DNA from: an uncultured Gammaproteobacteria bacterium
GTDB taxonomy: Bacteria > Pseudomonadota > Gammaproteobacteria > Steroidobacterales > Rariloculaceae
Assembly (NCBI GenBank): GCA_964457725.1
Contig: CAYWGQ010000002.1
Coordinates: 45,023 to 109,022 of the forward strand
DNA: 64,000 nt
Reading direction: 5' to 3'
In this document: positions 1 through 64,000 of the stretch, one piece after another
Position numbering within the stretch: position 1 is the stretch's first letter
Layout of the letters: each line of letters opens with the position of its first letter
Notes under the pieces: generated by a model
Databases searched by the model: none
Told to the model about the DNA's origin: nothing
What the model saw: the letters and a program-made list of their open reading frames with translations, nothing else
Position numbers and translations under genes: made by a program

Positions 1-525
1 TCCGGCTTCAGCGAGGACGGCTACGAACGGGAGCTCAGACGGCTCGCGAAGGCGATGCGCGAGAGCTGGCCGACGACGATCGTGCGTATTCCCGCGAACT
101 GGGGGCTCGAGGAGCCGCGTCTCGCAAGCTTCATCGAGTATCTCGCCGCGAACGGGCTCGGCGCCGGCAACCCGGACATCTGTCCGACCTGCAACATGGC
201 GGCCGACCGCATCATCCGCGGCGCCGCAGGGCGCAAGGACTATCGCGGACTGATCGCAAACGTGATGGGCGTCGAGAGCTCGACGCTCGGCTACGACGCG
301 GTCGGCCCGAAGGGCGGGTTCAGCGTGCAAGAGGTGTTCGCGTTCGCACACGATCTGCAGCGAGCCACGCACATTCTGTGGGATCGAAACGTTCACGTCG
401 GCAACGAGAGCCCGGACCCTGCGGTCGGGCAACGCTGGCCCGCGATGCTGCGGCTCTTCTCGACGCATCCCGTGACGAATACCGCCTGCCCGAAAGCGTT
501 CGCCGGCGGCTGCTCGTCGAACTGA
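1..525 (+). CDS. hypothetical protein, 5' end outside window
   Basis: Frame 1 is open from base 1 to the TGA at 523-525; the track lists only the part from ATG 55. Codons are G/C-ending throughout. No motif recognised. Confidence 0.45.
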   Translation, partial: SGFSEDGYERELRRLAKAMRESWPTTIVRIPANWGLEEPRLASFIEYLAANGLGAGNPDICPTCNMAADRIIRGAAGRKDYRGLIANVMGVESSTLGYDAVGPKGGFSVQEVFAFAHDLQRATHILWDRNVHVGNESPDPAVGQRWPAMLRLFSTHPVTNTACPKAFAGGCSSN

Positions 526-537
526 CGAGGCGGCCCG

Positions 538-1380
538 TCACAACGAAGGCTGCCCGATGCGGCCAGGCCGCCGGGCGCGCTTCGACGGAAAGACGGCGTT
601 GCGCAACGCGCGCGCCAACGGCAACAAGGGACGCGGCACGAGCTTGATGGCCCTATCGCGCCTCGTCATGAACAGGTTGTCCGGAAACCAGCGAGAGTCG
701 AACGAGAACAGCAGCTCCGGATACTTTACGTAGCGCTCGTCGAAGCCGAGGCTCGGCACGAGATCGTTGCGCACGAAGATCAAATTGCCCGTGTGGCAGA
801 CCAGCGTATAGCCCTTGTCCCGGCCGACGTTCAGCGTGGCGCTGAACGTGTTGTACGGCGTCCTCGGCGTGTGCCGCCACAGTATCCCCGGGGGCACGCT
901 GCTATTGATCTCGATGACGACGATCTTCGGCGAGTAGTCCGTCAGGCTCTCCCAGATATCGAGGTCGTACGAGTCGACGTCGATCGACAGCAGCTCGAAG
1001 TCGGCGGGGATCGCGGAGCGCTTCAGCAGATTGTCGAGCGAGCTGGGATCCTCCTTCGGAAAGCCCACGAACGCTTGCAGGGCGGTGATGCGGGGGAACC
1101 GCGCCGCGGTGTCCTGCAGATCGCGGAAGCGGCTCGCGTCCCCCTCGATGTAGACGGCATTCCACCCTCGCTCGACGAGGGCGAACGTGTTGCTCAGATA
1201 GATTCCGTCCCAGGCACCGAATTCGACGCACCAGCGGTCGCGATCGTCGATGCCGGTGCGCCGGAGGATCTCGCGAATGACGCCGTCCTCGCCGTTCTGC
1301 GAGTGCACGTTGCTGCGGTACTGATCGAAGGGAGGACGGCGGACGCTTACGGTGCCGGTCGCGGTCGTCGAGTTAGTCAT
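538..1380 (-). CDS. FkbM-family-like methyltransferase
   Basis: 280 aa ORF. The N-terminal SQNGEDGVI motif and overall layout are typical of FkbM-type methyltransferases, and the neighbour is a glycosyltransferase. Confidence 0.55.
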   Translation of the reverse strand: MTNSTTATGTVSVRRPPFDQYRSNVHSQNGEDGVIREILRRTGIDDRDRWCVEFGAWDGIYLSNTFALVERGWNAVYIEGDASRFRDLQDTAARFPRITALQAFVGFPKEDPSSLDNLLKRSAIPADFELLSIDVDSYDLDIWESLTDYSPKIVVIEINSSVPPGILWRHTPRTPYNTFSATLNVGRDKGYTLVCHTGNLIFVRNDLVPSLGFDERYVKYPELLFSFDSRWFPDNLFMTRRDRAIKLVPRPLLPLARALRNAVFPSKRARRPGRIGQPSL

Positions 1381-1396
1381 CGGCGATGTCGGAAAG

Positions 1397-2254
1397 TCAG
1401 CCGTTACGGCTCGAACGGAACCAGCAGGTCGCGAGCTCGCGGCAGAACATCGGCAGGAACCGCGCCGCGTCCCAAGAGTAGCGGCCGAGCAGGCGGCGGG
1501 GTTCCGTGATCACGCGGAACAGCCACTCCGCGCCGATCCGTTGGGCCCACCGGGGCGCGCGCGTCTTGTGCCGGGCGAGATAGTCGATCGTCGCTCCCGC
1601 GCAGATCGCGACCCGCACGTCGAGCTCTTTCGCATGCGCGGCAATCCACGATTCCTGCTTCGGCGGACTGATGCCGAGGACGAGCAGATCCGGACGGGCG
1701 GCGTTCACGGCCGAGACGATTTTGCGCGACTCCTCGGCGGAGCGCTCGAAGCCGACGGGCGGGCTGTAGGTTCCAACGACGTCGATCCACGGCCACGTGC
1801 GGGCGATGTTGTCGCGGGCCCGCTCAGCGACGCCGGGCAACGCGCCGAGCAGGAATACGCGCAGGTTTCTGCCGCGCGCCGCCTCGAGCAGCGCCGGCAC
1901 GAGATCGCTGCCGTTGATCGGGCCGCGTAGCGGCCGGCCGAGGAGCGCGGCGGCCGCGACGATGTAGCGGCCGTCCGGCAGGACGAGCGATGCGTCCTCG
2001 TAGGCCTTCCTGAAGCTCGGATCGCTCTGATGGAGCACCACGTGGTTGATGTTCGGCGTGACGATGTAGCGGCAGCGGCGCTCGCCGGCCGCGAGCCATC
2101 TCCAGATCGCCGCGAGCGCCTCGTCGAAGGACAGCGCGTCGACGCGAATGCCGAACAGCCGAAGCTGCCTGGCGCGCTCGGCGCTCTGCGGCGGCGCGGT
2201 AGATCGGGGCAGCCTGGAAGCAACGTCGCGATGGCTGCCGGTGTTCGTTCTCAT
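1397..2254 (-). CDS. WecB/TagA/CpsF-family glycosyltransferase
   Basis: 285 aa. Contains the strings VTPNINHVV, LPDGR, ISPPKQE, GATIDYLAG-like and AEWLFR characteristic of WecG/TagA enzymes. Confidence 0.8.
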   Translation of the reverse strand: MRTNTGSHRDVASRLPRSTAPPQSAERARQLRLFGIRVDALSFDEALAAIWRWLAAGERRCRYIVTPNINHVVLHQSDPSFRKAYEDASLVLPDGRYIVAAAALLGRPLRGPINGSDLVPALLEAARGRNLRVFLLGALPGVAERARDNIARTWPWIDVVGTYSPPVGFERSAEESRKIVSAVNAARPDLLVLGISPPKQESWIAAHAKELDVRVAICAGATIDYLARHKTRAPRWAQRIGAEWLFRVITEPRRLLGRYSWDAARFLPMFCRELATCWFRSSRNG

Positions 2255-2476
2255 TCTGGATATAGCCCATCGGCGGCTGCGTAGCCGCGCGCGTACTGAT
2301 GCAAGTTCTATTCCATTGGCCGAGAGCGTTCAGGAGACTGCAAGCGTGCCGCCATTCTTCGGCCTTCTTACCGCTTTCGCGTCTCGCGGCACGCCGCAGC
2401 GAAGCGCGGCCGTACGCCGATGGGAAACGGCCGAATCGCAAATTTTGGACGACCGGCCCCCGGGGGGCGTCGGCGG

Positions 2477-3697
2477 TCAAAGCGAGCCGGCGAGATGCTC
2501 GACCAGATCGCGCGCGTCGTCTTCCGCGCCGTGAATGAACGTCGACTTCCGCCGGCGCAGGACGGGCAGGCCGATCGCGTAGAGTCCGGGCGCGTCCGCG
2601 ATCACGCCGCCTTCGTGCCGAAGTCGGCCTTTCCGGTCGAGAACGGGCACGTCGAGCCAGCGGTAGTCCGGGCGAAAGCCGGTCGCCCAGACGATCGAGC
2701 GGATTTCGCCGCTCCCGAGATCGAGGCCGAGCCGCGGCGACGCGGGCGCGCGCGTCGGCTCGAAGCGCTCCGGCGCGCTCGAGTCGACGTCCGCCTCCCG
2801 GGCCCATTCGTCGAACGTGTCGAGAAGGCGGTTCATCTTCAGGTCCGCGAGCGCGAACAGATGCTTCAAGCCGCCGGAAAAGAGCGCGCGGCCGTCGCGG
2901 ATCGCGGCGAGCCGCCCGACGAGCTCGACGCCGGCCGCGGAAAGCGAGTTCAGGTCGAGCGTCACGCGCTCCGGCGTGCCGACGAGCTGCGGGGAGGGCA
3001 GGCTGCGCGCGCGGTCGAGATCCTCGATCTCGTCGAAGCGCTGGTTCCAGACGCCGGAGGCTTCCATCCACCAGAGCACGTCGCGGCCCCGGTACGTTCG
3101 CGGCAGCCGCACGTGCTCGCCGACCGCGAGGATCACGCGCCGGCCGGAGCGCTGGATCTCGTCCGCGAGCTGCACCCCGGTGGCAGACGCGCCGACGACG
3201 AGCACGCCGCCGTCCGGGAGGCTCGCGGGGCTACGGTAGTCGAACGGCGTGAAGCACTGGACCGACGGCGGGACGGCCGCCGCCAGCGAAGGCACGACGG
3301 GCACGTTGCAAGCGCCGCTTGCGATCACGAGCGTTCGGCAACGAATCTCGCCGCCGCTCGTGACGACTCGGTAGCCCTCGTCGAGCCGCGTGACGGAAAG
3401 CACCTCCGTGTGCGTACGGACGGGCGCACCGCTCTCTGCCGCGTACGTCGAGATGAAGTCGACGACCTGCGGCATCGTCATGAAGCCGTCCGGGTCGCCG
3501 TCGTAGCGATAGCCCGGCAGGCGGCTCTGGCTGTTCGGTGTGAGCAGCCGCAGCGAGTCCCAGCGCTCGCGGCGCCAGGAATTCGCGATCTCGCCGCGCT
3601 CGAGCACGACGTGATCGATCGAGCGCTCGGTCAGTATGCGGCTGGTCGCCAGCCCGGCGTGTCCGGCGCCGACGACGACCGTGGTGAATCGTTCGAT
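2477..3697 (-). CDS. FAD/NAD(P)-binding oxidoreductase (flavin monooxygenase / CzcO-like); start uncertain
   Basis: The track ORF is 2477..3607 (GTG start). In-frame codons upstream encode IERFTTVVVGAGHAGL (GxGxxG fold), so the N-terminus must lie near 3697. No ATG/GTG/TTG exists between the in-frame stop at 3743-3745 and 3607. A second nucleotide-binding motif is VLVVGASATG, and the family-typical string SWRRERWDSLRLLTP is present. Confidence 0.7.
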   Translation of the reverse strand: MERFTTVVVGAGHAGLATSRILTERSIDHVVLERGEIANSWRRERWDSLRLLTPNSQSRLPGYRYDGDPDGFMTMPQVVDFISTYAAESGAPVRTHTEVLSVTRLDEGYRVVTSGGEIRCRTLVIASGACNVPVVPSLAAAVPPSVQCFTPFDYRSPASLPDGGVLVVGASATGVQLADEIQRSGRRVILAVGEHVRLPRTYRGRDVLWWMEASGVWNQRFDEIEDLDRARSLPSPQLVGTPERVTLDLNSLSAAGVELVGRLAAIRDGRALFSGGLKHLFALADLKMNRLLDTFDEWAREADVDSSAPERFEPTRAPASPRLGLDLGSGEIRSIVWATGFRPDYRWLDVPVLDRKGRLRHEGGVIADAPGLYAIGLPVLRRRKSTFIHGAEDDARDLVEHLAGSL

Positions 3698-3719
3698 GGT
3701 CGGTCCCGCGGAGGGTCGC

Positions 3720-4280
3720 TCAGAGCTTGTTGACCTCGACGGTCACGTTCGTCGGGTTCGTGACGATGTCGTATACCGCGGAGCGCTTCTGCGACTGAGC
3801 AACCAATGCCTCGATCTCTTCCTTCGTCGCGTCGGCGTCGATGTCGAACGTGACCTTGATGTCCTCGTAGCCGTTGCGCACGTCGCTATCGATGCCGAGG
3901 ATGCCCTGGATGTCCATCTTGCCCTCGAGCCTCGCCTCGACGCTGCGGAGCTGGATGCCGCGGTTCTGCGCGACCGCCGCAACGCCGGCCGTGAGGCAGC
4001 TCGCGAGCCCGACGAGCACGAACTCGACCGGCGTCGCGCCGAGATCCTCGGCCGCAAACACTTCCGGGTGATCCGCCTCGAACGTGAACTCGGTCTTGTG
4101 CTTGTGCTCCTGGCCGAGGCCGTGGAAGCCTTGCACGGTCGAGCGGCTGTGGGTACCGTTGCGCCACTTGCAAGTGGCACGCCAGGTGAACACCGCGGCT
4201 TCGGGCGCTTGCTTCAGCGCCTCGCGCGCGGCTAGCAACGCTTGTACGTTGACTCCGTTATCGATCATTGCCGCAGCCAT
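3720..4280 (-). CDS. OsmC-family peroxiredoxin
   Basis: An internal ATG at 4280 is preceded by GGAGAAGGAAC. The 186 aa product carries the OsmC core (GATPVEFVLVGLASCLTAG, two conserved Cys regions). The 94 aa extension in the track ORF is Ser/Arg-rich and looks non-coding. Confidence 0.85.
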   Translation of the reverse strand: MAAAMIDNGVNVQALLAAREALKQAPEAAVFTWRATCKWRNGTHSRSTVQGFHGLGQEHKHKTEFTFEADHPEVFAAEDLGATPVEFVLVGLASCLTAGVAAVAQNRGIQLRSVEARLEGKMDIQGILGIDSDVRNGYEDIKVTFDIDADATKEEIEALVAQSQKRSAVYDIVTNPTNVTVEVNKL

Positions 4281-4390
4281 GTTCCTTCTCCCGATCGACG
4301 AGTTGGTGGGTTGCCGAGTCCTTGGGTCGCCCTGCGCCCCGAAACGGGCGTTGGATGATACCCCCGGCCCGCCGGGGTGTCTAAGGCCCC

Positions 4391-4396
4391 TATAAT
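4391..4396 (+). promoter_or_regulatory. candidate -10 box (TATAAT) 5 nt upstream of the metX ATG
   Basis: A perfect TATAAT hexamer lies at 4391-4396. There is no Shine-Dalgarno sequence before ATG 4402 and no convincing -35 at 17 nt spacing. Confidence 0.3.
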
Positions 4397-4401
4397 CGCG
4401 C

Positions 4402-5601
4402 ATGGCCTCGAGCGTGACGAGCACGGCCGCGGGTTCGGTCGGCACGGTCGAAACGCGGTTTCTCGATCTGCCGGAGCCGCTCGAGCTCGACTGCGGCCGC
4501 TCCCTCCCGCAAGTCCGCATCGCGTACGAGACGTACGGCGAGCTCGCGCCGGCCCGCGACAACGTCGTGCTCGTCTGTCACGCGCTGTCCGGCGACGCGC
4601 ATGCCGCCGGCGTTGCGCGCACTCCGCGAGCGGCGAGCGCGCGTGACGGCTTCGGGGCCGAGGAACGCGACGCGGGACGCAGTCGCGATCTCGGCTGGTG
4701 GGACGGGATGATCGGCCCGGGGAAGGCGTTCGATACCGACCGCTTCTTCGTCGTCAGCACGAACCTCCTCGGCGGCTGCGGCGGCACGACGGGACCTTCG
4801 TCCGTGAACCCGGACACCGGGCGGCCGTACGGAGGCGATTTCCCGGTCATCACGGTCGCGGACATGGTGCGCGCGGAGCGCGCGTTCCTGAAGGCGCTCG
4901 GCATCGACCGCGTCGCGGCCGTCGCCGGCGGCTCTCTCGGCGGGATGCAGGCGCTCGAGTGGGCGGCGCGTTACGGCGACGAGGTGGACGCGATCGTCGC
5001 GATCGCGAGCACCCACGCGCTTCGGCCGCAAGGCGTCGCGTGGAACGCGATCGCGCGCAATGCGATCATGGCCGATCCCGATTGGCAGGGCGGGCACTAC
5101 TACGGCACCGGCCGCGCGCCGACGCGCGGGATGGGTATCGCGCGGATGGTCGGGCACATCACGTATCTGTCGGCCGAGGCGCTCGGGAAGAAGTTCGGGC
5201 GGCGGCTGCAGTTCGCCGACGACATTCGCTACGTGCTCGAGGAGCCGGAGTTCGCGGTGGAGAGCTATCTGCGCCACCAGGCAGGCAGCTTCGTCAAGCG
5301 CTTCGACGCGAACACGTATCTGTATCTTTCCCGCGCGCTGACGTATTTCGATCTCGCGCGCGAGCACGGCGGGGGAGACCTCGTCGAGGCCGTGCGGAAC
5401 GTCTCGGCACGAACGCTTCTGATCGCGTTCAGCTCCGATTGGCTCTACCCGCCCGGGGATTCGGAGGCAATCGCGGCCGCGCTCCGTGCAGCGGGCAAGG
5501 ACGTGGAGCTGCACGTCATCGACGCGCCGTACGGGCACGACTGCTTCTTGTTGGAGGAGGCGCGGCAAACGCCTATGATCCGACGTTTCCTCGCGCGCTA
5601 G
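4402..5601 (+). CDS. metX: homoserine O-acetyltransferase
   Basis: 399 aa. Contains LVCHALSGDAHAAG, WWDGMIGPGKAFDTDRFFVVSTNLLGGCGGTTGPSS and the nucleophile elbow GGSLGGMQALEW. It is followed by metY. Confidence 0.9.
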   Translation: MASSVTSTAAGSVGTVETRFLDLPEPLELDCGRSLPQVRIAYETYGELAPARDNVVLVCHALSGDAHAAGVARTPRAASARDGFGAEERDAGRSRDLGWWDGMIGPGKAFDTDRFFVVSTNLLGGCGGTTGPSSVNPDTGRPYGGDFPVITVADMVRAERAFLKALGIDRVAAVAGGSLGGMQALEWAARYGDEVDAIVAIASTHALRPQGVAWNAIARNAIMADPDWQGGHYYGTGRAPTRGMGIARMVGHITYLSAEALGKKFGRRLQFADDIRYVLEEPEFAVESYLRHQAGSFVKRFDANTYLYLSRALTYFDLAREHGGGDLVEAVRNVSARTLLIAFSSDWLYPPGDSEAIAAALRAAGKDVELHVIDAPYGHDCFLLEEARQTPMIRRFLAR

Positions 5602-5611
5602 GGAAAGGCGA

Positions 5612-6922
5612 ATGGAAGAGTCACGGCGCTTCGGTTTCGACACCCGTCAGGTGCACGCGGGACAACGCCCCGACCCGAACACGGGCGCGCGGGCGGTGCC
5701 GATCTTCCAGACGACGAGCTACGTCTTCGAGGATCCCGAGTCCGCCGCGGCGTATTTCAATCTGCAGGAGTACGGCAACACCTACTCGCGGATCATGAAT
5801 CCCACGGTCGCCGCGTTCGAGGAGCGCATCGCGAGCCTCGAAGGGGGGTGCGGTGCCGTTGCGTTCGCGAGCGGCCTCGCCGCGCAAATGGCCGCGCTCT
5901 TCACGCTGCTCGCACCGGGCGATCACGTCGTCTCGTCCGCCGCGCTCTACGGCGGCACGGTGAATCAGCTGAAGCACGTGCTAGGCAAGATGAACGTCGA
6001 TCTGACCTGGGTCGATCCGGACGATCTGAATGCGTGGCGCGGGGCCGTGCGCGACGGCACGAAGGCGTTTTTCGCGGAGACGATCGGAAATCCGGGCGGC
6101 AACATCCTCGACATCGAGGCGGTCGCCGAGATCGCGCACGAGCACGGCGTGCCGCTGCTGGTCGACAACACCTTCGCGACCCCGTATCTCTGTCGGCCGC
6201 TCGAGTGGGGCGCGGACATCGTGCTGCACTCGGCGACGAAGTTCCTCGGCGGCCACGGGACGAGCATCGGCGGCGTCGTCGTCGACTCCGGGCAGTTCAA
6301 TTGGTCGAACGGACGCTTCCCGGTGATCGCCGAGCCGTCCCCGGCGTACCACGGCTTGAAGTTTCACGAGACGTTCGGCGTCTACGGCTATTTGATGAAG
6401 CTTCGCGCAGAGACGCTGCGCGATCTCGGCGCATGCTTGAGCCCGTTCAACGCGTTCTTGTTCTTGCAGGGCCTCGAGACGCTGTCGCTGCGCATGGCAC
6501 GGCACGTCGAGAACGCGCTCGCGATCGCGGAGTACCTCGAGCGCCACGAGCTCGCCGAGAACGTCACCTACGCCGGACTCGCGCGAAGCCGCTATCGCCC
6601 GCTCGTCGAGAAGTATCTTCCCGAGGGCCCGGGCGCGGTCTTCTCGTTCGACATCCGCGGCGGCCGCGAGGCGGGACAGGAGTTCATTCGCGGCCTGACG
6701 GTATGGTCGCATCTCGCGAACGTCGGCGACGCGAAGAGCCTCGTCATCCATCCCGCGAGCACGACGCACAGGCAGCTCGAGGAAGCCGAGCTTCTCGCCG
6801 CGGGCGTGCGTCCCGGCACGATTCGGCTGTCGGTCGGGATCGAGGACGCGGACGATCTGATCTGGGATCTCGAGCAGGGCTTCGCCCGGGCGCGGGCTCT
6901 CGCGACGGAGGTGCGCTCGTGA
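5612..6922 (+). CDS. metY: O-acetylhomoserine aminocarboxypropyltransferase (sulfhydrylase), PLP-dependent
   Basis: 436 aa. Contains [28 protein letters not shown] and [10 protein letters not shown] (PLP lysine region). A GGAAAGG RBS precedes the start. Confidence 0.9.
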
Positions 6923-7410
6923 CCGCGCCGTTCGATCTCGCGCGCTACCAGGATCCCCTGACGATCCAGCGCGTCCTTCTGAACGCGAAGACGATCGCGA
7001 TCGTCGGCTTGTCCGGGAACGCACTCCGCGCGAGCAACTTCGTCGGCTTCTATCTGCGCCGTCACGGCTATCGCGTGATTCCGGTGAATCCGCGCGAGCG
7101 CGAAATCTTCGGCGAGAAGAGCTACGCGAGCCTCGCCGACGTGCCGGAGCGAGTCGACATCGTCAACGTGTTCCGCGCGCCGGACGCGCTGCCCGAGATC
7201 GCGACCGAGGCGGTGCGAATCGGCGCCGGGTGCCTCTGGTGCCAGTTCGGCGTGATCAACGAGGAGGGCGCGCGGATCGCCGAGGAGGGCGGGCTCTCGG
7301 TGGTCATGGACCGGTGCATCAAGGTCGAGCATGCGCGCTACATCGGCCGCATGCACTGGCTCGGCTTCAACACCGAGCGCGTGACGTCCGTTCGGAGCGG
7401 GTTGCAGTAG
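6919..7410 (+). CDS. CoA-binding domain protein
   Basis: A GTG at 6919 overlaps the metY stop by 4 nt (GTGA). The 163 aa product has TIAIVGLS, GYRVIPVNP and VDIVNVFR, typical of the CoA_binding_2 family. The rest of the 520 aa track ORF is out-of-frame metY. Confidence 0.75.
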   Translation: MTAPFDLARYQDPLTIQRVLLNAKTIAIVGLSGNALRASNFVGFYLRRHGYRVIPVNPREREIFGEKSYASLADVPERVDIVNVFRAPDALPEIATEAVRIGAGCLWCQFGVINEEGARIAEEGGLSVVMDRCIKVEHARYIGRMHWLGFNTERVTSVRSGLQ

Positions 7411-7443
7411 CTGGCCGCCGCGGCGGCCAAACGGGGGAAAATC

Positions 7444-8844
7444 ATGAGCGACGAGAGCGGCGAGCGGTTGTCGCGGCGGCAGCTGTTGAAGGAAACCGCG
7501 GCCGCCGCCGCGGGCGGTGCCGCGTTGCTCGCGCAGGCGGACACCGCGCTCGGCCAGGCGCCGGCCGCTGTCACTCGGCGGCGTTTCAGGGCCTGGATCT
7601 CGCGCGGCGAGGGGCCGGGACGGACGACGCTGCAGGAGGCCACGCTCCGCCCGATCTCGGGCCGGCAGGTGCTCGTGCGGACCGAGGCGACGAATCTCTG
7701 TTACTCGAACGTGCCGGCCGTGCTCGGCGTCACCGCGCCCGCGGGAGGACCGGCCGCGCGCAGCGCGCTCGCGCCGCCCGCCGGCGGCCGACGCTTGAGC
7801 GAGATGGCGGTCATTCAAGGGCACGGCGGCGTGGGCGTCGTCGAGGCGGTGGGCCCGGAGGTGCGCCGCGTGCGCGTCGGCGATCGCGTCTGCGTATCAG
7901 GCACGCCGCACTGCGGCGCTTGCTACCGGTGCCTGCGCGGCAGGTCGGACATGTGTCAGTTCCTGAGCGCGAACGGCCCGGACGACATCGTCGCGATCGC
8001 GGACCTCGCGGACGGCACGCCGGTCTACCAGAACTCGCACATCGGCGGGCTCGCGGAGTACATGGTCGCGTTCGAGGAGTGGGTCGTGCCTATCTTCACC
8101 GACCTGCCGGCGGCCGACGTCGGCATGGTCTGCAGCTGCGTTGCCGTCGCCGGGCTCGGCGCGACGACGGCACACGCGCTCGCGGCGATCGAGCCCGCGT
8201 CGTCGGTCGCGGTCGTCGGCTGCGGCCCGCTCGGGCTGAGCGCGGTGCAGGGTGCGCGGATCGCCGGGGCGTCGACGATCATCGCGATCGATCCGGTCGC
8301 GGTCCGGCGCGAGGCCGCGCTCGCGGTCGGCGCGACGCACGTGCTCGACCCGAACGTCGAAGGCGACGGCCTCGTCGAGCGCGTACGCTCGCTCACGTCC
8401 TGGCCGACGGACCGGCTGTGGTCCGGCGGACGCAACCCGAGTGGGCGCCGCCCCGGCGCCGGCGCCGATTTCGTGATCGAGGCGGCGGGCTTCGATCACG
8501 TCCCGCCGCGAGTCGAGCAGGGGCCGGATCCGACGGGTCTGCTGCCGATGCAGCAGGCCTACCGGATGTGCGCGCTCGGCGGACACCTGATCACGACGAG
8601 CGTGATACGCGGCGACATCGTGTTGCCGGGCAATCTGTTCTCGATCGGCGGCGTCACGCACCACGCGGGTCAGGCGGGCGGTTGCAGCCCGATGCGCGAC
8701 ATCCCGCGGTTCGTCGAGCTGCTCGCGAACGGCCAGTACGACGCGAAGACCCTCGCGACGACGGTCGTGCCGCTCGAGGACATGCTCGAAGCGTACGAGC
8801 AGGTCGCCTACCGGACGACGATCACCGCGATCATGACGGCGTGA
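7444..8844 (+). CDS. zinc-type alcohol dehydrogenase family protein with twin-arginine signal
   Basis: The N-terminus is SRRQLLKETAAAAAGGAALLAQA (Tat motif plus h-region). Zn-ADH signatures are GHGGVGVVEAVG and the structural Zn loop CGACYRCLRGRSDMC. The Rossmann motif is VAVVGCGPLG. A GGGGGAAAATC RBS precedes the start. Confidence 0.8.
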   Translation: MSDESGERLSRRQLLKETAAAAAGGAALLAQADTALGQAPAAVTRRRFRAWISRGEGPGRTTLQEATLRPISGRQVLVRTEATNLCYSNVPAVLGVTAPAGGPAARSALAPPAGGRRLSEMAVIQGHGGVGVVEAVGPEVRRVRVGDRVCVSGTPHCGACYRCLRGRSDMCQFLSANGPDDIVAIADLADGTPVYQNSHIGGLAEYMVAFEEWVVPIFTDLPAADVGMVCSCVAVAGLGATTAHALAAIEPASSVAVVGCGPLGLSAVQGARIAGASTIIAIDPVAVRREAALAVGATHVLDPNVEGDGLVERVRSLTSWPTDRLWSGGRNPSGRRPGAGADFVIEAAGFDHVPPRVEQGPDPTGLLPMQQAYRMCALGGHLITTSVIRGDIVLPGNLFSIGGVTHHAGQAGGCSPMRDIPRFVELLANGQYDAKTLATTVVPLEDMLEAYEQVAYRTTITAIMTA

Positions 8845-8893
8845 CGCCGGGCTCGCCGCGGCGAGAGACCCGCCGCGCGCGGGCTCTGGTCGC

Positions 8894-9280
8894 TCACAAC
8901 GACGGGGTCGGCGTACGGTTCCGCTCCGCCCGCTCCTGACACTCGACGCAGAGCGTCGCGTGCGGCACGGCTCGCAGGCGTGCGGCCGGGATCGGCTGCC
9001 CGCAGCTCGCGCACGTCCCGTACGTTCCGCTCTTCAGCCGGCGGAGCGCGTGCTGCACCGCCCGCAGCTCGTCGAGATCGCGGTCGATCTCCGCGAGGTG
9101 CAGGTCCACCAGCAGATCCGCGGTCGCGACGTCTTGCGGATCGGGGGTTCCCTGGATCAAGTCCTCGTACTGCGAGGCGTCGTGCTTGCGAAGCTCGCGG
9201 CGAACGTCTTCCCAGAGCTCGTCGTAACGGAGCCGAAGCGTCCGCTCGATCTCGCTCGTGTCGAGCGTGTTCTCGGTCAC
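8894..9280 (-). CDS. DksA/TraR-family C4 zinc-finger protein
   Basis: A GTG at 9280 follows GGAGGACCC. The 128 aa product has a C-terminal CASCGQPIPAARLRAVPHATLCVECQ (CxxC-N17-CxxC). Confidence 0.8.
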   Translation of the reverse strand: MTENTLDTSEIERTLRLRYDELWEDVRRELRKHDASQYEDLIQGTPDPQDVATADLLVDLHLAEIDRDLDELRAVQHALRRLKSGTYGTCASCGQPIPAARLRAVPHATLCVECQERAERNRTPTPSL

Positions 9281-9987
9281 GGGTCCTCCGTGCGGTTCGG
9301 CGGGGGTGATCGGGCGAGCGCGGGCTCGCTCGGCTCGAGCAGACTCTCGTCGAACAGGCGCTCCGAGACCGCAGCGACGACCGAGTCGGCGAGCCGCTCG
9401 AACGCGGTGTCGTCCATCGTCTCCGAGCGGGCCGTCCAGACGAGCTCGTCGGTCTCGTTGTCGTACAGCGACGTTTCGACGACGACGTAGGTGTACTGCT
9501 CCCAGTAGCCCGCGGAGCGCACGACGTCGCGCGTCATGCGCCAATGCCAGTAATAGTTCCAGTGCGGGTAGTAGTACCAGAAGTACGGATGGCCGACGAT
9601 GACGCCGGGCGGCAGCGTGCCGAGATACGGCGACGCTCGTCTGAACACGCGGCGCTCGTCGACGGCGATCAGGCGGAAGATCAGCAGGGCGTCGATCTCG
9701 GCGTCGAGCAGCGCGGCTTCCATCTCCTCGTAGGTGTAGTCGCGGCTCGGCTCGAGAAACTGCCGCCCCTCGACCACGCGGACGCCGCGGCCTTCGAAAT
9801 GCTCGGCGGCCTGCCGCTCGAATGCACGGCTTTCGGCTTCCGTATCGAACAGCGCGACGACGCCGATCCGGCTGAACGGCATGCCGGAGAACGACGGGTC
9901 GGTCCATGCGGTTTCGATCGTCGTCGGCGCGACGGCGCAGCCGGCGAGGGCCGCGAGCGATGCGAGCACCAACGTCGGTCTGCACAT
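9277..9987 (-). CDS. lipoprotein (DUF4136-like)
   Basis: Lipobox LAALAGC at residues 11-17. The protein is aromatic-rich (FWYYYPHWNYYWHW). Its stop overlaps the dksA-like start by 4 nt. Confidence 0.65.
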   Translation of the reverse strand: MCRPTLVLASLAALAGCAVAPTTIETAWTDPSFSGMPFSRIGVVALFDTEAESRAFERQAAEHFEGRGVRVVEGRQFLEPSRDYTYEEMEAALLDAEIDALLIFRLIAVDERRVFRRASPYLGTLPPGVIVGHPYFWYYYPHWNYYWHWRMTRDVVRSAGYWEQYTYVVVETSLYDNETDELVWTARSETMDDTAFERLADSVVAAVSERLFDESLLEPSEPALARSPPPNRTEDP

Positions 9988-10059
9988 GGCACCGAAGGTG
10001 CAATGTCCGTGCCACGGCAGCGTGCCGCGACGCCGTCGGCCGCTCGTTAGGAAAGGCGC

Positions 10060-11619
10060 TTACTCGCTCGGCATTCGTGCAGGGGGATCGGCTGCCGCGT
10101 GGATACGCGCCGAAGCGGCGGAAAGCTCGCCTTCGACGCCGCGCCGCGTACGCATGCCGCGCCAGGCGAAGATCGCGCCGAGCGCGGCGAGCGTCGGCAG
10201 CAGCGGGTGCGCGACCGCGAGCGCGAGCGGATCGTCGAACAGGATCACGGTGTGGCGGAGCGAGCGCTCGAACATCGGCCCGAGGATGAAGCCGATTAGG
10301 AACACGATGAACGGGAACTCGAGCTTGCGCATGAAGTAGCCGAGGACGCCGAAGACGAGCGTGACGCCGACGCCGAACATCGAGCCCGCCGACACGTACG
10401 CGCCCGTCACGCAGAGGAGCGCTGTAGATGCGACGATCGCGTGCCGCGGGATCGCGAGAAACAGCGCGAAGAACCGCAAGCCGACGTTGCCGACGACGAG
10501 ATTCGCGAAGTTCGCGAGCATCAGCGACGCGAACAAACCGTAGACCACTTCCGGGTTTTCTTCGAACACGAACGGCCCGGGCGTGATTCCGTGGATCAGG
10601 AATGCGCCGACCAGGAGCGCGGCCGTCGCACTGCCGGGAATCCCGAGGGTGAGGAGCGGTATCAGGCTCGCGCCGATGACGGCGTTGTTCGCCGACTCGA
10701 CCGCCGCGACGCCCTCGAGCTTGCCCGTGCCGAACGCCTCCGGCGTCTTCGACGCGCGCCGCTCCGCGCCGTACGCGAGGAATGCGGCGACCGAGGCGCC
10801 GAGCCCCGGCAGCGCGCCGACCGCGGTCCCGATCACTGAGCCGCGCAGGATCGCCCGCGCGCAGCCCTTGAGCTCCGCGAGGCTCAGCCGATCCTTCGCG
10901 CCGCCGGAGAGGCCGAGCGGACGCGCCGTCTGCGGCGGCGGCCCGCGGAAGTACTCCTCGAGCTGCACGAGCACCTCGCCGAGCGCGAGCACGCCGATCG
11001 CGATCGCGACGAGCGGCAGCCCGTCCTGCAGCTCGAGCAATCCGAACGTGAGGCGCTCGCCGCCGGTCTCGAGATCGAGCCCGATCGTCGCGAGCAGCAT
11101 GCCGAACGCGAGCGCGAAAACGCCCTTCAGCACCGACCGGCCGAGCAGGCTCGCGATGAACGCGAACGAAAAGACCAGCACGCCGAGGATCTCCGGCGGC
11201 CCCATTCGCAGCGCGAGGACCGTCAGCGGCGCCGCGGAAACGATCAGCACGAGGTCAGCGAACACATCGCCCGCGACGGACGAGTAAAGCGACACCGACA
11301 GCGCCTTCCGCGGCTCGCCGCGCTTTGCGATCGGATGACCGTCGAGCGCCGTCAGCGCAGAGGACACTTCGCCGGGGGTGTTGATCAGGATCGAGGTGAT
11401 CGCGCCGCCGTACTCGCCGCCCTTGTGCACGCCGATCAAGAAGGCGATCGCCGACAGCGGGCTCATCGTATAGGTGAGGGGCACCCCGATCGCGATCGCC
11501 ATCGGCGCGCTCATGCCCGGAATCGCGCCGACCAGGATCCCGAGCGATACGCCGAGCACGATGAGGGCGACGTTGGTCGGTTCGAGCGCGGCGCCGATGC
11601 CGGCGAGGATCACTTCCAT
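10060..11619 (-). CDS. tctA: tripartite tricarboxylate transporter, large permease
   Basis: 519 aa polytopic membrane protein. The GAIPGMSAPMAIAIGVPLTY and GGEYGGAITSILINTPGE blocks are typical of TctA. Confidence 0.9.
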   Translation of the reverse strand: MEVILAGIGAALEPTNVALIVLGVSLGILVGAIPGMSAPMAIAIGVPLTYTMSPLSAIAFLIGVHKGGEYGGAITSILINTPGEVSSALTALDGHPIAKRGEPRKALSVSLYSSVAGDVFADLVLIVSAAPLTVLALRMGPPEILGVLVFSFAFIASLLGRSVLKGVFALAFGMLLATIGLDLETGGERLTFGLLELQDGLPLVAIAIGVLALGEVLVQLEEYFRGPPPQTARPLGLSGGAKDRLSLAELKGCARAILRGSVIGTAVGALPGLGASVAAFLAYGAERRASKTPEAFGTGKLEGVAAVESANNAVIGASLIPLLTLGIPGSATAALLVGAFLIHGITPGPFVFEENPEVVYGLFASLMLANFANLVVGNVGLRFFALFLAIPRHAIVASTALLCVTGAYVSAGSMFGVGVTLVFGVLGYFMRKLEFPFIVFLIGFILGPMFERSLRHTVILFDDPLALAVAHPLLPTLAALGAIFAWRGMRTRRGVEGELSAASARIHAAADPPARMPSE

Positions 11620-11634
11620 CGGACGGCGCCGTCG

Positions 11635-12078
11635 TTACGGCAGCGGGAAGCCGAGCACGCCGTCGAACAACAGCCACAGCGCGAGCGGGAACAGCACGGC
11701 CATGCCCGCCGTCGCCTTCCAGCTCGCACCGCCGATCGCGGTGAAGCCGCCGACGAGGACGGCGGCGCCGGCGAGATAGCCGAGGAGCTGCATCAGGACG
11801 AGCGCTCCGGCGAGCACCGCGCAGGCGGCGCCCACGAACAGCCAGCTCGGCCGGTCGAGCGGCGCCGGCTCGTCCGTCTCGGGAGCGCGGACCAGCCGCG
11901 CGACGAGGAGCAGCAGGGCGGCGGCGGTTGCGAGCACCGCGGCGACGTACGGCATGAACGCGGGGGGCAGGTCGCCGAACCCGACGTCCTGCGTCACCTG
12001 GCGCGGGATGATCACGAAGATCGTCAGAAGGCCCAGCAGGCCGAGCACGCCCGCGCTGATCAGGTCCGTCCGCCGCAT
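11635..12078 (-). CDS. tctB: tripartite tricarboxylate transporter, small membrane subunit
   Basis: 147 aa with four hydrophobic segments, positioned between tctC and tctA. Confidence 0.7.
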   Translation of the reverse strand: MRRTDLISAGVLGLLGLLTIFVIIPRQVTQDVGFGDLPPAFMPYVAAVLATAAALLLLVARLVRAPETDEPAPLDRPSWLFVGAACAVLAGALVLMQLLGYLAGAAVLVGGFTAIGGASWKATAGMAVLFPLALWLLFDGVLGFPLP

Positions 12079-12094
12079 CGCGTCCGCGGTCCGC

Positions 12095-13063
12095 CTATTC
12101 GCCGATTCGGGCGACGGCGCGGGCGAGCGTGTCGGCCTCGCTGCGCAGCGCCGCGGTCACGTCGTCCGGACCGAGGTAGTGCTCGGGATACTTCAAATTG
12201 TCGAGCAACGTGCGCATCGCGGGCGACCGGATCGCCTGCTCGAGCGCGGCCGACAACGGCTGCTTGATCTCCTCCGGCAACCCGGGCGGCGCGGAGACGA
12301 CGAACACGGAGCACGACGAGATGTCGTAGCCGAGCTCCCGCAGCGTCGGCACCTCGGGGGACGTCGCGAGCCGCGTGTCCTCGGCCGAGGCGAGCACGCG
12401 CATCTGCCCGGCGGCCACGTGGTCGACGTGCGGTCCGCCGGAGAAGCCGAAGTCGGCATGGCCGCCCAAAATCGCTTGCATCATCTCGCCGCCGCCCTGC
12501 ACCGTGATCACTCGGAACTGGACGCCGGCGACCTTCGCGATGAAGTCGGCGACGATCCTCGTCAACGGCGACTGCGATGCGAACACCGGCCGTTCGCCGC
12601 GGCGCGCGGCGGCGATCACGTCGTCGAGCGTCTCGTACGGCTTCCTCGTGCTCGTCACGAGCGCGCACTGGCCCTTCGAGACCGACGCGAGGTGCGTGAA
12701 GTCGTCGAGCGAGTAGCGCGTGACCGCGGGCATGATCACCGGATTGCCGGAGTACGCTTGCGATATCGCCATGCCGAGCGTGTAGCCGTCCGGCTTGCTG
12801 CGCGCGAGGAACGTCGCCATCACGCCGCCGCCGGCGCCCGTCCGGTTGTGCACGACGACGGGTTGCCCGAGGACCTCCTCGAGCGCCTTGGCGAGCACGC
12901 GGCCGAGCACGTCGGTGCTGCCGGCCGGCGTCGAGCCGATGTGCAAGTCGATCGCCTTCGTCGGATACTCGGCGCCCGCGGGCAGCGATGCGACCGCCAG
13001 CACGCCGGCGGCGAACGCGGCCGCGACCCGGCGGATTCCGCTCGTTCTCGGTCCTCGGATCAT
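12095..13063 (-). CDS. tctC: Bug/TctC-family periplasmic substrate-binding protein
   Basis: 322 aa with a signal peptide. Contains VVVHNRTGAGGGV, KPDGYTL and VQGGGEMMQAILGGHADFG, typical of the Bug family. Confidence 0.85.
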   Translation of the reverse strand: MIRGPRTSGIRRVAAAFAAGVLAVASLPAGAEYPTKAIDLHIGSTPAGSTDVLGRVLAKALEEVLGQPVVVHNRTGAGGGVMATFLARSKPDGYTLGMAISQAYSGNPVIMPAVTRYSLDDFTHLASVSKGQCALVTSTRKPYETLDDVIAAARRGERPVFASQSPLTRIVADFIAKVAGVQFRVITVQGGGEMMQAILGGHADFGFSGGPHVDHVAAGQMRVLASAEDTRLATSPEVPTLRELGYDISSCSVFVVSAPPGLPEEIKQPLSAALEQAIRSPAMRTLLDNLKYPEHYLGPDDVTAALRSEADTLARAVARIGE

Positions 13064-13082
13064 CGGGTCGACCGTTCCCGCC

Positions 13083-14030
13083 TCACGCAGCCGGCCGCGC
13101 CGGCCCGAGCATCTCGCCCGCGAGCGCGCGCGACGGCACGCCGTCGACGCCGACCGGCACGTCGCCGACCAGCGTCACGCGATAGAGCTGCCGATCGAAA
13201 TCGGTCTCGAACACGTCCTCGGGCGCGAGATGCGCGGTTGCGCGGTTGTCCCACATCGCGATGTCTCCCGCGTTCCAGCGGAAGCGGCAGACGAAGTCCG
13301 GCCGCACGACGTGCTCCCACAGGAGCTCGAGAAGCTGCTGGCTCTCGCGAGCGGTCAGCCCGACGATGGAGCGCAGGAACGCAGGGCTCACGTACAACGC
13401 GCGCTCGCCGGTCTCGGGATGCACGCGCACGAGCGGATGCTCGCTCGAGAAGCTCGTGCGGTTCGTCTGCGCGAGCGCGTTCCCGGTGACCTTGCCGTAG
13501 CCGTGAATGCCGCGCAGCCCGTCGACGAACCGGCGCATCGTCGGCGAGAGGGCATCGTAGGCCGCGACGAGGTTCGTGAACTGCGTGTCGCCTCCGTAAG
13601 GCGGGACGGTGACCGCACGGAGGATCGATACGGCGGGCGGATTGACGATCGTCGTCAGATCGGTATGCCAGCCGGTCCACGGCCGGATCGGGTCCGGCTC
13701 GGCGTGACTATGGCGCTCGCGTCGCTTCGCGACGGAGTACACCTCCGGGAAGCCTTCCTCGTGGCCGTAGAGGACGTGGCCGATCGTCGGCTCGCCGAGC
13801 GCGCGTGCGAAGGCGACGTGCTGCGCGTGGTCGAGGTGCTGATCGCGGAAGAACACGACTTTCCATTTGAGGAGTGCCGCGCGCACCGCGGCCACGGTCT
13901 CCCGCGACGGCGGTTGCTTGAGATCGACGCCGAAGATCTCGGCGCCGGTGAAAACCGTCATCGGCCGGACCTCGATCGTGCCCGGTGTCGTCCGCTCGTC
14001 GAGCGGCGATGCTGAAGCCATGACTCGCAT
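13083..14030 (-). CDS. TauD/TfdA-family Fe(II)/2-oxoglutarate dioxygenase
   Basis: 315 aa. Contains GAEIFGVDL, VVFFRDQHL, the WHTDLT (HxD) facial-triad motif and MWDNRATAH. Confidence 0.85.
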   Translation of the reverse strand: MRVMASASPLDERTTPGTIEVRPMTVFTGAEIFGVDLKQPPSRETVAAVRAALLKWKVVFFRDQHLDHAQHVAFARALGEPTIGHVLYGHEEGFPEVYSVAKRRERHSHAEPDPIRPWTGWHTDLTTIVNPPAVSILRAVTVPPYGGDTQFTNLVAAYDALSPTMRRFVDGLRGIHGYGKVTGNALAQTNRTSFSSEHPLVRVHPETGERALYVSPAFLRSIVGLTARESQQLLELLWEHVVRPDFVCRFRWNAGDIAMWDNRATAHLAPEDVFETDFDRQLYRVTLVGDVPVGVDGVPSRALAGEMLGPARPAA

Positions 14031-14184
14031 CCCCCTGCGGCCGAGCGCGCTTCGGCTTTACAAGCCTTTCGGCGCTCTGCTATTAGCTCCGAAGAGTGAG
14101 GCGAAAGCGACCGCCGGGTCAAGCACGGCGATGCTCGGAAGGCGGAGCGGGGCTCCGCGGGGGAACCAAGGAACTCGTTCGTAT

Positions 14185-15036
14185 ATGTCCATGTCGCGGC
14201 AGCAAGAATCCGTGGTCATCCGACCCCTGAATCCCGTCATCGGTGCGGAGCTGCACGGCTTCGACCTCAGAGAGGAGCTCACCGACGAGGACGTCGAGAC
14301 GATTCGCGCCGCGCTGAACCGCTACGGAGTCGTCTTTTTCCGCGATCAGGACATCACGCCCGAGCAGCAGCTTCGCTTCGGTCGGCGGTTCGGCGAGCTG
14401 CACGTGCATCCTTCCGTCCGCGGCAAGCCGCGTGAGGAGTGGACCGAGCTTCTCGCCGTGCACGCGGACGAGCGCACGGTGCGCGTCGTCGGCGACAAGT
14501 GGCACACCGACGTGTCCTGCGACGAGAAGCCGCCGTACGCGAGCATCCTGCACCTGCACACCGTCCCGGAAACCGGCGGCGACACGCTCTTCTCGAGCAT
14601 GTACGCGGCGTACGAGGCGCTGTCCGAGCCAATGAAGCGCTTCCTCGAACCGCTGACCGCGACGCACGACGGGGCACCGAACTACGCGGACCGCGCGCGG
14701 CGCGATCCCGAGTCGGGCAGACATCGGGTCGATCCGGTGGCGGTGCACCCCGTGATCGCGACGCACCCGTTCACGCGCCGAAAGACCATCTATGTGAACT
14801 CGATCTTCACGGTGCGGATCAACGAGCTCGAGCCGGCGGAGAGCGACGCGCTGCTCGCGTTCCTGTTCGCGCACGTCGCGCGTCCGGAATTCCAGTGCCG
14901 GTTCCGCTGGCGGCGAAACTCGATCGCCTTCTGGGACAACCGGGCCGTGCAGCATTACGCCGTCTGGGACTACTACCCGGCTGTCCGCTCCGGGCACCGC
15001 GTGACGATTCGCGGCGACCGTCCGGCCAGGGCGTGA
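14185..15036 (+). CDS. TauD/TfdA-family Fe(II)/2-oxoglutarate dioxygenase
   Basis: ATG at 14185 gives a 283 aa product. Contains GAELHGFDL, VVFFRDQDI, WHTDVSCDEKPP, GGDTLF and FWDNRAVQH. It is divergent from its paralog at 13083..14030. Confidence 0.85.
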   Translation: MSMSRQQESVVIRPLNPVIGAELHGFDLREELTDEDVETIRAALNRYGVVFFRDQDITPEQQLRFGRRFGELHVHPSVRGKPREEWTELLAVHADERTVRVVGDKWHTDVSCDEKPPYASILHLHTVPETGGDTLFSSMYAAYEALSEPMKRFLEPLTATHDGAPNYADRARRDPESGRHRVDPVAVHPVIATHPFTRRKTIYVNSIFTVRINELEPAESDALLAFLFAHVARPEFQCRFRWRRNSIAFWDNRAVQHYAVWDYYPAVRSGHRVTIRGDRPARA

Positions 15037-16337
15037 CCGACTGCGAAGTCGTCGTCATCGGCGCGGGCGCCGCGGGCCTGGCGGCAGCGGCCGAGCTCGA
15101 TCGTCGCGGCCGCAGCGTCTGCGTGCTCGAGGCGCGCTCGCGCATCGGCGGACGGATACTGACCGAACGCGCGCCTGGATTCCCGGCACCGCTCGAGCTC
15201 GGCGCGGAGTTCGTTCACGGCCGCCCGGCCGCGACCGTCGGCCGGCTCGAAGCGCATGGCGGCGCGATCGTCGACGCGGGCGGCGAGCACTGGATGCTGC
15301 ACCGCGGCCGGCTGCAGCGCGCGGAAGGCGTGTTCGCCGAGTTGAAGCGCGCGCTGCGCCGCGCGCGGGTGCCGCGCGGCGACTTGCCGTTCGCCGAGTT
15401 CCTCCGAGCGCACGGGCGCGGACTTTCCCGAGAAGCGCGGCAGCTCGCACGCCTGCTCGTCGAGGGGTTCGACGCGGCCGACGCGACGCGTGCGAGCACG
15501 CAAGCGATATTGCGCGAGTGGCGCGGGCAGGGGGCGGCCGATGCGCCGACGTATCGCCCGCTCGGCGGCTACGCCGTGCTGCTCGATGCGCTCCGCGCGG
15601 CGCTCGGCGGCGCGCGCGTCGAGCTCGAGTCGGTCGTCGAGGCGGTGCGCTGGTCGCGAGGCCGCGTCGTCGTCACGGCTACGCGCCGCGGGGAGGCGTT
15701 CGAGATCGTCGCGTCCGCTGCGGTGATCGCGTTGCCGCTCGGCGTGCTCCAGGCGGGCGTCGTGCGGTTCGATCCGGAGCTCGCGGCGAAGCGCAGCGCG
15801 CTCGAAGGCCTCGCCGCCGGTCCGGTCATCAAGGTGCTGCTGCGCTTCGGCAGCGCCTTCTGGGAGACGATCGATCGCGGCCGCTACCGGAATGCCGCGT
15901 TCTTTCAGTCCGCCGCGGCGCCGATCCCGACGTTCTGGACGGCGTTGCCGCTACGCGTGCCGCTCCTGACCGGATGGGCCGCGGGGCCGAAGGCGGCCGC
16001 GCTCGCCGGCGCGGGCGAGCGCGCGATCGTCCGCGCGGCCGTTGCGAGCCTCGAAGCGCTATTCGGCGTGCGGCGGCGTTGGGGCGCGCGGCTCGTAGCC
16101 GCGTACGTGCACGACTGGCAAGAGGACGAGCTCGCGCGCGGCGGCTACAGCTACGTCGTGAGCGGCCGCGCGGACGACGCGCGGGCCGCGCTCGCGGCGC
16201 CGCTCGAGCGGACGCTCTACTTCGCCGGCGAGGCGGCCGACACGGCCGGGGAGTCCGGAACGGTCGCCGGCGCGCTGCAGAGCGGGCTCCGCGCGGGCGG
16301 CGAGGCGGCCCGGGCCCTCGCTCGACGAGCGCGCTAG
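15033..16337 (+). CDS. flavin-containing amine oxidase family protein
   Basis: A GTG at 15033 overlaps the preceding stop (GTGA). Contains VVVIGAGAAGLAAAAEL...VLEARSRIGGR (FAD fold) and a C-terminal YFAGEA..GTVAGALQSG. Confidence 0.8.
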   Translation: MTDCEVVVIGAGAAGLAAAAELDRRGRSVCVLEARSRIGGRILTERAPGFPAPLELGAEFVHGRPAATVGRLEAHGGAIVDAGGEHWMLHRGRLQRAEGVFAELKRALRRARVPRGDLPFAEFLRAHGRGLSREARQLARLLVEGFDAADATRASTQAILREWRGQGAADAPTYRPLGGYAVLLDALRAALGGARVELESVVEAVRWSRGRVVVTATRRGEAFEIVASAAVIALPLGVLQAGVVRFDPELAAKRSALEGLAAGPVIKVLLRFGSAFWETIDRGRYRNAAFFQSAAAPIPTFWTALPLRVPLLTGWAAGPKAAALAGAGERAIVRAAVASLEALFGVRRRWGARLVAAYVHDWQEDELARGGYSYVVSGRADDARAALAAPLERTLYFAGEAADTAGESGTVAGALQSGLRAGGEAARALARRAR

Positions 16338-16350
16338 AATTGGCGACGAC

Positions 16351-17382
16351 GTGCTGCCGAATCGATCGATGCGCTTCCTTTTGCCGTTGACGCTGCTCTT
16401 GGGTGTTGCGCCGCTCGCGTCCGCGCATCATTCCCGCGCGGAGTACACCGAGGGCGCGCGCGAGATCGAGGGCACGCTCGTGCGGATCCTGTGGCGCAAT
16501 CCGCACCCGGGCTTCACGATCGAGACGGTCGAGGCCGGTCGGACGGTGACGTGGGAAGTCGAGGGATGGAGCTCGCTCTACACGTTCGATCGTGCCGGCA
16601 TCACGCGCGAGCGCTTTCGGGAGGGCGACACGGTGCGGGTCGTCGGCCTGCCGTCCGGGCGTCGTCCCGGCCGCCTGCTCGGCACGCACATCCTGCTCGC
16701 CGACGGCACCGAGGCCGTGATGAAGCGTGACGCCGAGCCGTACTGGGCGGACGGGCGGCACATCGGCGGCAGGCGAAACTGGGAGGCGGAGACGCGCGCG
16801 GCGGTCGTCGACGCGGCGGCCGAGAACCGGGGGATCTTCCGAGTCTGGAGCTACCCGTCGCCGGTCTACGAGACGCGCGAGCACGTGCGGCTGACCGCGG
16901 CGGCCGAGGCGGCGCGCGCGGCCTTCGACGAGGTCGACAATCCGATCATGGCCTGCGAACAGAAGAGCATGCCGGGCAGCATGCTGACCCCGAATCCGTA
17001 CGAGTTCGTCGACGGCGGCTCGACCATCACGATCCGCGGCTACGAGGGCGACGTGGTGCGGACGGTGTATCTAGAACAACCTTTAAATATTGATCAGATA
17101 CCATTGACCAAGCAGGGATTATCGGTCGGTCGTTGGGAGGATGCGCGGACGCTCGTGATCCACACGTCGCGAATCGACGCGCCGCACCTCGGCTTCAGCG
17201 GCGTCCCGCTCTCGGCGGCCGCGACGGTCGTCGAGCGCTATCGGCTGAGCGAGGATCAGACGCGGCTCGATTTCACGATCGTCGTGACCGATCCGGCGAC
17301 GTTCATCGAGCCCGCGACCTTCGAGTTCCATTGGCTCGCGCTCGGGGAGCGCTTCGGCCGCTACGACTGCACCGTCCACTGA
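16351..17382 (+). CDS. fusion protein: N-terminal AHHS (DUF6152-like) domain plus C-terminal partner-family domain
   Basis: Signal peptide ...PLASA then HHS, with NPH 25 aa later, as in 28884, 39840 and 47804. The C-terminal 220 aa aligns with 40248, 46557 and 48307 (GLSVGRWEDARTLVIHT, VVERY, VTDPATFIEPATF, terminal YDC). An alternative start is ATG 16369. Confidence 0.75.
   Translation: MLPNRSMRFLLPLTLLLGVAPLASAHHSRAEYTEGAREIEGTLVRILWRNPHPGFTIETVEAGRTVTWEVEGWSSLYTFDRAGITRERFREGDTVRVVGLPSGRRPGRLLGTHILLADGTEAVMKRDAEPYWADGRHIGGRRNWEAETRAAVVDAAAENRGIFRVWSYPSPVYETREHVRLTAAAEAARAAFDEVDNPIMACEQKSMPGSMLTPNPYEFVDGGSTITIRGYEGDVVRTVYLEQPLNIDQIPLTKQGLSVGRWEDARTLVIHTSRIDAPHLGFSGVPLSAAATVVERYRLSEDQTRLDFTIVVTDPATFIEPATFEFHWLALGERFGRYDCTVH
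17068..17124 (+). other. in-frame AT-rich patch (19 codons, 35% GC) inside CDS 16351..17382
   Basis: Counted by hand: 20 G/C of 57 nt, and only 6 of 19 codons end in G/C. The codons include TTA x2, ATA, CTA, AAT, ATT, CAA and GAA. Flanking codons almost all end in G/C. Confidence 0.9.
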
Positions 17383-17424
17383 GCGCGGCTCTTCCGCGGA
17401 CGCGCTCGCCGTGGCGGGTAACGC

Positions 17425-18036
17425 TCAGCGTCCGTCGTCGTCGCCGTCGTCGTCCTTGCCGGTGAACACGAGCTCGGGCGACAGCATCTCGCCCGGCGGG
17501 GCATCGGCTTCCGCGGCATCCGCGGCGGCGGGCTCGGTGCCCTCGGGGGCCCGTCCGTCCCGCGACCACGGCGTCTCGCCGAGCAGTGCGTTGATGGTGC
17601 CGTCGTGCGTGGCTGCCGGCAGCACGCGACGCTCCGCGTGTGCGGGAGGCGCCGACCGTGCGCGCGGCTCGCGCAAGAACTCGCGATCGATGCTCGTCCG
17701 CTCGAGCTCGCGGTTCGCCGCCGCGAGCCTCGCCATCACCTCGTTGTGCTTGTCCGCAAGCTTCTCGAGCTCGGCCTCGCGCTCGGCGAGCTTCCGTGCC
17801 GCGCTCTCGGCGCGCTCGCGCGCGTCCGCGAGCTGCTTCGCGTAGCTCTTCTCCAAGACCTCGAGCTTGAACTCGAGCTGCTCGACGTTCGTTCGAAACG
17901 CGGCCGACCGCTGCCGCTCCTCCGTGAGCGCGCGCTCGAGCCGCGCGATCGCGGCGTCGCGCTCGTCCGGAGCGGCTGCGGGCTCGCCGGTCGGGGCAGG
18001 GGCGGCCGCCGCCGCCGAGGTGCGGTCGTTGCTCAT
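17425..18036 (-). CDS. coiled-coil protein with acidic C-terminus
   Basis: ATG at 18036 gives a 203 aa product. A heptad-like stretch (RLERALTEERQRSAAFRTNVEQLEFKLEVLEKSYAKQLADARERAESAARKLAEREAELEKLADKHNEVMARLAAANRELE) is followed by an acidic tail KDDDGDDDGR. Confidence 0.55.
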   Translation of the reverse strand: MSNDRTSAAAAAPAPTGEPAAAPDERDAAIARLERALTEERQRSAAFRTNVEQLEFKLEVLEKSYAKQLADARERAESAARKLAEREAELEKLADKHNEVMARLAAANRELERTSIDREFLREPRARSAPPAHAERRVLPAATHDGTINALLGETPWSRDGRAPEGTEPAAADAAEADAPPGEMLSPELVFTGKDDDGDDDGR

Positions 18037-18125
18037 CGCAAGGCGGTGATAGTCGAACCGTACGCGAGGGTACCGGGAAGCCGAGCGGCGCGCCCTGACG
18101 CCGATCACACCGGCCCCGGCGCGGC

Positions 18126-19658
18126 TCACCGCCGCAGCAACCGCCCGACCAACCGGCCCGCGCCGAGCAATTGCCGCAGCGGCCGCCGCCAGGGCCGCTT
18201 CTCGGCCGTGCCCCGCAGCACCCGCACCCAGCGTGCACGCTGCGCCTCGTCGATCGATGCCTCGATCCGCCGCCACAGAAGGTCGAGGTTCTCGGGCGGC
18301 GTGCGGTCGAGGCGCATCGGGACGATCGCGTCGTGCTCGACGCCGAGCTCAGCGGCAAGCGCGTCGATCGCCGCGGCGACGGGCTCGTCCGCCGGTCGCG
18401 GCGAATCGGCAGAAGAGGGCGCCGTCCAGTCGGCCGCTCCGGCGAGGCGATCGACATGGGTGGCCGCGACGATGACGGGCGGCGCGCGCCGCTGCGGGTT
18501 CGCGGCGAACCGGGCGCGCAGCGCCTCGAGCGCAGCGCGATCGAGCACGGGGGCCTCCTGTATCGCGGTGACCCAGATCACGAGATCGCAGGCGAACGCG
18601 CGTTTCACGAACTCGACCGTGCTCTGCTCGTCGTCGATGCCGGGCGAGTCGATCAGATAGGCGGGCGGCAGATCCGCGTCGCGAAGCTCGTAGCCTTGGA
18701 AGGCGGCCGTGAACGGCTTGACCTCGACGTCGCCGCCGATCGCGCCGAGCATCGCCCGGACGAGCGTCGACTTGCCGGCGTGCGTGCGGCCCGCGACCAG
18801 CATCCGCAACGATCCGGGCGGTGCGACCGCGGTGGCCGCGCCCTTCAGCCCCTCGGACGCGGCCTCGCGCTCGAGCGCTTCCGCGTCGACCCGCAGGCGC
18901 CCGGAGTAGAGCTCGATCGCTGCACGGCCGACCTCCTCGATCCACAGCCGCACGATGCGCCGCCGCACATTGCTCTGCACCGTGTCGAGCAAGTCGCCGA
19001 GCAGATGGTCGCGCACCTCGGCCGCGACCGCGTGCAGCGGGCTCACCGCACGCGCGATGCGGACGACGGAGTAGAGTCTGCGGCCGTGCTCGACGCCGGC
19101 CGCGATCAACGGCCGGTAACCCCAGGCGCGAATCAGCGATCGCGCCCGGAGGCGGTGCGACAGCGGCACGTGCTCGAGCAGCGTCAGCCGCAAGCGTGCG
19201 CTGACCCGCTCGGTGAGCAGCAACAGCTCCGGCAGCGTGAACTCGAGCGCCGGCTCGGCGTGCTCCGGATGGTAGTGCCGCGCGACCTCCTTCAGCGTCC
19301 GCTCGGCCGCGGCCACCATGCGGCGGTGGTCGTCGAGCATGTCGGGATCCGCCTCGTCCGAGAGCCGCCGTACCGCGCGCCAGGCCGCCTGCTCCTGCGG
19401 CGCCCACGTCGGATCGGGGGCCGTGATCGCGTGGTCGTCCGGTGCGGCAGGTGTGCGCTTCGGCCGATGCCGGAGCCGCAACGAGCCCCATGCGAGTAGC
19501 GTGAGCGTCGCCGCGCCGAACAGATACGGGAACAGCCAGCCGCGCTCGGTGAGCCAGGCGAGCCCGGCGACGAACAGCAGGACCAGCGGCATGAGCAGCA
19601 CGGCGACTGCCGTGATCTCGAACCACCACTTGGGCAGGATGCGACGGCGACTCCGCAT
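18126..19658 (-). CDS. membrane-anchored P-loop GTPase-domain protein
   Basis: ATG at 19658 (MRSRRRILPKWWFE). Two N-terminal hydrophobic segments. G1 is GRTHAGKST, G3 is DSPG, and ATHVD is G4-like. The track ORF extension to 20216 overlaps the YkgJ gene and is rejected. Confidence 0.65.
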   Translation of the reverse strand: MRSRRRILPKWWFEITAVAVLLMPLVLLFVAGLAWLTERGWLFPYLFGAATLTLLAWGSLRLRHRPKRTPAAPDDHAITAPDPTWAPQEQAAWRAVRRLSDEADPDMLDDHRRMVAAAERTLKEVARHYHPEHAEPALEFTLPELLLLTERVSARLRLTLLEHVPLSHRLRARSLIRAWGYRPLIAAGVEHGRRLYSVVRIARAVSPLHAVAAEVRDHLLGDLLDTVQSNVRRRIVRLWIEEVGRAAIELYSGRLRVDAEALEREAASEGLKGAATAVAPPGSLRMLVAGRTHAGKSTLVRAMLGAIGGDVEVKPFTAAFQGYELRDADLPPAYLIDSPGIDDEQSTVEFVKRAFACDLVIWVTAIQEAPVLDRAALEALRARFAANPQRRAPPVIVAATHVDRLAGAADWTAPSSADSPRPADEPVAAAIDALAAELGVEHDAIVPMRLDRTPPENLDLLWRRIEASIDEAQRARWVRVLRGTAEKRPWRRPLRQLLGAGRLVGRLLRR

Positions 19659-19855
19659 GACGGTGCAGTGTCGCAGATCGACGCGCGTCGGGGGTTCTTG
19701 CAGAGCCGAAAACAACCGTTGTCGGGAGGAGGGGAGGTGCGATTGCGGTTGGCGCTCGCCGCCACGCTCGGGATCTCGTCCGCGGCGCAGCGCGGACACG
19801 CTCGCTCGCCCCCGACGAGCACGAGCGGCCGTCCCGCCGCTCTTGCCGAGAAAGG

Positions 19856-20227
19856 TCAGGCGCTGACCGGCCGCGGCTCCGGCCGCGAGCTCGGGGGCGT
19901 CAGCGGCGGCAGGCCGTGCGCCGCGCGCGCCCGATCGCAACCATCGCTCGGCCCGCCGCCGTGCCACGATGCTTCGAGCTCCCGGCACGGTGTCGGCCGC
20001 TTCTCGTAGATCGTGCAGCGCACGTCGACGCCGACTTGCCCTTCGAGCGCGATGCAGCGAGGCGCCGAGCCGCCGCACGTGCCGCGCATCGCGACGCGGT
20101 GCGGTGTGATCTTCTCGGTGAGCTCCGGCGGGGTGACGCCGCCGAGGAAGCGCTCGGTCTCGCTCCAATGGAACGACACGCGATAGTGCGCGCAGCACGC
20201 GCCGCACGTGAGGCATGGATTCGTCAT
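19856..20227 (-). CDS. YkgJ-family cysteine-cluster protein
   Basis: ATG at 20227 gives 123 aa starting MTNPCLTCGACC (CxxCxxCC), with further Cys at RGTCGG, PRCIAL, VRCTIY and PTPC. Confidence 0.7.
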   Translation of the reverse strand: MTNPCLTCGACCAHYRVSFHWSETERFLGGVTPPELTEKITPHRVAMRGTCGGSAPRCIALEGQVGVDVRCTIYEKRPTPCRELEASWHGGGPSDGCDRARAAHGLPPLTPPSSRPEPRPVSA

Positions 20228-20328
20228 CGGGGTCAGCGGCCGTCGAGCCCGCCAGGCGGGCGCGCGATTGTGCGGCGCTTCGGCAGACGGAATCAACGGG
20301 GCGACGAGGCGCCCCGAAACGCGGCGCG

Positions 20329-20352
20329 TTTAACCGTTAGGAAACGGTTAAA
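20329..20352. promoter_or_regulatory. perfect 10-bp inverted repeat TTTAACCGTT-AGGA-AACGGTTAAA in a divergent intergenic region
   Basis: Read directly from the sequence. It is an AT-rich palindrome between the YkgJ start (20227, minus strand) and the cytochrome c'-like start (20411, plus strand). Confidence 0.5.
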
Positions 20353-20410
20353 GACTGCGATGCGCTGCAGACGGTCGCTACACTTGGCCGTGGACCACCG
20401 GAGGCGAACG

Positions 20411-20917
20411 ATGCACCCTTCAACGCTCGACGAGGCCTTCCCGTTCACGCGCACGCTCCGGCGCGCATGCAAGCCGCTCGCGGCCGCTGCCGGGCTCGCG
20501 CTGCTCGCCGCCGCGCCGCACGCGCAGCAGAGCCGCCCGCCCGCGGACGGACGGCCGCTCGTGACGATCAAGGAGCTGATGGAGAAGACCATCACGCCCG
20601 CGACGAACACGCTGTGGGCCGCGTACGAGCCGCCGACGTCCGAGGAGCAGTGGCTCGCGCTCGAGGAAGCCGCGATCACTCTGCTCGCGGCTGCGAACGT
20701 CGTCGCGCTCGGCGGCACCGGGCCGATGGACATGCAATGGGCGAAGGAGCCGGCCTGGCGAGCCTACAACGAGGCGATGACGAACGCGGGCTTCGACGCG
20801 CTCGAAGCGATCCGGGCGCGCGACCACGACGCGCTGCTCGCCGCGGGCGACGTCCTCTATCCGCCCTGCGAGGGCTGCCACCTCCAGTTCAACCCCGGCG
20901 TCGTGAACGCGCAATAA
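20411..20917 (+). CDS. cytochrome c'-like (class II) c-type cytochrome
   Basis: 168 aa with a signal peptide. A single CEGCH (CxxCH) motif lies 13 residues from the C-terminus, and the upstream sequence is helix-rich, which is the class II cytochrome c layout. Confidence 0.55.
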   Translation: MHPSTLDEAFPFTRTLRRACKPLAAAAGLALLAAAPHAQQSRPPADGRPLVTIKELMEKTITPATNTLWAAYEPPTSEEQWLALEEAAITLLAAANVVALGGTGPMDMQWAKEPAWRAYNEAMTNAGFDALEAIRARDHDALLAAGDVLYPPCEGCHLQFNPGVVNAQ

Positions 20918-21024
20918 CGGGCGTTCGCGCCGGCTCCCGGCGCGCTGCGGTTACACTTACGGCGCTTCAGGCGGCGGTGCGCGCCGCAGTGACTCGCTAT
21001 CCGCGCGGCGGAGGAGACGACGAA

Positions 21025-21951
21025 GTGCCTGCCTGTTCCCGCAGAACCTTGCTGGCGGCGGCCGTGCGCGGCGCGGCGGGGGCGGCGCTCGGCGCCGCGC
21101 TGCCGATCCGTTTGCCGGCCCAACCGGCCGAGGACGTGATCGATCTCGGCCGCGGCTTCCACGTCCTCACGCTCGACGGTAACAACGTGCTCGCGGTTGC
21201 GGCGGGCGACGGGCTCGCGCTGGTCGACGGCGGCACCGCCGCGCAGTCGCCGCGATTCCTCGAGCTCGCCGCCGCGTTGCCGGGCGGGAGACCGGTGCGG
21301 ACGCTGTTCAACACGCACTGGCATCCGGAGCAGACGGGCTCGAACGAGGCGCTCGGCCGGGCGGGCGCCGCGATCGTCGCGCACGTGAACACCCGGCTCT
21401 GGCTCACGACGGACGTCACCTGGCCGTGGAACGACGTCACCGTGGAGCCGTTGCCGGAGGTCGCGTGGCCGAGCCGCACGTTCTTCGACCGGGAGACGGT
21501 CGCGCTCGGCGACAAGCGCGTCGAGTGCGGGCACCTCAGGGATTGCCCGCACACGGACGGCGACATGTACGTGTTCTTCCCGGAAGACAACGTGATGGCC
21601 GTCGGCGGTGCCGTGACGGGGGCCGGTTGGCCGGACATCGATTGGTGGACCGGCGGCTGGATCGGCGGCATCGTCGGCGGGCTCGACATGATCCTGACCG
21701 TCGCGAACGAGGACACGCGGTTCGTGCCCGCGACCGGCCCGGTGCTCGACCGGCCGGCGCTCGTCACTCAGTATCGGATGTACAGCGCGATCTGGGAGCG
21801 GCTCGCACGGGTGCTCTACAGCGGCGGCGGCACGGAGGAAGCGCTCGCGGCCGCGCCGACGAAGGAATTCGACGACATAATGGGCGACCCGGACGCCTTC
21901 GTGCGCCGGGCGTTCCAAAGCCTCTGGGCGTACCTGTCCCCGGATGCCTAA
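21025..21951 (+). CDS. MBL-fold metallo-hydrolase with Tat-like signal
   Basis: A GTG at 21025 follows GGAGGAGACGACGAA. Contains the SRRTLL motif, NTHWHPEQTGSN at the HxHxDH position, and HTDGDMYVFF. It is a paralog of 41093..42016. Confidence 0.75.
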   Translation: MPACSRRTLLAAAVRGAAGAALGAALPIRLPAQPAEDVIDLGRGFHVLTLDGNNVLAVAAGDGLALVDGGTAAQSPRFLELAAALPGGRPVRTLFNTHWHPEQTGSNEALGRAGAAIVAHVNTRLWLTTDVTWPWNDVTVEPLPEVAWPSRTFFDRETVALGDKRVECGHLRDCPHTDGDMYVFFPEDNVMAVGGAVTGAGWPDIDWWTGGWIGGIVGGLDMILTVANEDTRFVPATGPVLDRPALVTQYRMYSAIWERLARVLYSGGGTEEALAAAPTKEFDDIMGDPDAFVRRAFQSLWAYLSPDA

Positions 21952-22020
21952 GTTTTGTCCGCGGGACGCCGACTTGCGCTCAGGGTCGGTAAAATGGGCG
22001 GGCCAACGGGGACGGAGCCT

Positions 22021-24429
22021 ATGATCCGACGGGTCGGACTGATCGCCTCGCTGCTCGCCGCTGCCGCGTGCGGCAGGCTCGGCGAGGAAGCGTCGCTCGC
22101 GGAGGCGGGTCAGCGCGAGTGGGCAACGGTCGAGCGGTACTGCACCGACTGCCACGACAGCGCCGAGCGCGCGGGCGGCCTCGCCCTCGATCGCCTCGGT
22201 CCGGAATCGGTCGCCGAGCACGCCGAGACGTTCGAGACCGCCGTTCGCAAGCTGCGCGGGCGGCTGATGCCCCCGGCGAACGAGCCTCGTCCGACCGAGG
22301 AGCAATACGCGAGCCTGATCGGCTGGCTCGAGGCGGCGCTCGATCGGGCGGCCGCGGAGTATCGCGGCGCGCCGGCGATTCCGCCGCATCGCCTGAACCG
22401 CAAGGAGTACGCCAACGCCGTCCGCGACCTGCTCGCGGTCGAGATCGATCCGGCCGAGCTCCTGCCTCAGGACGAGGTCGTCGAGCACTTCGACAACATC
22501 GCATCGGGGCTGCTGGTCTCGCCTTCTTTCATCGAGCAGTACGTCGGGGCCGCGCGAGCGGTCGCCGTGCGCGCGGTCGGCCGGCCCGACGCGCGGGCCG
22601 GCAGCCAGACCTACACGGCGGGACCCGGCAATCAGCACACGCACGTCAAAGGGCTGCCGCTCGGCACGCGCGGCGGCATGGTGGTCGAGCATTACTTCCC
22701 GTCGGACGGCGAGTACGTGATCAACATCGCCGACATGGCGAGCCACATCTGGGGCAACGACATGGAGTTCGAGAACGCCGTCGTCGTGACCCTCGACGGG
22801 ACGCCGATTTACGAGACGATCGTCGGCGGCGAAGACGACATGCGCGCCTACGACCAGATCCAGGACGGCGTGATGGAGCAGATCAACGCGCGGCTGAAGG
22901 ACATCCGCTTCGCCGCGACCGCAGGTCCCCACAAGGTCGGCGTCACGTTTCGCCGGCGGTCGTTCGCCGAATCCGATGATCAGCTGCAGATGTTCGTGCC
23001 GGGCGGCGGCCAGGATCGGGTGTACCGCGTGAGCTCGTTCGAGATCAGCGGTCCGTTCAATCCGAGCGGGCTGTCTCCGACGCCGAGCCGCGAGCGGATC
23101 TTCAGCTGTCATCCCGAGCGCGGCGACGACGCGGAGCTCTGCGCCGAGGAGATCCTGACCCGGCTCGGAACCCGCGCGTATCGGCGGCCGCTCGGCGAGG
23201 GCGATCTCGCCGACCTGCTCGCCTACTATCGCGACGGCTACGCGAGCGGCGGCTTCGAGGAGGGCATCCGCAGCGCGATCACCGGCATTCTCGCAAGCCC
23301 GTTTTTCCTCTATCGGGTCGAGCAGCCGCCCGCGCACGCGCGTCCCGGCGACGTCTACGAGATCGACGACCTCGAGCTCGCGTCGAAGCTGTCGTTCTTC
23401 CTGTGGAACTCGATTCCGGATCAGGCGTTGCTCGAGCTCGCGATTCGCGGCGAGCTAGGCGACGAGCGAACGCTTCGAGCGCAGGTCGAGCGGATGCTGA
23501 AAGACCCGCGCGCCGAGACGCTCGCGAGCAACTTCATGCATCAGTGGCTCGACATGAAGCGCCTCGAGGAGGTGGAGCCGGATCGCTCGATCTTCCCGTA
23601 CGCGTCCGGGCGCGGCGATCCGCGCGAGGACTACCTGACCGAGTTCACGCTCTTCGCGCAGAGCATCTTCGAGGAGGACCGCAGCATCCTCGACCTGATG
23701 ACCGCGAAGCACACCTATTTGAACGAGCGCGTCGCGCTGCTCTACGGCGTGCGCGACGTGAAGGGCGACAAGTTCCGCCGCGTCGAGCTCGAGGATTCCA
23801 CGCGTTGGGGGCTGCTCGGCAAGGGTGCCGTGCTGATGGCGGCCGCGTACCCGAACCGCACGTCGCCGGTGCTGCGCGGCGCGTTCATTCTCGAGCACAT
23901 CAGCGGCACGCCGCCGGCGCCGCCGCCGCCGAACGTGGAGGCGTTTCCGGAGGCCGAGATCGGCACCGAGCAGGCGCGCACGGTCCGGGAGATCATGGCG
24001 CAGCATCGCGCGAACCCGAACTGCAACGGCTGTCACGGCGTCATGGATGCGCTCGGCTTCGCGCTCGAGAATTTCGATGCCGTCGCCGTCTGGCGCGACA
24101 AGGACCGCTACGCGGGAACGCCGATCGACTCGACCGCGGAGCTTCCGGACGGCAGCGTCGTGACCGGTCCCGACGACCTGCGCGAGGCGCTGCTGCGCCG
24201 CCCGGAGCAGTTCGTGCAGACCTTCGTCGAGGGGCTCCTGAAGTACGCCCTAGGGCGCACGCTCGACTACACCGATATGCCGGCCGTGCGGGCGATCGTG
24301 CGCGAGGCCGCGAAAGACGACTACCGCTTCTCGTCGATTCTTTGGCAGGTCGTGATCAGCGAGCCGTTCCGGCTGCGGCGCGTGCCCGACGCGCCGGTCG
24401 TGACGGCGCAGGCGGAAACCGCTCCGTAA
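22021..24429 (+). CDS. DUF1592/DUF1595/DUF1587/DUF1588/DUF1585-type protein with two CxxCH motifs
   Basis: 802 aa. Has an N-terminal CTDCH followed by GGLALD, and a C-terminal CNGCH. The strings SFFLWNS, FMHQWL and NRTSPVLRG are typical of the family. Confidence 0.8.
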   Translation: MIRRVGLIASLLAAAACGRLGEEASLAEAGQREWATVERYCTDCHDSAERAGGLALDRLGPESVAEHAETFETAVRKLRGRLMPPANEPRPTEEQYASLIGWLEAALDRAAAEYRGAPAIPPHRLNRKEYANAVRDLLAVEIDPAELLPQDEVVEHFDNIASGLLVSPSFIEQYVGAARAVAVRAVGRPDARAGSQTYTAGPGNQHTHVKGLPLGTRGGMVVEHYFPSDGEYVINIADMASHIWGNDMEFENAVVVTLDGTPIYETIVGGEDDMRAYDQIQDGVMEQINARLKDIRFAATAGPHKVGVTFRRRSFAESDDQLQMFVPGGGQDRVYRVSSFEISGPFNPSGLSPTPSRERIFSCHPERGDDAELCAEEILTRLGTRAYRRPLGEGDLADLLAYYRDGYASGGFEEGIRSAITGILASPFFLYRVEQPPAHARPGDVYEIDDLELASKLSFFLWNSIPDQALLELAIRGELGDERTLRAQVERMLKDPRAETLASNFMHQWLDMKRLEEVEPDRSIFPYASGRGDPREDYLTEFTLFAQSIFEEDRSILDLMTAKHTYLNERVALLYGVRDVKGDKFRRVELEDSTRWGLLGKGAVLMAAAYPNRTSPVLRGAFILEHISGTPPAPPPPNVEAFPEAEIGTEQARTVREIMAQHRANPNCNGCHGVMDALGFALENFDAVAVWRDKDRYAGTPIDSTAELPDGSVVTGPDDLREALLRRPEQFVQTFVEGLLKYALGRTLDYTDMPAVRAIVREAAKDDYRFSSILWQVVISEPFRLRRVPDAPVVTAQAETAP

Positions 24430-24488
24430 TTTGCTATATAGAGAGTGAGCCCGCGCGGAAGGCGACTCGAGCGGGAGGGGAGAGAGGC

Positions 24489-25772
24489 ATGTATCTGACG
24501 AAAAAGCATCTGTCGCGTCGAACGGTGCTCCGGGGCGCGGGCGCCGCGATCGCACTGCCGCTCCTGGACGCGATGGTGCCGGCCGGCGTCGCATGGGCCA
24601 ACACGGCCGCGAAGACACCGCACCGGCTCGTGTTCGTCGGCTTCCCGCACGGTGCGGTGATGCGGCTGTGGTCGCCGGAGGAAACCGGCCGCGACTACAC
24701 GATGTCGCCGATCCTCGAGCCGCTCGCGAAGTACCGCGATTCGATGACGATCGTCTCGGGCTTGAGGAACAAGCCGGCCGAAAGCCCCGAGCCGCACGAG
24801 ATCATCGAGCGGACGTGGCTTTCCTGCGTTTCGCCGCAGGACGCGGGCGTCATCGCTCCCGACGCGGGCGTCACCGCCGATCAGCTCGCGGCACGCTACA
24901 TCGGCCAGGATACCCGGCTGCCGTCGCTCGAGCTGACGACCGCGCTGCGCGGGGCGCAGCTGTCCTGGCGCACGCCGACCCAGTCGTTGCCGCAGGAGGT
25001 CAATCCGCGCGCAGTCTTCTACAGGCTGTTCGGCCAGGGCGACACCGAGGAAGAACGCCGGGCGATCATGCACGAAACGGGCAGCATCCTCGATCGGGTG
25101 CAGGCCCAGGCCGCGCGATTGCAGGCGACGCTCGGCGCGCAGGACCGCGCTACTGTCGACGAGTACCTCGATTCCGTGCGCGAGATCGAGCGGCGCGTGC
25201 AGATGGCGAGCGAGCAGGACACCTCGGCGCTCGATATCCCGGAAGCGCCGATCGGCGTGCCGAACGACCTCGACGTCCACTTCAAGATGATGTTCGACCT
25301 GATGGCACTCGCGATGCAGGCCGATTTGACGCGCATCATCACGTTCTCGATGGACCGCGAGGCGAGCATGCGTACGTATACGAACGTCGGGATCAACGAG
25401 GCGTTCCATCCGCTCTCGCATCACGGCAACGACCCGGCGAAGCAGGAGCGCCTCGCGCGGATCCAGGTGTATCACACGAGGAAGTTCGCGGATTTCGTCG
25501 AGCGGCTCGCGTCGACGCCGGACGGCGACGGCACGCTGCTCGACAATTCGATGGTCATGTTCGGCAGCAACATGAGCGACAGCAATCGGCACAACAACGA
25601 CCCGTTGCCGATTGCGATCCTCGGCCGCGCGCACGGCCGCATCAAGGGCGGCCAGCATCTTCGCTACCCGCAGGACTCGCGGTTCGCCGATCTGCTGCTG
25701 ACCGTCCTCGAGCGCACCGAGATTCCGATCGAGTCGATCGGCGACAGCGGCGGCACGTTCGCGGAGGTGTGA
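24489..25772 (+). CDS. DUF1552-domain protein (Tat signal)
   Basis: 427 aa. Contains LSRRTVLRGAGAAIALPLLDAM and a C-terminal FGSNMSDSNRHNNDPLP. It directly follows the DUF1592 gene, which is the usual pairing. Confidence 0.8.
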   Translation: MYLTKKHLSRRTVLRGAGAAIALPLLDAMVPAGVAWANTAAKTPHRLVFVGFPHGAVMRLWSPEETGRDYTMSPILEPLAKYRDSMTIVSGLRNKPAESPEPHEIIERTWLSCVSPQDAGVIAPDAGVTADQLAARYIGQDTRLPSLELTTALRGAQLSWRTPTQSLPQEVNPRAVFYRLFGQGDTEEERRAIMHETGSILDRVQAQAARLQATLGAQDRATVDEYLDSVREIERRVQMASEQDTSALDIPEAPIGVPNDLDVHFKMMFDLMALAMQADLTRIITFSMDREASMRTYTNVGINEAFHPLSHHGNDPAKQERLARIQVYHTRKFADFVERLASTPDGDGTLLDNSMVMFGSNMSDSNRHNNDPLPIAILGRAHGRIKGGQHLRYPQDSRFADLLLTVLERTEIPIESIGDSGGTFAEV

Positions 25773-25776
25773 TTCG

Positions 25777-27390
25777 ATGAGGCTCCGCCTCGCGGGCATC
25801 GCGGTTCTCGCGGCCGTGGCGGCGGCACCGCTCGCCGCGGCCGAGCGCTCCCTCGTGAGCGCGGCCGAGGACGGCGATCGCCCGGCCGCCATCGCGCTCT
25901 TGCGGGAGGGGGCGGATCCGGACGTCCGCGGGCCGGACGGCTCGACCGCGTTGATGTGGGCCGCCTATCACGGCGACCTCGAGCTCGTGCAGCAGCTGCT
26001 CGCCGCCGGCGCGGACCCGAACGCGAAGAACGAGTTCGGCGCGTTCGCACTGTCGGAGGCGGCGATCATCGGCTCGACCCCGATCATCGCGGCGCTGCTC
26101 GAGGCGGGCGCCGATCCGAACGCGACGAATCCCGAGGGCGAGACGGCTCTGATGGCGGTCGCGCGAACGGGCAACGTCGAGGGCGCGAAGCTGCTGCTCG
26201 ACGCGGGCGCGGCAATCGACGCGCGCGAGCGCTGGGGCGGGCAGACGGCGTTGATGTGGGCCGCCGCGCAAGGCCACCCCGAGATGATCCGCTTCCTGAT
26301 CGATCGCGGCGCGGATCCCGACGCAAGGGGGGCCGTCCGCCAGTGGGAGCGGAAGGTCATCAAGGAGCCGCGGCCGAAGGACATGAACCAGGGCGGCTTC
26401 ACGCCGCTCTTGTACGCTGCTCGCGAGGGGTGCATCGAGTGTGCGCGCGCGCTGGTGGAAGGCGGCGCCGACATCGACAAGCCCGATCCGCACCGCGTGA
26501 CGCCGCTGAACATGGCGCTGCTGAATCTGCATTTCGACCTCGCGGTGTACCTGATCGAGGCGGGTGCGGACATCAACAAGTGGGATCTCTACGGCCGGAC
26601 CCCGCTGTACCTCGCGGCCGACACGAGCACGCTGCCGGTCATGGGCAATGGCGCGATGGTCGTGCTGCCGAGCATGGATCGGCACACGGCGCTCGACGTC
26701 GGCCGGCTGCTACTCGAGCGCGGAGCGGACCCGAACATCCAGCTGAAGCGCCGCCCGCCGTATCGCAACGTGCCGCAGGACCGCGGCGGGGACTCTATCC
26801 TGTCGCAAGGCGCGACACCGCTTCTGCGAGCCGCGCGCGCGGGCGACGCGCCGTTCGTGAAGCTGCTGCTCGAGCACGGCGCGCTCGTCGACCTGCCGAG
26901 CAATCAGGGCGTGACACCGCTGATGGCGGCCGCCGGCGTCGAGTTCGGGCTGCGCGTGACGCGCGGCCGCAACCGGACGGACGAGGGCGTGCTCGCGACG
27001 ATGCGGCTCCTGATCGACGCGGGCGCGGATGTCAACGCCCGCATGGTGACCGAGCCGAAGGGAGAATCCGCGGCGCACCTGCTCGTGATCGAGCAGCGCC
27101 TGAGCGACTTCAGCTACGACTACCGCGGTCGGCAGGTGCCGAGCCCGCGTGCGGTGCCGCACAGGACGGCGCTGCACGGCGCGGCGATGAAAGGCTTCAC
27201 GCCGTTCGTCGAGTTTCTCGTCGCGAACGGCGCAGATTTGTACGCGCGTGACGCGCACGGCATGACGCCGCTCGACCTCGCGATGGGCCGCTATGAGGAA
27301 GCCTTTTTGCGCCAGGCCGCCGAGCCGCACGTGGAGACCGTCGCGCTGCTCGAGAAGCTGATGGCCGAGAACCCGCCGCGCAAGGAATAG
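25777..27390 (+). CDS. secreted ankyrin-repeat protein
   Basis: 537 aa with a signal peptide. At least 10 repeats of the type G.TALMWAA..G..E.V..LL.AGADPNA. The start lies 4 nt after the DUF1552 stop. Confidence 0.85.
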   Translation: MRLRLAGIAVLAAVAAAPLAAAERSLVSAAEDGDRPAAIALLREGADPDVRGPDGSTALMWAAYHGDLELVQQLLAAGADPNAKNEFGAFALSEAAIIGSTPIIAALLEAGADPNATNPEGETALMAVARTGNVEGAKLLLDAGAAIDARERWGGQTALMWAAAQGHPEMIRFLIDRGADPDARGAVRQWERKVIKEPRPKDMNQGGFTPLLYAAREGCIECARALVEGGADIDKPDPHRVTPLNMALLNLHFDLAVYLIEAGADINKWDLYGRTPLYLAADTSTLPVMGNGAMVVLPSMDRHTALDVGRLLLERGADPNIQLKRRPPYRNVPQDRGGDSILSQGATPLLRAARAGDAPFVKLLLEHGALVDLPSNQGVTPLMAAAGVEFGLRVTRGRNRTDEGVLATMRLLIDAGADVNARMVTEPKGESAAHLLVIEQRLSDFSYDYRGRQVPSPRAVPHRTALHGAAMKGFTPFVEFLVANGADLYARDAHGMTPLDLAMGRYEEAFLRQAAEPHVETVALLEKLMAENPPRKE

Positions 27391-27500
27391 ACCGACAAGC
27401 ACGGCGCGCGCCGCGCACCCGGCGCGTGCCGCTCAAGGATGTCCGGGCGAACGAACAGCCGCCCGGATGCCGGTGATCCAGTCCTAGAAGGGGGAAATGG

Positions 27501-28820
27501 ATGAGTGCAATCCGCTCGACGTTCGGGGCGGCGATGTCTTCGCTTGCCTTGTTGGCCATCGGCTCGACCGCCGCGCACGCGCAGCTCGAGCCGCCGCACG
27601 TGCCGGGGCTGCGCGGCGCGCCGTTCTCGGCGCAGAACCCGCCGGCGGACGTTCCGAGCTACGGGAGCGGACCGGAGTGGGACGGCCGGCCCCCGCCCGG
27701 CATCGAGCCGCTGCCGGTCGACGTGTTCACGACGAAGGATTTCTACAAGGACCGGGATCACTGGCTCGACCAGCGGTACTGGCGCTGCAATAGCCCCCGA
27801 CAGATGGCGGACATGCGCAGCGGTGGAGCGGGCACCGGCACGACGGACCCGCGAATCGGCCGCAACCCGCCGACCTCGGCCAGGTGGGGCGACTGCAACG
27901 CGGACTGGCCGCGGGAGAACATCGTGAGCCCGTACCCGTTCGCGACCGCAAAGGAGCACTACGAGGCGCTGCTCGCCGATGCGCGCTCGAAGGGAGGTCC
28001 CACCGTGCACACGTACGAGACGATGCCGAAGTGGGACGGCGTCTACGGCGAGTACGTCCCGGACGGGCGCAGGATTTGGAACTACGGCCGCGCGAACCAG
28101 GTGCCGACCTTCCTTTCGCTGCTGACGCCCGAGTATCAGCAGCGGATGGTGCGGCAGCTCTATCACGAGGGCGTGAACGCGGCGCACCAGTGGTCGGCGT
28201 CTTACTGCTGGCCCGAAGGCTTCATGCGCCAGTGGGCGACGGGGCCGAAGCCGACGCGCATCGTCGTGACGCCGCAGGTGGTGCTGCTGCTCGGCAGCAG
28301 CAGCGGCAACATCATGCGCACCGTGCACCTCGGCCGCGAGTTTCCGCTCGGTCAGGACGTGCCGCAGTGGTACGGCGACACGATCGGCTTCTGGGACGGC
28401 GACGCGCTGATCACCTGGACGACGAACATCCAGGGGTGGACGCAGCACACGACCTGGGAGTTCAGCTACGAGCTCGAAGCGATCGAGATCCTGACGCCGG
28501 TGCATGACGCTTCCGGGAAGCTCCTCGGCCTCGACTGGGAGACGATCCTCTACGACAGCGAGGCGCTCGCGCAGCCGGTACGGATTCTCTGGCACCGTAA
28601 CTATCAGCAGGGCTGGGATACGGCGGGTCGGCTCGGTTTCGCCGAGTGCACGCGCGCGCTCTATCCGATCAACGGCTTCGCGACGCCGGTCGCGCCCGGG
28701 CAGGTGATAGAGTTCCGGGTGCCCGACATGTTCGATCGGCCGTGGGCAAAGATCTGGGAGGAGCACTTCGAGCAGGAGATGGAGCGGCCCGCGGAGGAGC
28801 TCGATCTCGGCTTCAATTGA
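27501..28820 (+). CDS. secreted hypothetical protein, long divergent member of the partner family
   Basis: 439 aa with signal peptide ...TAAHA/QL and RBS AAGGGGGAAA. The core [19 protein letters not shown] aligns with G.S.G.W.GD.L.V.T in 40248, 46557 and 48307. Conserved Cys residues are present. Confidence 0.7.
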
Positions 28821-28883
28821 ACGTCGTGACGGTTTCGATGGTGATCAACGGTCCACACGGACGAGGTAGGGGGTTCTCTGAGC

Positions 28884-29384
28884 ATGGTCAGTAAGAGTCG
28901 ATTTGCCGTCGCGGCTGCGATCGGCTTGACGTCGTTAGCGCTGCTCGCCGGCACGGCGGGCGCGCATCACTCGTACTCGATGTACGACGGCAGCATCTAC
29001 AAGGTCTTCACGGGCGTGATCGTCCGCATCGTGCCGAACGCGGCGCATTTCGAGATCCACTTCGTGCCGCTGAACGAAGAGCGCAACGCGCTCGTCCGCG
29101 ACGAGAACGGCGACCCGCTCGTCTGGGTCGTGCAGATGGAGAGCGCGGCGGAAGCGTTCCGGCACGGCATCACCCGCGAGAGCTTCCCGCAGGGCACGAT
29201 CATGAGCATGGGCGTGCATCCTCGGCGGGACGGGAAGCCGGCCGGCGATCGCGGCGAGTCGGGATTGTTCCAGTGCCCGAAGAGCACGCCGCCCGCGCCG
29301 GGCAAGCACTGCGACTCGGTCGAGGGCAGCATTGCGTTCGGCCCGGGCGTGATCCCGCCGGAAGGACCGGTCGCCAGCCACTGA
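28884..29384 (+). CDS. AHHS small periplasmic protein (DUF6152-like)
   Basis: 166 aa. The signal peptide ends GTAGA and is followed by HHSYSMYD. It aligns with 39840 and 47804, but the NPH position reads NAAH. Confidence 0.7.
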   Translation: MVSKSRFAVAAAIGLTSLALLAGTAGAHHSYSMYDGSIYKVFTGVIVRIVPNAAHFEIHFVPLNEERNALVRDENGDPLVWVVQMESAAEAFRHGITRESFPQGTIMSMGVHPRRDGKPAGDRGESGLFQCPKSTPPAPGKHCDSVEGSIAFGPGVIPPEGPVASH

Positions 29385-29408
29385 CCGCGGCGCCTCGCCG
29401 CCCGAGCA

Positions 29409-29430
29409 CCACGGGGCTTCGGCCCCGTGG
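29409..29430 (+). terminator. stem-loop CCACGGGGC-TTCG-GCCCCGTGG (no U-tract)
   Basis: A perfect 9-bp stem with a UUCG-type tetraloop sits 25 nt after the stop at 29384. No T-run follows, so intrinsic termination is uncertain. Confidence 0.4.
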
Positions 29431-29558
29431 ACTTCGCGCCCGCCCTCCGGGAGGCCAGCCCCGAGCCGTCTTCCGCAACCCGCGATGCAGGCGGGGCGCG
29501 GGCGCGGTATTCTCGAGCCGACGCAAGGGAATGCGCCGCCGAAAGGGGCGGAGGTTAC

Positions 29559-30740
29559 ATGGCAGCGCGGAGGGCGCCGCTCGTGGCCGTCGCGGCGGGA
29601 GTCGCGGCGGCGGCGTTGCTCGCGGCGGCAAGGCCGCACGATAAATCGCTGGACGTTGCGACGGCGACACCGCTCCCGGCTGCGTCGGCCGAGACTGCTC
29701 CGCCGCTCTTCGTGCTCGGCGACAGCCTCTCCGACGTCGGCAACGCCGCCGCGGCGATGGACGCGCTTCTCGGCGAGGCGTTCTTCCCGGAGCACACGGT
29801 CGGGCTCTGCAATCCCGCGGACGTCTATTTCTTCCGCCGCGATTGCGACGAGCTCTTCTACCGCAAGAGCCGCGTGACGGACGGCCCGGTCGCCGTCGAG
29901 CACCTCGCGGCGCATCTCGGTGCAGCCCTCGCGCCGTCGCTCCACACCGTGCCGGAGCCGCCCGGCTCCGGGACGAACTACGCGGTCGCGACCGCGAAGG
30001 CGATCGGAGCGGGACCGGAGGATTTTCCGCACCAGGTCGATCGGCTGCTGCTCGATCACGGACCGCAGCTGCCGCCGGCGGCCGTGGTCGTCGTCATGAT
30101 CGGCGGTAACGATGCGATCGACGCGTTGCAAACGGCGGCCGACGCTGCGGAACCGGCGGCAGCCATCGCGACCGGTGGTGCGCTCGTCGCGGAAGCGGCC
30201 GACGCGATCGCGGCGGCCGTCGAGCGGCTGATCGGCAGCGGCGCGCGGCAGCTCGTCGTCGCGAACGTCCCGGATCTGACGGCGCTGCCGGCAGTGCGAA
30301 CCCGCGCCGCCGCGACACCCGATCCCGCCGCCGCGCTGGCGGCCGCCGATACGATCGTTCGCACGATGAACGAGCGGCTCGCGGCTGCGCTCGCGCGGCT
30401 CGCGGAATCCCATCCCGCTGCGGCGATCGCGGCCTTCGACTTGCACGGGGCGCTTCGTGCCGCCCGCGCGGCGCCCGGGCGGAACCGCGAGGACGCGTGC
30501 TTCGACAGCACGAGCTATCGCTCGACGTGGAGCGCCAAGCGGACGTTTCACCCGGCCTGTGCGCCGATCGGCGAAGGCGAGCCGCGTTTTGCCGAATTCG
30601 TGTTCTGGGACGAGCTGCATCCGACCGCGGCCGTCCATGCCGCGATCGCGGAGGCGTTGATCCGCGTGTACGACGAGGCGATCGCCCCGCTGTTCGTGTC
30701 CGGCACGCATGTTGCATCGGCAACGCCCACCCAACGCTGA
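29559..30740 (+). CDS. SGNH/GDSL-family hydrolase (secreted)
   Basis: ATG at 29559 follows GGGGCGGAGG. Block I is FVLGDSLSDVGN, block III is MIGGNDA, and block V is FWDELHPT. Confidence 0.8.
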   Translation: MAARRAPLVAVAAGVAAAALLAAARPHDKSLDVATATPLPAASAETAPPLFVLGDSLSDVGNAAAAMDALLGEAFFPEHTVGLCNPADVYFFRRDCDELFYRKSRVTDGPVAVEHLAAHLGAALAPSLHTVPEPPGSGTNYAVATAKAIGAGPEDFPHQVDRLLLDHGPQLPPAAVVVVMIGGNDAIDALQTAADAAEPAAAIATGGALVAEAADAIAAAVERLIGSGARQLVVANVPDLTALPAVRTRAAATPDPAAALAAADTIVRTMNERLAAALARLAESHPAAAIAAFDLHGALRAARAAPGRNREDACFDSTSYRSTWSAKRTFHPACAPIGEGEPRFAEFVFWDELHPTAAVHAAIAEALIRVYDEAIAPLFVSGTHVASATPTQR

Positions 30741-30751
30741 GGAGAGAGGCT

Positions 30752-31627
30752 ATGGCAACCGTCGTACACGACCGGCCGCACGGCGAGCGTCGTTACCACG
30801 AGCGCCGGCGGAACTGGAATCCGGCGTTTCTCCGCTCCGACGGGATGCGCGTGTCCTGGGGCGGCGTCTTCAGCGGCGTCCTGATCGCCGTGGGGTTGCT
30901 GCTCTTGCTGACCGCGCTCGGCGTCGCCATCGGCATCTCGGCCGCCGATCCCGGGCAGACGGACGCCGGCACGCTGGGCACCGGCGCGGGCATCTGGGGC
31001 GCACTGTCGTTGCTCGTCTCGCTGTTCGTCGGGGGAATGGCTGCGACGCGGCTCGCCGCGATCACCGATCGGACGACCGGCTTCTTCGAGGGGGCGCTCG
31101 TCTGGGTCGTCGCGATGCTGCTGATGCTCTACATGGCGGGCAGCGGGATCAGCATGCTCGCGAGCGGCGCGTTCAGCATGCTCGGCGGCGCGACGCAGGC
31201 AATAGGCGCTGTCGCCGGGCAGGCGCAAGGCGTGAGCATCGACACCTCGGGAACGGTGCAGCAGATCGCCGAGCGCCTCCGTGATCCGCAGACCGCGCAG
31301 CGGATCGCGAGCGTGACCGGCATGGAGGTCGGGCAGGTGCAGTCGACGCTCGACCAGACCGCGCAGCGCGTCGAGGCGAACGCGAACGATCCGGCGCGAG
31401 CCGCGCAGGAGGCGCAGCGCGGCGTCGCGCAGCTGATGCAGCAAGCGCAGCAGAGCGGCGCGCTCGCCAGGCAGGCGGAGCAGGTGCAGCCGGAGGCGAC
31501 GGCCGCGGCGTGGATCACGTTCGGCGCGCTGCTCCTGTCGCTCGCGGCCGCCGTGATCGGCGCAATGGTCGGGCGAAGGCAAGCGGAGTCGCGGCTGAGC
31601 CAGCCGCAGGCGACTGCGGCCGCTTAA
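30752..31627 (+). CDS. membrane protein, Gln/Ala-rich central region
   Basis: 291 aa with RBS GGAGAGAGG. About five hydrophobic segments flank a QQ/AQ-rich soluble stretch. Confidence 0.55.
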   Translation: MATVVHDRPHGERRYHERRRNWNPAFLRSDGMRVSWGGVFSGVLIAVGLLLLLTALGVAIGISAADPGQTDAGTLGTGAGIWGALSLLVSLFVGGMAATRLAAITDRTTGFFEGALVWVVAMLLMLYMAGSGISMLASGAFSMLGGATQAIGAVAGQAQGVSIDTSGTVQQIAERLRDPQTAQRIASVTGMEVGQVQSTLDQTAQRVEANANDPARAAQEAQRGVAQLMQQAQQSGALARQAEQVQPEATAAAWITFGALLLSLAAAVIGAMVGRRQAESRLSQPQATAAA

Positions 31628-31839
31628 AGAGGCGTGCCGGGTCCCCCGGCGGCGTTCGGTCGCCACGCCCTGGCTCGATCGCAAACATTGGGAGCGCTGC
31701 GGGCGCCGGGAACATTGCCCGGGGTCCGCGCGCTCCCGTACTCTGTTACAGTGCCCCGTCGTCGCGGCCCCGCGCGACGATTTCCCTTCCTTCTCGAACG
31801 GCTGCCGTCCGGCGGCACGACCGGTCACGCGGAGAAACC

Positions 31840-32691
31840 ATGGCGAAGTCGACGATAGCGCGCATCGTGGATGAACAGCGGAGCGACTTACTCGAGCGAT
31901 GGCTCGAGGTGCAGCAGTCCGCGCTGAAGGGGGCCGGGCTCGGAGAGAAACAGCGCAGAAAGGACGCGGAGGACTTTCTGCGGCCGTTCGCCGCCGCGCT
32001 CGGCAGCGGCAATGCCGACGTCAACTCGAGCGAGTGGAGCGAGATGCGGAACACGCTCGCCGACCTGTCGCGATCCCGTGCGAGGCTCGGCGCGACGCCG
32101 ACGGAGACGGCCTGGTTCGTCCTCTCGCTGAAGCAGCCGCTGTTCATGCTGCTCCAGCGCGAGCTGGCGGAGCCGACGCGCCTCGCCGAGGAGCTTTGGA
32201 CCTGCACGTCGCTGCTCGACGGCCTCGCTCTCTTCACGACCGAGGTGTTTCAGAAGAGCCGCGAGGACATGATCGCGCGGCAGCAACAGGAGCTGCTCGA
32301 GCTCTCGACGCCGGTCACGCGGCTCTGGGAAGGAATCCTCGCCGTGCCGCTGATCGGCACGCTCGACAGCGCGAGGACGCAGGTCGTCATGGAGTCCCTG
32401 CTGCAGGAGGTCGTGAACACGGGTGCATCGATCGCGGTCATGGACATCACCGGGGTGCCCGCGGTGGATACGCTGGTCGCACAGCATCTGCTGAAGACCG
32501 TTGCAGCGGCGAAGCTGATGGGCGCCGAATGCGTGATCAGCGGTATACGCCCGCAGATCGCGCAAACCGTCGTGCACCTCGGCGTCGACTTGGGCGACGT
32601 GGTGACGAAGGCGACACTCGCCGACGCGTTCCGCTACGCACTCGGCCGCGTGGGTTACCGGATCGTGCCGGCCGCGACGGGCGCTGCGTAG
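31840..32691 (+). CDS. RsbR-like stressosome sensor (N-terminal helical sensor domain plus STAS)
   Basis: 283 aa with RBS GGAGAAACC. The C-terminal STAS domain reads LAVPLIGTLDSART...AVMDITGVPAVDTLVAQHL...ISGIRPQIAQT. Confidence 0.8.
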   Translation: MAKSTIARIVDEQRSDLLERWLEVQQSALKGAGLGEKQRRKDAEDFLRPFAAALGSGNADVNSSEWSEMRNTLADLSRSRARLGATPTETAWFVLSLKQPLFMLLQRELAEPTRLAEELWTCTSLLDGLALFTTEVFQKSREDMIARQQQELLELSTPVTRLWEGILAVPLIGTLDSARTQVVMESLLQEVVNTGASIAVMDITGVPAVDTLVAQHLLKTVAAAKLMGAECVISGIRPQIAQTVVHLGVDLGDVVTKATLADAFRYALGRVGYRIVPAATGAA

Positions 32692-32696
32692 CCGCA

Positions 32697-33068
32697 ATGG
32701 AAAGAATCCCGATCCTTCGGCTCGGAACGACGCTCCTCGTGAGCATCCAGGTGGACTTGCACGATCGGATGGCGATGCAGCTGCAGCACGACCTCACCGA
32801 CCAGATCGTCAAGACCGGAGCGAAGGGCGTGCTGATCGACATCTCCGCCCTCGAGGTCGTCGATTCCTTCATCGGCCGTATGCTCGGCAACTTGACCGCC
32901 ATGTCGCGCGTGCTCGATGCCGACACGGTCGTCGTCGGCATGCGGCCCGCGGTAGCAATCACGCTCGTCGAGCTCGGACTCGAGCTCTCCGGCGTCAGGA
33001 CGGCCTTGAACGTCGAGCGCGGCATGCAGCTTCTCGGAGACTCGAAATTTGCGCGTACTCAAGGATGA
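32697..33068 (+). CDS. RsbS-like STAS-domain protein
   Basis: 123 aa. Contains IPILRLGTTLLVSIQ and LIDISALEVVDSFIG, with the conserved phosphorylatable Ser at position 57. Confidence 0.85.
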   Translation: MERIPILRLGTTLLVSIQVDLHDRMAMQLQHDLTDQIVKTGAKGVLIDISALEVVDSFIGRMLGNLTAMSRVLDADTVVVGMRPAVAITLVELGLELSGVRTALNVERGMQLLGDSKFARTQG

Positions 33069-33453
33069 GACGTATGAGCTCTCCGTCTCCGACGACATCG
33101 TTCGCGTGCGTCAAAGAGCCCGCGCATGGGCTGTCGAAATCGGCTTTTCGCTGGTGGACCAGACCAAGATCGTCACCGCGGCGAGCGAGCTCGCCCGTAA
33201 CACCGTCGAGCACGGTGGCGGCGGCACCGCGCGGTTTCGGCACGTCGTCGACGGCCACCGCAGCGGGCTGCGGCTCGATTTCGTGGACTCGGGACCGGGT
33301 ATCCCCGACGTGGAGCTTGCGCTGCGGGACGGCTATTCGACCGGGACGGGCCTCGGATTGGGGCTGTCGGGCTCGCGTCGGCTGATGAGCGAGTTCGAGA
33401 TCGAGTCGAGCGTGGGCACGGGCACCCGCGTGAGCGTCACGCGATGGAGATGA
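33049..33453 (+). CDS. RsbT-like serine kinase (HATPase_c switch kinase)
   Basis: 134 aa. Contains ASELARNTVEHGGGG and DSGPGIPDVELALRDGYSTGTGLGLGLSGSRRL. It overlaps rsbS by 20 nt. Confidence 0.85.
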   Translation: MRVLKDETYELSVSDDIVRVRQRARAWAVEIGFSLVDQTKIVTAASELARNTVEHGGGGTARFRHVVDGHRSGLRLDFVDSGPGIPDVELALRDGYSTGTGLGLGLSGSRRLMSEFEIESSVGTGTRVSVTRWR

Positions 33454-34463
33454 GCACCACGGCGATCCGCATCGGCGACCGGTCGAACGTTGCGGAGGTG
33501 CGGCGGGCGGCTCGGACGCACGCGGAACGGCTCGAGTGGCGCGAGGGCGACCGCGGCGATTGCGAGATCGTCGCGACCGAGCTGGCAACCAACATCGTCA
33601 AGCACGCGAGCGAGGGCGCCGTCGCCGTGACGAGCTGGGCGGAAGGCGACGCGGGCGTCGTGCTCGTCACCGCGATCGATCGCGGCCCCGGCATGAACGT
33701 CGAGCGTTGTCTCGAGGACGGCTACTCGACGGCTGGCTCGGCCGGCATCGGGCTCGGCGCGGTGCGGCGGCTTTCGAGCGCCGGCTTCGACTCGACCGAG
33801 GACGGCACCGTCATCGTCGCGGAGCTGCGGCATCCTACCGGAGCGGCCAGGAGGGCCGGGATCCTCGAGGTCGCGCGCGCGAGCCCGCCCCTCGAGGTCG
33901 GCGGCCTCGTGATGCCGATGGAGCGCGAGGCCGTCAGCGGCGATGCTTGGGCGTGCCGTCGCCGGGACGGGAGTCTCGCGGTGCTCGTCAGCGACGGCCT
34001 CGGACATGGACAGGCCGCGCACGAAGCGTCGATGCGTGCGATACGCGAGTTTTGCGAGGCCGCATGGCGCACGCCTCGCGAGGGCCTCGAAACCATTCAT
34101 CGCGTACTGCGCTCGACCCGCGGCGCGGCTTGTGCGCTTGCGCTGATCGAGCCCGAGCGCGCGATCGTACGATTCTGCGGAGTCGGCAACATCTCGGCGA
34201 GCCTCGTCGATGCCGACGAGACGCGCCACTTGGTGTCGCAGAACGGCATCCTCGGCGCGATGGTGCCGCGCCTGACCGAGTTCGAGTACCCGTGGTCCGG
34301 AACGGCGAGCCTCGTGCTGCACAGCGACGGGATCAACTCGCGCTGGCATCCGCGCCGCTGGCCCGGCCTATGGCGGCGGCATCCGGCGCTGATCGCAGCC
34401 GTGCTGTATCGCGACTGCGCGCGCGGGAACGACGACGTGGTTGCAGTGGTCGTGCACCCATGA
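33444..34463 (+). CDS. HATPase-like domain fused to PP2C/SpoIIE-type phosphatase (RsbX-like)
   Basis: 339 aa. The N-terminal half contains ATELATNIVKHA...DRGPGM...GYSTAGSAGIGLGAVRR. The C-terminal half contains SGDAW, VSDGLGHG and LHSDGI (PP2C metal ligands). Confidence 0.8.
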   Translation: MEMSTTAIRIGDRSNVAEVRRAARTHAERLEWREGDRGDCEIVATELATNIVKHASEGAVAVTSWAEGDAGVVLVTAIDRGPGMNVERCLEDGYSTAGSAGIGLGAVRRLSSAGFDSTEDGTVIVAELRHPTGAARRAGILEVARASPPLEVGGLVMPMEREAVSGDAWACRRRDGSLAVLVSDGLGHGQAAHEASMRAIREFCEAAWRTPREGLETIHRVLRSTRGAACALALIEPERAIVRFCGVGNISASLVDADETRHLVSQNGILGAMVPRLTEFEYPWSGTASLVLHSDGINSRWHPRRWPGLWRRHPALIAAVLYRDCARGNDDVVAVVVHP

Positions 34464-36550
34464 CGCCCCTCTTTCGCGCGTCGTTCGGCCCGGAGCCGGA
34501 CCTGATCGAGATTCGCCGGGTGACGCGCACGGTCACGCGCGTGCTCGGGTACGACTATCGCGATCAGATCAGGATTGCGACCGGCGTGTCCGAGCTCGTG
34601 CGCGCGGCGCTCGACACGGATCGCCGGGATGGCGGCTCGGTCGAGCTCGCCGTGATCGATGACACGGAGCCGCAGCTGTTCGCCGTGTCCGTTTCAGGCG
34701 CCGGGCTCGCAGCCGCCCCCGGGTCGAGCGCCTACGCGAGCGCGGCGGCCGCCGAGCGGCTGCTCGATCGTTTCGCACGGGCATCGGCCGACGAGCCGAC
34801 GACGTGGCGGGCGTGCCGCGCGCTGCCCGCCGACACACCGCGAATCACGCCTTCCCGCGTCGCCGTCATCCGTGCGCAGCTTGCGCCGGCGCCGCGCGAT
34901 CGCGACCGCGAGGAGCTCGAACGGCAGACTCGCGACCTCTCGGCGGCGTTGCTCGAGCTCGATGCAAAGCAGCAAGAGCTCGTTCGTCTGAACACCGAGC
35001 TCGCCGACACGAACCGCGGCGTCATGGCGCTCTACGCCGAGCTCGATGAGCGCGCGAATCACCTGCGCCGGGCGAACGAGCTGAAGTCGCGGTTTTTCTC
35101 CTACATCAGCCACGAGTTCCGCACTCCGTTGAGCTCGATCGTAGCCCTGTCCCGGTTGCTCCTCGGGCGCACGGACGGCGAGCTCAACGACGAGCAGGAC
35201 AGGCAGGTGCGGCTGATTCGCGACAGCGCGTCGGAGCTGCTCGATCTCGTCGGTAACCTGCTCGACCTCGCGAAGGCCGACGCCGGGAAGGTGGACGTCA
35301 CTGTCACGCGGTTCTCGCTCGTCGCGCTCTTCGGTGCGCTGCGCGGCATGATCCGGCCGCTGCTCGGAACGTCCTCCGTGCGCCTCGAGTTCGCTCCGGT
35401 CGAGCGCTTACCGCCGCTCATCACCGACGAGGGCAAGCTCGCGCAGATCCTGCGCAACTTTTTGTCGAATGCGGTCAAGTTCACCGAGCGGGGCGAGATC
35501 ACGGTGACCGCGGACGTAGTACCGGCGGGGACCGCGCCGGCACCCGGGCGCGATCTCGTGGCCGAGGAGAGCGTTCTCTTCTGCGTCTCCGATACCGGCA
35601 TCGGTATCCGTCCGGAGGACCAGGGGACGATCTTCGACGAGTTCTCGCAGGTGAGGCACGGCTTGCAGCGTCGAGTGCGCGGCACGGGTCTCGGCCTCTC
35701 GCTCTGCCGCAAGTTGGCGGCGCTCCTCGGCGGCGACGTGTGGATGACGAGCGCCGTCGGCCGCGGCTCGCAGTTCTACTGCCTCGTGCCTCGTGTGCAC
35801 CGGCGCGCGGAGGAAGAGGGCGGATGGTCGGCCGTGCACGGCGTTCCGCTGCTGCTCGTCGCGGGCGACACTGAACGCCTCGCGTTGCTCGAGAACGCGT
35901 TCGCGGACACTCCGTTCCACGTCGTGCCGGTCGTCTCCGGGGAGCTGACCGAGGAGCGAGTCGGCGCGATCGCTCCGGTCGGAGCCGTCGTCGATGCGCA
36001 CGAGGGCTGCTCGCCGGACGAGCTGCTGCTCCGCCGCTTGCAGGTCCCGATCCTCGCAGGACCGCTCCGCGGCGAGCCGGTGGATGCGCTCGTGCCTGCA
36101 ACGTATCGCGCAGCCGCGCCGGGCAGACCGGGGTGCGTGCTCGTCGTCGACGACGATCGCCGTTTCCTGACCGTGATCGAGCGGAGCCTGCACGGGCTGT
36201 GCGACGAGGTCGTCGCGACCGAGGATCCGCACGAGGCGCTCGCCGTCGCGGGGGACGGCCGGGCGGATTGCGCGATCCTCGATTTGCTGATGCCGAGCGT
36301 CGACGGCTTCGAGCTCCTCGCGAGACTGCGGGCGGGCTCGCAGACGGCGAAGATGCCGATCGTCATCTGCAGCTCCAAGGCGTTGACGCCGGAAGAGCGA
36401 ACGCTGCTGCACCGGCAGCACACGAGCTTCATCGCGAAGGACGAGCTCGTGCCGGAGCGGCTCGAGATCGCGCTGCTCGAGGCGCGCTTGAGCGCCGCCG
36501 CGCTCGAGCGTGTGCCGCTCGACGGCTCGCGGGGGGCGGAGGTGCGATGA
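34460..36550 (+). CDS. hybrid sensor histidine kinase / response regulator
   Basis: ATG at 34460 overlaps the preceding stop (ATGA). The H-box is SYISHEFRTPL, the N-box is NFLSNAVKFT, and the G-box is DTGIGI...GTGLGLSLC. The C-terminal receiver contains VLVVDDD...ILDLLMPSVDG. Confidence 0.85.
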   Translation: MTPLFRASFGPEPDLIEIRRVTRTVTRVLGYDYRDQIRIATGVSELVRAALDTDRRDGGSVELAVIDDTEPQLFAVSVSGAGLAAAPGSSAYASAAAAERLLDRFARASADEPTTWRACRALPADTPRITPSRVAVIRAQLAPAPRDRDREELERQTRDLSAALLELDAKQQELVRLNTELADTNRGVMALYAELDERANHLRRANELKSRFFSYISHEFRTPLSSIVALSRLLLGRTDGELNDEQDRQVRLIRDSASELLDLVGNLLDLAKADAGKVDVTVTRFSLVALFGALRGMIRPLLGTSSVRLEFAPVERLPPLITDEGKLAQILRNFLSNAVKFTERGEITVTADVVPAGTAPAPGRDLVAEESVLFCVSDTGIGIRPEDQGTIFDEFSQVRHGLQRRVRGTGLGLSLCRKLAALLGGDVWMTSAVGRGSQFYCLVPRVHRRAEEEGGWSAVHGVPLLLVAGDTERLALLENAFADTPFHVVPVVSGELTEERVGAIAPVGAVVDAHEGCSPDELLLRRLQVPILAGPLRGEPVDALVPATYRAAAPGRPGCVLVVDDDRRFLTVIERSLHGLCDEVVATEDPHEALAVAGDGRADCAILDLLMPSVDGFELLARLRAGSQTAKMPIVICSSKALTPEERTLLHRQHTSFIAKDELVPERLEIALLEARLSAAALERVPLDGSRGAEVR

Positions 36551-37686
36551 CCGGCAAATCGCTCGCACGCGGCCTCGTTCTCGTCGTCGACGATACGGCG
36601 GCGTCGCGTTACGTGAACGCGCGGACGCTTCGCTCGGCCGGTTTCGAGACGCTCGAGGCCGGCACCGGGGCCGAGGCGCTCGAGCTCGCGCGGCGGGAGC
36701 TGCCGGAGCTCGTGCTCCTCGACATCAAGCTGCCCGACTTCGACGGGTTCGAAGTCTGCCGTCGGCTGCGCGAGGACCCCGCGACTGCCTCGATGGCCAT
36801 CGTGCAAATCTCCGCGACCTTCGAGTCGGCCGAGTATCAGGTTCGCGGGCTCGAGGGCGGGGCCGACACGTTTCTGCTTTCGCCGGTCGAGCCGACAGTG
36901 CTCGTCGCGAACGTGCGCGCGATGCTGCGTCTCAGGCGGGCGGAGGGAGAGCTGCGCGAGTTCGACAAACGCAAGGACGAGTTTCTGGCAACCGTCGCGC
37001 ACGAGCTGCGCAACCCGCTCGCGCCGCTGCGCTACTGCCTGCACATGCTCGAGGGCTCGCGAGAGCCGCCGCTGCTCGAGCACTGCTTGCCGATCATGCG
37101 GCGGCAGACGGAGCATCTGGTCCGGCTCGTCGACGACCTCACCGACATGAGCCGGATCACACAGAACAAGCTTCGCCTGCGGCTCGAGCGGGTGGATCTC
37201 GCGCAAACCATCGGCGCGGCCATCGAGGCGCAGCGCCCGGAGATCGAGGCGAACGGGCTCGCGCTCGAGGTCGCGTTGCCGAGCGAGCGGCTCGAGGTGC
37301 GCGCCGATCCCGTACGGCTCGCGCAAGTGTTCGGCAACCTGCTCGCGAACGCGGTGAAATACACGCCCTCGGGCGGGCACGTACGGGTCGGTGCACGGCT
37401 CGAGTCGCCCGATCAGGTCGCCGTCATCGTGCAGGACGACGGACGTGGCATCGAGGCCGAGAGCCTCGAGCGCATCTTCGACCTATTCGTGCAAGTCGGC
37501 GACGGCGGCAAGGGGCTCGGTATCGGCCTCGCGCTCGTCGCGCGGCTCGTGTCGATGCACGGCGGGTCGGTCGAGGCGCACAGCGACGGCGTCGGGCGCG
37601 GCAGCACGTTCACGGTGCGCCTTCCGCTCGCTGCGCGGGCGAGCGCAAGCGCTCACGTCTCGAACATCCGCCACTCCGGCATGTAG
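36547..37686 (+). CDS. response-regulator receiver fused to histidine kinase
   Basis: ATG at 36547 overlaps the preceding stop. The receiver contains VLVVDDT...[11 protein letters not shown], the H-box is [11 protein letters not shown], and the ATPase contains [10 protein letters not shown]...DDGRGI...GLGIGLALV. Confidence 0.85.
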
Positions 37687-38687
37687 TTGAGCCCCAGCCT
37701 GACGATCCGCGCGATCAGCGCCTCGTAGTCGATACCGGCGGCGGCGGCGGACTCCGCGAGATCTTCGCCCATCGCGAGCTCCGGGTTCGCGTTCGCCTCG
37801 AGCACGAAGACACGCCCGTCCTCGCGGAGCCGCACGTCCATTCGCGCGAAGCCGCTCATGTAGAGCGCACGGTAGACGCGCTTCGCGAGCTTGGCGAGCC
37901 GCTGCTCGACGTCGGCGGGCAAGTCCGCCGCGCGGCCCGTCGTGATGCCGTGCTTCTCCCGATACTTGCGGTCCCATTTGACCTTGCGGGTCGCGATGCC
38001 GGTCTGCACCTTCGAGAGCGTGCCGAAGTCCATCTCCCATGCGGGCAGGGCCGTCAGCCGCGTGTTGCCGAGCACGCCGATATAGAGCTCGCGGCCGTCG
38101 ATGTACTCCTCGACCAGCGCGTCCGATTGCACGTGCTCGTGGATGAATTCGACGCGCTCTTTCAGGCTGCGCATGTCCTCGACGATCGAGGCCTGCGAGA
38201 TCCCGAGCGACGCCTCCTCGGTGGCCGACTTCACGATCAGCGGAAAGTCGAGCCGCTTCGGCTCGACGAATCGGCGTCCGTAGGGGAAGAGCCGGAAGGC
38301 GGGCGTCGCGATTCGATGCCACGCGAGCATCTGCTTCGTCAGCACCTTGTCGCGGGACATCATCATCCCGCGGGGATTGCAGCCGGTGTAAGGCTGGCGC
38401 ATGAGCTCGAGGTGTGCGACGACGTAGGAGTCGTACGACGCGATCCCCGAGAACTCGTTCAGCAGGTTGAACACGAGGTCCGGCCGCCACTCGGCGAGCG
38501 CTTCGGACAGCACGGAGAGCCGGTCGCCGAGCCCGAGCGGCCGCACGTCGTGGCCGAGGTCCGAAAGCGTCGTCAGCACGTCGTACTCGGTGCGGAACGG
38601 CTCGATTTCCTCGTCCGTCAGGGAGTCGGCGTTGTCCGGCGGCACGAGATCCTCGTGCACGAGCAGCAGTATCTTCAATCGCTTCAT
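37653..38687 (-). CDS. ATP-grasp enzyme, D-alanine--D-alanine ligase-like family
   Basis: 344 aa. Contains FPLIVKSATEEASLGIS, VEEYIDGRELYIGVLG and RMDVRL..DGRVFVLEANANP. Confidence 0.8.
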   Translation of the reverse strand: MKRLKILLLVHEDLVPPDNADSLTDEEIEPFRTEYDVLTTLSDLGHDVRPLGLGDRLSVLSEALAEWRPDLVFNLLNEFSGIASYDSYVVAHLELMRQPYTGCNPRGMMMSRDKVLTKQMLAWHRIATPAFRLFPYGRRFVEPKRLDFPLIVKSATEEASLGISQASIVEDMRSLKERVEFIHEHVQSDALVEEYIDGRELYIGVLGNTRLTALPAWEMDFGTLSKVQTGIATRKVKWDRKYREKHGITTGRAADLPADVEQRLAKLAKRVYRALYMSGFARMDVRLREDGRVFVLEANANPELAMGEDLAESAAAAGIDYEALIARIVRLGLNYMPEWRMFET

Positions 38688-39718
38688 CTGACGAAGTGCT
38701 CCCGATTCCGGCGCAGGAGATCACGAATCAAATCCGCGTGCAGTGCCGCGAGTCGCCGTTCCGCGCTCCGGCCCGTCGGCGGCGCGAGACCGAGCTCGTC
38801 CGCCCGCTGCGCCACGACGCGGAGCACGTGCTCGACGACGTAGGGATGGAAGCCCGCCTGGCGGAGCTGCCGGCGCAGCGCCGGTGCGTGCCCGGCGAGC
38901 GTCCGTTCGCCCCGTGCGCCGGCACGCGGACGGAGAAGTGCGCGAAGGGCCGCGTCCCAGCGCGACTCGACGTCCGCGTAGCGCCGTTGCTTGTGCCGGT
39001 AATGCGCGCGCAGCGTGCGGCGGTTCGTGTGCAGCGGCGCGATCGTCGTGCGGTCCCGGTTCCGAGGCGGGGTGCCTGCGATCTCGCTCATCAGCCGGTC
39101 GACGAGCTCGAGCTTCTCGAGCGCCGGCCAGCCGGCGTATTCCCGCCGCCAGCGCCGCTTCGGCCCGAGCCAGACGGCGAAGGTTTCCGCGAAGTCCTCG
39201 GTCGGGTGGCTTTGCGCGTACCACGAGGGCAGGTGCAGCACGTAGTCGCGGCTCGCCGGGCGGGCGACGTAGACGCGGGGGTAGGGCTGCGAGACGCGCC
39301 CGAACACGCGGCGGAAATCCGCACGCCGGCGCAGCCGGTACGCGGTGTCGAGCGCGTGCCCCGCCTCGTGCCGCAGGAGCTGCATGCGCCAGCGGCCGCT
39401 GCCGCCTTCGGCTTCGCCGATCAGTCGCCGCTCGAGGCGACAGAGGCGCGGCTGAGCCGCGAAGAACGGCACGGCGATGCCGGGCACGCCGTCCGGAGAG
39501 AACCACGAATCGCTGAGCCAGACGTGCGGGCGAAACGCGATGCCGCGGCGCGCGAGCTCGCCGTACAGGCGTTCGACGTCGGCCTCGACGGTGCTGCCGC
39601 GCACCCGCAACCCGAGGTCGCAGAGCCGCAGATCGAGCAGTGCCTCGTCGTCCCAGTCGGCCCAGCGGGGCGAGCGCTGGCCGGGCCGGCGGGCGGCGCT
39701 CGAATGAGAGTTCTTCAT
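38684..39718 (-). CDS. putative zinc metallopeptidase (HExxH)
   Basis: ATG at 39718 gives a 344 aa product. Contains LLRHEAGHALD (HExxH) plus a downstream HPTEDFAETFAVWL. Its stop overlaps the ATP-grasp start by 4 nt. Confidence 0.65.
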   Translation of the reverse strand: MKNSHSSAARRPGQRSPRWADWDDEALLDLRLCDLGLRVRGSTVEADVERLYGELARRGIAFRPHVWLSDSWFSPDGVPGIAVPFFAAQPRLCRLERRLIGEAEGGSGRWRMQLLRHEAGHALDTAYRLRRRADFRRVFGRVSQPYPRVYVARPASRDYVLHLPSWYAQSHPTEDFAETFAVWLGPKRRWRREYAGWPALEKLELVDRLMSEIAGTPPRNRDRTTIAPLHTNRRTLRAHYRHKQRRYADVESRWDAALRALLRPRAGARGERTLAGHAPALRRQLRQAGFHPYVVEHVLRVVAQRADELGLAPPTGRSAERRLAALHADLIRDLLRRNREHFVR

Positions 39719-39839
39719 GCGAGCGCGATCGTAACGTATCGAGGGGCGTAACCGTCCCGTGCCCAGCACTGCAGCGGGACGCGGGACCATAGTAGAATCG
39801 GTTCGTCCGCAGGCCGGCAGCCCAAGGGGGGAGCAGCAC

Positions 39840-40238
39840 ATGGGCAGACGCACTCAGGTCGCCGCAGCACTGGTTCTCGCGCTCGCAGGCGCATCCGCCG
39901 CCGCGCATCACTCGTTCACGGCCACTTACTTCGAGGACCGGACGATCGAGATCGAGGGGAAGCTGCTCCAGTTCATGTTCCGCAATCCGCACTCGTTCGT
40001 GCACGTCGAGGCGCCGGACGAGAACGGGCAGCCACAGCGCTGGGCCGTCGAGTGGGGCGGGGCCGGGCAGCTGTCGAGCCAGGGGGTCACGAACCAGACG
40101 CTGCGCCCCGGCGACATCGTGACGATCACCGGCAATCCGGGCCGCGATCCGAAAGATCATCGGATCCGCATGCTCTATCTGAAGCGCAATTCCGACGGCT
40201 TCGACTGGGGCCGGCGCCCCGGCGAGACCTTCAACTAG
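39840..40238 (+). CDS. AHHS small periplasmic protein (DUF6152-like)
   Basis: ATG at 39840 follows AAGGGGGGAG. The 132 aa product has a signal peptide ending SAAA, then HHSFTATYF, RNPHSFVHVE, WAVEWGG and GDIVTITG. Confidence 0.75.
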   Translation: MGRRTQVAAALVLALAGASAAAHHSFTATYFEDRTIEIEGKLLQFMFRNPHSFVHVEAPDENGQPQRWAVEWGGAGQLSSQGVTNQTLRPGDIVTITGNPGRDPKDHRIRMLYLKRNSDGFDWGRRPGETFN

Positions 40239-40247
40239 CGCTTCGCC

Positions 40248-41096
40248 GTGCGTGCGCTCCTTCTCGCCGCGTCGCTAGCGCTCGCGGCCGCGCCTGCAAC
40301 CGGGCAATTGAGCCTCGTCGGGGAGTGGGCGGGCCGCTACCACGAGGATCAGGCGGACCGCATCCCGGGCGACGTCCAGGGCGATTTCACCGGGGTGCCG
40401 CTGAACGACGCGGCGCGGCGCTACGCCGAGGCGTTCGACGTGACCCGCGTCGCCGTGCTCGAGCACCAGTGCCAGCCGTACAACGTCGCGCACATCTACC
40501 GGGGGCCGCTGCAGTTCCGGATCTGGGAAGAGAAGGATCCGGCGACGCAGGAGATCGTCGCCTACCGCCAGTATCTCGGCACTTACCAGCAGTGGCGCAC
40601 GATCTGGATGGACGGCCGCCCGCATCCGCCGGACTACGTCCCGCACACGTTCATGGGCTTCTCCACCGGCCGCTGGGACGGCGACATCCTCACCGTGCAC
40701 ACCACGCACATCAAGAAGGAGTTCTACCGGCGCAGCGGCATCCCGAGCAGCGACCAGACGACGATGGTCGAGCACTACATTCGCCACGGCGACCTGCTGT
40801 CGCACGTGATGATCATCACGGACCCGGTATATCTGACGGAGCCGTACGTGAACAGCCAGGAGTTCGTGCTGATGGAGCGCGGCAACCAGAACTGGCTCTA
40901 CAACTGCGAGTACGTGATGGAAGTGCCGATGCCGAAGCACGACGTGCCGCACTACCTGCCCGGTCAGAATCCGTTCATCGAGGATTTCGCGCAGAAGTTC
41001 GGGCTGCCGTTCGAGGCGGTGTTCGGCGGTGCGGAGACGCTCTATCCGGAGTATCAGCCGCGGCTCGAGGCGCTGATGAACGGCGGCGGACGATGA
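40248..41096 (+). CDS. secreted hypothetical protein, partner family
   Basis: A GTG start lies 9 nt after the 39840 gene stop. The 282 aa product has a signal peptide and contains VPLNDAARRYAEAFD, DGRPHPP, GFSTGRWDGDILTVHTT, MVEHY, ITDPVYLTEPY and the Cys pair HQC/YNC. Confidence 0.75.
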   Translation: MRALLLAASLALAAAPATGQLSLVGEWAGRYHEDQADRIPGDVQGDFTGVPLNDAARRYAEAFDVTRVAVLEHQCQPYNVAHIYRGPLQFRIWEEKDPATQEIVAYRQYLGTYQQWRTIWMDGRPHPPDYVPHTFMGFSTGRWDGDILTVHTTHIKKEFYRRSGIPSSDQTTMVEHYIRHGDLLSHVMIITDPVYLTEPYVNSQEFVLMERGNQNWLYNCEYVMEVPMPKHDVPHYLPGQNPFIEDFAQKFGLPFEAVFGGAETLYPEYQPRLEALMNGGGR

Positions 41097-42016
41097 CGCG
41101 CGCGACTCGGGTATCCGCCGCGGTCGCCGCGCTGCTCGCCGCGGTCGCGCTCGATGCGAACGCGCAGCGCGGCGGGATCGACACCTACCACGTGCAAGGC
41201 AACGTCTACATGCTGATCGGGGCGGACGCGAACGTCGCCGTCCAGATCGGCGAGGAAGGCATCCTCGTCGTCGACACGGGCGGCGCGGCGACGCGCGACG
41301 CCGTTCTCGCAGCGATCCGCACCCTGTCGGACAAGCCGATTCGCTGGATCGTGAACACCCACGCGGACGTCGACCACACCGGCGGCAACGAGACCATTTC
41401 CCAGGCGGGCATGACCGTCAACGGCAACCCTGCCGCGATCATCGCGCACGAGCGCGTGCTCACGCGGATGTCCGAGGAAGACCGGCCGATCACCGAGTGG
41501 CCGCTAAACACGTTCTTCGAGTCGCAGCGCGACTTCAGCTTCAACGGCGAGGCGATCTTCCTGTATCACGTGCCGGACGCGCACACGGACGGCGACGTGA
41601 TCGTGTACTTCCGCGGCTCCGACGTGCTCGTCGCGGGCGATCTCTTCGTCACGACCACGTATCCGGTGATCGATCGCGACTCGGGCGGCGGCGTGCAGGG
41701 TTTCATCGACGGGCTGAACCTGATGCTCGACATCGCGGTGCCGCGCTATCTCCAGGAAGGCGGGACGTACGTGATCCCCGGGCACGGGAGGCTCGGCGAC
41801 GAGGCGGACATCGTCGAGTATCGGGACATGGTCGTGATCATCCGCGATCGCGTCCGGGACATGATCGATCGCGGGATGACGCTCGAGCAGGTGCTCGCGG
41901 CGCGTCCGTCGCTCGACTACGACACGCGCTACGGCAGCGGTCGCGGCGAGTGGACGACGCGGATGTTCGTCGAGGCCGTGTACCGCGATCTGGCGGCGAA
42001 AGGAGGCAGTGAGTGA
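41093..42016 (+). CDS. MBL-fold metallo-hydrolase (secreted)
   Basis: ATG at 41093 overlaps the preceding stop. Has a signal peptide. Contains NTHADVDHTGGN at the HxHxDH position, HTDGDVIVYF and IPGHG. It is a paralog of 21025..21951. Confidence 0.8.
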   Translation: MTRATRVSAAVAALLAAVALDANAQRGGIDTYHVQGNVYMLIGADANVAVQIGEEGILVVDTGGAATRDAVLAAIRTLSDKPIRWIVNTHADVDHTGGNETISQAGMTVNGNPAAIIAHERVLTRMSEEDRPITEWPLNTFFESQRDFSFNGEAIFLYHVPDAHTDGDVIVYFRGSDVLVAGDLFVTTTYPVIDRDSGGGVQGFIDGLNLMLDIAVPRYLQEGGTYVIPGHGRLGDEADIVEYRDMVVIIRDRVRDMIDRGMTLEQVLAARPSLDYDTRYGSGRGEWTTRMFVEAVYRDLAAKGGSE

Positions 42017-42870
42017 GCGTCCGGAAGATCGCGGCCAGCGGCCGCCTCGCGGCCGGGATCGGCGCGGCGGTGCTCGCCTCGGCCGCGTTCGCGCAGAACG
42101 AGAGTGCGCAAGAGGCCGCGCGGATCGACCTGACGGGCTACTGGGTTTCCGTCGTCAGCGAGGACTGGCGCCACCGGATGGCGACGCCGCGCCGCGGCGA
42201 TTACGAGAGCGTGCCGCTGAACGACGAAGGCCGTCGCGTCGCCGATCAATGGGATCTCGAGCGCGACAACGCGGCGGGCCTCGAGTGCAAGGCGTTCGGC
42301 GTCGGCGGCTTGATGCGGCAGCCCGGCCGGTTGCGCATCGAGTGGGACGACCCGAATACGCTCCGGATCGATTTCGACGCCGGCACGCAGACGCGGCTGC
42401 TGCACTTCGATCCCGGCGTCGCGCCGCCCGCGGAGAAGACGTGGCAAGGGCATTCCGTCGCCGAATGGGTCGGGCCCCCGCGGCCGCGCGGCCAAGCGCC
42501 GGTCCGCGCGCAGATCGGCAACAGCGCCGGGCCGATCGCGCCGGGCGGCGGCGGGCGAGGGCAGCGCGGCGGGCCGCCGCCGCCGGCCTCGGTCAACGAG
42601 GGCGGCGCGCTGAAGGTCGTTACGACCGGCTTCCGCGAAGGCTACCTGCGGAAGAACGGCGTGCCGTACAGCGAATCCGCCGTGATCACGGAGTATTTCC
42701 ATCGGCTGCCGCAGCATCCGAACGGCGACACGTGGCTGCACGTCGTCACGATCGTCGAGGACCCGCTATACCTGAACGAGCCCTTTTACACGAGCACGCA
42801 TTTCAAGCTCGAGCCGAGCGGCGCACGGTGGAATCCGACTCCGTGCCGTACCGCGCCGCCGCCGCCGTAA
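42013..42870 (+). CDS. secreted hypothetical protein, divergent partner-family member with Gly/Pro-rich insert
   Basis: A GTG at 42013 (RBS AGGAGG) overlaps the MBL stop. Contains LTGYWVSVVSEDW, VPLNDEGRRVADQWD, LKVVTTGF, ITEYF and VEDPLYLNEPFY. It carries an insert, PGGGGRGQRGGPPPP. Confidence 0.7.
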   Translation: MSVRKIAASGRLAAGIGAAVLASAAFAQNESAQEAARIDLTGYWVSVVSEDWRHRMATPRRGDYESVPLNDEGRRVADQWDLERDNAAGLECKAFGVGGLMRQPGRLRIEWDDPNTLRIDFDAGTQTRLLHFDPGVAPPAEKTWQGHSVAEWVGPPRPRGQAPVRAQIGNSAGPIAPGGGGRGQRGGPPPPASVNEGGALKVVTTGFREGYLRKNGVPYSESAVITEYFHRLPQHPNGDTWLHVVTIVEDPLYLNEPFYTSTHFKLEPSGARWNPTPCRTAPPPP

Positions 42871-42921
42871 CCCTTCGCCGCGAGCGCTCGAGGCCGCAGG
42901 CGTTTGCGCGGCGCAGGCGGT

Positions 42922-45342
42922 TCAGCGGGGTGCGAACGGGGCGCGAACCGCTTCGCGAAGCCGCTCGAGGCGCACCGGCGATCCGGTGAACAGGGTTTCG
43001 GGCAGCGCCGGCGGGCGCGGCGCGAGCGCCGCGAAGATCTCGGCGGCCTCATAGCGGTTCAGCCCTTCGCCGGCGAGGTACTGGAGGCGCAAGTTGCGGT
43101 CCTGGTTCAGTGCCGCACCCCGGAGCACGGGCCCGAGCTCGGACGGGCCGGCCGCGTACGTCCCGAGCAGCGCGGTCGCCGATTCGAAGCCGACCTCCCG
43201 GAGCGACCGGGCGACCTCGGCGTAGCGCACGCTCTGCAGCAGCCGCTCGAGCCGGTCGACGTCGAGCGCTTCGCCGCCGGCCCGGCCGAGCAGCACGGCG
43301 TCGTAGCCCGCGCCGTGCACGCGATTCGCGAACAGCGCGCCGTCCGGAAAGACCTCGAAGAACGTCGCGAGCTCGCTCCGCACGGCTTCCTCGGTCGTCT
43401 CGTAGAGCTGCACGAACACGGTCACCGCGCCGCCCGGCCGGAGCCGCGAGCGCACCAGCCGCCAGAACTCGACCGTGTAGAGCGCGGCCGCCCCCTTCAC
43501 CCACGGATCGAGCGGATCGGAGGTGATCACGTCGAACGTCTCGCGCGACGTCTCGAGCAGGTGGCGGCCGTCGTCGATCACGATCCGCACTTTCGGATTC
43601 GCCGTCACGTCGAAGCTCTCGGCCGCGAAGTGCGGCGCGACGCCCCGTACCACGAGCGGCTCGAGCTCCGCGACGACGACCTGCTCGACCGCTGGATCGA
43701 TCGCGACGGCGCCCGCCGTGACGCCCGCGCCGAGCCCGATCACGAGGGCCGAGCGCGGCTCCTCGGCCGCGAGTGTCGCGAGGTGACCGAGCATCCGTTG
43801 CAGCCGCATGTCCTGCGGGTAGCTCGACGCCTGCGCCTTCCCGGCGCTGTGGAAGCTGCGCCGGCCGTCGGCGTCTTCCGTCACTGCGACGGAGGCGCTT
43901 CTGCCTTCGCCTGCGAACAGCACGCGTACGCCCTCGGCGCGCGTCGGCAGGAAGCGCCCGTAGGCGATCAGCTCGCCGGGAACGGCCGGCACGGCCGCCG
44001 CGAACGCGGCCGCTACGGCAACGGCGCCGGCGGCGAGCGCGACGCGCCGCCGCGGCGGCTCGGCTCGGTAGCCGGGCCGTGCGAGCAGCATGGCGCCAGC
44101 CGCGGCGGCGGCTGCGATCATCAGCTGCTGCGTGAGCTGGCTGCCGGCGAGCGCGACGAGCACGAATCCGGCGGCGAGCGCACCCGCGATCGCGCCGAGC
44201 GTGTTCGCGGCGTACACGTGCCCGGTCAGCCGCGCCGGATCGCCGCCCGGTGCGGCTGCCGCGGCGATCGCGAGCGGCACGCTCGCGCCCCAAGCCACCG
44301 CGGCGGGCAGCACGGCGAACGCGATCCGCATCAGATCGATCGGCAGCGCCGCGGCCGCGACCGCCGGTAGCGTCGGATCGATCGGCCAGTAGGGCAGGAG
44401 GCGCGCGATCGCGAATGCGGCCCACGCGATCGCCGCGCACGCGAGCAGCTGACAGACGCCGAGCGCTGCACCCGGGTCGAACCGCCGGCCGCACGCGGCG
44501 CCGAGCGCGGCGCCCGCGCCGAGGCCCGCGAGGACGACGGCGAGGATCAGCGCGAACGTGTAGACCGTGCCGCCGAGGAGCAGCGACAGTTGCCGCGTCC
44601 AGACGACCTCGGCCGCGAGCGCGGTCATGCCCGAGAGCGCGATCGCGACGTAGAGCGTCCCGCGCTGCGCCGTATGGCGCTCGGCCCGAGCGACGGCAGC
44701 CGCGGCTCGCGTCGGCGCAGTCGCCTGCCGCCGGCTCGATCGGCCGAGCGCGAACGCGGCCACGGCCGCTCCGCCGTTGAGCGCGGCAGCGGCGAGCGTC
44801 GCGACGGTCGTGTCGTAGACGCGCAGCAGATGGAAGCCCGCGACGATGCAGCCGAGCACGCCGCCGACGAGGTTCGCGGCGTAGAGCGCGCCGAGACCGG
44901 CCGCGCCGCGCGGCGTCGTGTCGAGCACTCGGCCGAGCGCGGGCAGCGTCGCGCCCATCAGCACGGTAGGCGGCAGCAGGCACAGTGCGGCGAGGACGGC
45001 GCGCGCGGCGAGGCCGCCGTTACCGCCCCAAGCCGCATAGGCGCTCGCGAGCGCCGGCAGCCCGAGCAGCACCGCCAGGCCTGCGAGACCGGTCGCGATC
45101 TCGAGCGTCGCGTAGACGCGGAGCGGATCGAGCCGCGCGGGCAAGACGCGCCAGCACGCGAGGCTCCCGATGCAGAGGCCCCCCATGAACGTCGCGAGCA
45201 GCACCCCGAGCGACGGCGCGGACGCGCCGATCACGAGCGCGAGGAGCTGGAACCAGACGAGCTGATAGACGAGCGCCGCCGCGCCGCTCGCGAGCGCGAG
45301 CGCCGCAAGCGCCGGCGCGGATGGAGGCTGGGCGTTCGTCAT
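42922..45342 (-). CDS. fused polytopic-membrane / spermidine synthase-like protein
   Basis: ATG at 45342 (alternative start 45360). About 480 aa of hydrophobic repeats are followed by LVIGLGAGVTAG...FDVITSDPLDPW...GGAVTVFVQ (aminopropyltransferase fold). The track ORF extension to 46413 is rejected. Confidence 0.8.
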   Translation of the reverse strand: MTNAQPPSAPALAALALASGAAALVYQLVWFQLLALVIGASAPSLGVLLATFMGGLCIGSLACWRVLPARLDPLRVYATLEIATGLAGLAVLLGLPALASAYAAWGGNGGLAARAVLAALCLLPPTVLMGATLPALGRVLDTTPRGAAGLGALYAANLVGGVLGCIVAGFHLLRVYDTTVATLAAAALNGGAAVAAFALGRSSRRQATAPTRAAAAVARAERHTAQRGTLYVAIALSGMTALAAEVVWTRQLSLLLGGTVYTFALILAVVLAGLGAGAALGAACGRRFDPGAALGVCQLLACAAIAWAAFAIARLLPYWPIDPTLPAVAAAALPIDLMRIAFAVLPAAVAWGASVPLAIAAAAAPGGDPARLTGHVYAANTLGAIAGALAAGFVLVALAGSQLTQQLMIAAAAAAGAMLLARPGYRAEPPRRRVALAAGAVAVAAAFAAAVPAVPGELIAYGRFLPTRAEGVRVLFAGEGRSASVAVTEDADGRRSFHSAGKAQASSYPQDMRLQRMLGHLATLAAEEPRSALVIGLGAGVTAGAVAIDPAVEQVVVAELEPLVVRGVAPHFAAESFDVTANPKVRIVIDDGRHLLETSRETFDVITSDPLDPWVKGAAALYTVEFWRLVRSRLRPGGAVTVFVQLYETTEEAVRSELATFFEVFPDGALFANRVHGAGYDAVLLGRAGGEALDVDRLERLLQSVRYAEVARSLREVGFESATALLGTYAAGPSELGPVLRGAALNQDRNLRLQYLAGEGLNRYEAAEIFAALAPRPPALPETLFTGSPVRLERLREAVRAPFAPR

Positions 45343-45471
45343 GGAAGGTCGCGCGAGCATAGGCGAAAGGTTCGGGCCGGGGCTAGCAGGCGGACCGGGT
45401 CCCGCCGACGCGGGCAATGCGTGGCACCGAAGTTGCAACGACGTCGCCCCCGGGACGAAGCGGAGCGAGCG

Positions 45472-46434
45472 ATGAGCAGCGCAACCGAGGTCGATCACGG
45501 CCGGATGGCGACCCGGCCGAAGGAGCTGACGAAGGACGCTTGGCTCGACATCGGCAGCCGCGTGAGGCGAGGGGTCGGCCGGGACAACCTGTCGATGATG
45601 GCGGCCGGCGCGGCGTTCTACGGCCTGTTCGCGATCTTCCCCGCGATCGCCGCGTTGGTGTCGCTGTACGGGCTGTTCACGGACGCAGCGACCGTCACGG
45701 AGCACATGCGCGCGCTCGAGGGGGTGCTGCCCGAGGAGGCACGCGGTGTCCTCGACCAGCAGCTGCGGCGCGTCAGCGGCAGCGCCGATCAGGCGCTCGG
45801 TTTCGGCGTGATCGCCGGGTTGCTGATCGCGATCTGGAGCTCCACGCGCGGCATAAAGGCGCTGATGACCGCGCTGAACGTCGTCTACAACGAGGAGGAG
45901 AAGCGCGGCTTCATCGCGCTCAACGCGACGGCGTTGCTCCTGACCGCGACGGTGCTGGTCGTCGTAGCGGTGTCGCTCGCGGCGATCGCGCTCGTGCCGG
46001 TCATCGTCGCGCAGCTGCCTCTGCCGCCGATCGCGGAGACGCTGGCACGGCTGCTGCGCTGGCCCCTGCTCGCGCTGGTCTCGCTGCTGTCGCTCGCGAT
46101 GGTCTACCGCTACGGTCCGAGCCGGACGCGCGCCCAGTGGCGGTGGGTGACGTGGGGCGCCGCCGTTGCGACGTTGCTCTGGCTGATCGTGTCGGGGCTC
46201 TTCTCGTGGTATGTGTCGAGCTTCGGCAGCTACAACGAGACGTACGGCTCGGTCGCCGCGATCGCCGTGCTGATGATGTGGCTGTGGCTGTCGGCGTTCG
46301 TGATGCTGATCGGCGGCGAGATCAACGCGGAGATGGAGCATCAGACGCGGCGCGACACGACGATCGGCCGTCCCGAGCCGCTCGGCGAGCGCGGCGCCTA
46401 CGTCGCCGACCACGTCGGCGACCCGCGCCGCTGA
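45472..46434 (+). CDS. YihY/BrkB-family membrane protein
   Basis: 320 aa. Contains MMAAGAAFYGLFAIFPAIAAL, IWSSTRGIKALMTALN and YGSVAAIAVLMMWLWLSAFVMLIGGEINAE. Confidence 0.8.
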   Translation: MSSATEVDHGRMATRPKELTKDAWLDIGSRVRRGVGRDNLSMMAAGAAFYGLFAIFPAIAALVSLYGLFTDAATVTEHMRALEGVLPEEARGVLDQQLRRVSGSADQALGFGVIAGLLIAIWSSTRGIKALMTALNVVYNEEEKRGFIALNATALLLTATVLVVVAVSLAAIALVPVIVAQLPLPPIAETLARLLRWPLLALVSLLSLAMVYRYGPSRTRAQWRWVTWGAAVATLLWLIVSGLFSWYVSSFGSYNETYGSVAAIAVLMMWLWLSAFVMLIGGEINAEMEHQTRRDTTIGRPEPLGERGAYVADHVGDPRR

Positions 46435-46556
46435 GGGTCACATCCGCTCCTGCGACGACGATCGGGCGATGGAGAAAGTCGCGGCGATCGCCTATTCTTG
46501 CGACAACGCCTTGGGGGTCGGTGCCCGCGTCCGCGCGGCGCCGTGAGGAGTCGACG

Positions 46557-47690
46557 ATGGCGAAAGCTGCACTACCGGCAGGCGCGCTCGCGGCCGCCGC
46601 TCTGATGGTTTGCTCCACGGCGGGCTTCGCGCAGGCGCCGCGGGCCGACGGCGCGGCCGAGCCGCCGCAATCGCGCCGCGTCCCCGCGGAGACCCTCGCA
46701 GCGAAGGTCCGCGACCCTTCCTGGCGTGCCCCGCGAACCTCGTGGGGGCATCCGAGCTTCGAGGGCGTCTGGAGCACGGACGACATGCGGAGCGTGCCGC
46801 TGAATCGACCGGAGGAGCTCGGCGACAACGCGAGCCTGACGCCCGAGCAGTTCGCCGAGCGCGCGCGGCGCGACGAAGGCGCGCTCGATCGGGCCGTGAA
46901 CACCGAGACGTTTCTCAGGAACGAGTGGGGCGTGCGCACGTTCGGCTACAGCTCGCTCGTGATCGATCCGCCGAACGGCCGCATCCCGCCGATGACCGAG
47001 GCCGGCCGGGCGCGAGCGGCGAACCGCGACCGCGGGACGTTCGGCCCGGGTCCGTTCGACACGTTCGAGGATTTCACGCTCTACGACCGCTGCATCACGC
47101 GCGGGGTCATCGGCTCGAAGCTGCCGGTGATCTACGGCAACGGCCTGCGAATCGTGCAGACGCCGGACTCCGTCGCGATCAGCTACGAGATGATCCACGA
47201 CACACGGATCATCCCCGTCGACGGGCGGCCGCACATGAGCGGCGACATTCGGCAGTACCTCGGGAACCCGCGCGGTCGCTGGGAGGGCGATACGCTCGTC
47301 GTCGAGACCGTGAATTTTACCGATCAGACGAGCATCGGCCCGAACGGCAACGGCACCCGGCACAGTGCGCAGATGAAGCTGACCGAGCGCTTCACGCGCA
47401 TCGATCCGGAGATGATCGAATACGTCGCGACCGTCGACGACCCCGTCGCCTACACGGCGCCTTTCACGTTGCGGCTCATGCTCACGACGCAGCCCGGCTA
47501 TCAGCTCTACGAGTACTCCTGCCACGAGGGCAACGGCGCGGTGAAGAATTCGCTCTCCGGCGAGCGAGCGTGGGAGCGCGAGGCGGCCGAAGCGGCCGCG
47601 AAGGGCCTGCCGCCGCCGCAAAGGGCCGGGAGCGTCTATGGCCCGCCCGAGGAGGGCGCCGAGGTGTTCAACATCAACCGGGGCGAGTGA
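46557..47690 (+). CDS. secreted hypothetical protein, partner family
   Basis: ATG at 46557 follows GAGGAG. The 377 aa product has a signal peptide. Contains FEGVWS, DRCITRG, DGRPHM, GRWEGDTLVVETVNF, LTERF, VDDPVAYTAPF and YSCHEGN. Confidence 0.75.
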   Translation: MAKAALPAGALAAAALMVCSTAGFAQAPRADGAAEPPQSRRVPAETLAAKVRDPSWRAPRTSWGHPSFEGVWSTDDMRSVPLNRPEELGDNASLTPEQFAERARRDEGALDRAVNTETFLRNEWGVRTFGYSSLVIDPPNGRIPPMTEAGRARAANRDRGTFGPGPFDTFEDFTLYDRCITRGVIGSKLPVIYGNGLRIVQTPDSVAISYEMIHDTRIIPVDGRPHMSGDIRQYLGNPRGRWEGDTLVVETVNFTDQTSIGPNGNGTRHSAQMKLTERFTRIDPEMIEYVATVDDPVAYTAPFTLRLMLTTQPGYQLYEYSCHEGNGAVKNSLSGERAWEREAAEAAAKGLPPPQRAGSVYGPPEEGAEVFNINRGE

Positions 47691-47724
47691 CGCCGCGCGA
47701 GGCGGTCGACCGTCCACAAAAACG

Positions 47725-47760
47725 AAGGCCGCGGCGCCGTCGGTGCCGCGGCCTTTTTCG
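47725..47760. terminator. bidirectional rho-independent terminator
   Basis: The element is AAGGCCGCGGC-gccgtcggt-GCCGCGGCCTT followed by TTTCG, preceded by ACAAAAAC. It has a 9-bp GC stem with A/T tracts on both sides and lies between convergent genes ending at 47690 and 47804. Confidence 0.65.
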
Positions 47761-47803
47761 TCGGCGCGGGCGGGTGCGGGAAGGCCGCAGTCCGCCCGGT
47801 ACG

Positions 47804-48217
47804 TCACTCCGCGCTCGGGGCTCCTGCGCCCTCCGAGCCCATGAACAGGCTCGATCCGTCCGGCAGCCGGATCTCCCGGCCGTTGGCCCGGAACGAGCGA
47901 TCACGGGCCTGGTAGCCCTCGACGGTCACTCGAATGCCGGCCGGCACCGAGTTGCGGTTCCAGCCGCGGCGAATCAGCGCGTTCGGCGCGCCGCCCTCGA
48001 CCGCCCACTGTTGCTTCTCGCCGCTCTCGGTCGTCACTTCGATGTGCAGCCAGGAGTGCGGGTTGCTGAACTCCATTCGCGTGACGACGCCCTCGAGCAC
48101 GATCGGCCGGTTGATGTCGAACTCGGCGGCGAACGAATGATGCGCGTCGACCGGAGCGGCTGCCCATCCTGCGGCGGCGGCCGCGACGGCGCTCAGGATT
48201 TTCACTCGCATGGACAC
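47804..48217 (-). CDS. AHHS small periplasmic protein (DUF6152-like)
   Basis: 137 aa. The signal peptide ends PVDA and is followed by HHSFAAEFD, SNPHSWLHIE, WAVEGG and GIRVTVEG. Confidence 0.75.
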   Translation of the reverse strand: MSMRVKILSAVAAAAAGWAAAPVDAHHSFAAEFDINRPIVLEGVVTRMEFSNPHSWLHIEVTTESGEKQQWAVEGGAPNALIRRGWNRNSVPAGIRVTVEGYQARDRSFRANGREIRLPDGSSLFMGSEGAGAPSAE

Positions 48218-48306
48218 ATCTCCCGTGTGGTACGACGGCCGGAGACCATTCTAGTGGCCCGCGGCTGAACGGCGTCTGAATTATTGTACAGCGGCCTCGC
48301 TTCGGC

Positions 48307-49122
48307 TCATTCGAGCGGTTGCGGCGGTTCCTTCAGGAACTCTCCATAGAGCAGCGGCTCGGCGAACTCGACGCACTTGAACTCGAGCAGCTCCGCGTTC
48401 GGCTCGATGCGCCGATAGAGCGGCAGGCTGATCGTCCACGGCCGCTCGAACACGACGGGATCGTCGATCGTCGCCTCGTACTGGATATGGTCCGGCCCGA
48501 TCAGCGTGAACCGCTCCGTGACGGTCATCTGGTTGCTGTGATAATTGCCGGAACGGTCGAGCCACGTGCGGTCGTCGTTCGCGATCGTCTCGACGACCAG
48601 CGTGTCCCCGTCCCAGCTGCCGTTCGACCAGCCCATCCACAAGTCCACCGGCACCTCGTCTAGCGTGCGCACATCCTCGAAGTGCACCGCGCGGTTGGCG
48701 CTCGCGTACTCGTAGACGAACAGGATGTCGCCGTCGCCTTGGACGATCTGGAACGGATACGGCATGTACGTCGCGCGCGGGATGCCGGGCAGGTAGCAGG
48801 CCGCTTCAGGATCGCTCTTCGGCCAGCCGGCGCGATTCTCGTCGCGTTTCGCGAGCGCCTCCGGCTTGTACGGGATCTTGCCGCCGACGACGACGCTCTG
48901 TCCCGCGGGAATCGCGCCGATTGCGCCGAGCTGCCAGATCTTCTCGAACCGCGAAGCCGAGTGCGCTTCGAGGTTCCAGTGCGCGCTGCCCGCCGCCTGC
49001 CAGATGCCGTTGAAGTTCGGTCGGCCGTTGATTCGCTCCGGACGCGAGGTCTGCGCCTCCGCGTGAGTGACCGCGAGACCTGCGACGAGCGCCGCGACCG
49101 TGCCAAACACCGCTGTTCGCAT
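48307..49122 (-). CDS. secreted hypothetical protein, partner family
   Basis: ATG at 49122 follows GGGAG. The 271 aa product has a signal peptide. Contains FNGIWQ, AACYLPG, GWSNGSWDGDTLVVETI, VTERF, IDDPVVFERPW and FKCVE. Confidence 0.75.
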   Translation of the reverse strand: MRTAVFGTVAALVAGLAVTHAEAQTSRPERINGRPNFNGIWQAAGSAHWNLEAHSASRFEKIWQLGAIGAIPAGQSVVVGGKIPYKPEALAKRDENRAGWPKSDPEAACYLPGIPRATYMPYPFQIVQGDGDILFVYEYASANRAVHFEDVRTLDEVPVDLWMGWSNGSWDGDTLVVETIANDDRTWLDRSGNYHSNQMTVTERFTLIGPDHIQYEATIDDPVVFERPWTISLPLYRRIEPNAELLEFKCVEFAEPLLYGEFLKEPPQPLE

Positions 49123-49387
49123 CTCCCGATCCCCCTCGACACCGTATACGTCGTCGGCTTGAACGCGGGCCGGCGGCCTCGCCGGCACGGCCGGAATTCT
49201 ACGTGCGCCCGGAGCCCGAGCACCATCTTTTCGGAGTCGACGCGAGGCGCGCCGCGTTCTTCGAAGCTCTTCTATGTGAACTCCTTCGTCGTGTCAAACG
49301 CCGCTTCGCTCGAGCAGACGCGGCCCGTGATTTCGTTTAGCCTTGAGAAACGCCGGTGCAGGCCGGCACTCCGGGGGGAGGACTCAG

Positions 49388-51115
49388 ATGCGCCGTTCAT
49401 CGATCGCAGCCGCCGTCGCGGTCGCCGCGGCCGCCGCGTGCTCGCTCACGGCGGCGGCGGAACGCGAGCTCGCGCCCGTCACCGACGAGATGCTTCGCAA
49501 TCCCGATCCGGGCGACTGGCTGATGTGGCGCCGCACGCTGGACGGCACGGGCTTCAGCCCGCTCGAGCAGATCAACGCCCGGAACGTCGGCACGCTCGAG
49601 CTCGTCTGGAGCGCGCCGCTCGGCCCGGGAATACAGGAGGCGACGCCGCTCGTCTACGCCGGCACGATGTACGTGCCGAATCACGGCGATTACGTGCAGG
49701 CGTTCGATGCGGCGACAGGGGAGCTTCTCTGGGAGTATCGCCGGCAGTATCGCGAGGGGGGCAACGCCGGCACGAACCGCAATCTCGCGATCTGGGGCAC
49801 GACGCTGATCGACGCGGGCTCGGACAACACGATGTACGCGATCGACGCCCGCACCGGCGAGCTCGTCTGGGAGACGCCGGTCCACGATGCGGCGCTCCGT
49901 GCCCGCGCGACCTCGGGGCCGATCGTCGCCGACGGCAAGGTCATCACCGGCCGGCAGTGCCAACCGGACGCGACGCACGAGGGTTGCGTGATCACCGCGC
50001 ACGACGCGAAGAGCGGCCGCGAGCTCTGGCGCACGCGGACGATTCCGCGCCCCGGCGAGCCGGGCGACGAGACCTGGGGCGATGTGCCGCTCGCGCAACG
50101 CTGGCACGTCGGCACCTGGATGGTGCCGAGCTACGACCCAGACCTCGAGCGGATCTTCATCGGCACGTCCGTGACGATCCCTGCGCCGAAGTTCATCCTC
50201 GGCGGCGTCGACAAGTCTCACCTGTACCACAACTCGACGCTCGCCCTCGACGCCGCGAGCGGCCGGATCGTCTGGCATTACCAGCACTTGATCGATCACT
50301 GGGATCTCGACCACCCGTACGAGCGGCTGCTGGTCGAGACGGCGGTCGCGCCGGATCCCGACGAGGTGCCGTGGATCAACCCGAACGTGCGCCGCGGCGA
50401 GGTTCGCAAGGTCATCACCGGGATTCCGGGCAAGACCGGCATCGTCTACACGCTCGATCGCGAGACGGGAGAGTTTCTCTGGGCGCGGCCGACCGTCATG
50501 CAGAACGTCGTCAAGTCGATCGGCGGGGACGGTAAGGTCGAGGTCGATCCCGAGCGCATCTTCACGCGCGCCGATCAGGAAATCTTCGTGTGCCCGAGCG
50601 CGAACGGCGGCAAGAACTGGCCCGCCGGCGCCTACAGCCCGGTGACGAAGGCGATGTACTTCCCGTTGCAGAACCTTTGCATGAGCGCACGGACACGGAC
50701 CGATCAGCGCGATCCGAGCCTCGTCTACGGCGTGACGCTGGATGCCGAGCTCGCGCCAGGAACCGACAACGTCGGCGCGGTGTGGGCGATCTCGGTCGAG
50801 ACGGGCAGGACGCTTTGGAAGCACGAGCAGCGCGCCGGGACCTTGTCGCTCGTCGCGACCGGCGGCGGCCTGGTCTTCGGCGGCGACGCCGCTGGCCGCT
50901 TCAGGGCGTTCGATGCCGCGACCGGCGAGGTCCTGTGGGATACGGACCTCGGCTCCCCGGTCAGCGGCTTCCCGATCAGCTTCGCCGTCGACGGCAAGCA
51001 GTACGTCGCCGTCACGACCGGGCCGTCGCTCGCCGCCATGACGTCGCGACGGCTCGCGCCCGAGCTCGCGCCGGATGCGGGCGGTGCGAGCGTGTTCGTG
51101 TTCTCGCTACGGTAG
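49388..51115 (+). CDS. PQQ-dependent dehydrogenase (quinoprotein alcohol dehydrogenase family)
   Basis: ATG at 49388 follows GGGGGGAGG. The 575 aa product has a signal peptide. Contains DWLMWRRTLDGTGFSPL, repeated W-motif propeller blades and CPSANGGKNW. There is no C-terminal cytochrome domain and no vicinal Cys-Cys. Confidence 0.85.
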   Translation: MRRSSIAAAVAVAAAAACSLTAAAERELAPVTDEMLRNPDPGDWLMWRRTLDGTGFSPLEQINARNVGTLELVWSAPLGPGIQEATPLVYAGTMYVPNHGDYVQAFDAATGELLWEYRRQYREGGNAGTNRNLAIWGTTLIDAGSDNTMYAIDARTGELVWETPVHDAALRARATSGPIVADGKVITGRQCQPDATHEGCVITAHDAKSGRELWRTRTIPRPGEPGDETWGDVPLAQRWHVGTWMVPSYDPDLERIFIGTSVTIPAPKFILGGVDKSHLYHNSTLALDAASGRIVWHYQHLIDHWDLDHPYERLLVETAVAPDPDEVPWINPNVRRGEVRKVITGIPGKTGIVYTLDRETGEFLWARPTVMQNVVKSIGGDGKVEVDPERIFTRADQEIFVCPSANGGKNWPAGAYSPVTKAMYFPLQNLCMSARTRTDQRDPSLVYGVTLDAELAPGTDNVGAVWAISVETGRTLWKHEQRAGTLSLVATGGGLVFGGDAAGRFRAFDAATGEVLWDTDLGSPVSGFPISFAVDGKQYVAVTTGPSLAAMTSRRLAPELAPDAGGASVFVFSLR

Positions 51116-51135
51116 CCGCAGTGGAGGACCGCGGA

Positions 51136-52158
51136 ATGGAAGCCGTGCAACGAAGCGGCCGCGCCGTTCGACGCAGCCCCGCGATTTACGGTGTGCTCGC
51201 TGCGCTCGCATTCGCGGCGGCCGAGGCGCAGCGCGAGCCGTTCGACGCCTGGCTCGCGCAGTTTCGCGCCGAGGCGCTCGCGGGCGGCGTGTCCGAGCGG
51301 ACGGTCAGTGCGGCGCTCGACGGCCTCGAGCCGCTGGAGCAGGTCATCGAGCGCGACCGCAATCAGCCGGAGTTCAGGCTCGACTTTGCGACGTACCTGT
51401 CGCGCGTCGTCTCGGAGCGGCGGGTCGAGCAGGGGCGGCGTGTGCTCGAGGAGCATCGCGCGCTGCTCGAGGACGTCGGGCGCCGCTACGGCATGCCGCC
51501 CGAGCTCCTGACCGCCGTCTGGGGCGTCGAGAGCAACTTCGGCGAGACGCAGGGCGACTTCCCGATCGTGCAGGCGCTCGCGACGCTCGCGTGGGAGGGC
51601 AGGCGTGGCGCGATGTTCCGCCGCGAGCTGCTGCATGCGCTGCGGATCCTCGACGGCGGGCACGTCGAGCTCGAGCGCATGAAAGGATCTTGGGCGGGTG
51701 CGATGGGCCAGCTGCAGTTCATGCCGTCGACCTTCGTCGATTACGCGAAGGACGGCGACGGCGACGGGCGCAAGGACATCTGGGGCAGCGCCGCCGATGC
51801 GCTCGAGTCCGCCGCGAGCTTCATGGCGTCGCAATGGCGGCCCGGGCTCCGATGGGGGCGGCAGGTGCGGCTGCCTGACGGCTTCGATCGCGCGCTCGCG
51901 GGGCTCGAGACGCGCAAGCCGCTCGCCGAATGGCAACGCCTCGGCGTCCGTCTGCCGGACGGCTCGGCTCTGCCGAGCGCCGACGTGTCGGCGTCGTTGA
52001 TCTTGCCGGAGGAGGGTGCGGGCGAGCCGGCGTTTCTCGTCTACCAGAACTACCGGGCGCTGCTCCGCTGGAACCGCTCGCACTTCTTCGCGCTCGCGGT
52101 CGGTCACCTCGCGGACCGCATCGCCGGCGCGCCGCCGCTCGTCGCGAGCGGCCGCTGA
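51136..52158 (+). CDS. mltB: lytic murein transglycosylase B-like
   Basis: 340 aa. Contains WGVESNFG (catalytic Glu), GAMGQLQFMPSTF, DGDGDGRKDIW and NYRALLRWNRS. Confidence 0.85.
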   Translation: MEAVQRSGRAVRRSPAIYGVLAALAFAAAEAQREPFDAWLAQFRAEALAGGVSERTVSAALDGLEPLEQVIERDRNQPEFRLDFATYLSRVVSERRVEQGRRVLEEHRALLEDVGRRYGMPPELLTAVWGVESNFGETQGDFPIVQALATLAWEGRRGAMFRRELLHALRILDGGHVELERMKGSWAGAMGQLQFMPSTFVDYAKDGDGDGRKDIWGSAADALESAASFMASQWRPGLRWGRQVRLPDGFDRALAGLETRKPLAEWQRLGVRLPDGSALPSADVSASLILPEEGAGEPAFLVYQNYRALLRWNRSHFFALAVGHLADRIAGAPPLVASGR

Positions 52159-52180
52159 CGCAGGCGCCGCCGCCGGCCCA

Positions 52181-52912
52181 TCAACGGCAGGCGGTGCGCG
52201 GCTTCAGGCCCAGGAACCGGTCGACGACCAGGACCTCCCGCGACGTCTCATCGGGCCCGGCGACCTGCTCGAGATGCGCCTCGAGCTCCGTCAGCGCGGC
52301 CGGGCCGTTGCGGTTCAACCGCCGGTGCTGGCGCAGCAGCGCCTCGTAGCCCGGCCCCGGCGCAACCTCGAGCGCGAGCCCGGTGATGCACTCGGTGAAC
52401 GCGATGCCGGAGCGCCCGACGATCGACTCGCCTTCGATGCGAAACGGGTCCGCGGGCGGGGCGGCGTCCGGGTCCCGTGTGAGCGCGTGCTCGGTCGGCG
52501 ACGCGCCTTGCAGCTCGAGCCGGTCGGGGCCGAGCTGCGCGAAGCGCCGGTCGGGGCCCGCGCCTGAGAGCACGAGCCGGCCGGTGTCGTCGTCCCAGCG
52601 CCAGAGGCCGAGCGACTGCGTCTGATAGTCCGCCGTTCCATCCTCGAGCATGTACCGCTGTCGGAACAGAGAGCGGCCGTCGGGCCGCAGCCAGAGCGTC
52701 GCTTCGATCGCCGCGCAGTTGCTGCACGGAAACGTGCCCGTGTAGATGCCCGCGAGCTCTCCAATCGGTGCGGTCCGCTCGCCGTCGCGTGCGGCCGCCC
52801 TCGATCCGCTCGGCTCGCAGCCTGCGGCGAGCACGAGGAGTGGCGAGAGCGCGAGCACGTGCAGGATTCTGTTCACTCTCGACAGAGCTGTTTCCGGTTC
52901 CGGGCCGGGCAC
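52181..52912 (-). CDS. NlpE-N-terminal-domain-like lipoprotein
   Basis: Lipobox LAAGC. Contains YTGTFPCSNCAAIEATLWL (the NlpE CxxC motif). A likely alternative start is GTG at 52876. Confidence 0.6.
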   Translation of the reverse strand: MPGPEPETALSRVNRILHVLALSPLLVLAAGCEPSGSRAAARDGERTAPIGELAGIYTGTFPCSNCAAIEATLWLRPDGRSLFRQRYMLEDGTADYQTQSLGLWRWDDDTGRLVLSGAGPDRRFAQLGPDRLELQGASPTEHALTRDPDAAPPADPFRIEGESIVGRSGIAFTECITGLALEVAPGPGYEALLRQHRRLNRNGPAALTELEAHLEQVAGPDETSREVLVVDRFLGLKPRTACR

Positions 52913-53063
52913 TCTCGCATCGCGGCCGGCAGTCCGGAAGTGAATGGTTCACGGCCGGAGGGTGGCCGCGCCTGCCGGCGGGACGCCGAGGCGCCTTTCG
53001 GCTACAATTCCGAACCCGGCTAAGCCGCTTCCAGGCTGTCCGGGTCCAGCCGGGAGGGGGTCG

Positions 53064-53513
53064 ATGGCCAGAGAATACGATTTCGCGGTCTCGCTCAAGA
53101 TCCGCCATCCCTCGATCGATCCCGACGAGATCACCCGCACGCTGAAGCTGATCCCGCAGCACGCCTGGAAGGCGGGGGCGGATCGGCCTGCCACTGCCGA
53201 GCGCTCGAGCGCCGGCACTTATCGCGAGACGCTCTGGATCGCTCCGCTCGGCCCGAGCCCGTACGCACCGCAGGGCCTCGAGTTCTCGCTCGACGAGGCG
53301 TTGCGCTTCGGCGCGCTGCAGGTGCAGCGCTCGCGGCCGTTCTGGAACCGCCTCGTCGCGGAAGGCGGCTCGGCCGAGCTGCTGATCGAGATATTCGGTG
53401 CCGAGACCTTCACGCTCGAGCTGACCCCGGCCACCTTCGCGTTGCTCGCCCGCTCGAAGCTCGCGATCTCGGTGCAGGTGCACTCCGGCATCCGCTCGCG
53501 CGCCGTCGCCTGA
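53064..53513 (+). CDS. hypothetical protein (DUF4279-like)
   Basis: ATG at 53064 follows GGGAGGGGG. The 149 aa product has an N-terminal FAVSLKIRHPSIDPDEITRTLKLIP that resembles DUF4279 (recalled from memory). Confidence 0.45.
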   Translation: MAREYDFAVSLKIRHPSIDPDEITRTLKLIPQHAWKAGADRPATAERSSAGTYRETLWIAPLGPSPYAPQGLEFSLDEALRFGALQVQRSRPFWNRLVAEGGSAELLIEIFGAETFTLELTPATFALLARSKLAISVQVHSGIRSRAVA

Positions 53514-53523
53514 TCCCTCGCCG

Positions 53524-53540
53524 CGGCCCCTCGGGGGCCG
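53524..53540 (+). terminator. GC hairpin CGGCCCC-TCG-GGGGCCG after the 53513 stop (no U-tract)
   Basis: A perfect 7-bp stem lies 11 nt after the stop. No T-run follows. Confidence 0.3.
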
Positions 53541-53619
53541 AGCGCCGCCCTGTAGTACCATTTCCTCGTCGACGGTAGGAGAGCTCGCCGTGCGAGCGGC
53601 GACAGGACGGGAGGTTTCG

Positions 53620-54519
53620 ATGCGCTTCACCAGACGCGACGTGATCATCGGTGCCGGCGGCGCCGCCATTGCGCCACCGCTCGTGCTTGCGCAGTCGACG
53701 ATGCCGACGCGGCCGATTCCCTCGACCGGCGAGCAGCTGCCCGTCATCGGGCTCGGCTCGAGCAAGGTCGTGCAGGAGATCGCGGAGCACGGCACCGAGC
53801 CCGTCGCGGCCGTGCTGCGGACGCTCGTCGCGAACGGCGGCCGCGTGATCGATACCTGGCCGCGCGATCCGTCGAACGACGAAGGCCTCGGCCGCGTGCT
53901 GGCGGAGCCGGATCTGCGAACGCTCTTCGTCACGAGCAAGATCGATCGGGTCGGAAAGGACGCGGGCGTCGCGCAGTTCCGCGAGACGCAGCGACTCTAT
54001 GGCCGCCGGCCGCTCGACCTGCTGCAGATTTTCAGCCTGACCGACGTCGACACGCATTGGGCGAGCCTGCAAGCGTTCAAAGCCGCCGGGGACGTGCGCT
54101 ACATCGGCGTCACCGTCGCCGAGGAGCGGCTCTACGGTGCGCTCGAGCAGTTCCTCGAGCGCGAGTCGCCGGATTTCGTGCAGTTGAACTATTCGATCAC
54201 CGAGCGCGGCGCCGAGGCGCGGCTGCTGCCGCTGCTCGCCGACCGCGGGATCGCCGTGCTGATTAACCGGCCGTTCATGAACGGCACGTACTTCCGCGCG
54301 CTCGAGGGGCGTCCGCTGCCCGACTGGGCCGCGGAATTCGATTGCACGACCTGGGCGCAGTTCTCGCTGAAGTACATCCTCGCGAACCCGCACCTGACCT
54401 GCGTGCTGACGGAGACGAGCAATCCTCGTCACATGGAGGAGAACGCGCGCACCGCGTTCGGACCGTTGCCGGACGCCGAGGCCCTCGCGCGGATGCGCGA
54501 CTTCATCGACTCGGTTTGA
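53620..54519 (+). CDS. aldo/keto reductase with twin-arginine signal
   Basis: ATG at 53620 follows GGAGG. The N-terminus is MRFTRRDVIIGAGGAAIAPPLVLAQ. The AKR blocks are IDTWP, LFVTSK, YIGVT and VLINRPF. Confidence 0.8.
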   Translation: MRFTRRDVIIGAGGAAIAPPLVLAQSTMPTRPIPSTGEQLPVIGLGSSKVVQEIAEHGTEPVAAVLRTLVANGGRVIDTWPRDPSNDEGLGRVLAEPDLRTLFVTSKIDRVGKDAGVAQFRETQRLYGRRPLDLLQIFSLTDVDTHWASLQAFKAAGDVRYIGVTVAEERLYGALEQFLERESPDFVQLNYSITERGAEARLLPLLADRGIAVLINRPFMNGTYFRALEGRPLPDWAAEFDCTTWAQFSLKYILANPHLTCVLTETSNPRHMEENARTAFGPLPDAEALARMRDFIDSV

Positions 54520-54547
54520 GCCGCCGCGCGCGGCGTCTGCCGCGCGG

Positions 54548-55294
54548 TCAGTGCGTCATGCCCCAGATCACGAAGTTCACGCCGAGCCGGAACGCGTCCG
54601 CGGCCGGCTCGAGCGGCATCCGCGCTTGCCCGTACCAGTCCCAGAAGTTCGCGAGGTCGTTGTTGTGGCCGGCCGCGATCGCGAGCTCGCCGCGTGCGTC
54701 GTCGAGGCCGAAGTAGACGATTCGCCCGCCCGGCACGTACGGCGACATGCCGTCGAGATCGCGGAGTGTGAAGCTCGCGCTGAAGACCGGATGCTCGATG
54801 TCGAGCGGCAGGAACGGCCTGTCGGGGAACGCGCGCCGGACGTGGGCGCGCATGTTCTCGAGCTGCGCCGGACCGTCGAAGTCGTCCATCAGGATGAACC
54901 CGCCGCGCTCGATGAACTCGCGCAGATTGCGCACCTCCTGCTCGGTGAGCTCCATCTCGCCCGGCTCCGAGACGTACGCGAACGGATAGAGGAACACCTC
55001 GTCGCTCGCGAGGTCGACGATGCGGTAGGAGAGGGTGTCGACGTCGATCCGAGTCGTCTGCGCAAGGAACGCGTTCAGGTTGCGATCGGACCGCGGGTAG
55101 TTGTGCGACCAGCCGGAGTGCCCGAACCAGCCGTTCGTGCCGAATCGCCAGCGCGCGACGACGAGCTCGGTCGCGGGAGGCTCGTTCTGCTGGATCCGGA
55201 GAAGGCGCCGGCCGAACCCTTGCGCCAGCGCGAGCGTGCCGCCGAGCAGCGCTGATGCCGCGATTGCGGCGACGGCGACCCGCCGCGCGGTCAC
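54548..55294 (-). CDS. DUF4159-domain protein (secreted)
   Basis: 248 aa with a signal peptide. Contains WSHNYPRSDRNL, YPFAYVSEPG and GGFILMDDF, typical of DUF4159. Confidence 0.7.
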   Translation of the reverse strand: MTARRVAVAAIAASALLGGTLALAQGFGRRLLRIQQNEPPATELVVARWRFGTNGWFGHSGWSHNYPRSDRNLNAFLAQTTRIDVDTLSYRIVDLASDEVFLYPFAYVSEPGEMELTEQEVRNLREFIERGGFILMDDFDGPAQLENMRAHVRRAFPDRPFLPLDIEHPVFSASFTLRDLDGMSPYVPGGRIVYFGLDDARGELAIAAGHNNDLANFWDWYGQARMPLEPAADAFRLGVNFVIWGMTH

Positions 55295-55295
55295 G

Positions 55296-55763
55296 TCAGC
55301 CGGTGGCGATGCCGACGATGCGGTCCCGTTGTGCGAGCAACGGGGCGTTCGTGAACTTCGAGACGTCGGCCCGCAATCCCGCCTGATGCTCGGCGGCCGC
55401 CCTGTCGAACGCCTCGGGATCCGCGATCCAGATCGTGATCGTCGCGATGTAGCGCGGCGGGGAGCCGTCCGCGCCCGGCAGTCCGCGCCGCAGCTCGAAC
55501 CGGCTGATCGAGCTGCCGTACGCGCGCATGATCCGCGGCATGTGCGTGCTCTCGTAGTAGTCGAAATCGAAGCGCACGTCCGGGCCGTTCTCGTAGACGA
55601 TCGTCATGCACTCCTGGCCGACCTCGCTCTCGGCCGCGCGCGCCACGTTGGGACCCGCGCCGGCGACCGTGGCGGCGATCCCCGCGGCAGCGGCCCGTCC
55701 GGCTCCCACGAGCAGTGAACGCCGGTCGCAGCGCTCGGCGTCGTCTCGTCGTTCGTCGCTCAT
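55296..55763 (-). CDS. EthD-family protein with Tat-like signal
   Basis: ATG at 55763 follows GAGGAG. Contains the RRSLLVGAG motif. The core FDFDYYESTHMPRIM is typical of the EthD family. Confidence 0.65.
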   Translation of the reverse strand: MSDERRDDAERCDRRSLLVGAGRAAAAGIAATVAGAGPNVARAAESEVGQECMTIVYENGPDVRFDFDYYESTHMPRIMRAYGSSISRFELRRGLPGADGSPPRYIATITIWIADPEAFDRAAAEHQAGLRADVSKFTNAPLLAQRDRIVGIATG

Positions 55764-55948
55764 CGTCGTGCTCCTCTCGGGGCGGGCGCTCGGGTCGGGC
55801 GGCCTCCGGCGGCCGCGCCTCGAAACGATGTTAGGAGAGCGCCCAGGGGCGTTCAAGGAGGCGAAGCGGGGGTGCACGTACGCGTCTCGGCCGCTGCGCT
55901 GTATGCTCTAGCGTCCCTTTCCGGGCCGCGTTGCTCTGTCGAGGTACG

Positions 55949-56185
55949 ATGCAGGAAGAATCTCTGCGCAAAGAGCTCGCCCGTCTCGAGGCGATGGACC
56001 CGAAGCCGCACATCGGCGTCGGTCTCGTCGACCGCAATCGGGTGCGTCTGCTGAACTGGAAGCTGCTCTCCGATTGCCTGGTCGAGCGCTGGCCGAGCGG
56101 CGGCCCGCGGTACCTGATCCCGCTCGGGCAAATCGTGCTGATCGAGCTTCAGGAAGGCGCCGTCGCCGACGCTACTCCACCCTGA
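55949..56185 (+). CDS. small hypothetical protein (78 aa)
   Basis: The third codon position is predominantly G/C (read codon by codon). The ATG follows GAGG. Its 3' end overlaps the convergent hsp20 gene by 14 nt. No recognisable motif. Confidence 0.35.
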   Translation: MQEESLRKELARLEAMDPKPHIGVGLVDRNRVRLLNWKLLSDCLVERWPSGGPRYLIPLGQIVLIELQEGAVADATPP

Positions 56186-56669
56186 TCTTCTGCTTCGCCG
56201 ACGTGCGCACGAGCTTCGGCAGGCGCACGCGCAGGAGCCCGCGCTTGTAGCTCGCGGTCGCGGCGGAATCGTCGACTGCGGCAGGGAGCCGGATGCGCCG
56301 CTCGAAGCGCCCGTAGGCCCGCTCCGTGAGCGAGTACTCGGCGTGGCGCTCGCGCCGCTCGATGCGCTTCTCGCCGCGCACGACGAGCTGATCGCCGACG
56401 ACTTCGATCTCGAAGTCCTGCGATTCCATGCCGGGCACCTCGAGGCAGACTTCGACGGCATCCTCGTCCTCGCGGACCTCGGCCGCAAGGATCGCCCACG
56501 GCGAGGAGTCGCGGCGCACGCGCGCCTCGACCGGCGTCTCGTCCGGCGGCGCCGACGGCTGGAACCGGGTGAGGGCGGTGCCCGCACGCTGCCAGAGCTC
56601 GTGCCAACCGGCGGCGACGGATTCCCAGGTGTCGAATAGGCCTCGCTTGATCTGCTCGAACGGGTTCAT
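56172..56669 (-). CDS. Hsp20/alpha-crystallin-family small heat-shock protein
   Basis: ATG at 56669 follows AGAGGAA. The 165 aa product contains VCLEVPGMESQDFEIEVVGDQLVVRGEK...GRFERRIRLP...ASYKRGLLRVRLPK. Confidence 0.85.
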   Translation of the reverse strand: MNPFEQIKRGLFDTWESVAAGWHELWQRAGTALTRFQPSAPPDETPVEARVRRDSSPWAILAAEVREDEDAVEVCLEVPGMESQDFEIEVVGDQLVVRGEKRIERRERHAEYSLTERAYGRFERRIRLPAAVDDSAATASYKRGLLRVRLPKLVRTSAKQKIRVE

Positions 56670-56794
56670 TGCGGTCGTTCCTCTTTCGTTCGAGCTTACC
56701 CCTCCCGGGCCGCATTTCAACGGCGCTTGCCAGGCGGCGCGCGCGCGGGCTAAAAGGTGCATCCCGGCTCGAAGCCGCACGGCCGCAGGCTGCA

Positions 56795-57586
56795 ATGAAG
56801 AAGGGATCGACGATGCGCTGGGCGTTCGCCGGCGCGGCCATCATCGCCGCGGCAGCCCTTGCCGCATGGGCGCAGCGCAGCGTCGGCGGCGGGCCGAAGG
56901 TCTGGGACGTCGCGGTGATCGCCGCCCATCCGCATGACCCAGCCGCATTCACGCAAGGGCTCGTCGTGCACGACGGACGCCTGTACGAGGGCACGGGGCA
57001 GTACGGCGCATCGACCGTGCGCCGGGTGGATCTCGAGACCGGCCGGGTCGAGCAGCAGCGGCGCCTCGCGAGCAATTTCTTCGGCGAGGGCATCACGATC
57101 CTCGGCGATCGGCTCTATCAGCTCACCTGGCAGAATCAGGTCGGCATCGTCTACGACGTCGAGACGTTCGACGTGATCGAGACCTTCACGTACCGCGGAG
57201 AGGGCTGGGGCCTCACGCACGACGGCGAGCTCCTGATCATGAGCGACGGCTCGGCGACGCTGAAGTTTCTCGATCCGAACGGCTTCGCGGTCGTGCGCGA
57301 GATCGCCGTGCGCGACGGCGGCCAGCCCGTCACCCGCCTGAACGAGCTCGAGTACATCGACGGCGAAATCTGGGCCAACGTCTGGTACGAGGACCGGATC
57401 GCCCGGATCTCGCCCGCGGACGGCGCGGTCGTCGGCTGGATCGAGGCAGGCAACCTGTATCCGCAGTCCCGGCGCGGCCGCGACGACGTGCTGAACGGGA
57501 TCGCCTACGACGCGCAGGCGCGCCGGCTCTTCCTGACCGGCAAGAACTGGCCGCAGCTCTTCGAGGTGGAGCTGGTCCGCAGATAG
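56795..57586 (+). CDS. glutaminyl-peptide cyclotransferase (beta-propeller type)
   Basis: 263 aa with a signal peptide. Contains FTQGL, LYEGTGQYG, GEGIT, LYQLTW, GWGLT, NELEYI..IWANVW and NGIAYD. Confidence 0.8.
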   Translation: MKKGSTMRWAFAGAAIIAAAALAAWAQRSVGGGPKVWDVAVIAAHPHDPAAFTQGLVVHDGRLYEGTGQYGASTVRRVDLETGRVEQQRRLASNFFGEGITILGDRLYQLTWQNQVGIVYDVETFDVIETFTYRGEGWGLTHDGELLIMSDGSATLKFLDPNGFAVVREIAVRDGGQPVTRLNELEYIDGEIWANVWYEDRIARISPADGAVVGWIEAGNLYPQSRRGRDDVLNGIAYDAQARRLFLTGKNWPQLFEVELVRR

Positions 57587-57596
57587 CCGCGCCCGC

Positions 57597-58346
57597 TCAC
57601 CGCACGAGCGGCACGAACCTGACCGGCAGCACCTCGGTGCGCACGACTTCGCCGTCCGCCGTCTTCTCGTGCACCTCGAGCGTCTGCGCACCGCGCTGAT
57701 CGCCGACCGGAATCACGAGCCGCCCGCCGGGCGCGAGCTGCTCGATCAGCGGCTGCGGCACGTGCTCGGGCGCGGCCGTCACGACGATCGCATCGAACGG
57801 TGCGTGCTCCGGCCAGCCCGCATAGCCGTCGCCGATCCGCACGTGCACGTTGTCGTAACCGAGCCGCGCGAGCGTCTCGCGGGCCTGCCTGCCGAGCGGC
57901 TCGACGATCTCGATCGTGTAGACCTCGGCCGCGATCTCCGCGAGCACCGCGGCCTGATAGCCGGACCCCGTGCCGACCTCGAGCACCGTCGAGTCGCCGT
58001 CGACACGGGCGAGCGCCGTCATCAGCGCGACGATGTAGGGCTGGGAGATCGTCTGCTCGTAGCCGATCGGCAGCGGCCGGTTCTCGTACGCGAAGTCGCG
58101 CAAATCCGGCGGCACGAACTCGTGGCGCGGCACCTCGCCGATCGCACGAAGCACCTCGCGATCGAGGCGAGTCATCCCCGTGTAGCGCGCGGTCGCGCGG
58201 ACGTCTCGCTCGATCTCGCGGACGAGGCGAGCGCGCTGTTCGGCGAACGTCTGTGCGCCGGCCGGATCGGCGCCGCCGAGGAGTGCTGCGCCGAGTGCGA
58301 GCGCGAACGCGAGCCCCGGGCGCGAAGGTGCGCGTGCGGCGAGCAT
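57597..58346 (-). CDS. pcm: protein-L-isoaspartate O-methyltransferase with N-terminal signal peptide
   Basis: ATG at 58346 gives a 249 aa product. The signal-like N-terminus is LAFALALGAALLGG..AGA. The core contains PRHEFVP, QTISQPYIVALM, VLEVGTGSGYQAAVLA and DAIVVTAA. Confidence 0.85.
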   Translation of the reverse strand: MLAARAPSRPGLAFALALGAALLGGADPAGAQTFAEQRARLVREIERDVRATARYTGMTRLDREVLRAIGEVPRHEFVPPDLRDFAYENRPLPIGYEQTISQPYIVALMTALARVDGDSTVLEVGTGSGYQAAVLAEIAAEVYTIEIVEPLGRQARETLARLGYDNVHVRIGDGYAGWPEHAPFDAIVVTAAPEHVPQPLIEQLAPGGRLVIPVGDQRGAQTLEVHEKTADGEVVRTEVLPVRFVPLVR

Positions 58347-58452
58347 GGGCCCGACTATAGCGCGTCGCTCGGCCGGGCGGTGCTGGCCGGTAGCGGCCGG
58401 TGCGCCTATATTGGAGAGAAGCGCACCGGAACGCGCTCTCGGGACTGCGCGG

Positions 58453-59946
58453 ATGCTCGTAACGCTCCTCTTGGCGCAGCTGGCCGTCGCCCCGGCGATC
58501 GGGTCGGCGTGCGAGGCGCTCGTCGATTTCCAGCTCGAGCGCGCAACGGTCGTGACGGCCGAGACCGTGCCGGCCGGCACGTTCACGCCGCCTCGGCGCT
58601 CGCCGCGCGCCGGGACGCGCGACGCGGGTGCCGCCGATCCACTGCCGGCGCACTGTCGCGTGACGATGCGCCTTCGGCCGACGCCGCGTTCCGATATTTC
58701 CGTCGAGCTCTGGATGCCGCTCGACAACTGGAACGGCAAGTTCCTCGCCGTGGGCAACGGCGGCTGGGCCGGCGAGATCCAGGGCTACGACGACATGCAG
58801 GAGGCGCTCCGGCGCGGCTACGCGACGACCGCGACCGACACGGGCCACTCGGCCGCCGACGGCCCGAACGGACTGTTCGCGCTCGGCGAGCCCGACAAGC
58901 TCGTCGATTTCGCCTACCGAGCGGTGCACGACATGGCGGTCAAGGCGAAGCGGGTGATTCAGGCGTTCTACGGCGGGCCGATCGACTACTCCTATTTCAA
59001 AGGCTGCTCGACCGGCGGCCGGCAGGGCGTCATGGCGGCGCAGCGGTATCCGGGAGATTTCGACGGGATCATCGCGGGCGCACTGGCGAACCGCCACGTG
59101 CGGATGCACACGGCGGCGGTGGCGCTCGCCGTGCGGCTGGCACGGCATCCGGACGAGGCGCTCGACGCGGACGCGGCCGCGCTCGTCAACGATGCGGTGA
59201 TGCGCGAGTGCGATACGCTCGGGGAGGGTTTCCTGAACGACCCTCGGCAATGCGGGCTCGAGCTCGCGACGCTCGCCTGTGGCAACGGGCAGGTGGACGG
59301 CTGCCTCACGGCGGGCGAGCTCCGGACCGTGGAAACGTTCTATTCCGGGCTCCGCACGGCCGACGGCGAGGCGGTCTTCGCTGGCCAAGCGATCAGCGTT
59401 CCGCTCCGCCCGATGCCGAGCAGGGCCGACGGTCCGAGCCCATTCGTGCTCGACACCGTGCGGATCCTGGCGTTTCAGGATCCGGACTACGACTGGCGCG
59501 CGTTCGATCTCGATCGCGACCTGCCGCGGATCGACGCGGCAGCCGGCTTCGTCGACGCGGTCGATCCGGATCTGCGTGCCTTCCAAGCGCACGGCGGGAA
59601 GCTGCTGCTGTACGCCGGCTGGAACGATGCAGCGATCTCACCGAAGAACACGATCGAATACTACGAGAGCGTGCTCGAGGAGATGGGGCCGGATCAGTCG
59701 GACTGGCTCAGGCTGTTCGTGGTGCCCGGCATGGAGCATTGCGGCGGCGGTCCAGGGCCGCACAGCTTCGACGCGATCGCGGCACTCGAGATGTGGCGCG
59801 AGCAGGAGATGAATCCGAACGTGATCGTCGGCCGGAACCCGGAAAGCGGGCTCGCCCGTCCGCTCTGTCCGTACCCGCGGCACGCGCGGTACGACGGTGA
59901 GGGCGACCTCCGCGACGCGTCGAGCTTCACCTGCGCGCCGGAGTGA
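58453..59946 (+). CDS. tannase/feruloyl-esterase-family hydrolase
   Basis: 497 aa. Contains NGKFLAVGNGGWAG and the nucleophile motif GCSTGGRQG. Multiple conserved Cys residues are present, with a C-terminal PGMEHCGGG. Confidence 0.8.
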   Translation: MLVTLLLAQLAVAPAIGSACEALVDFQLERATVVTAETVPAGTFTPPRRSPRAGTRDAGAADPLPAHCRVTMRLRPTPRSDISVELWMPLDNWNGKFLAVGNGGWAGEIQGYDDMQEALRRGYATTATDTGHSAADGPNGLFALGEPDKLVDFAYRAVHDMAVKAKRVIQAFYGGPIDYSYFKGCSTGGRQGVMAAQRYPGDFDGIIAGALANRHVRMHTAAVALAVRLARHPDEALDADAAALVNDAVMRECDTLGEGFLNDPRQCGLELATLACGNGQVDGCLTAGELRTVETFYSGLRTADGEAVFAGQAISVPLRPMPSRADGPSPFVLDTVRILAFQDPDYDWRAFDLDRDLPRIDAAAGFVDAVDPDLRAFQAHGGKLLLYAGWNDAAISPKNTIEYYESVLEEMGPDQSDWLRLFVVPGMEHCGGGPGPHSFDAIAALEMWREQEMNPNVIVGRNPESGLARPLCPYPRHARYDGEGDLRDASSFTCAPE

Positions 59947-59964
59947 GCCGCGCCGCCGCGGACG

Positions 59965-60504
59965 GTGCCCGAGATGAGCCGCTCGACGACGGTATATACG
60001 ATCGGCCACTCGACCCGGCCGATCGAGGATTTCGTCGCGCTCCTGAAGGAGCACGCGATCGAGCTCGTCGCGGACGTCCGGACCGCGCCCGGCTCGCGCC
60101 GCCACCCGCAATTCGGCGCAGAGAGCCTGCGGGCGAGCCTCGCGCGGGAGGGCATCGGCTATCGTCATCTGAGATCGCTCGGGGGCCTGCGGCGGCCCGC
60201 GGCCGAGTCGCCGAACACCGGCTGGCGCAACGCCTCGTTTCGCGGCTACGCGGATTACATGCAGTCAGCGGAATTCGGCGACGCGCTCGAGACGCTGATT
60301 GCGCTCGCCGCGGAGCAGCGCACGGCGGTGATGTGCGCGGAGGCCGTCCCGTGGCGTTGCCACCGCTCGCTGATCGGCGACGCGCTCCTGGTCCGCGGCA
60401 TCGAGGTCGTCGACATCCTCGGCCCGAAGCAAACCAGGCCGCACACGCTCACGCCGTTCGCCGTCGTCGAGGGCACGCACATCACCTATCCGCCGCCCCG
60501 CTGA
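59965..60504 (+). CDS. DUF488-domain protein
   Basis: 179 aa. Contains VYTIGHSTR, LVADVRTAPGSRRHPQF, GIGYRHL..LGG and MCAEAVPWRCHR. Confidence 0.75.
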   Translation: MPEMSRSTTVYTIGHSTRPIEDFVALLKEHAIELVADVRTAPGSRRHPQFGAESLRASLAREGIGYRHLRSLGGLRRPAAESPNTGWRNASFRGYADYMQSAEFGDALETLIALAAEQRTAVMCAEAVPWRCHRSLIGDALLVRGIEVVDILGPKQTRPHTLTPFAVVEGTHITYPPPR

Positions 60505-60571
60505 CGACGGTCGCGAGACTTGTGCTCCGCTGCCCCGGCCCGCAACATTACGGAGCACGGGAACGCCCACG

Positions 60572-61297
60572 ATGCCGACCGCGAAGCAGCACTACGACCA
60601 AGTCCTCGCCGACGTCTACTCGTGGATGCTCGGCGGGTTCGAGAGCGGGGTCGAGCGCAACTTGGCGTTCTTCCGCAAGCATGGGATCGAGCCGCGGGGC
60701 TCGAAGACGGCGTTCGATCTCGGTGCGGGCTGCGGCTTTCAGTCGATTCCGCTCGCGCAGCTCGGCTTCGCCGTGACGGCGGTCGACTTCGATCGCAAGC
60801 TGCTCGCGGAGCTCGTCGCGAACATGGGGGCGCACTGCGTCAGCACGGTCGAGGACGACCTGCTGAACTTCGATCGCTACACCGAAGGCCCGGTCGAGCT
60901 GATCGTCTGCATGACGGACACGCTTCTCCACCTCGAATCTCAGCACGACGTGCGGAAGCTCTTCGGCAAGGTATTCGGGGCGCTCGAGCCGGGCGGGCGG
61001 TTCGTCGTGACGTTTCGCGATCTGTCGCAGGAGCTCGTCGACCTCGACCGGTTCATTCCCGTGCGGAGCGACGACACGACGATCTTGACGTGCTTCCTCG
61101 AGTACGAGCCGCGCACCGTCAAGGTCCACGATCTCGTCTACCGGCGGGAGCAAGAGGGCTGGCGCTTGTCGAAGAGCTACTACCGCAAGCTCAGGTTGTC
61201 GTCGGACTGGGTCGTCGACGAGCTCGCAGCGGCCGGTTTCGAGGACGTCGAGGTCGAGGTCGAGCAGGGCCTCGTCACGATCGTGGCGACGAAGTGA
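60572..61297 (+). CDS. class I SAM-dependent methyltransferase
   Basis: 241 aa. Motif I is AFDLGAGCGFQS, with an acidic loop AVDFD and post-I/II blocks. Confidence 0.75.
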   Translation: MPTAKQHYDQVLADVYSWMLGGFESGVERNLAFFRKHGIEPRGSKTAFDLGAGCGFQSIPLAQLGFAVTAVDFDRKLLAELVANMGAHCVSTVEDDLLNFDRYTEGPVELIVCMTDTLLHLESQHDVRKLFGKVFGALEPGGRFVVTFRDLSQELVDLDRFIPVRSDDTTILTCFLEYEPRTVKVHDLVYRREQEGWRLSKSYYRKLRLSSDWVVDELAAAGFEDVEVEVEQGLVTIVATK

Positions 61298-62097
61298 TGC
61301 GCGGCGGACACGGACGGCGCGCGGCGCCGCGCAGTCGATGCGGCGGGCGTCTGATCGTCTCTGCGTTCGCCGCAGCGCTCGCCGTCCTCATGCTGCCGGC
61401 CGGCGCGGCGCGCGCCCAGCAGCCGCTGCGGCCGGTCGAGTTCCTCACGTGCCACTACGTCGAGGGCAAGGGCCCGGCCGATCTCGACGGGCTCGAGGCC
61501 GCGTTCAACGACTGGATGCGGACGCAGGAAGCGCCGCCGTACAGCGCCTACGTGCTGACGCCCCGCGCGTACACCCGCGACGTCGACTTCGATTTCGCCT
61601 GGATCGGTGCTTGGCCGAGCGGCGTCGCGATGGGGCAGAGCATGGCGCACTACTTCGCCGAGGGAGCGGCCCTCGCCCCGGTCTTCGACAGCGTGATGCG
61701 CTGCGATTCGAACGTGCAGTTCGCCGTGCTCACGCTGCGGCCGCCCGCAGACAGTGGCCGCTTCGGTCCGCTCGAGGTCGCCGATTGCACGCTGCGGGTC
61801 GGCGCGCGCGTCGATGCGGCGCTCGAGGCGGTCGCCGAGTGGATCGAGTACTTCGTGCGCTCGGGCTCCTCGGCCGGGCACTGGATCCTGTTCCCGGCCT
61901 ACGGCGAGCGCGGCGACGCGGGCTACAGCTTCAAATGGGCCACCGGCCACGAGTCGTACGAGGCGTTCGGGCGTGATTACGACGAGTTCTACAACGGCGG
62001 CGGCGTCGACCGCTTCGCCGAGCTGCTCGATCCGCTGCTGCGCTGCGACACGCCGCGGCTGTACTCGGTGCGACCGATCCGAGTCGAAGCGGAGTGA
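61297..62097 (+). CDS. secreted hypothetical protein
   Basis: ATG at 61297 overlaps the preceding TGA. The 266 aa product has signal peptide ...PAGAARA/QQ. Codon bias is G/C-ending. No motif recognised. Confidence 0.5.
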   Translation: MRGGHGRRAAPRSRCGGRLIVSAFAAALAVLMLPAGAARAQQPLRPVEFLTCHYVEGKGPADLDGLEAAFNDWMRTQEAPPYSAYVLTPRAYTRDVDFDFAWIGAWPSGVAMGQSMAHYFAEGAALAPVFDSVMRCDSNVQFAVLTLRPPADSGRFGPLEVADCTLRVGARVDAALEAVAEWIEYFVRSGSSAGHWILFPAYGERGDAGYSFKWATGHESYEAFGRDYDEFYNGGGVDRFAELLDPLLRCDTPRLYSVRPIRVEAE

Positions 62098-62211
62098 CGC
62101 CCCGGGCCCGGCTTGACCCCGCTCGCGCCCGAAGCCCATGATTCGACTGAAGCTCGCGGCTCGAGCCCATCCCGGTCGGCGCGCCGCGCGGCAAAGGGGA
62201 GGCACATCGTC

Positions 62212-63279
62212 ATGATCCGTCGTCTCGTCGGCACGCTCGCCGTATTGCTCCTTTCCCAAACCGTTCTCGCGCAGGGTTCCGCAGTCGCGGTGACCGAGGC
62301 GATGGTGCGGGCCGCGGAGGGCCTGCTCGCGACGGTCGATGGCGGCCGCGACGGTACCGAGCAGATGCTCGGTATCGACCGAGCCGGCATGCTCAGCCTG
62401 CCGTTCGCCAGCGACCAGCGCGAAAACTGGCAGTTCTGGCCGGCCGCGCGGGTCGGGCTGCCGCTCGAGCAAATGACGGCGGCACAGCGCAAGCTCGTGC
62501 ACGAGCTTCTGACCGCGACACTGAGCGCGAAGGGCTATCTGAAGGCCGTGCACATCATGCAGCTCGAGCAGATCCTCGACGTGCTCGACGAGGGCGGGCT
62601 GCCGCGCAGCGTCGACCACTACGTGCTGATCCTGTTCGGCGAGCCGTCGACCGCGGCGACCTGGGGCTGGCGGTTCGAGGGCCACCACGTGTCGCTGAAC
62701 GTCACCGTCGAGCCGGGCGCGGTCGGCGTCACGCCGTCGTTCTTCGGCTCGAACCCCGCGGAGGTGCGGAGCGGTCCGCTCGCAGGTTTCCGCGTCCACG
62801 GCGTCGTCGAGGACCTGGCCCGCGAGCTCGTGACGTCGCTCGACGAAGCCGGGCGGCGCACCGCGATCGTCGCGCCGATGGCGCCGAGCGAGATCTTCAC
62901 CGCGAATCTGCGCAAGCCGCGCGACCAGTGGGACGCGTGGCGGACGACGCTCGAGCCCCAGGGCGTGCGCGTCGGCGACCTGAACGAGGTCCAGCAGCAC
63001 TGGGTCAGGCTGATTCTCGACGAGGTCGTCGGGAACTATCGGCCGGAGATCGCCGCCGCGTACATGGCGAGCATCGACGTGCCGTCCCTGCAGTTCGCGT
63101 GGATGGGCTCGACGGAACGCGGCGAGCCGCACTACTTCCGGCTGCAGGGCGCCGACTTCGTCTTCGAGTACGACAACGTGCAGAACGACGGCAACCACGT
63201 GCACTCGGTGTGGCGCGACCCGCGCAGCGACTTCGCCGCGGGCGCGCTCGAGCGCCACTACCAGACGTCGCATCGCTAG
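62212..63279 (+). CDS. DUF3500-domain protein (secreted)
   Basis: ATG at 62212 follows AAGGGGAGG. The 355 aa product contains RENWQFWP, WGWRFEGHHVSLN, FFGSNPAEV and NHVHSVWRDP. Confidence 0.7.
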   Translation: MIRRLVGTLAVLLLSQTVLAQGSAVAVTEAMVRAAEGLLATVDGGRDGTEQMLGIDRAGMLSLPFASDQRENWQFWPAARVGLPLEQMTAAQRKLVHELLTATLSAKGYLKAVHIMQLEQILDVLDEGGLPRSVDHYVLILFGEPSTAATWGWRFEGHHVSLNVTVEPGAVGVTPSFFGSNPAEVRSGPLAGFRVHGVVEDLARELVTSLDEAGRRTAIVAPMAPSEIFTANLRKPRDQWDAWRTTLEPQGVRVGDLNEVQQHWVRLILDEVVGNYRPEIAAAYMASIDVPSLQFAWMGSTERGEPHYFRLQGADFVFEYDNVQNDGNHVHSVWRDPRSDFAAGALERHYQTSHR

Positions 63280-63291
63280 GGGAGCTCGCTC

Positions 63292-64000
63292 GTGGCTGCG
63301 CTCGGTTGGCTCGCAGCCGCCGCCCTGGTCGTCGCGCAAGGCCAGGCCGTGGAGCTCGCGTTCCCGCACGAGCCCGGGCTCGCCGGGGTCGAGGCGCGCT
63401 GGAGCGGCCGCGCCGTACCGTTCGTCCGCCAGGGAGAGCGCTGGGTGACGGTGCTCGGCGTCGACCTCGACGCGGCGGCGGGCGAGCACGTCGCGGAGGT
63501 CACGTTTCGCTACGACGACGGCCGCTCGCGGACCGCGAAGGAGCCGATCGCGGTGCAGAGCAAGGCGTTTCCGACGACGGAGCTGAAGGTCGAGCCCGGC
63601 TACGTCGAGCTGAGCCCCGAGAACCAGGCTCGGGCCGCCCGCGAGGCGGAGGAGACCGGGAAGATCTACGACACGCTGACACCCGAGATCTACTGGCGAG
63701 AGCCCTTCGCCTCGCCGCTGCCCGGCGTGACCGGCGGGCGCAACTTCGGCCATCGGCGCATCTTCAACGGGCAGCCGCGCGCGCCGCATTCGGGGGCGGA
63801 CCTGCGTGCGGCCGTCGGCACGCCCGTGCTCGCGGCGAATCGCGGCCGCGTCGTGCTCGCGAAAGAGCTGTTCTTCAGCGGCAACGCGGTATTCGTCGAT
63901 CACGGCCTCGGCGTCTACACGACGTATTTGCATCTATCGCGGATCGACGTCGAGCCCGGTCAAATGGTCGAACGGGGCGAGGTCCTCGGGCTCGCCGGAG
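63292..64000 (+). CDS. M23-family metallopeptidase, 3' end outside window
   Basis: This ORF is not in the track because no stop lies in the window. I translated it from GTG 63292 (RBS GGGGAG). It contains HSGADLRAAVGTPVLAA, NAVFVDHGLGVYTTYLHLS and GQMVERGEVLGLAG. Confidence 0.75.
   Translation, partial: MAALGWLAAAALVVAQGQAVELAFPHEPGLAGVEARWSGRAVPFVRQGERWVTVLGVDLDAAAGEHVAEVTFRYDDGRSRTAKEPIAVQSKAFPTTELKVEPGYVELSPENQARAAREAEETGKIYDTLTPEIYWREPFASPLPGVTGGRNFGHRRIFNGQPRAPHSGADLRAAVGTPVLAANRGRVVLAKELFFSGNAVFVDHGLGVYTTYLHLSRIDVEPGQMVERGEVLGLAG

Follow-up and report, generated by a model that had tools for sequence, protein, structure and literature searches.

A four-gene cluster encoding a DUF6152 protein, two calycin-like partner proteins and a metallo-beta-lactamase-fold protein: a putative periplasmic metalloprotein complex of uncultured soil bacteria

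Four closely packed genes on the forward strand of an uncultured gammaproteobacterial contig raise the question of whether their products work together and, if so, as what. In the window, i.e., the whole 64,000-nucleotide stretch of DNA that was analyzed, these are G1 (39840..40238; ATG start at 39840, TAG ending at 40238), encoding a 132 aa DUF6152 protein; G2 (40248..41096; GTG start), a 282 aa protein of a family referred to here as the partner family; G3 (41093..42016), a 307 aa metallo-beta-lactamase (MBL)-fold protein with a signal peptide; and G4 (42013..42870), a second, divergent partner-family protein of 285 aa. As detailed below, genes of these kinds remain clustered, and are frequently fused, across many uncultured soil bacteria; the four secreted products therefore very probably form one metal-containing complex.

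Layout of the cluster and its relatives in the window

An earlier note on this DNA had described the genes as tightly coupled. The junctions are as it claimed: G1 and G2 are separated by a 9-nt gap, G2 and G3 share an ATGA overlap (41093-41096), and G3 and G4 a GTGA overlap (42013-42016), the latter preceded by AAAGGAGG. The ATG of G1 follows AAGGGGGGAG, and a Shine-Dalgarno-like GGGGGGAG can be read directly from the plus strand at 39826..39833. The reading frames of G1, G2 and G4 have GC3 values of 0.82-0.91, with GC1 exceeding GC2, matching real genes in a genome of ~70% GC. Signal peptides had also been proposed for all four products, and each was found to possess a K/R n-region, a hydrophobic core and an Ala-x-Ala-type site; this call was made with a crude script rather than a dedicated predictor, the 10-residue Kyte-Doolittle means of the cores being 2.3-2.9.

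A -10-like hexamer, TAGAAT (39793..39798, plus strand), lies 41 nt 5' of the G1 start and is a likely promoter element of the operon. It occurs four times in the window, in every case just 5' of DUF6152/partner genes, and TA(G/C)AAT was present 12-82 nt 5' of G1 in 19 of 23 gammaproteobacterial loci with unrelated upstream genes. The element surfaced only by comparison of orthologous upstream regions; a consensus promoter scan yielded no full sigma-70 site. Searches of the leader found no riboswitch or other RNA element, and searches inside the four-gene cluster for promoter-like, terminator-like and Rfam elements were likewise negative. We infer that G1 to G4 are carried on a single transcript.

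The window contains four DUF6152 domains and six very divergent partner domains in total, and every DUF6152 copy adjoins, or is fused to, a partner domain. One plus-strand gene (16369..17382) encodes a natural DUF6152-partner fusion (DUF6152, 45.8 bits; partner HMM match on the C-terminal half), for which over 100 full-length homologs (42-79% identity) exist and which AF2 modelled as one compact two-domain unit (pLDDT 91.9, pTM 0.86). A second plus-strand pair (27501..29384) consists of a distant partner-like gene (27501-28820; profile match at 28197-28595, iE 1.5e-13) followed by a DUF6152 gene (28884-29384; 38.8 bits), and a third, on the minus strand (47804..49122), of a partner gene (48307-49122; 291 bits with the partner HMM) followed by a DUF6152 gene (47804-48217; 113.6 bits). 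An additional partner-family gene is found at 46557..47690 on the plus strand (268 bits). The MBL-fold paralog to which the earlier note had drawn attention (21025..21951, plus strand) is real, as judged by tblastn against G3 (E=1.6e-17) and a PF00753 score of 54.5 bits; it carries the motif H-W-H-P-E-Q and has no partner genes alongside.

Conserved gene order and natural fusions

The earlier note had named a lack of conserved synteny as grounds for refuting its proposal. That ground falls away decisively: when the check was run on 74 loci belonging to uncultured members of the Gammaproteobacteria, Acidobacteriota and Rokubacteria, gathered through G2 homology, the order G2-G3-G4 was kept across the three phyla. 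A partner gene lay directly 5' of the MBL gene in 73 of the 74 loci; because the loci were collected via G2, this arrangement is partly given by construction, but no such bias applies to the occurrence of G3, G4 and G1. A second, G4-type partner gene directly followed G3 in 66 of the 67 loci with enough sequence, and start/stop overlaps between G3 and G4 recurred among the other loci. DUF6152 was encoded upstream in all 24 gammaproteobacterial loci, in 28 of 40 from Acidobacteriota and in the single locus from Rokubacteria. In about 12 of the 40 Acidobacteriota loci the 1.6 kb upstream contain no DUF6152 gene, and in 11 of these none was present anywhere in the ~5 kb of available upstream sequence; the G2-G3-G4 core thus does not depend on it. 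All 76 species-level genomes carrying G2 are uncultured, and are largely soil metagenome-assembled genomes (MAGs).

Natural fusions join the same components. In about 32 loci, from Acidobacteriota, G2 and G3 form one reading frame, with a Pro/Ala linker in place of the G3 signal peptide; a signal peptide of its own was found on G3 in only 28 of 63 orthologs, in agreement with the unfused cases. Amongst the top 150 partner-family representatives there were 20 partner-partner, 11 partner-MBL and six DUF6152/partner fusions. One further candidate DUF6152-G2 fusion, P0086, was rejected as a frameshift artefact, its central part being translated out of frame. Taken together, the synteny and the fusions in other genomes indicate that the four-gene arrangement is more than chance.

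Folds and candidate metal ligands

G1 belongs to Pfam DUF6152 (PF19649; 77.3 bits, E=1e-21, gathering cut-off 27), and it and three other proteins of the window all score above the gathering cut-off; the family description that was returned does not include an obligate pairing with a partner domain. We found no solved structure of a DUF6152 protein, and a literature search on DUF6152, PF19649 and histidine brace with OB-fold yielded no paper. The fold of G1 is predicted to be OB; in the model of the fusion protein from the window, the DUF6152 portion takes the form of an OB-type barrel. Signal-peptide cleavage is predicted to leave G1 with a mature N-terminus of His-His-Ser, and A22, H23, H24 and S25, together with H51 (within N-P-H), are invariant across G1 orthologs and the paralogs in the window. 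In histidine-brace copper proteins of the LPMO, CopC and YcnI type, copper is bound by the amine and imidazole of a mature N-terminal His and by a second His. The Ala-His-His-Ser around the predicted cleavage site is, like H51, invariant, and the two together would be compatible with such a center; G1 probably binds metal through its His-His N-terminus and third invariant His. G1 also resembles CusF and BOF/YgiW-type proteins in being a small (about 110-130 aa) exported OB-fold protein. CusF is a metallochaperone for Cu/Ag that binds metal by His, Met and Trp on its barrel, whereas DUF6152 is marked by an N-terminal His-His and an N-P-H; homology between G1 and CusF was undetectable (hhalign probability 3.9%) and was rejected.

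The family of G2 and G4 is large, comprising 17,184 clusters at 50% identity, 9,597 of them at E<=1e-10. Neither protein matched Pfam or NCBIfam, no Pfam family covered the partner domain in a scan of 108 diverse members, and profiles built from the DUF6152-partner and G2 alignments retrieved nothing but noise from the full set of PDB sequences. G2 orthologs are 60-89% identical between Gammaproteobacteria and Acidobacteriota, which points to unusually strong constraint; seven His are kept in at least 66 of 73 orthologs and two Cys are invariant. G2 is predicted to consist of a calycin/FABP-like barrel and a conserved C-terminal extension, based on a mediocre model (pLDDT 69) whose best Foldseek matches, CRBP/FABP barrels, were weak (target-normalized TM about 0.55-0.6, E>=1.6e-3). 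The predicted partner barrel may be likened to calycins, i.e., FABP/CRBP, lipocalins and avidins, which are anti-parallel beta-barrels with an N-terminal G-x-W motif; its best, weak matches are CRBP1, FABP4 and avidins, and a G-x-W motif stands at the start of the domain, as VGEW in G2 and TGYW in G4. It differs from the calycin superfamily in lacking a sequence-level match to any Pfam family and, in G4, in its conserved Gly-rich insert; compared with FABPs it is twice the size, with a conserved Cys pair and N- and C-terminal extensions. The superfamily includes a metal-binding member, the lipocalin-like zinc binder ZinT.

The assignment of G4 to the partner family was upheld by tblastn against G2 (E=1e-17, 26% identity), a partner HMM score of 276 bits and ~19 invariant positions in common with G2, the two Cys among them. 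The Gly/Pro-rich insert previously noted in G4 was confirmed at residues 153-203 (42469..42621, plus strand; core PGGGGRGQRGGP). It is present in G4 orthologs from all three phyla, with a median length of 50 aa and a core of PGGGG(R/Q)GxRGGP.

G3 belongs to the MBL superfamily (PF00753; 74.4 bits, cut-off 22.7) and scored below the cut-off for the flavodiiron/ODP-type PF19583 (23.8 bits, cut-off 27.2); at the third position of the flavodiiron H-x-E-x-D-H it has Asp for Glu, at a site that varies in orthologs. The earlier note had placed H-A-D-V-D-H where the canonical H-x-H-x-D-H sits. The motif is there (N-T-H-A-D-V-D-H at residues 88-95, of which 89-95 are encoded at 41357..41377, plus strand), but it is no conserved family signature: amongst 64 sequences, H90 was present in 17, D92 in 28 (His in 12), D94 in 54 and H95 in all, and the full HxHxDH, the canonical motif 2 from which both metal sites of binuclear hydrolases draw ligands, was retained in about 12. 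Judged from these sequences, HADVDH is a lineage state of a drifting motif. The residues of motifs 3-5, H164, D183 and H231, are all present in the window protein and occur in 40, 60 and 62 of the 64 orthologs, respectively. Asp94-His95, His159, Asp183 and His231 are kept, whereas the ligands of site 1 drift. Since the canonical first metal site drifts in this way, the term hydrolase, used for G3 by the earlier note, is an unproven label and an assumption, the fold alone being supported; given its drifting ligands, G3 could equally be a non-catalytic scaffold.

Two known groups invite comparison. The first is formed by mono-zinc B2 (CphA-type) enzymes and MBLs with the B3 "Asp-His-His" site 2: G3 keeps the Asp-His...His ligands of site 2, but its three-His site 1 has degenerated, which parallels B2 enzymes, these using site 2 only; G3 is nevertheless no B2 member, having Asp rather than Cys at position 221 and scoring 35.4 bits against a cut-off of 240. 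Alkylsulfatases of the SdsA1 type likewise combine an exported MBL-fold catalytic domain with a separate domain for a hydrophobic moiety. Sequence similarity of SdsA1 to G3 is weak (E=2.9e-5) and confined to the N-terminal 80 residues. Enzymes of the SdsA1 type further differ in having a canonical binuclear zinc site and an SCP2-like accessory domain that belongs to the same polypeptide.

A putative periplasmic complex and its alternatives

We propose that G1 to G4 form one operon whose exported products would assemble in the periplasm as a hetero-oligomeric metalloprotein complex. G3 and the calycin-like barrel G2 would be an obligate pair; G4 would be a second barrel subunit of G2's family, marked by its conserved Gly-rich loop; and G1 would be a small OB-fold subunit whose invariant His-His N-terminus, exposed by signal-peptide cleavage, would most likely bind metal together with the third invariant His. 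G3 would hold half of a classical binuclear site (Asp94-His95, His231 and the bridging Asp183) plus the family-specific His159; with such a half-site, it probably binds one metal at "site 2" or receives ligands from its partners. The barrel subunits would probably hold or present a small molecule, likely amphipathic or hydrophobic, and G1 would either deliver metal or add a further metal center. We place the probability of this explanation as a whole at roughly 0.6. The analysis shows how the genes are ordered, coupled and fused, which folds their products have and how far genes and residues are conserved. That the proteins form a physical complex is very likely; that the G3 half-site acts as a catalyst on a small molecule bound by the barrels is a tentative suggestion.

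The best-surviving alternative, which we nevertheless regard as unlikely, is that the cluster serves as an accessory module for periplasmic oxidation linked to quinoproteins (PQQ) or cytochromes, with the complex processing the product of a PQQ dehydrogenase, e.g., by lactone, ester or thioester hydrolysis; the barrels might then carry the hydrophobic substrate or product. The best NCBIfam match of G3 is indeed "quinoprotein relay system zinc metallohydrolase 2" (TIGR04559, E=1e-27), although its 97.3 bits are far under the cut-off of 280. This SoxH-like branch (TIGR04558/TIGR04559) is the best-scoring named family and has the MBL fold and periplasmic location in common with G3, whose motifs 3-5 are recognizable as AHTDGD, AGDLF and PGHG; G3 differs in its motif 2, HADVDH and variable in orthologs, and in its fusion or pairing with a calycin-like subunit. 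The TIGR04559 family occurs in the Pseudomonas ped cluster, where it is uncharacterized and has no established function (PMC12997753). In two loci (L027 and L033), the gene directly 5' of G2, in the same orientation, encodes a PQQ dehydrogenase; in the window, another such gene (49343-51115) and the partner/DUF6152 pair at 47804-49122 are divergently oriented; and, of the 108 diverse members of the partner family, one carries a fused PQQ propeller and another a fused c-type cytochrome. However, an adjacent PQQ dehydrogenase was found in just 2-3 of the 74 loci, the focal operon has no neighboring PQQ gene, and fused DUF6152-partner genes, whose surroundings were inspected on two large contigs, stand alone in unrelated contexts that offer no hint of function.

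We consider it improbable that the products are a periplasmic metal-trafficking or buffering system instead of an enzyme, in which a CusF-like G1 and a His-rich, ZinT-like G2 would jointly store or hand over metal, with G3 as a metal-binding scaffold or client. The exposed His-His N-terminus and invariant third His of G1, its predicted periplasmic OB fold (which CusF also has), the conserved His of G2 and the relaxed catalytic-site ligands of G3 would all suit such a role. Against this, there is no detectable homology to CusF and no Pfam match to ZinT or CusF, and the operon has neither a metal-responsive regulator nor a transporter linked to it; moreover, the four DUF6152 and six divergent partner domains of the window look like diversification to different ligands, not metal homeostasis.

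That G3 is a class B beta-lactamase conferring antibiotic resistance, with incidental neighbors, is very improbable. Its nearest solved structures by sequence are the B1 enzymes BcII (best match, E=2e-9) and VIM, and it weakly matches the NCBIfam B1, B2 and B3 models, but the scores of 50.1, 35.4 and 27.3 bits compare with cut-offs of 200, 240 and 240, and the three-His zinc site required by B1/B3 enzymes is not conserved. This reading was rejected on the scores and the ligand conservation; given that G3 is found fused to G2 and in invariant synteny, its neighbors are not incidental. Finally, mere adjacency of four functionally unlinked genes is effectively refuted by the order conserved in three phyla, the recurrent start/stop overlaps and the three kinds of natural fusion.

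Returning to the proposed periplasmic complex, a more far-reaching version of it is decidedly speculative. DUF6152 and its calycin-like partner may together make up a two-part periplasmic metalloenzyme that is both new and very widespread, in which the invariant N-terminal His-His would provide the catalytic site, a histidine-brace-like center on an OB fold, and the hypervariable barrel may serve as the substrate-specificity module. This unit may be docked onto an MBL-fold protein whose first metal site is dispensable, partner histidines possibly completing or replacing that site in trans.

Two of the four protein types of the proposed complex have no known function, and the operon and natural fusions provide the first concrete hypothesis for both DUF6152 and the partner family, namely that both contribute subunits to a periplasmic metalloprotein complex in which they join an atypical MBL-fold protein. 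The drift of site 1 in G3, set against its conserved site-2 half, offers a natural experiment on an MBL fold losing or changing its binuclear center. The constraint on G2, with its uncultured, largely soil-MAG carriers, points to an unrecognized periplasmic activity in dominant soil lineages.

Organization and conservation of the four-gene cluster

The four closely packed genes lie on the forward strand of the window, which has a GC content of ~70%: G1 (39840-40238; ATG start preceded by AAGGGGGGAG; 132 aa), G2 (40248-41096; GTG start; 282 aa), G3 (41093-42016; ATG start; 307 aa) and G4 (42013-42870; GTG start preceded by AAAGGAGG; 285 aa). The sequence confirmed these reading frames and their junctions as described in an earlier note, i.e., a 9-nt gap followed by ATGA and GTGA overlaps, and codon-position GC supported the coding frames of G1, G2 and G4. 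That note had also assigned signal peptides to all four products. Using a crude script rather than SignalP, we found a signal-peptide-like start on each, in which an n-region containing K/R precedes a strongly hydrophobic segment and a site of the Ala-x-Ala type; predicted cleavage would make His-His-Ser the start of mature G1 and Gln that of mature G2, G3 and G4.

G1 is a DUF6152 protein (PF19649, 77 bits), a family of which no mention was found in the literature searched, and G3 has a metallo-beta-lactamase (MBL) fold (PF00753, 74 bits). G2 and G4 matched no Pfam or NCBIfam model and are related to one another (tblastn E=1e-17), with ~19 invariant positions in common, including two Cys that presumably form a disulfide. 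A profile of this partner family, built from five clear copies in the window, matched 17,184 clusters (50% identity) at E<=1e-3, of which 9,597 remained at E<=1e-10, the near-invariant positions being C75, R117, G137, S139, W143, G164, E175, D192-P193, P199 and C220 (G2 numbering). The Gly/Pro-rich insert that the earlier note reported in G4 (42469-42621, residues 153-203) was recovered in G4 orthologs from Gammaproteobacteria, Acidobacteriota and Rokubacteria; its median length is 50 aa, and it shares a conserved core, PGGGG(R/Q)GxRGGP. By this conservation, the insert qualifies as a defining feature of G4 orthologs rather than low-complexity drift.

Of 8,000 scored candidates, 3,558 were G2 homologs at E<=1e-3; the best 120 were 78-90% identical, and those with a named source came from uncultured Gammaproteobacteria. 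Scanning one genome per GTDB species yielded 76 loci (L004-L079), all from MAGs, with many isolate names indicating soil surveys. Experimental access is limited, since no cultured isolate was present among these 76 species-representative genomes. G2 identity was 50-89% (mostly ~80-89%) in Gammaproteobacteria and mostly ~60-80% in Acidobacteriota (Vicinamibacterales, Terriglobia, Solibacteraceae), and one further locus belonged to Rokubacteria. Because G2 served to find the loci, it is the co-occurrence of G3, G4 and G1 that is informative. By tblastn and HMM mapping, a partner gene lay directly 5' of the MBL gene in 73 of 74 loci and a second directly 3' in 66 of the 67 loci with at least 1 kb of following sequence, in agreement with the synteny anticipated for related genomes. 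DUF6152 was encoded upstream on the same strand, within 1.6 kb, in all 24 gammaproteobacterial loci (adjacent in 21), and upstream in 28 of 40 acidobacterial loci and the single rokubacterial one. Of 58 loci, 16 had G3 and G4 overlapping by 4 nt, and in a further 13 their junction fell between -1 and +2 nt. Genes flanking the cluster varied from locus to locus, and its conservation therefore does not merely reflect common ancestry of a chromosome segment. G1-G4 is thus a conserved, translationally coupled gene set with export signals.

Several neighbors recurred. A gene for a large membrane protein that carries a spermine/spermidine-synthase domain lies convergently downstream of G4 in the window (42922-45843, reverse strand) and in most gammaproteobacterial loci (~20 besides the window, L020 and L023); it is co-directional and 5' of G1 in L020 (714-3089) and L023 (2-403), and was not found near acidobacterial clusters. 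An ATP-grasp (D-Ala-D-Ala-ligase-like) gene adjoins the cluster divergently upstream in the window (37653-39718, reverse strand) and also in three loci from other phyla (L058:7653-9265, L070:10647-10775, L079:10198-10756), with its Peptidase_Mx partner gene present in the window and L058.

Fusions and paralogous modules

In ~32 acidobacterial loci G2 and G3 form one reading frame, in which G2 extends to ~residue 271 and is followed by a Pro/Ala-rich linker and by G3 from ~residue 27, without its signal peptide. In agreement with these fusions, a separate signal-peptide-like start was recognized in only 28 of the 63 G3 orthologs. The window gene at 16369-17382 is a DUF6152-partner fusion. It shares 42-79% identity with over 100 full-length homologs, and the contigs that carry some of them measure 4-5 Mb; in two of these contigs the fused gene stands alone among unrelated neighbors, and the DUF6152-partner pair is therefore a self-sufficient unit. 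The top 150 partner-family representatives comprised 112 single-domain, 20 partner-partner, 11 partner-MBL, five DUF6152-partner and one partner-DUF6152 proteins. Taken together, the fusions tie all four components pairwise. The database protein P0086, a candidate DUF6152-G2 fusion, was rejected as a frameshifted gene call: in its middle part, the DUF6152 C-terminus has been translated out of frame.

The model of the fused paralog was of high quality (pLDDT 91.9, pTM 0.86), and such a pTM for a two-domain chain suggests that the domains are held in a fixed arrangement. In Foldseek searches of the PDB, its N-terminal domain matched the OB-fold anticodon-binding domain of LysRS (89 columns, rmsd 4.2 Å) and its C-terminal domain CRABP/FABP barrels. 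The G2 model was weaker (pLDDT 69), being confident in the barrel core but not in the conserved C-terminal 60 residues, and was closest to CRBP1, FABP and avidin barrels (TM 0.55-0.61 on target).

HMMs built during the analysis located four DUF6152 domains in the window (16366, 28884, 39849 and, on the reverse strand, 47816), all adjoining or fused with a partner domain. The six partner domains are those of G2 and G4 (both forward), 46554-47624, 48313-49044 (reverse), the C-terminal half of 16369-17382 and a distant copy inside 27501-28820. The latter gene (forward), upstream of the DUF6152 copy at 28884, encodes a protein of 439 aa, and a 49%-identical homolog lies directly 3' of G4 in locus L068 (7870-9081). 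Of the two MBL genes, the paralog at 21025-21951 (forward) reads H-W-H-P-E-Q at motif 2. It follows an ORF (20390-20917, forward) that lacks a Pfam match and carries one CEGCH haem-binding motif in its C-terminal part, as would fit a class II (cytochrome c'-like) cytochrome, and precedes a PSD/PSCyt (DUF1592/1588/1585/1587/1595) cytochrome-domain gene (21955-24429, forward). In Vicinamibacterales the cluster is expanded to partner-DUF6152-partner-G2-G3, followed by G4 or a second G2'-G3' pair. This divergent pair (G2' ~42-50%, G3' 44-55% identity) occurs in several loci (L046-L048, L054-L056, L059, L060, L066; e.g., L048:6752-8625), replacing G4 or, in L046 and L060, coming after it to give tandem partner-MBL units.

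No promoter-like, terminator-like or Rfam elements were found within 39500-43200. A single TA(G/C)AAT lies 12-82 nt 5' of the G1 start codon in 19 of 23 gammaproteobacterial loci, whose upstream genes differ. TAGAAT occurs four times in the window (128 kb over both strands) versus 3.2 expected by chance, and all four sites (forward, 16335-16340 and 39793-39798; reverse, 48248-48253 and 49196-49201) lie just 5' of DUF6152/partner genes. This recurrence supports a putative promoter before G1 and suggests that the paralogous modules may have promoters of the same kind, possibly with co-regulation.

Metal ligands and candidate functions

We aligned the window G3 with 63 orthologs from the loci. 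The H-A-D-V-D-H that the earlier note placed at the canonical zinc motif is present in the window protein, but proved to be one state of a drifting motif: among the 64 sequences, the first His of HxHxDH (position 90) is His in 17 and the second (position 92) Asp in 28 and His in 12, both being site 1 positions of the binuclear centre, and the motif 3 His (H164) is found in 40. Largely retained positions were D94 (motif 2, 54/64), H95 (motif 2, 64/64), the family-specific H159 (63/64), the bridging D183 (motif 4, 60/64) and H231 (motif 5, 62/64). Given this drift of site 1 ligands, the canonical three-His site is dispensable in the orthologous group, with an Asp-His...His half-site retained. 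The full HxHxDH persists in ~12 of 64 sequences, with both phyla represented; it is kept in L027 and L033, two Vicinamibacterales loci without DUF6152.

Across orthologs and paralogs of G1, no polar residues are invariant other than His23, His24, Ser25 and His51, which lies within N-P-H. Seven His are conserved in at least 66 of 73 G2 sequences, and none to this degree in G4. In the DUF6152/partner pair, a small domain invariant at its His accompanies an extremely variable barrel (mean column identity 10%), as one would expect if a module for a cofactor or catalysis were coupled to one for specificity.

We consider it probable (about 0.8) that the four products form one periplasmic complex. 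Within it, the processed His-His N-terminus of G1 would bind metal, which we regard as somewhat favored; more tentatively, G3 might use the half-site it retains to act on a small molecule that the barrel subunits would hold.

An accessory role in processing the products of periplasmic oxidation linked to PQQ or cytochromes appears unlikely, although it would fit the top NCBIfam match of G3, 'quinoprotein relay system zinc metallohydrolase 2' (TIGR04559; 97 bits, cut-off 280). Among named MBL families this one is nearest, and it is itself uncharacterized (PMC12997753). Such a role would also fit the PQQ dehydrogenase genes directly 5' of G2 on the same strand in L027 (3159-4887) and L033 (3126-4868), the window PQQ dehydrogenase (49343-51115) divergent from the partner/DUF6152 pair at 47804-49122, and rare partner fusions to a PQQ propeller and to a c-type cytochrome, each seen once in a Pfam scan of 108 of the top 150 representatives. 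One FGE-sulfatase fusion also turned up in that scan. A metal-trafficking role by analogy with CusF and ZinT would be less likely still; no homology was detected. Although BcII is the nearest solved structure to G3 by sequence (E=2e-9), a beta-lactamase was rejected on scores of 27-50 bits against NCBIfam subclass models with cut-offs of 200-240 and on the metal ligands.

Returning to the probable periplasmic complex, the folds of its components are already known, but the comparisons made found no characterized counterpart to their combination. It brings together an MBL fold whose site 1 drifts, two calycin-like subunits, one obligate and the other bearing a Gly-rich loop, and an OB-fold subunit with an N-terminal His-His. 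We rate G1-G4 as a putative MBL-superfamily periplasmic metalloprotein with new subunits. The module represents a robust, widely conserved set that is amenable to clear experiments.
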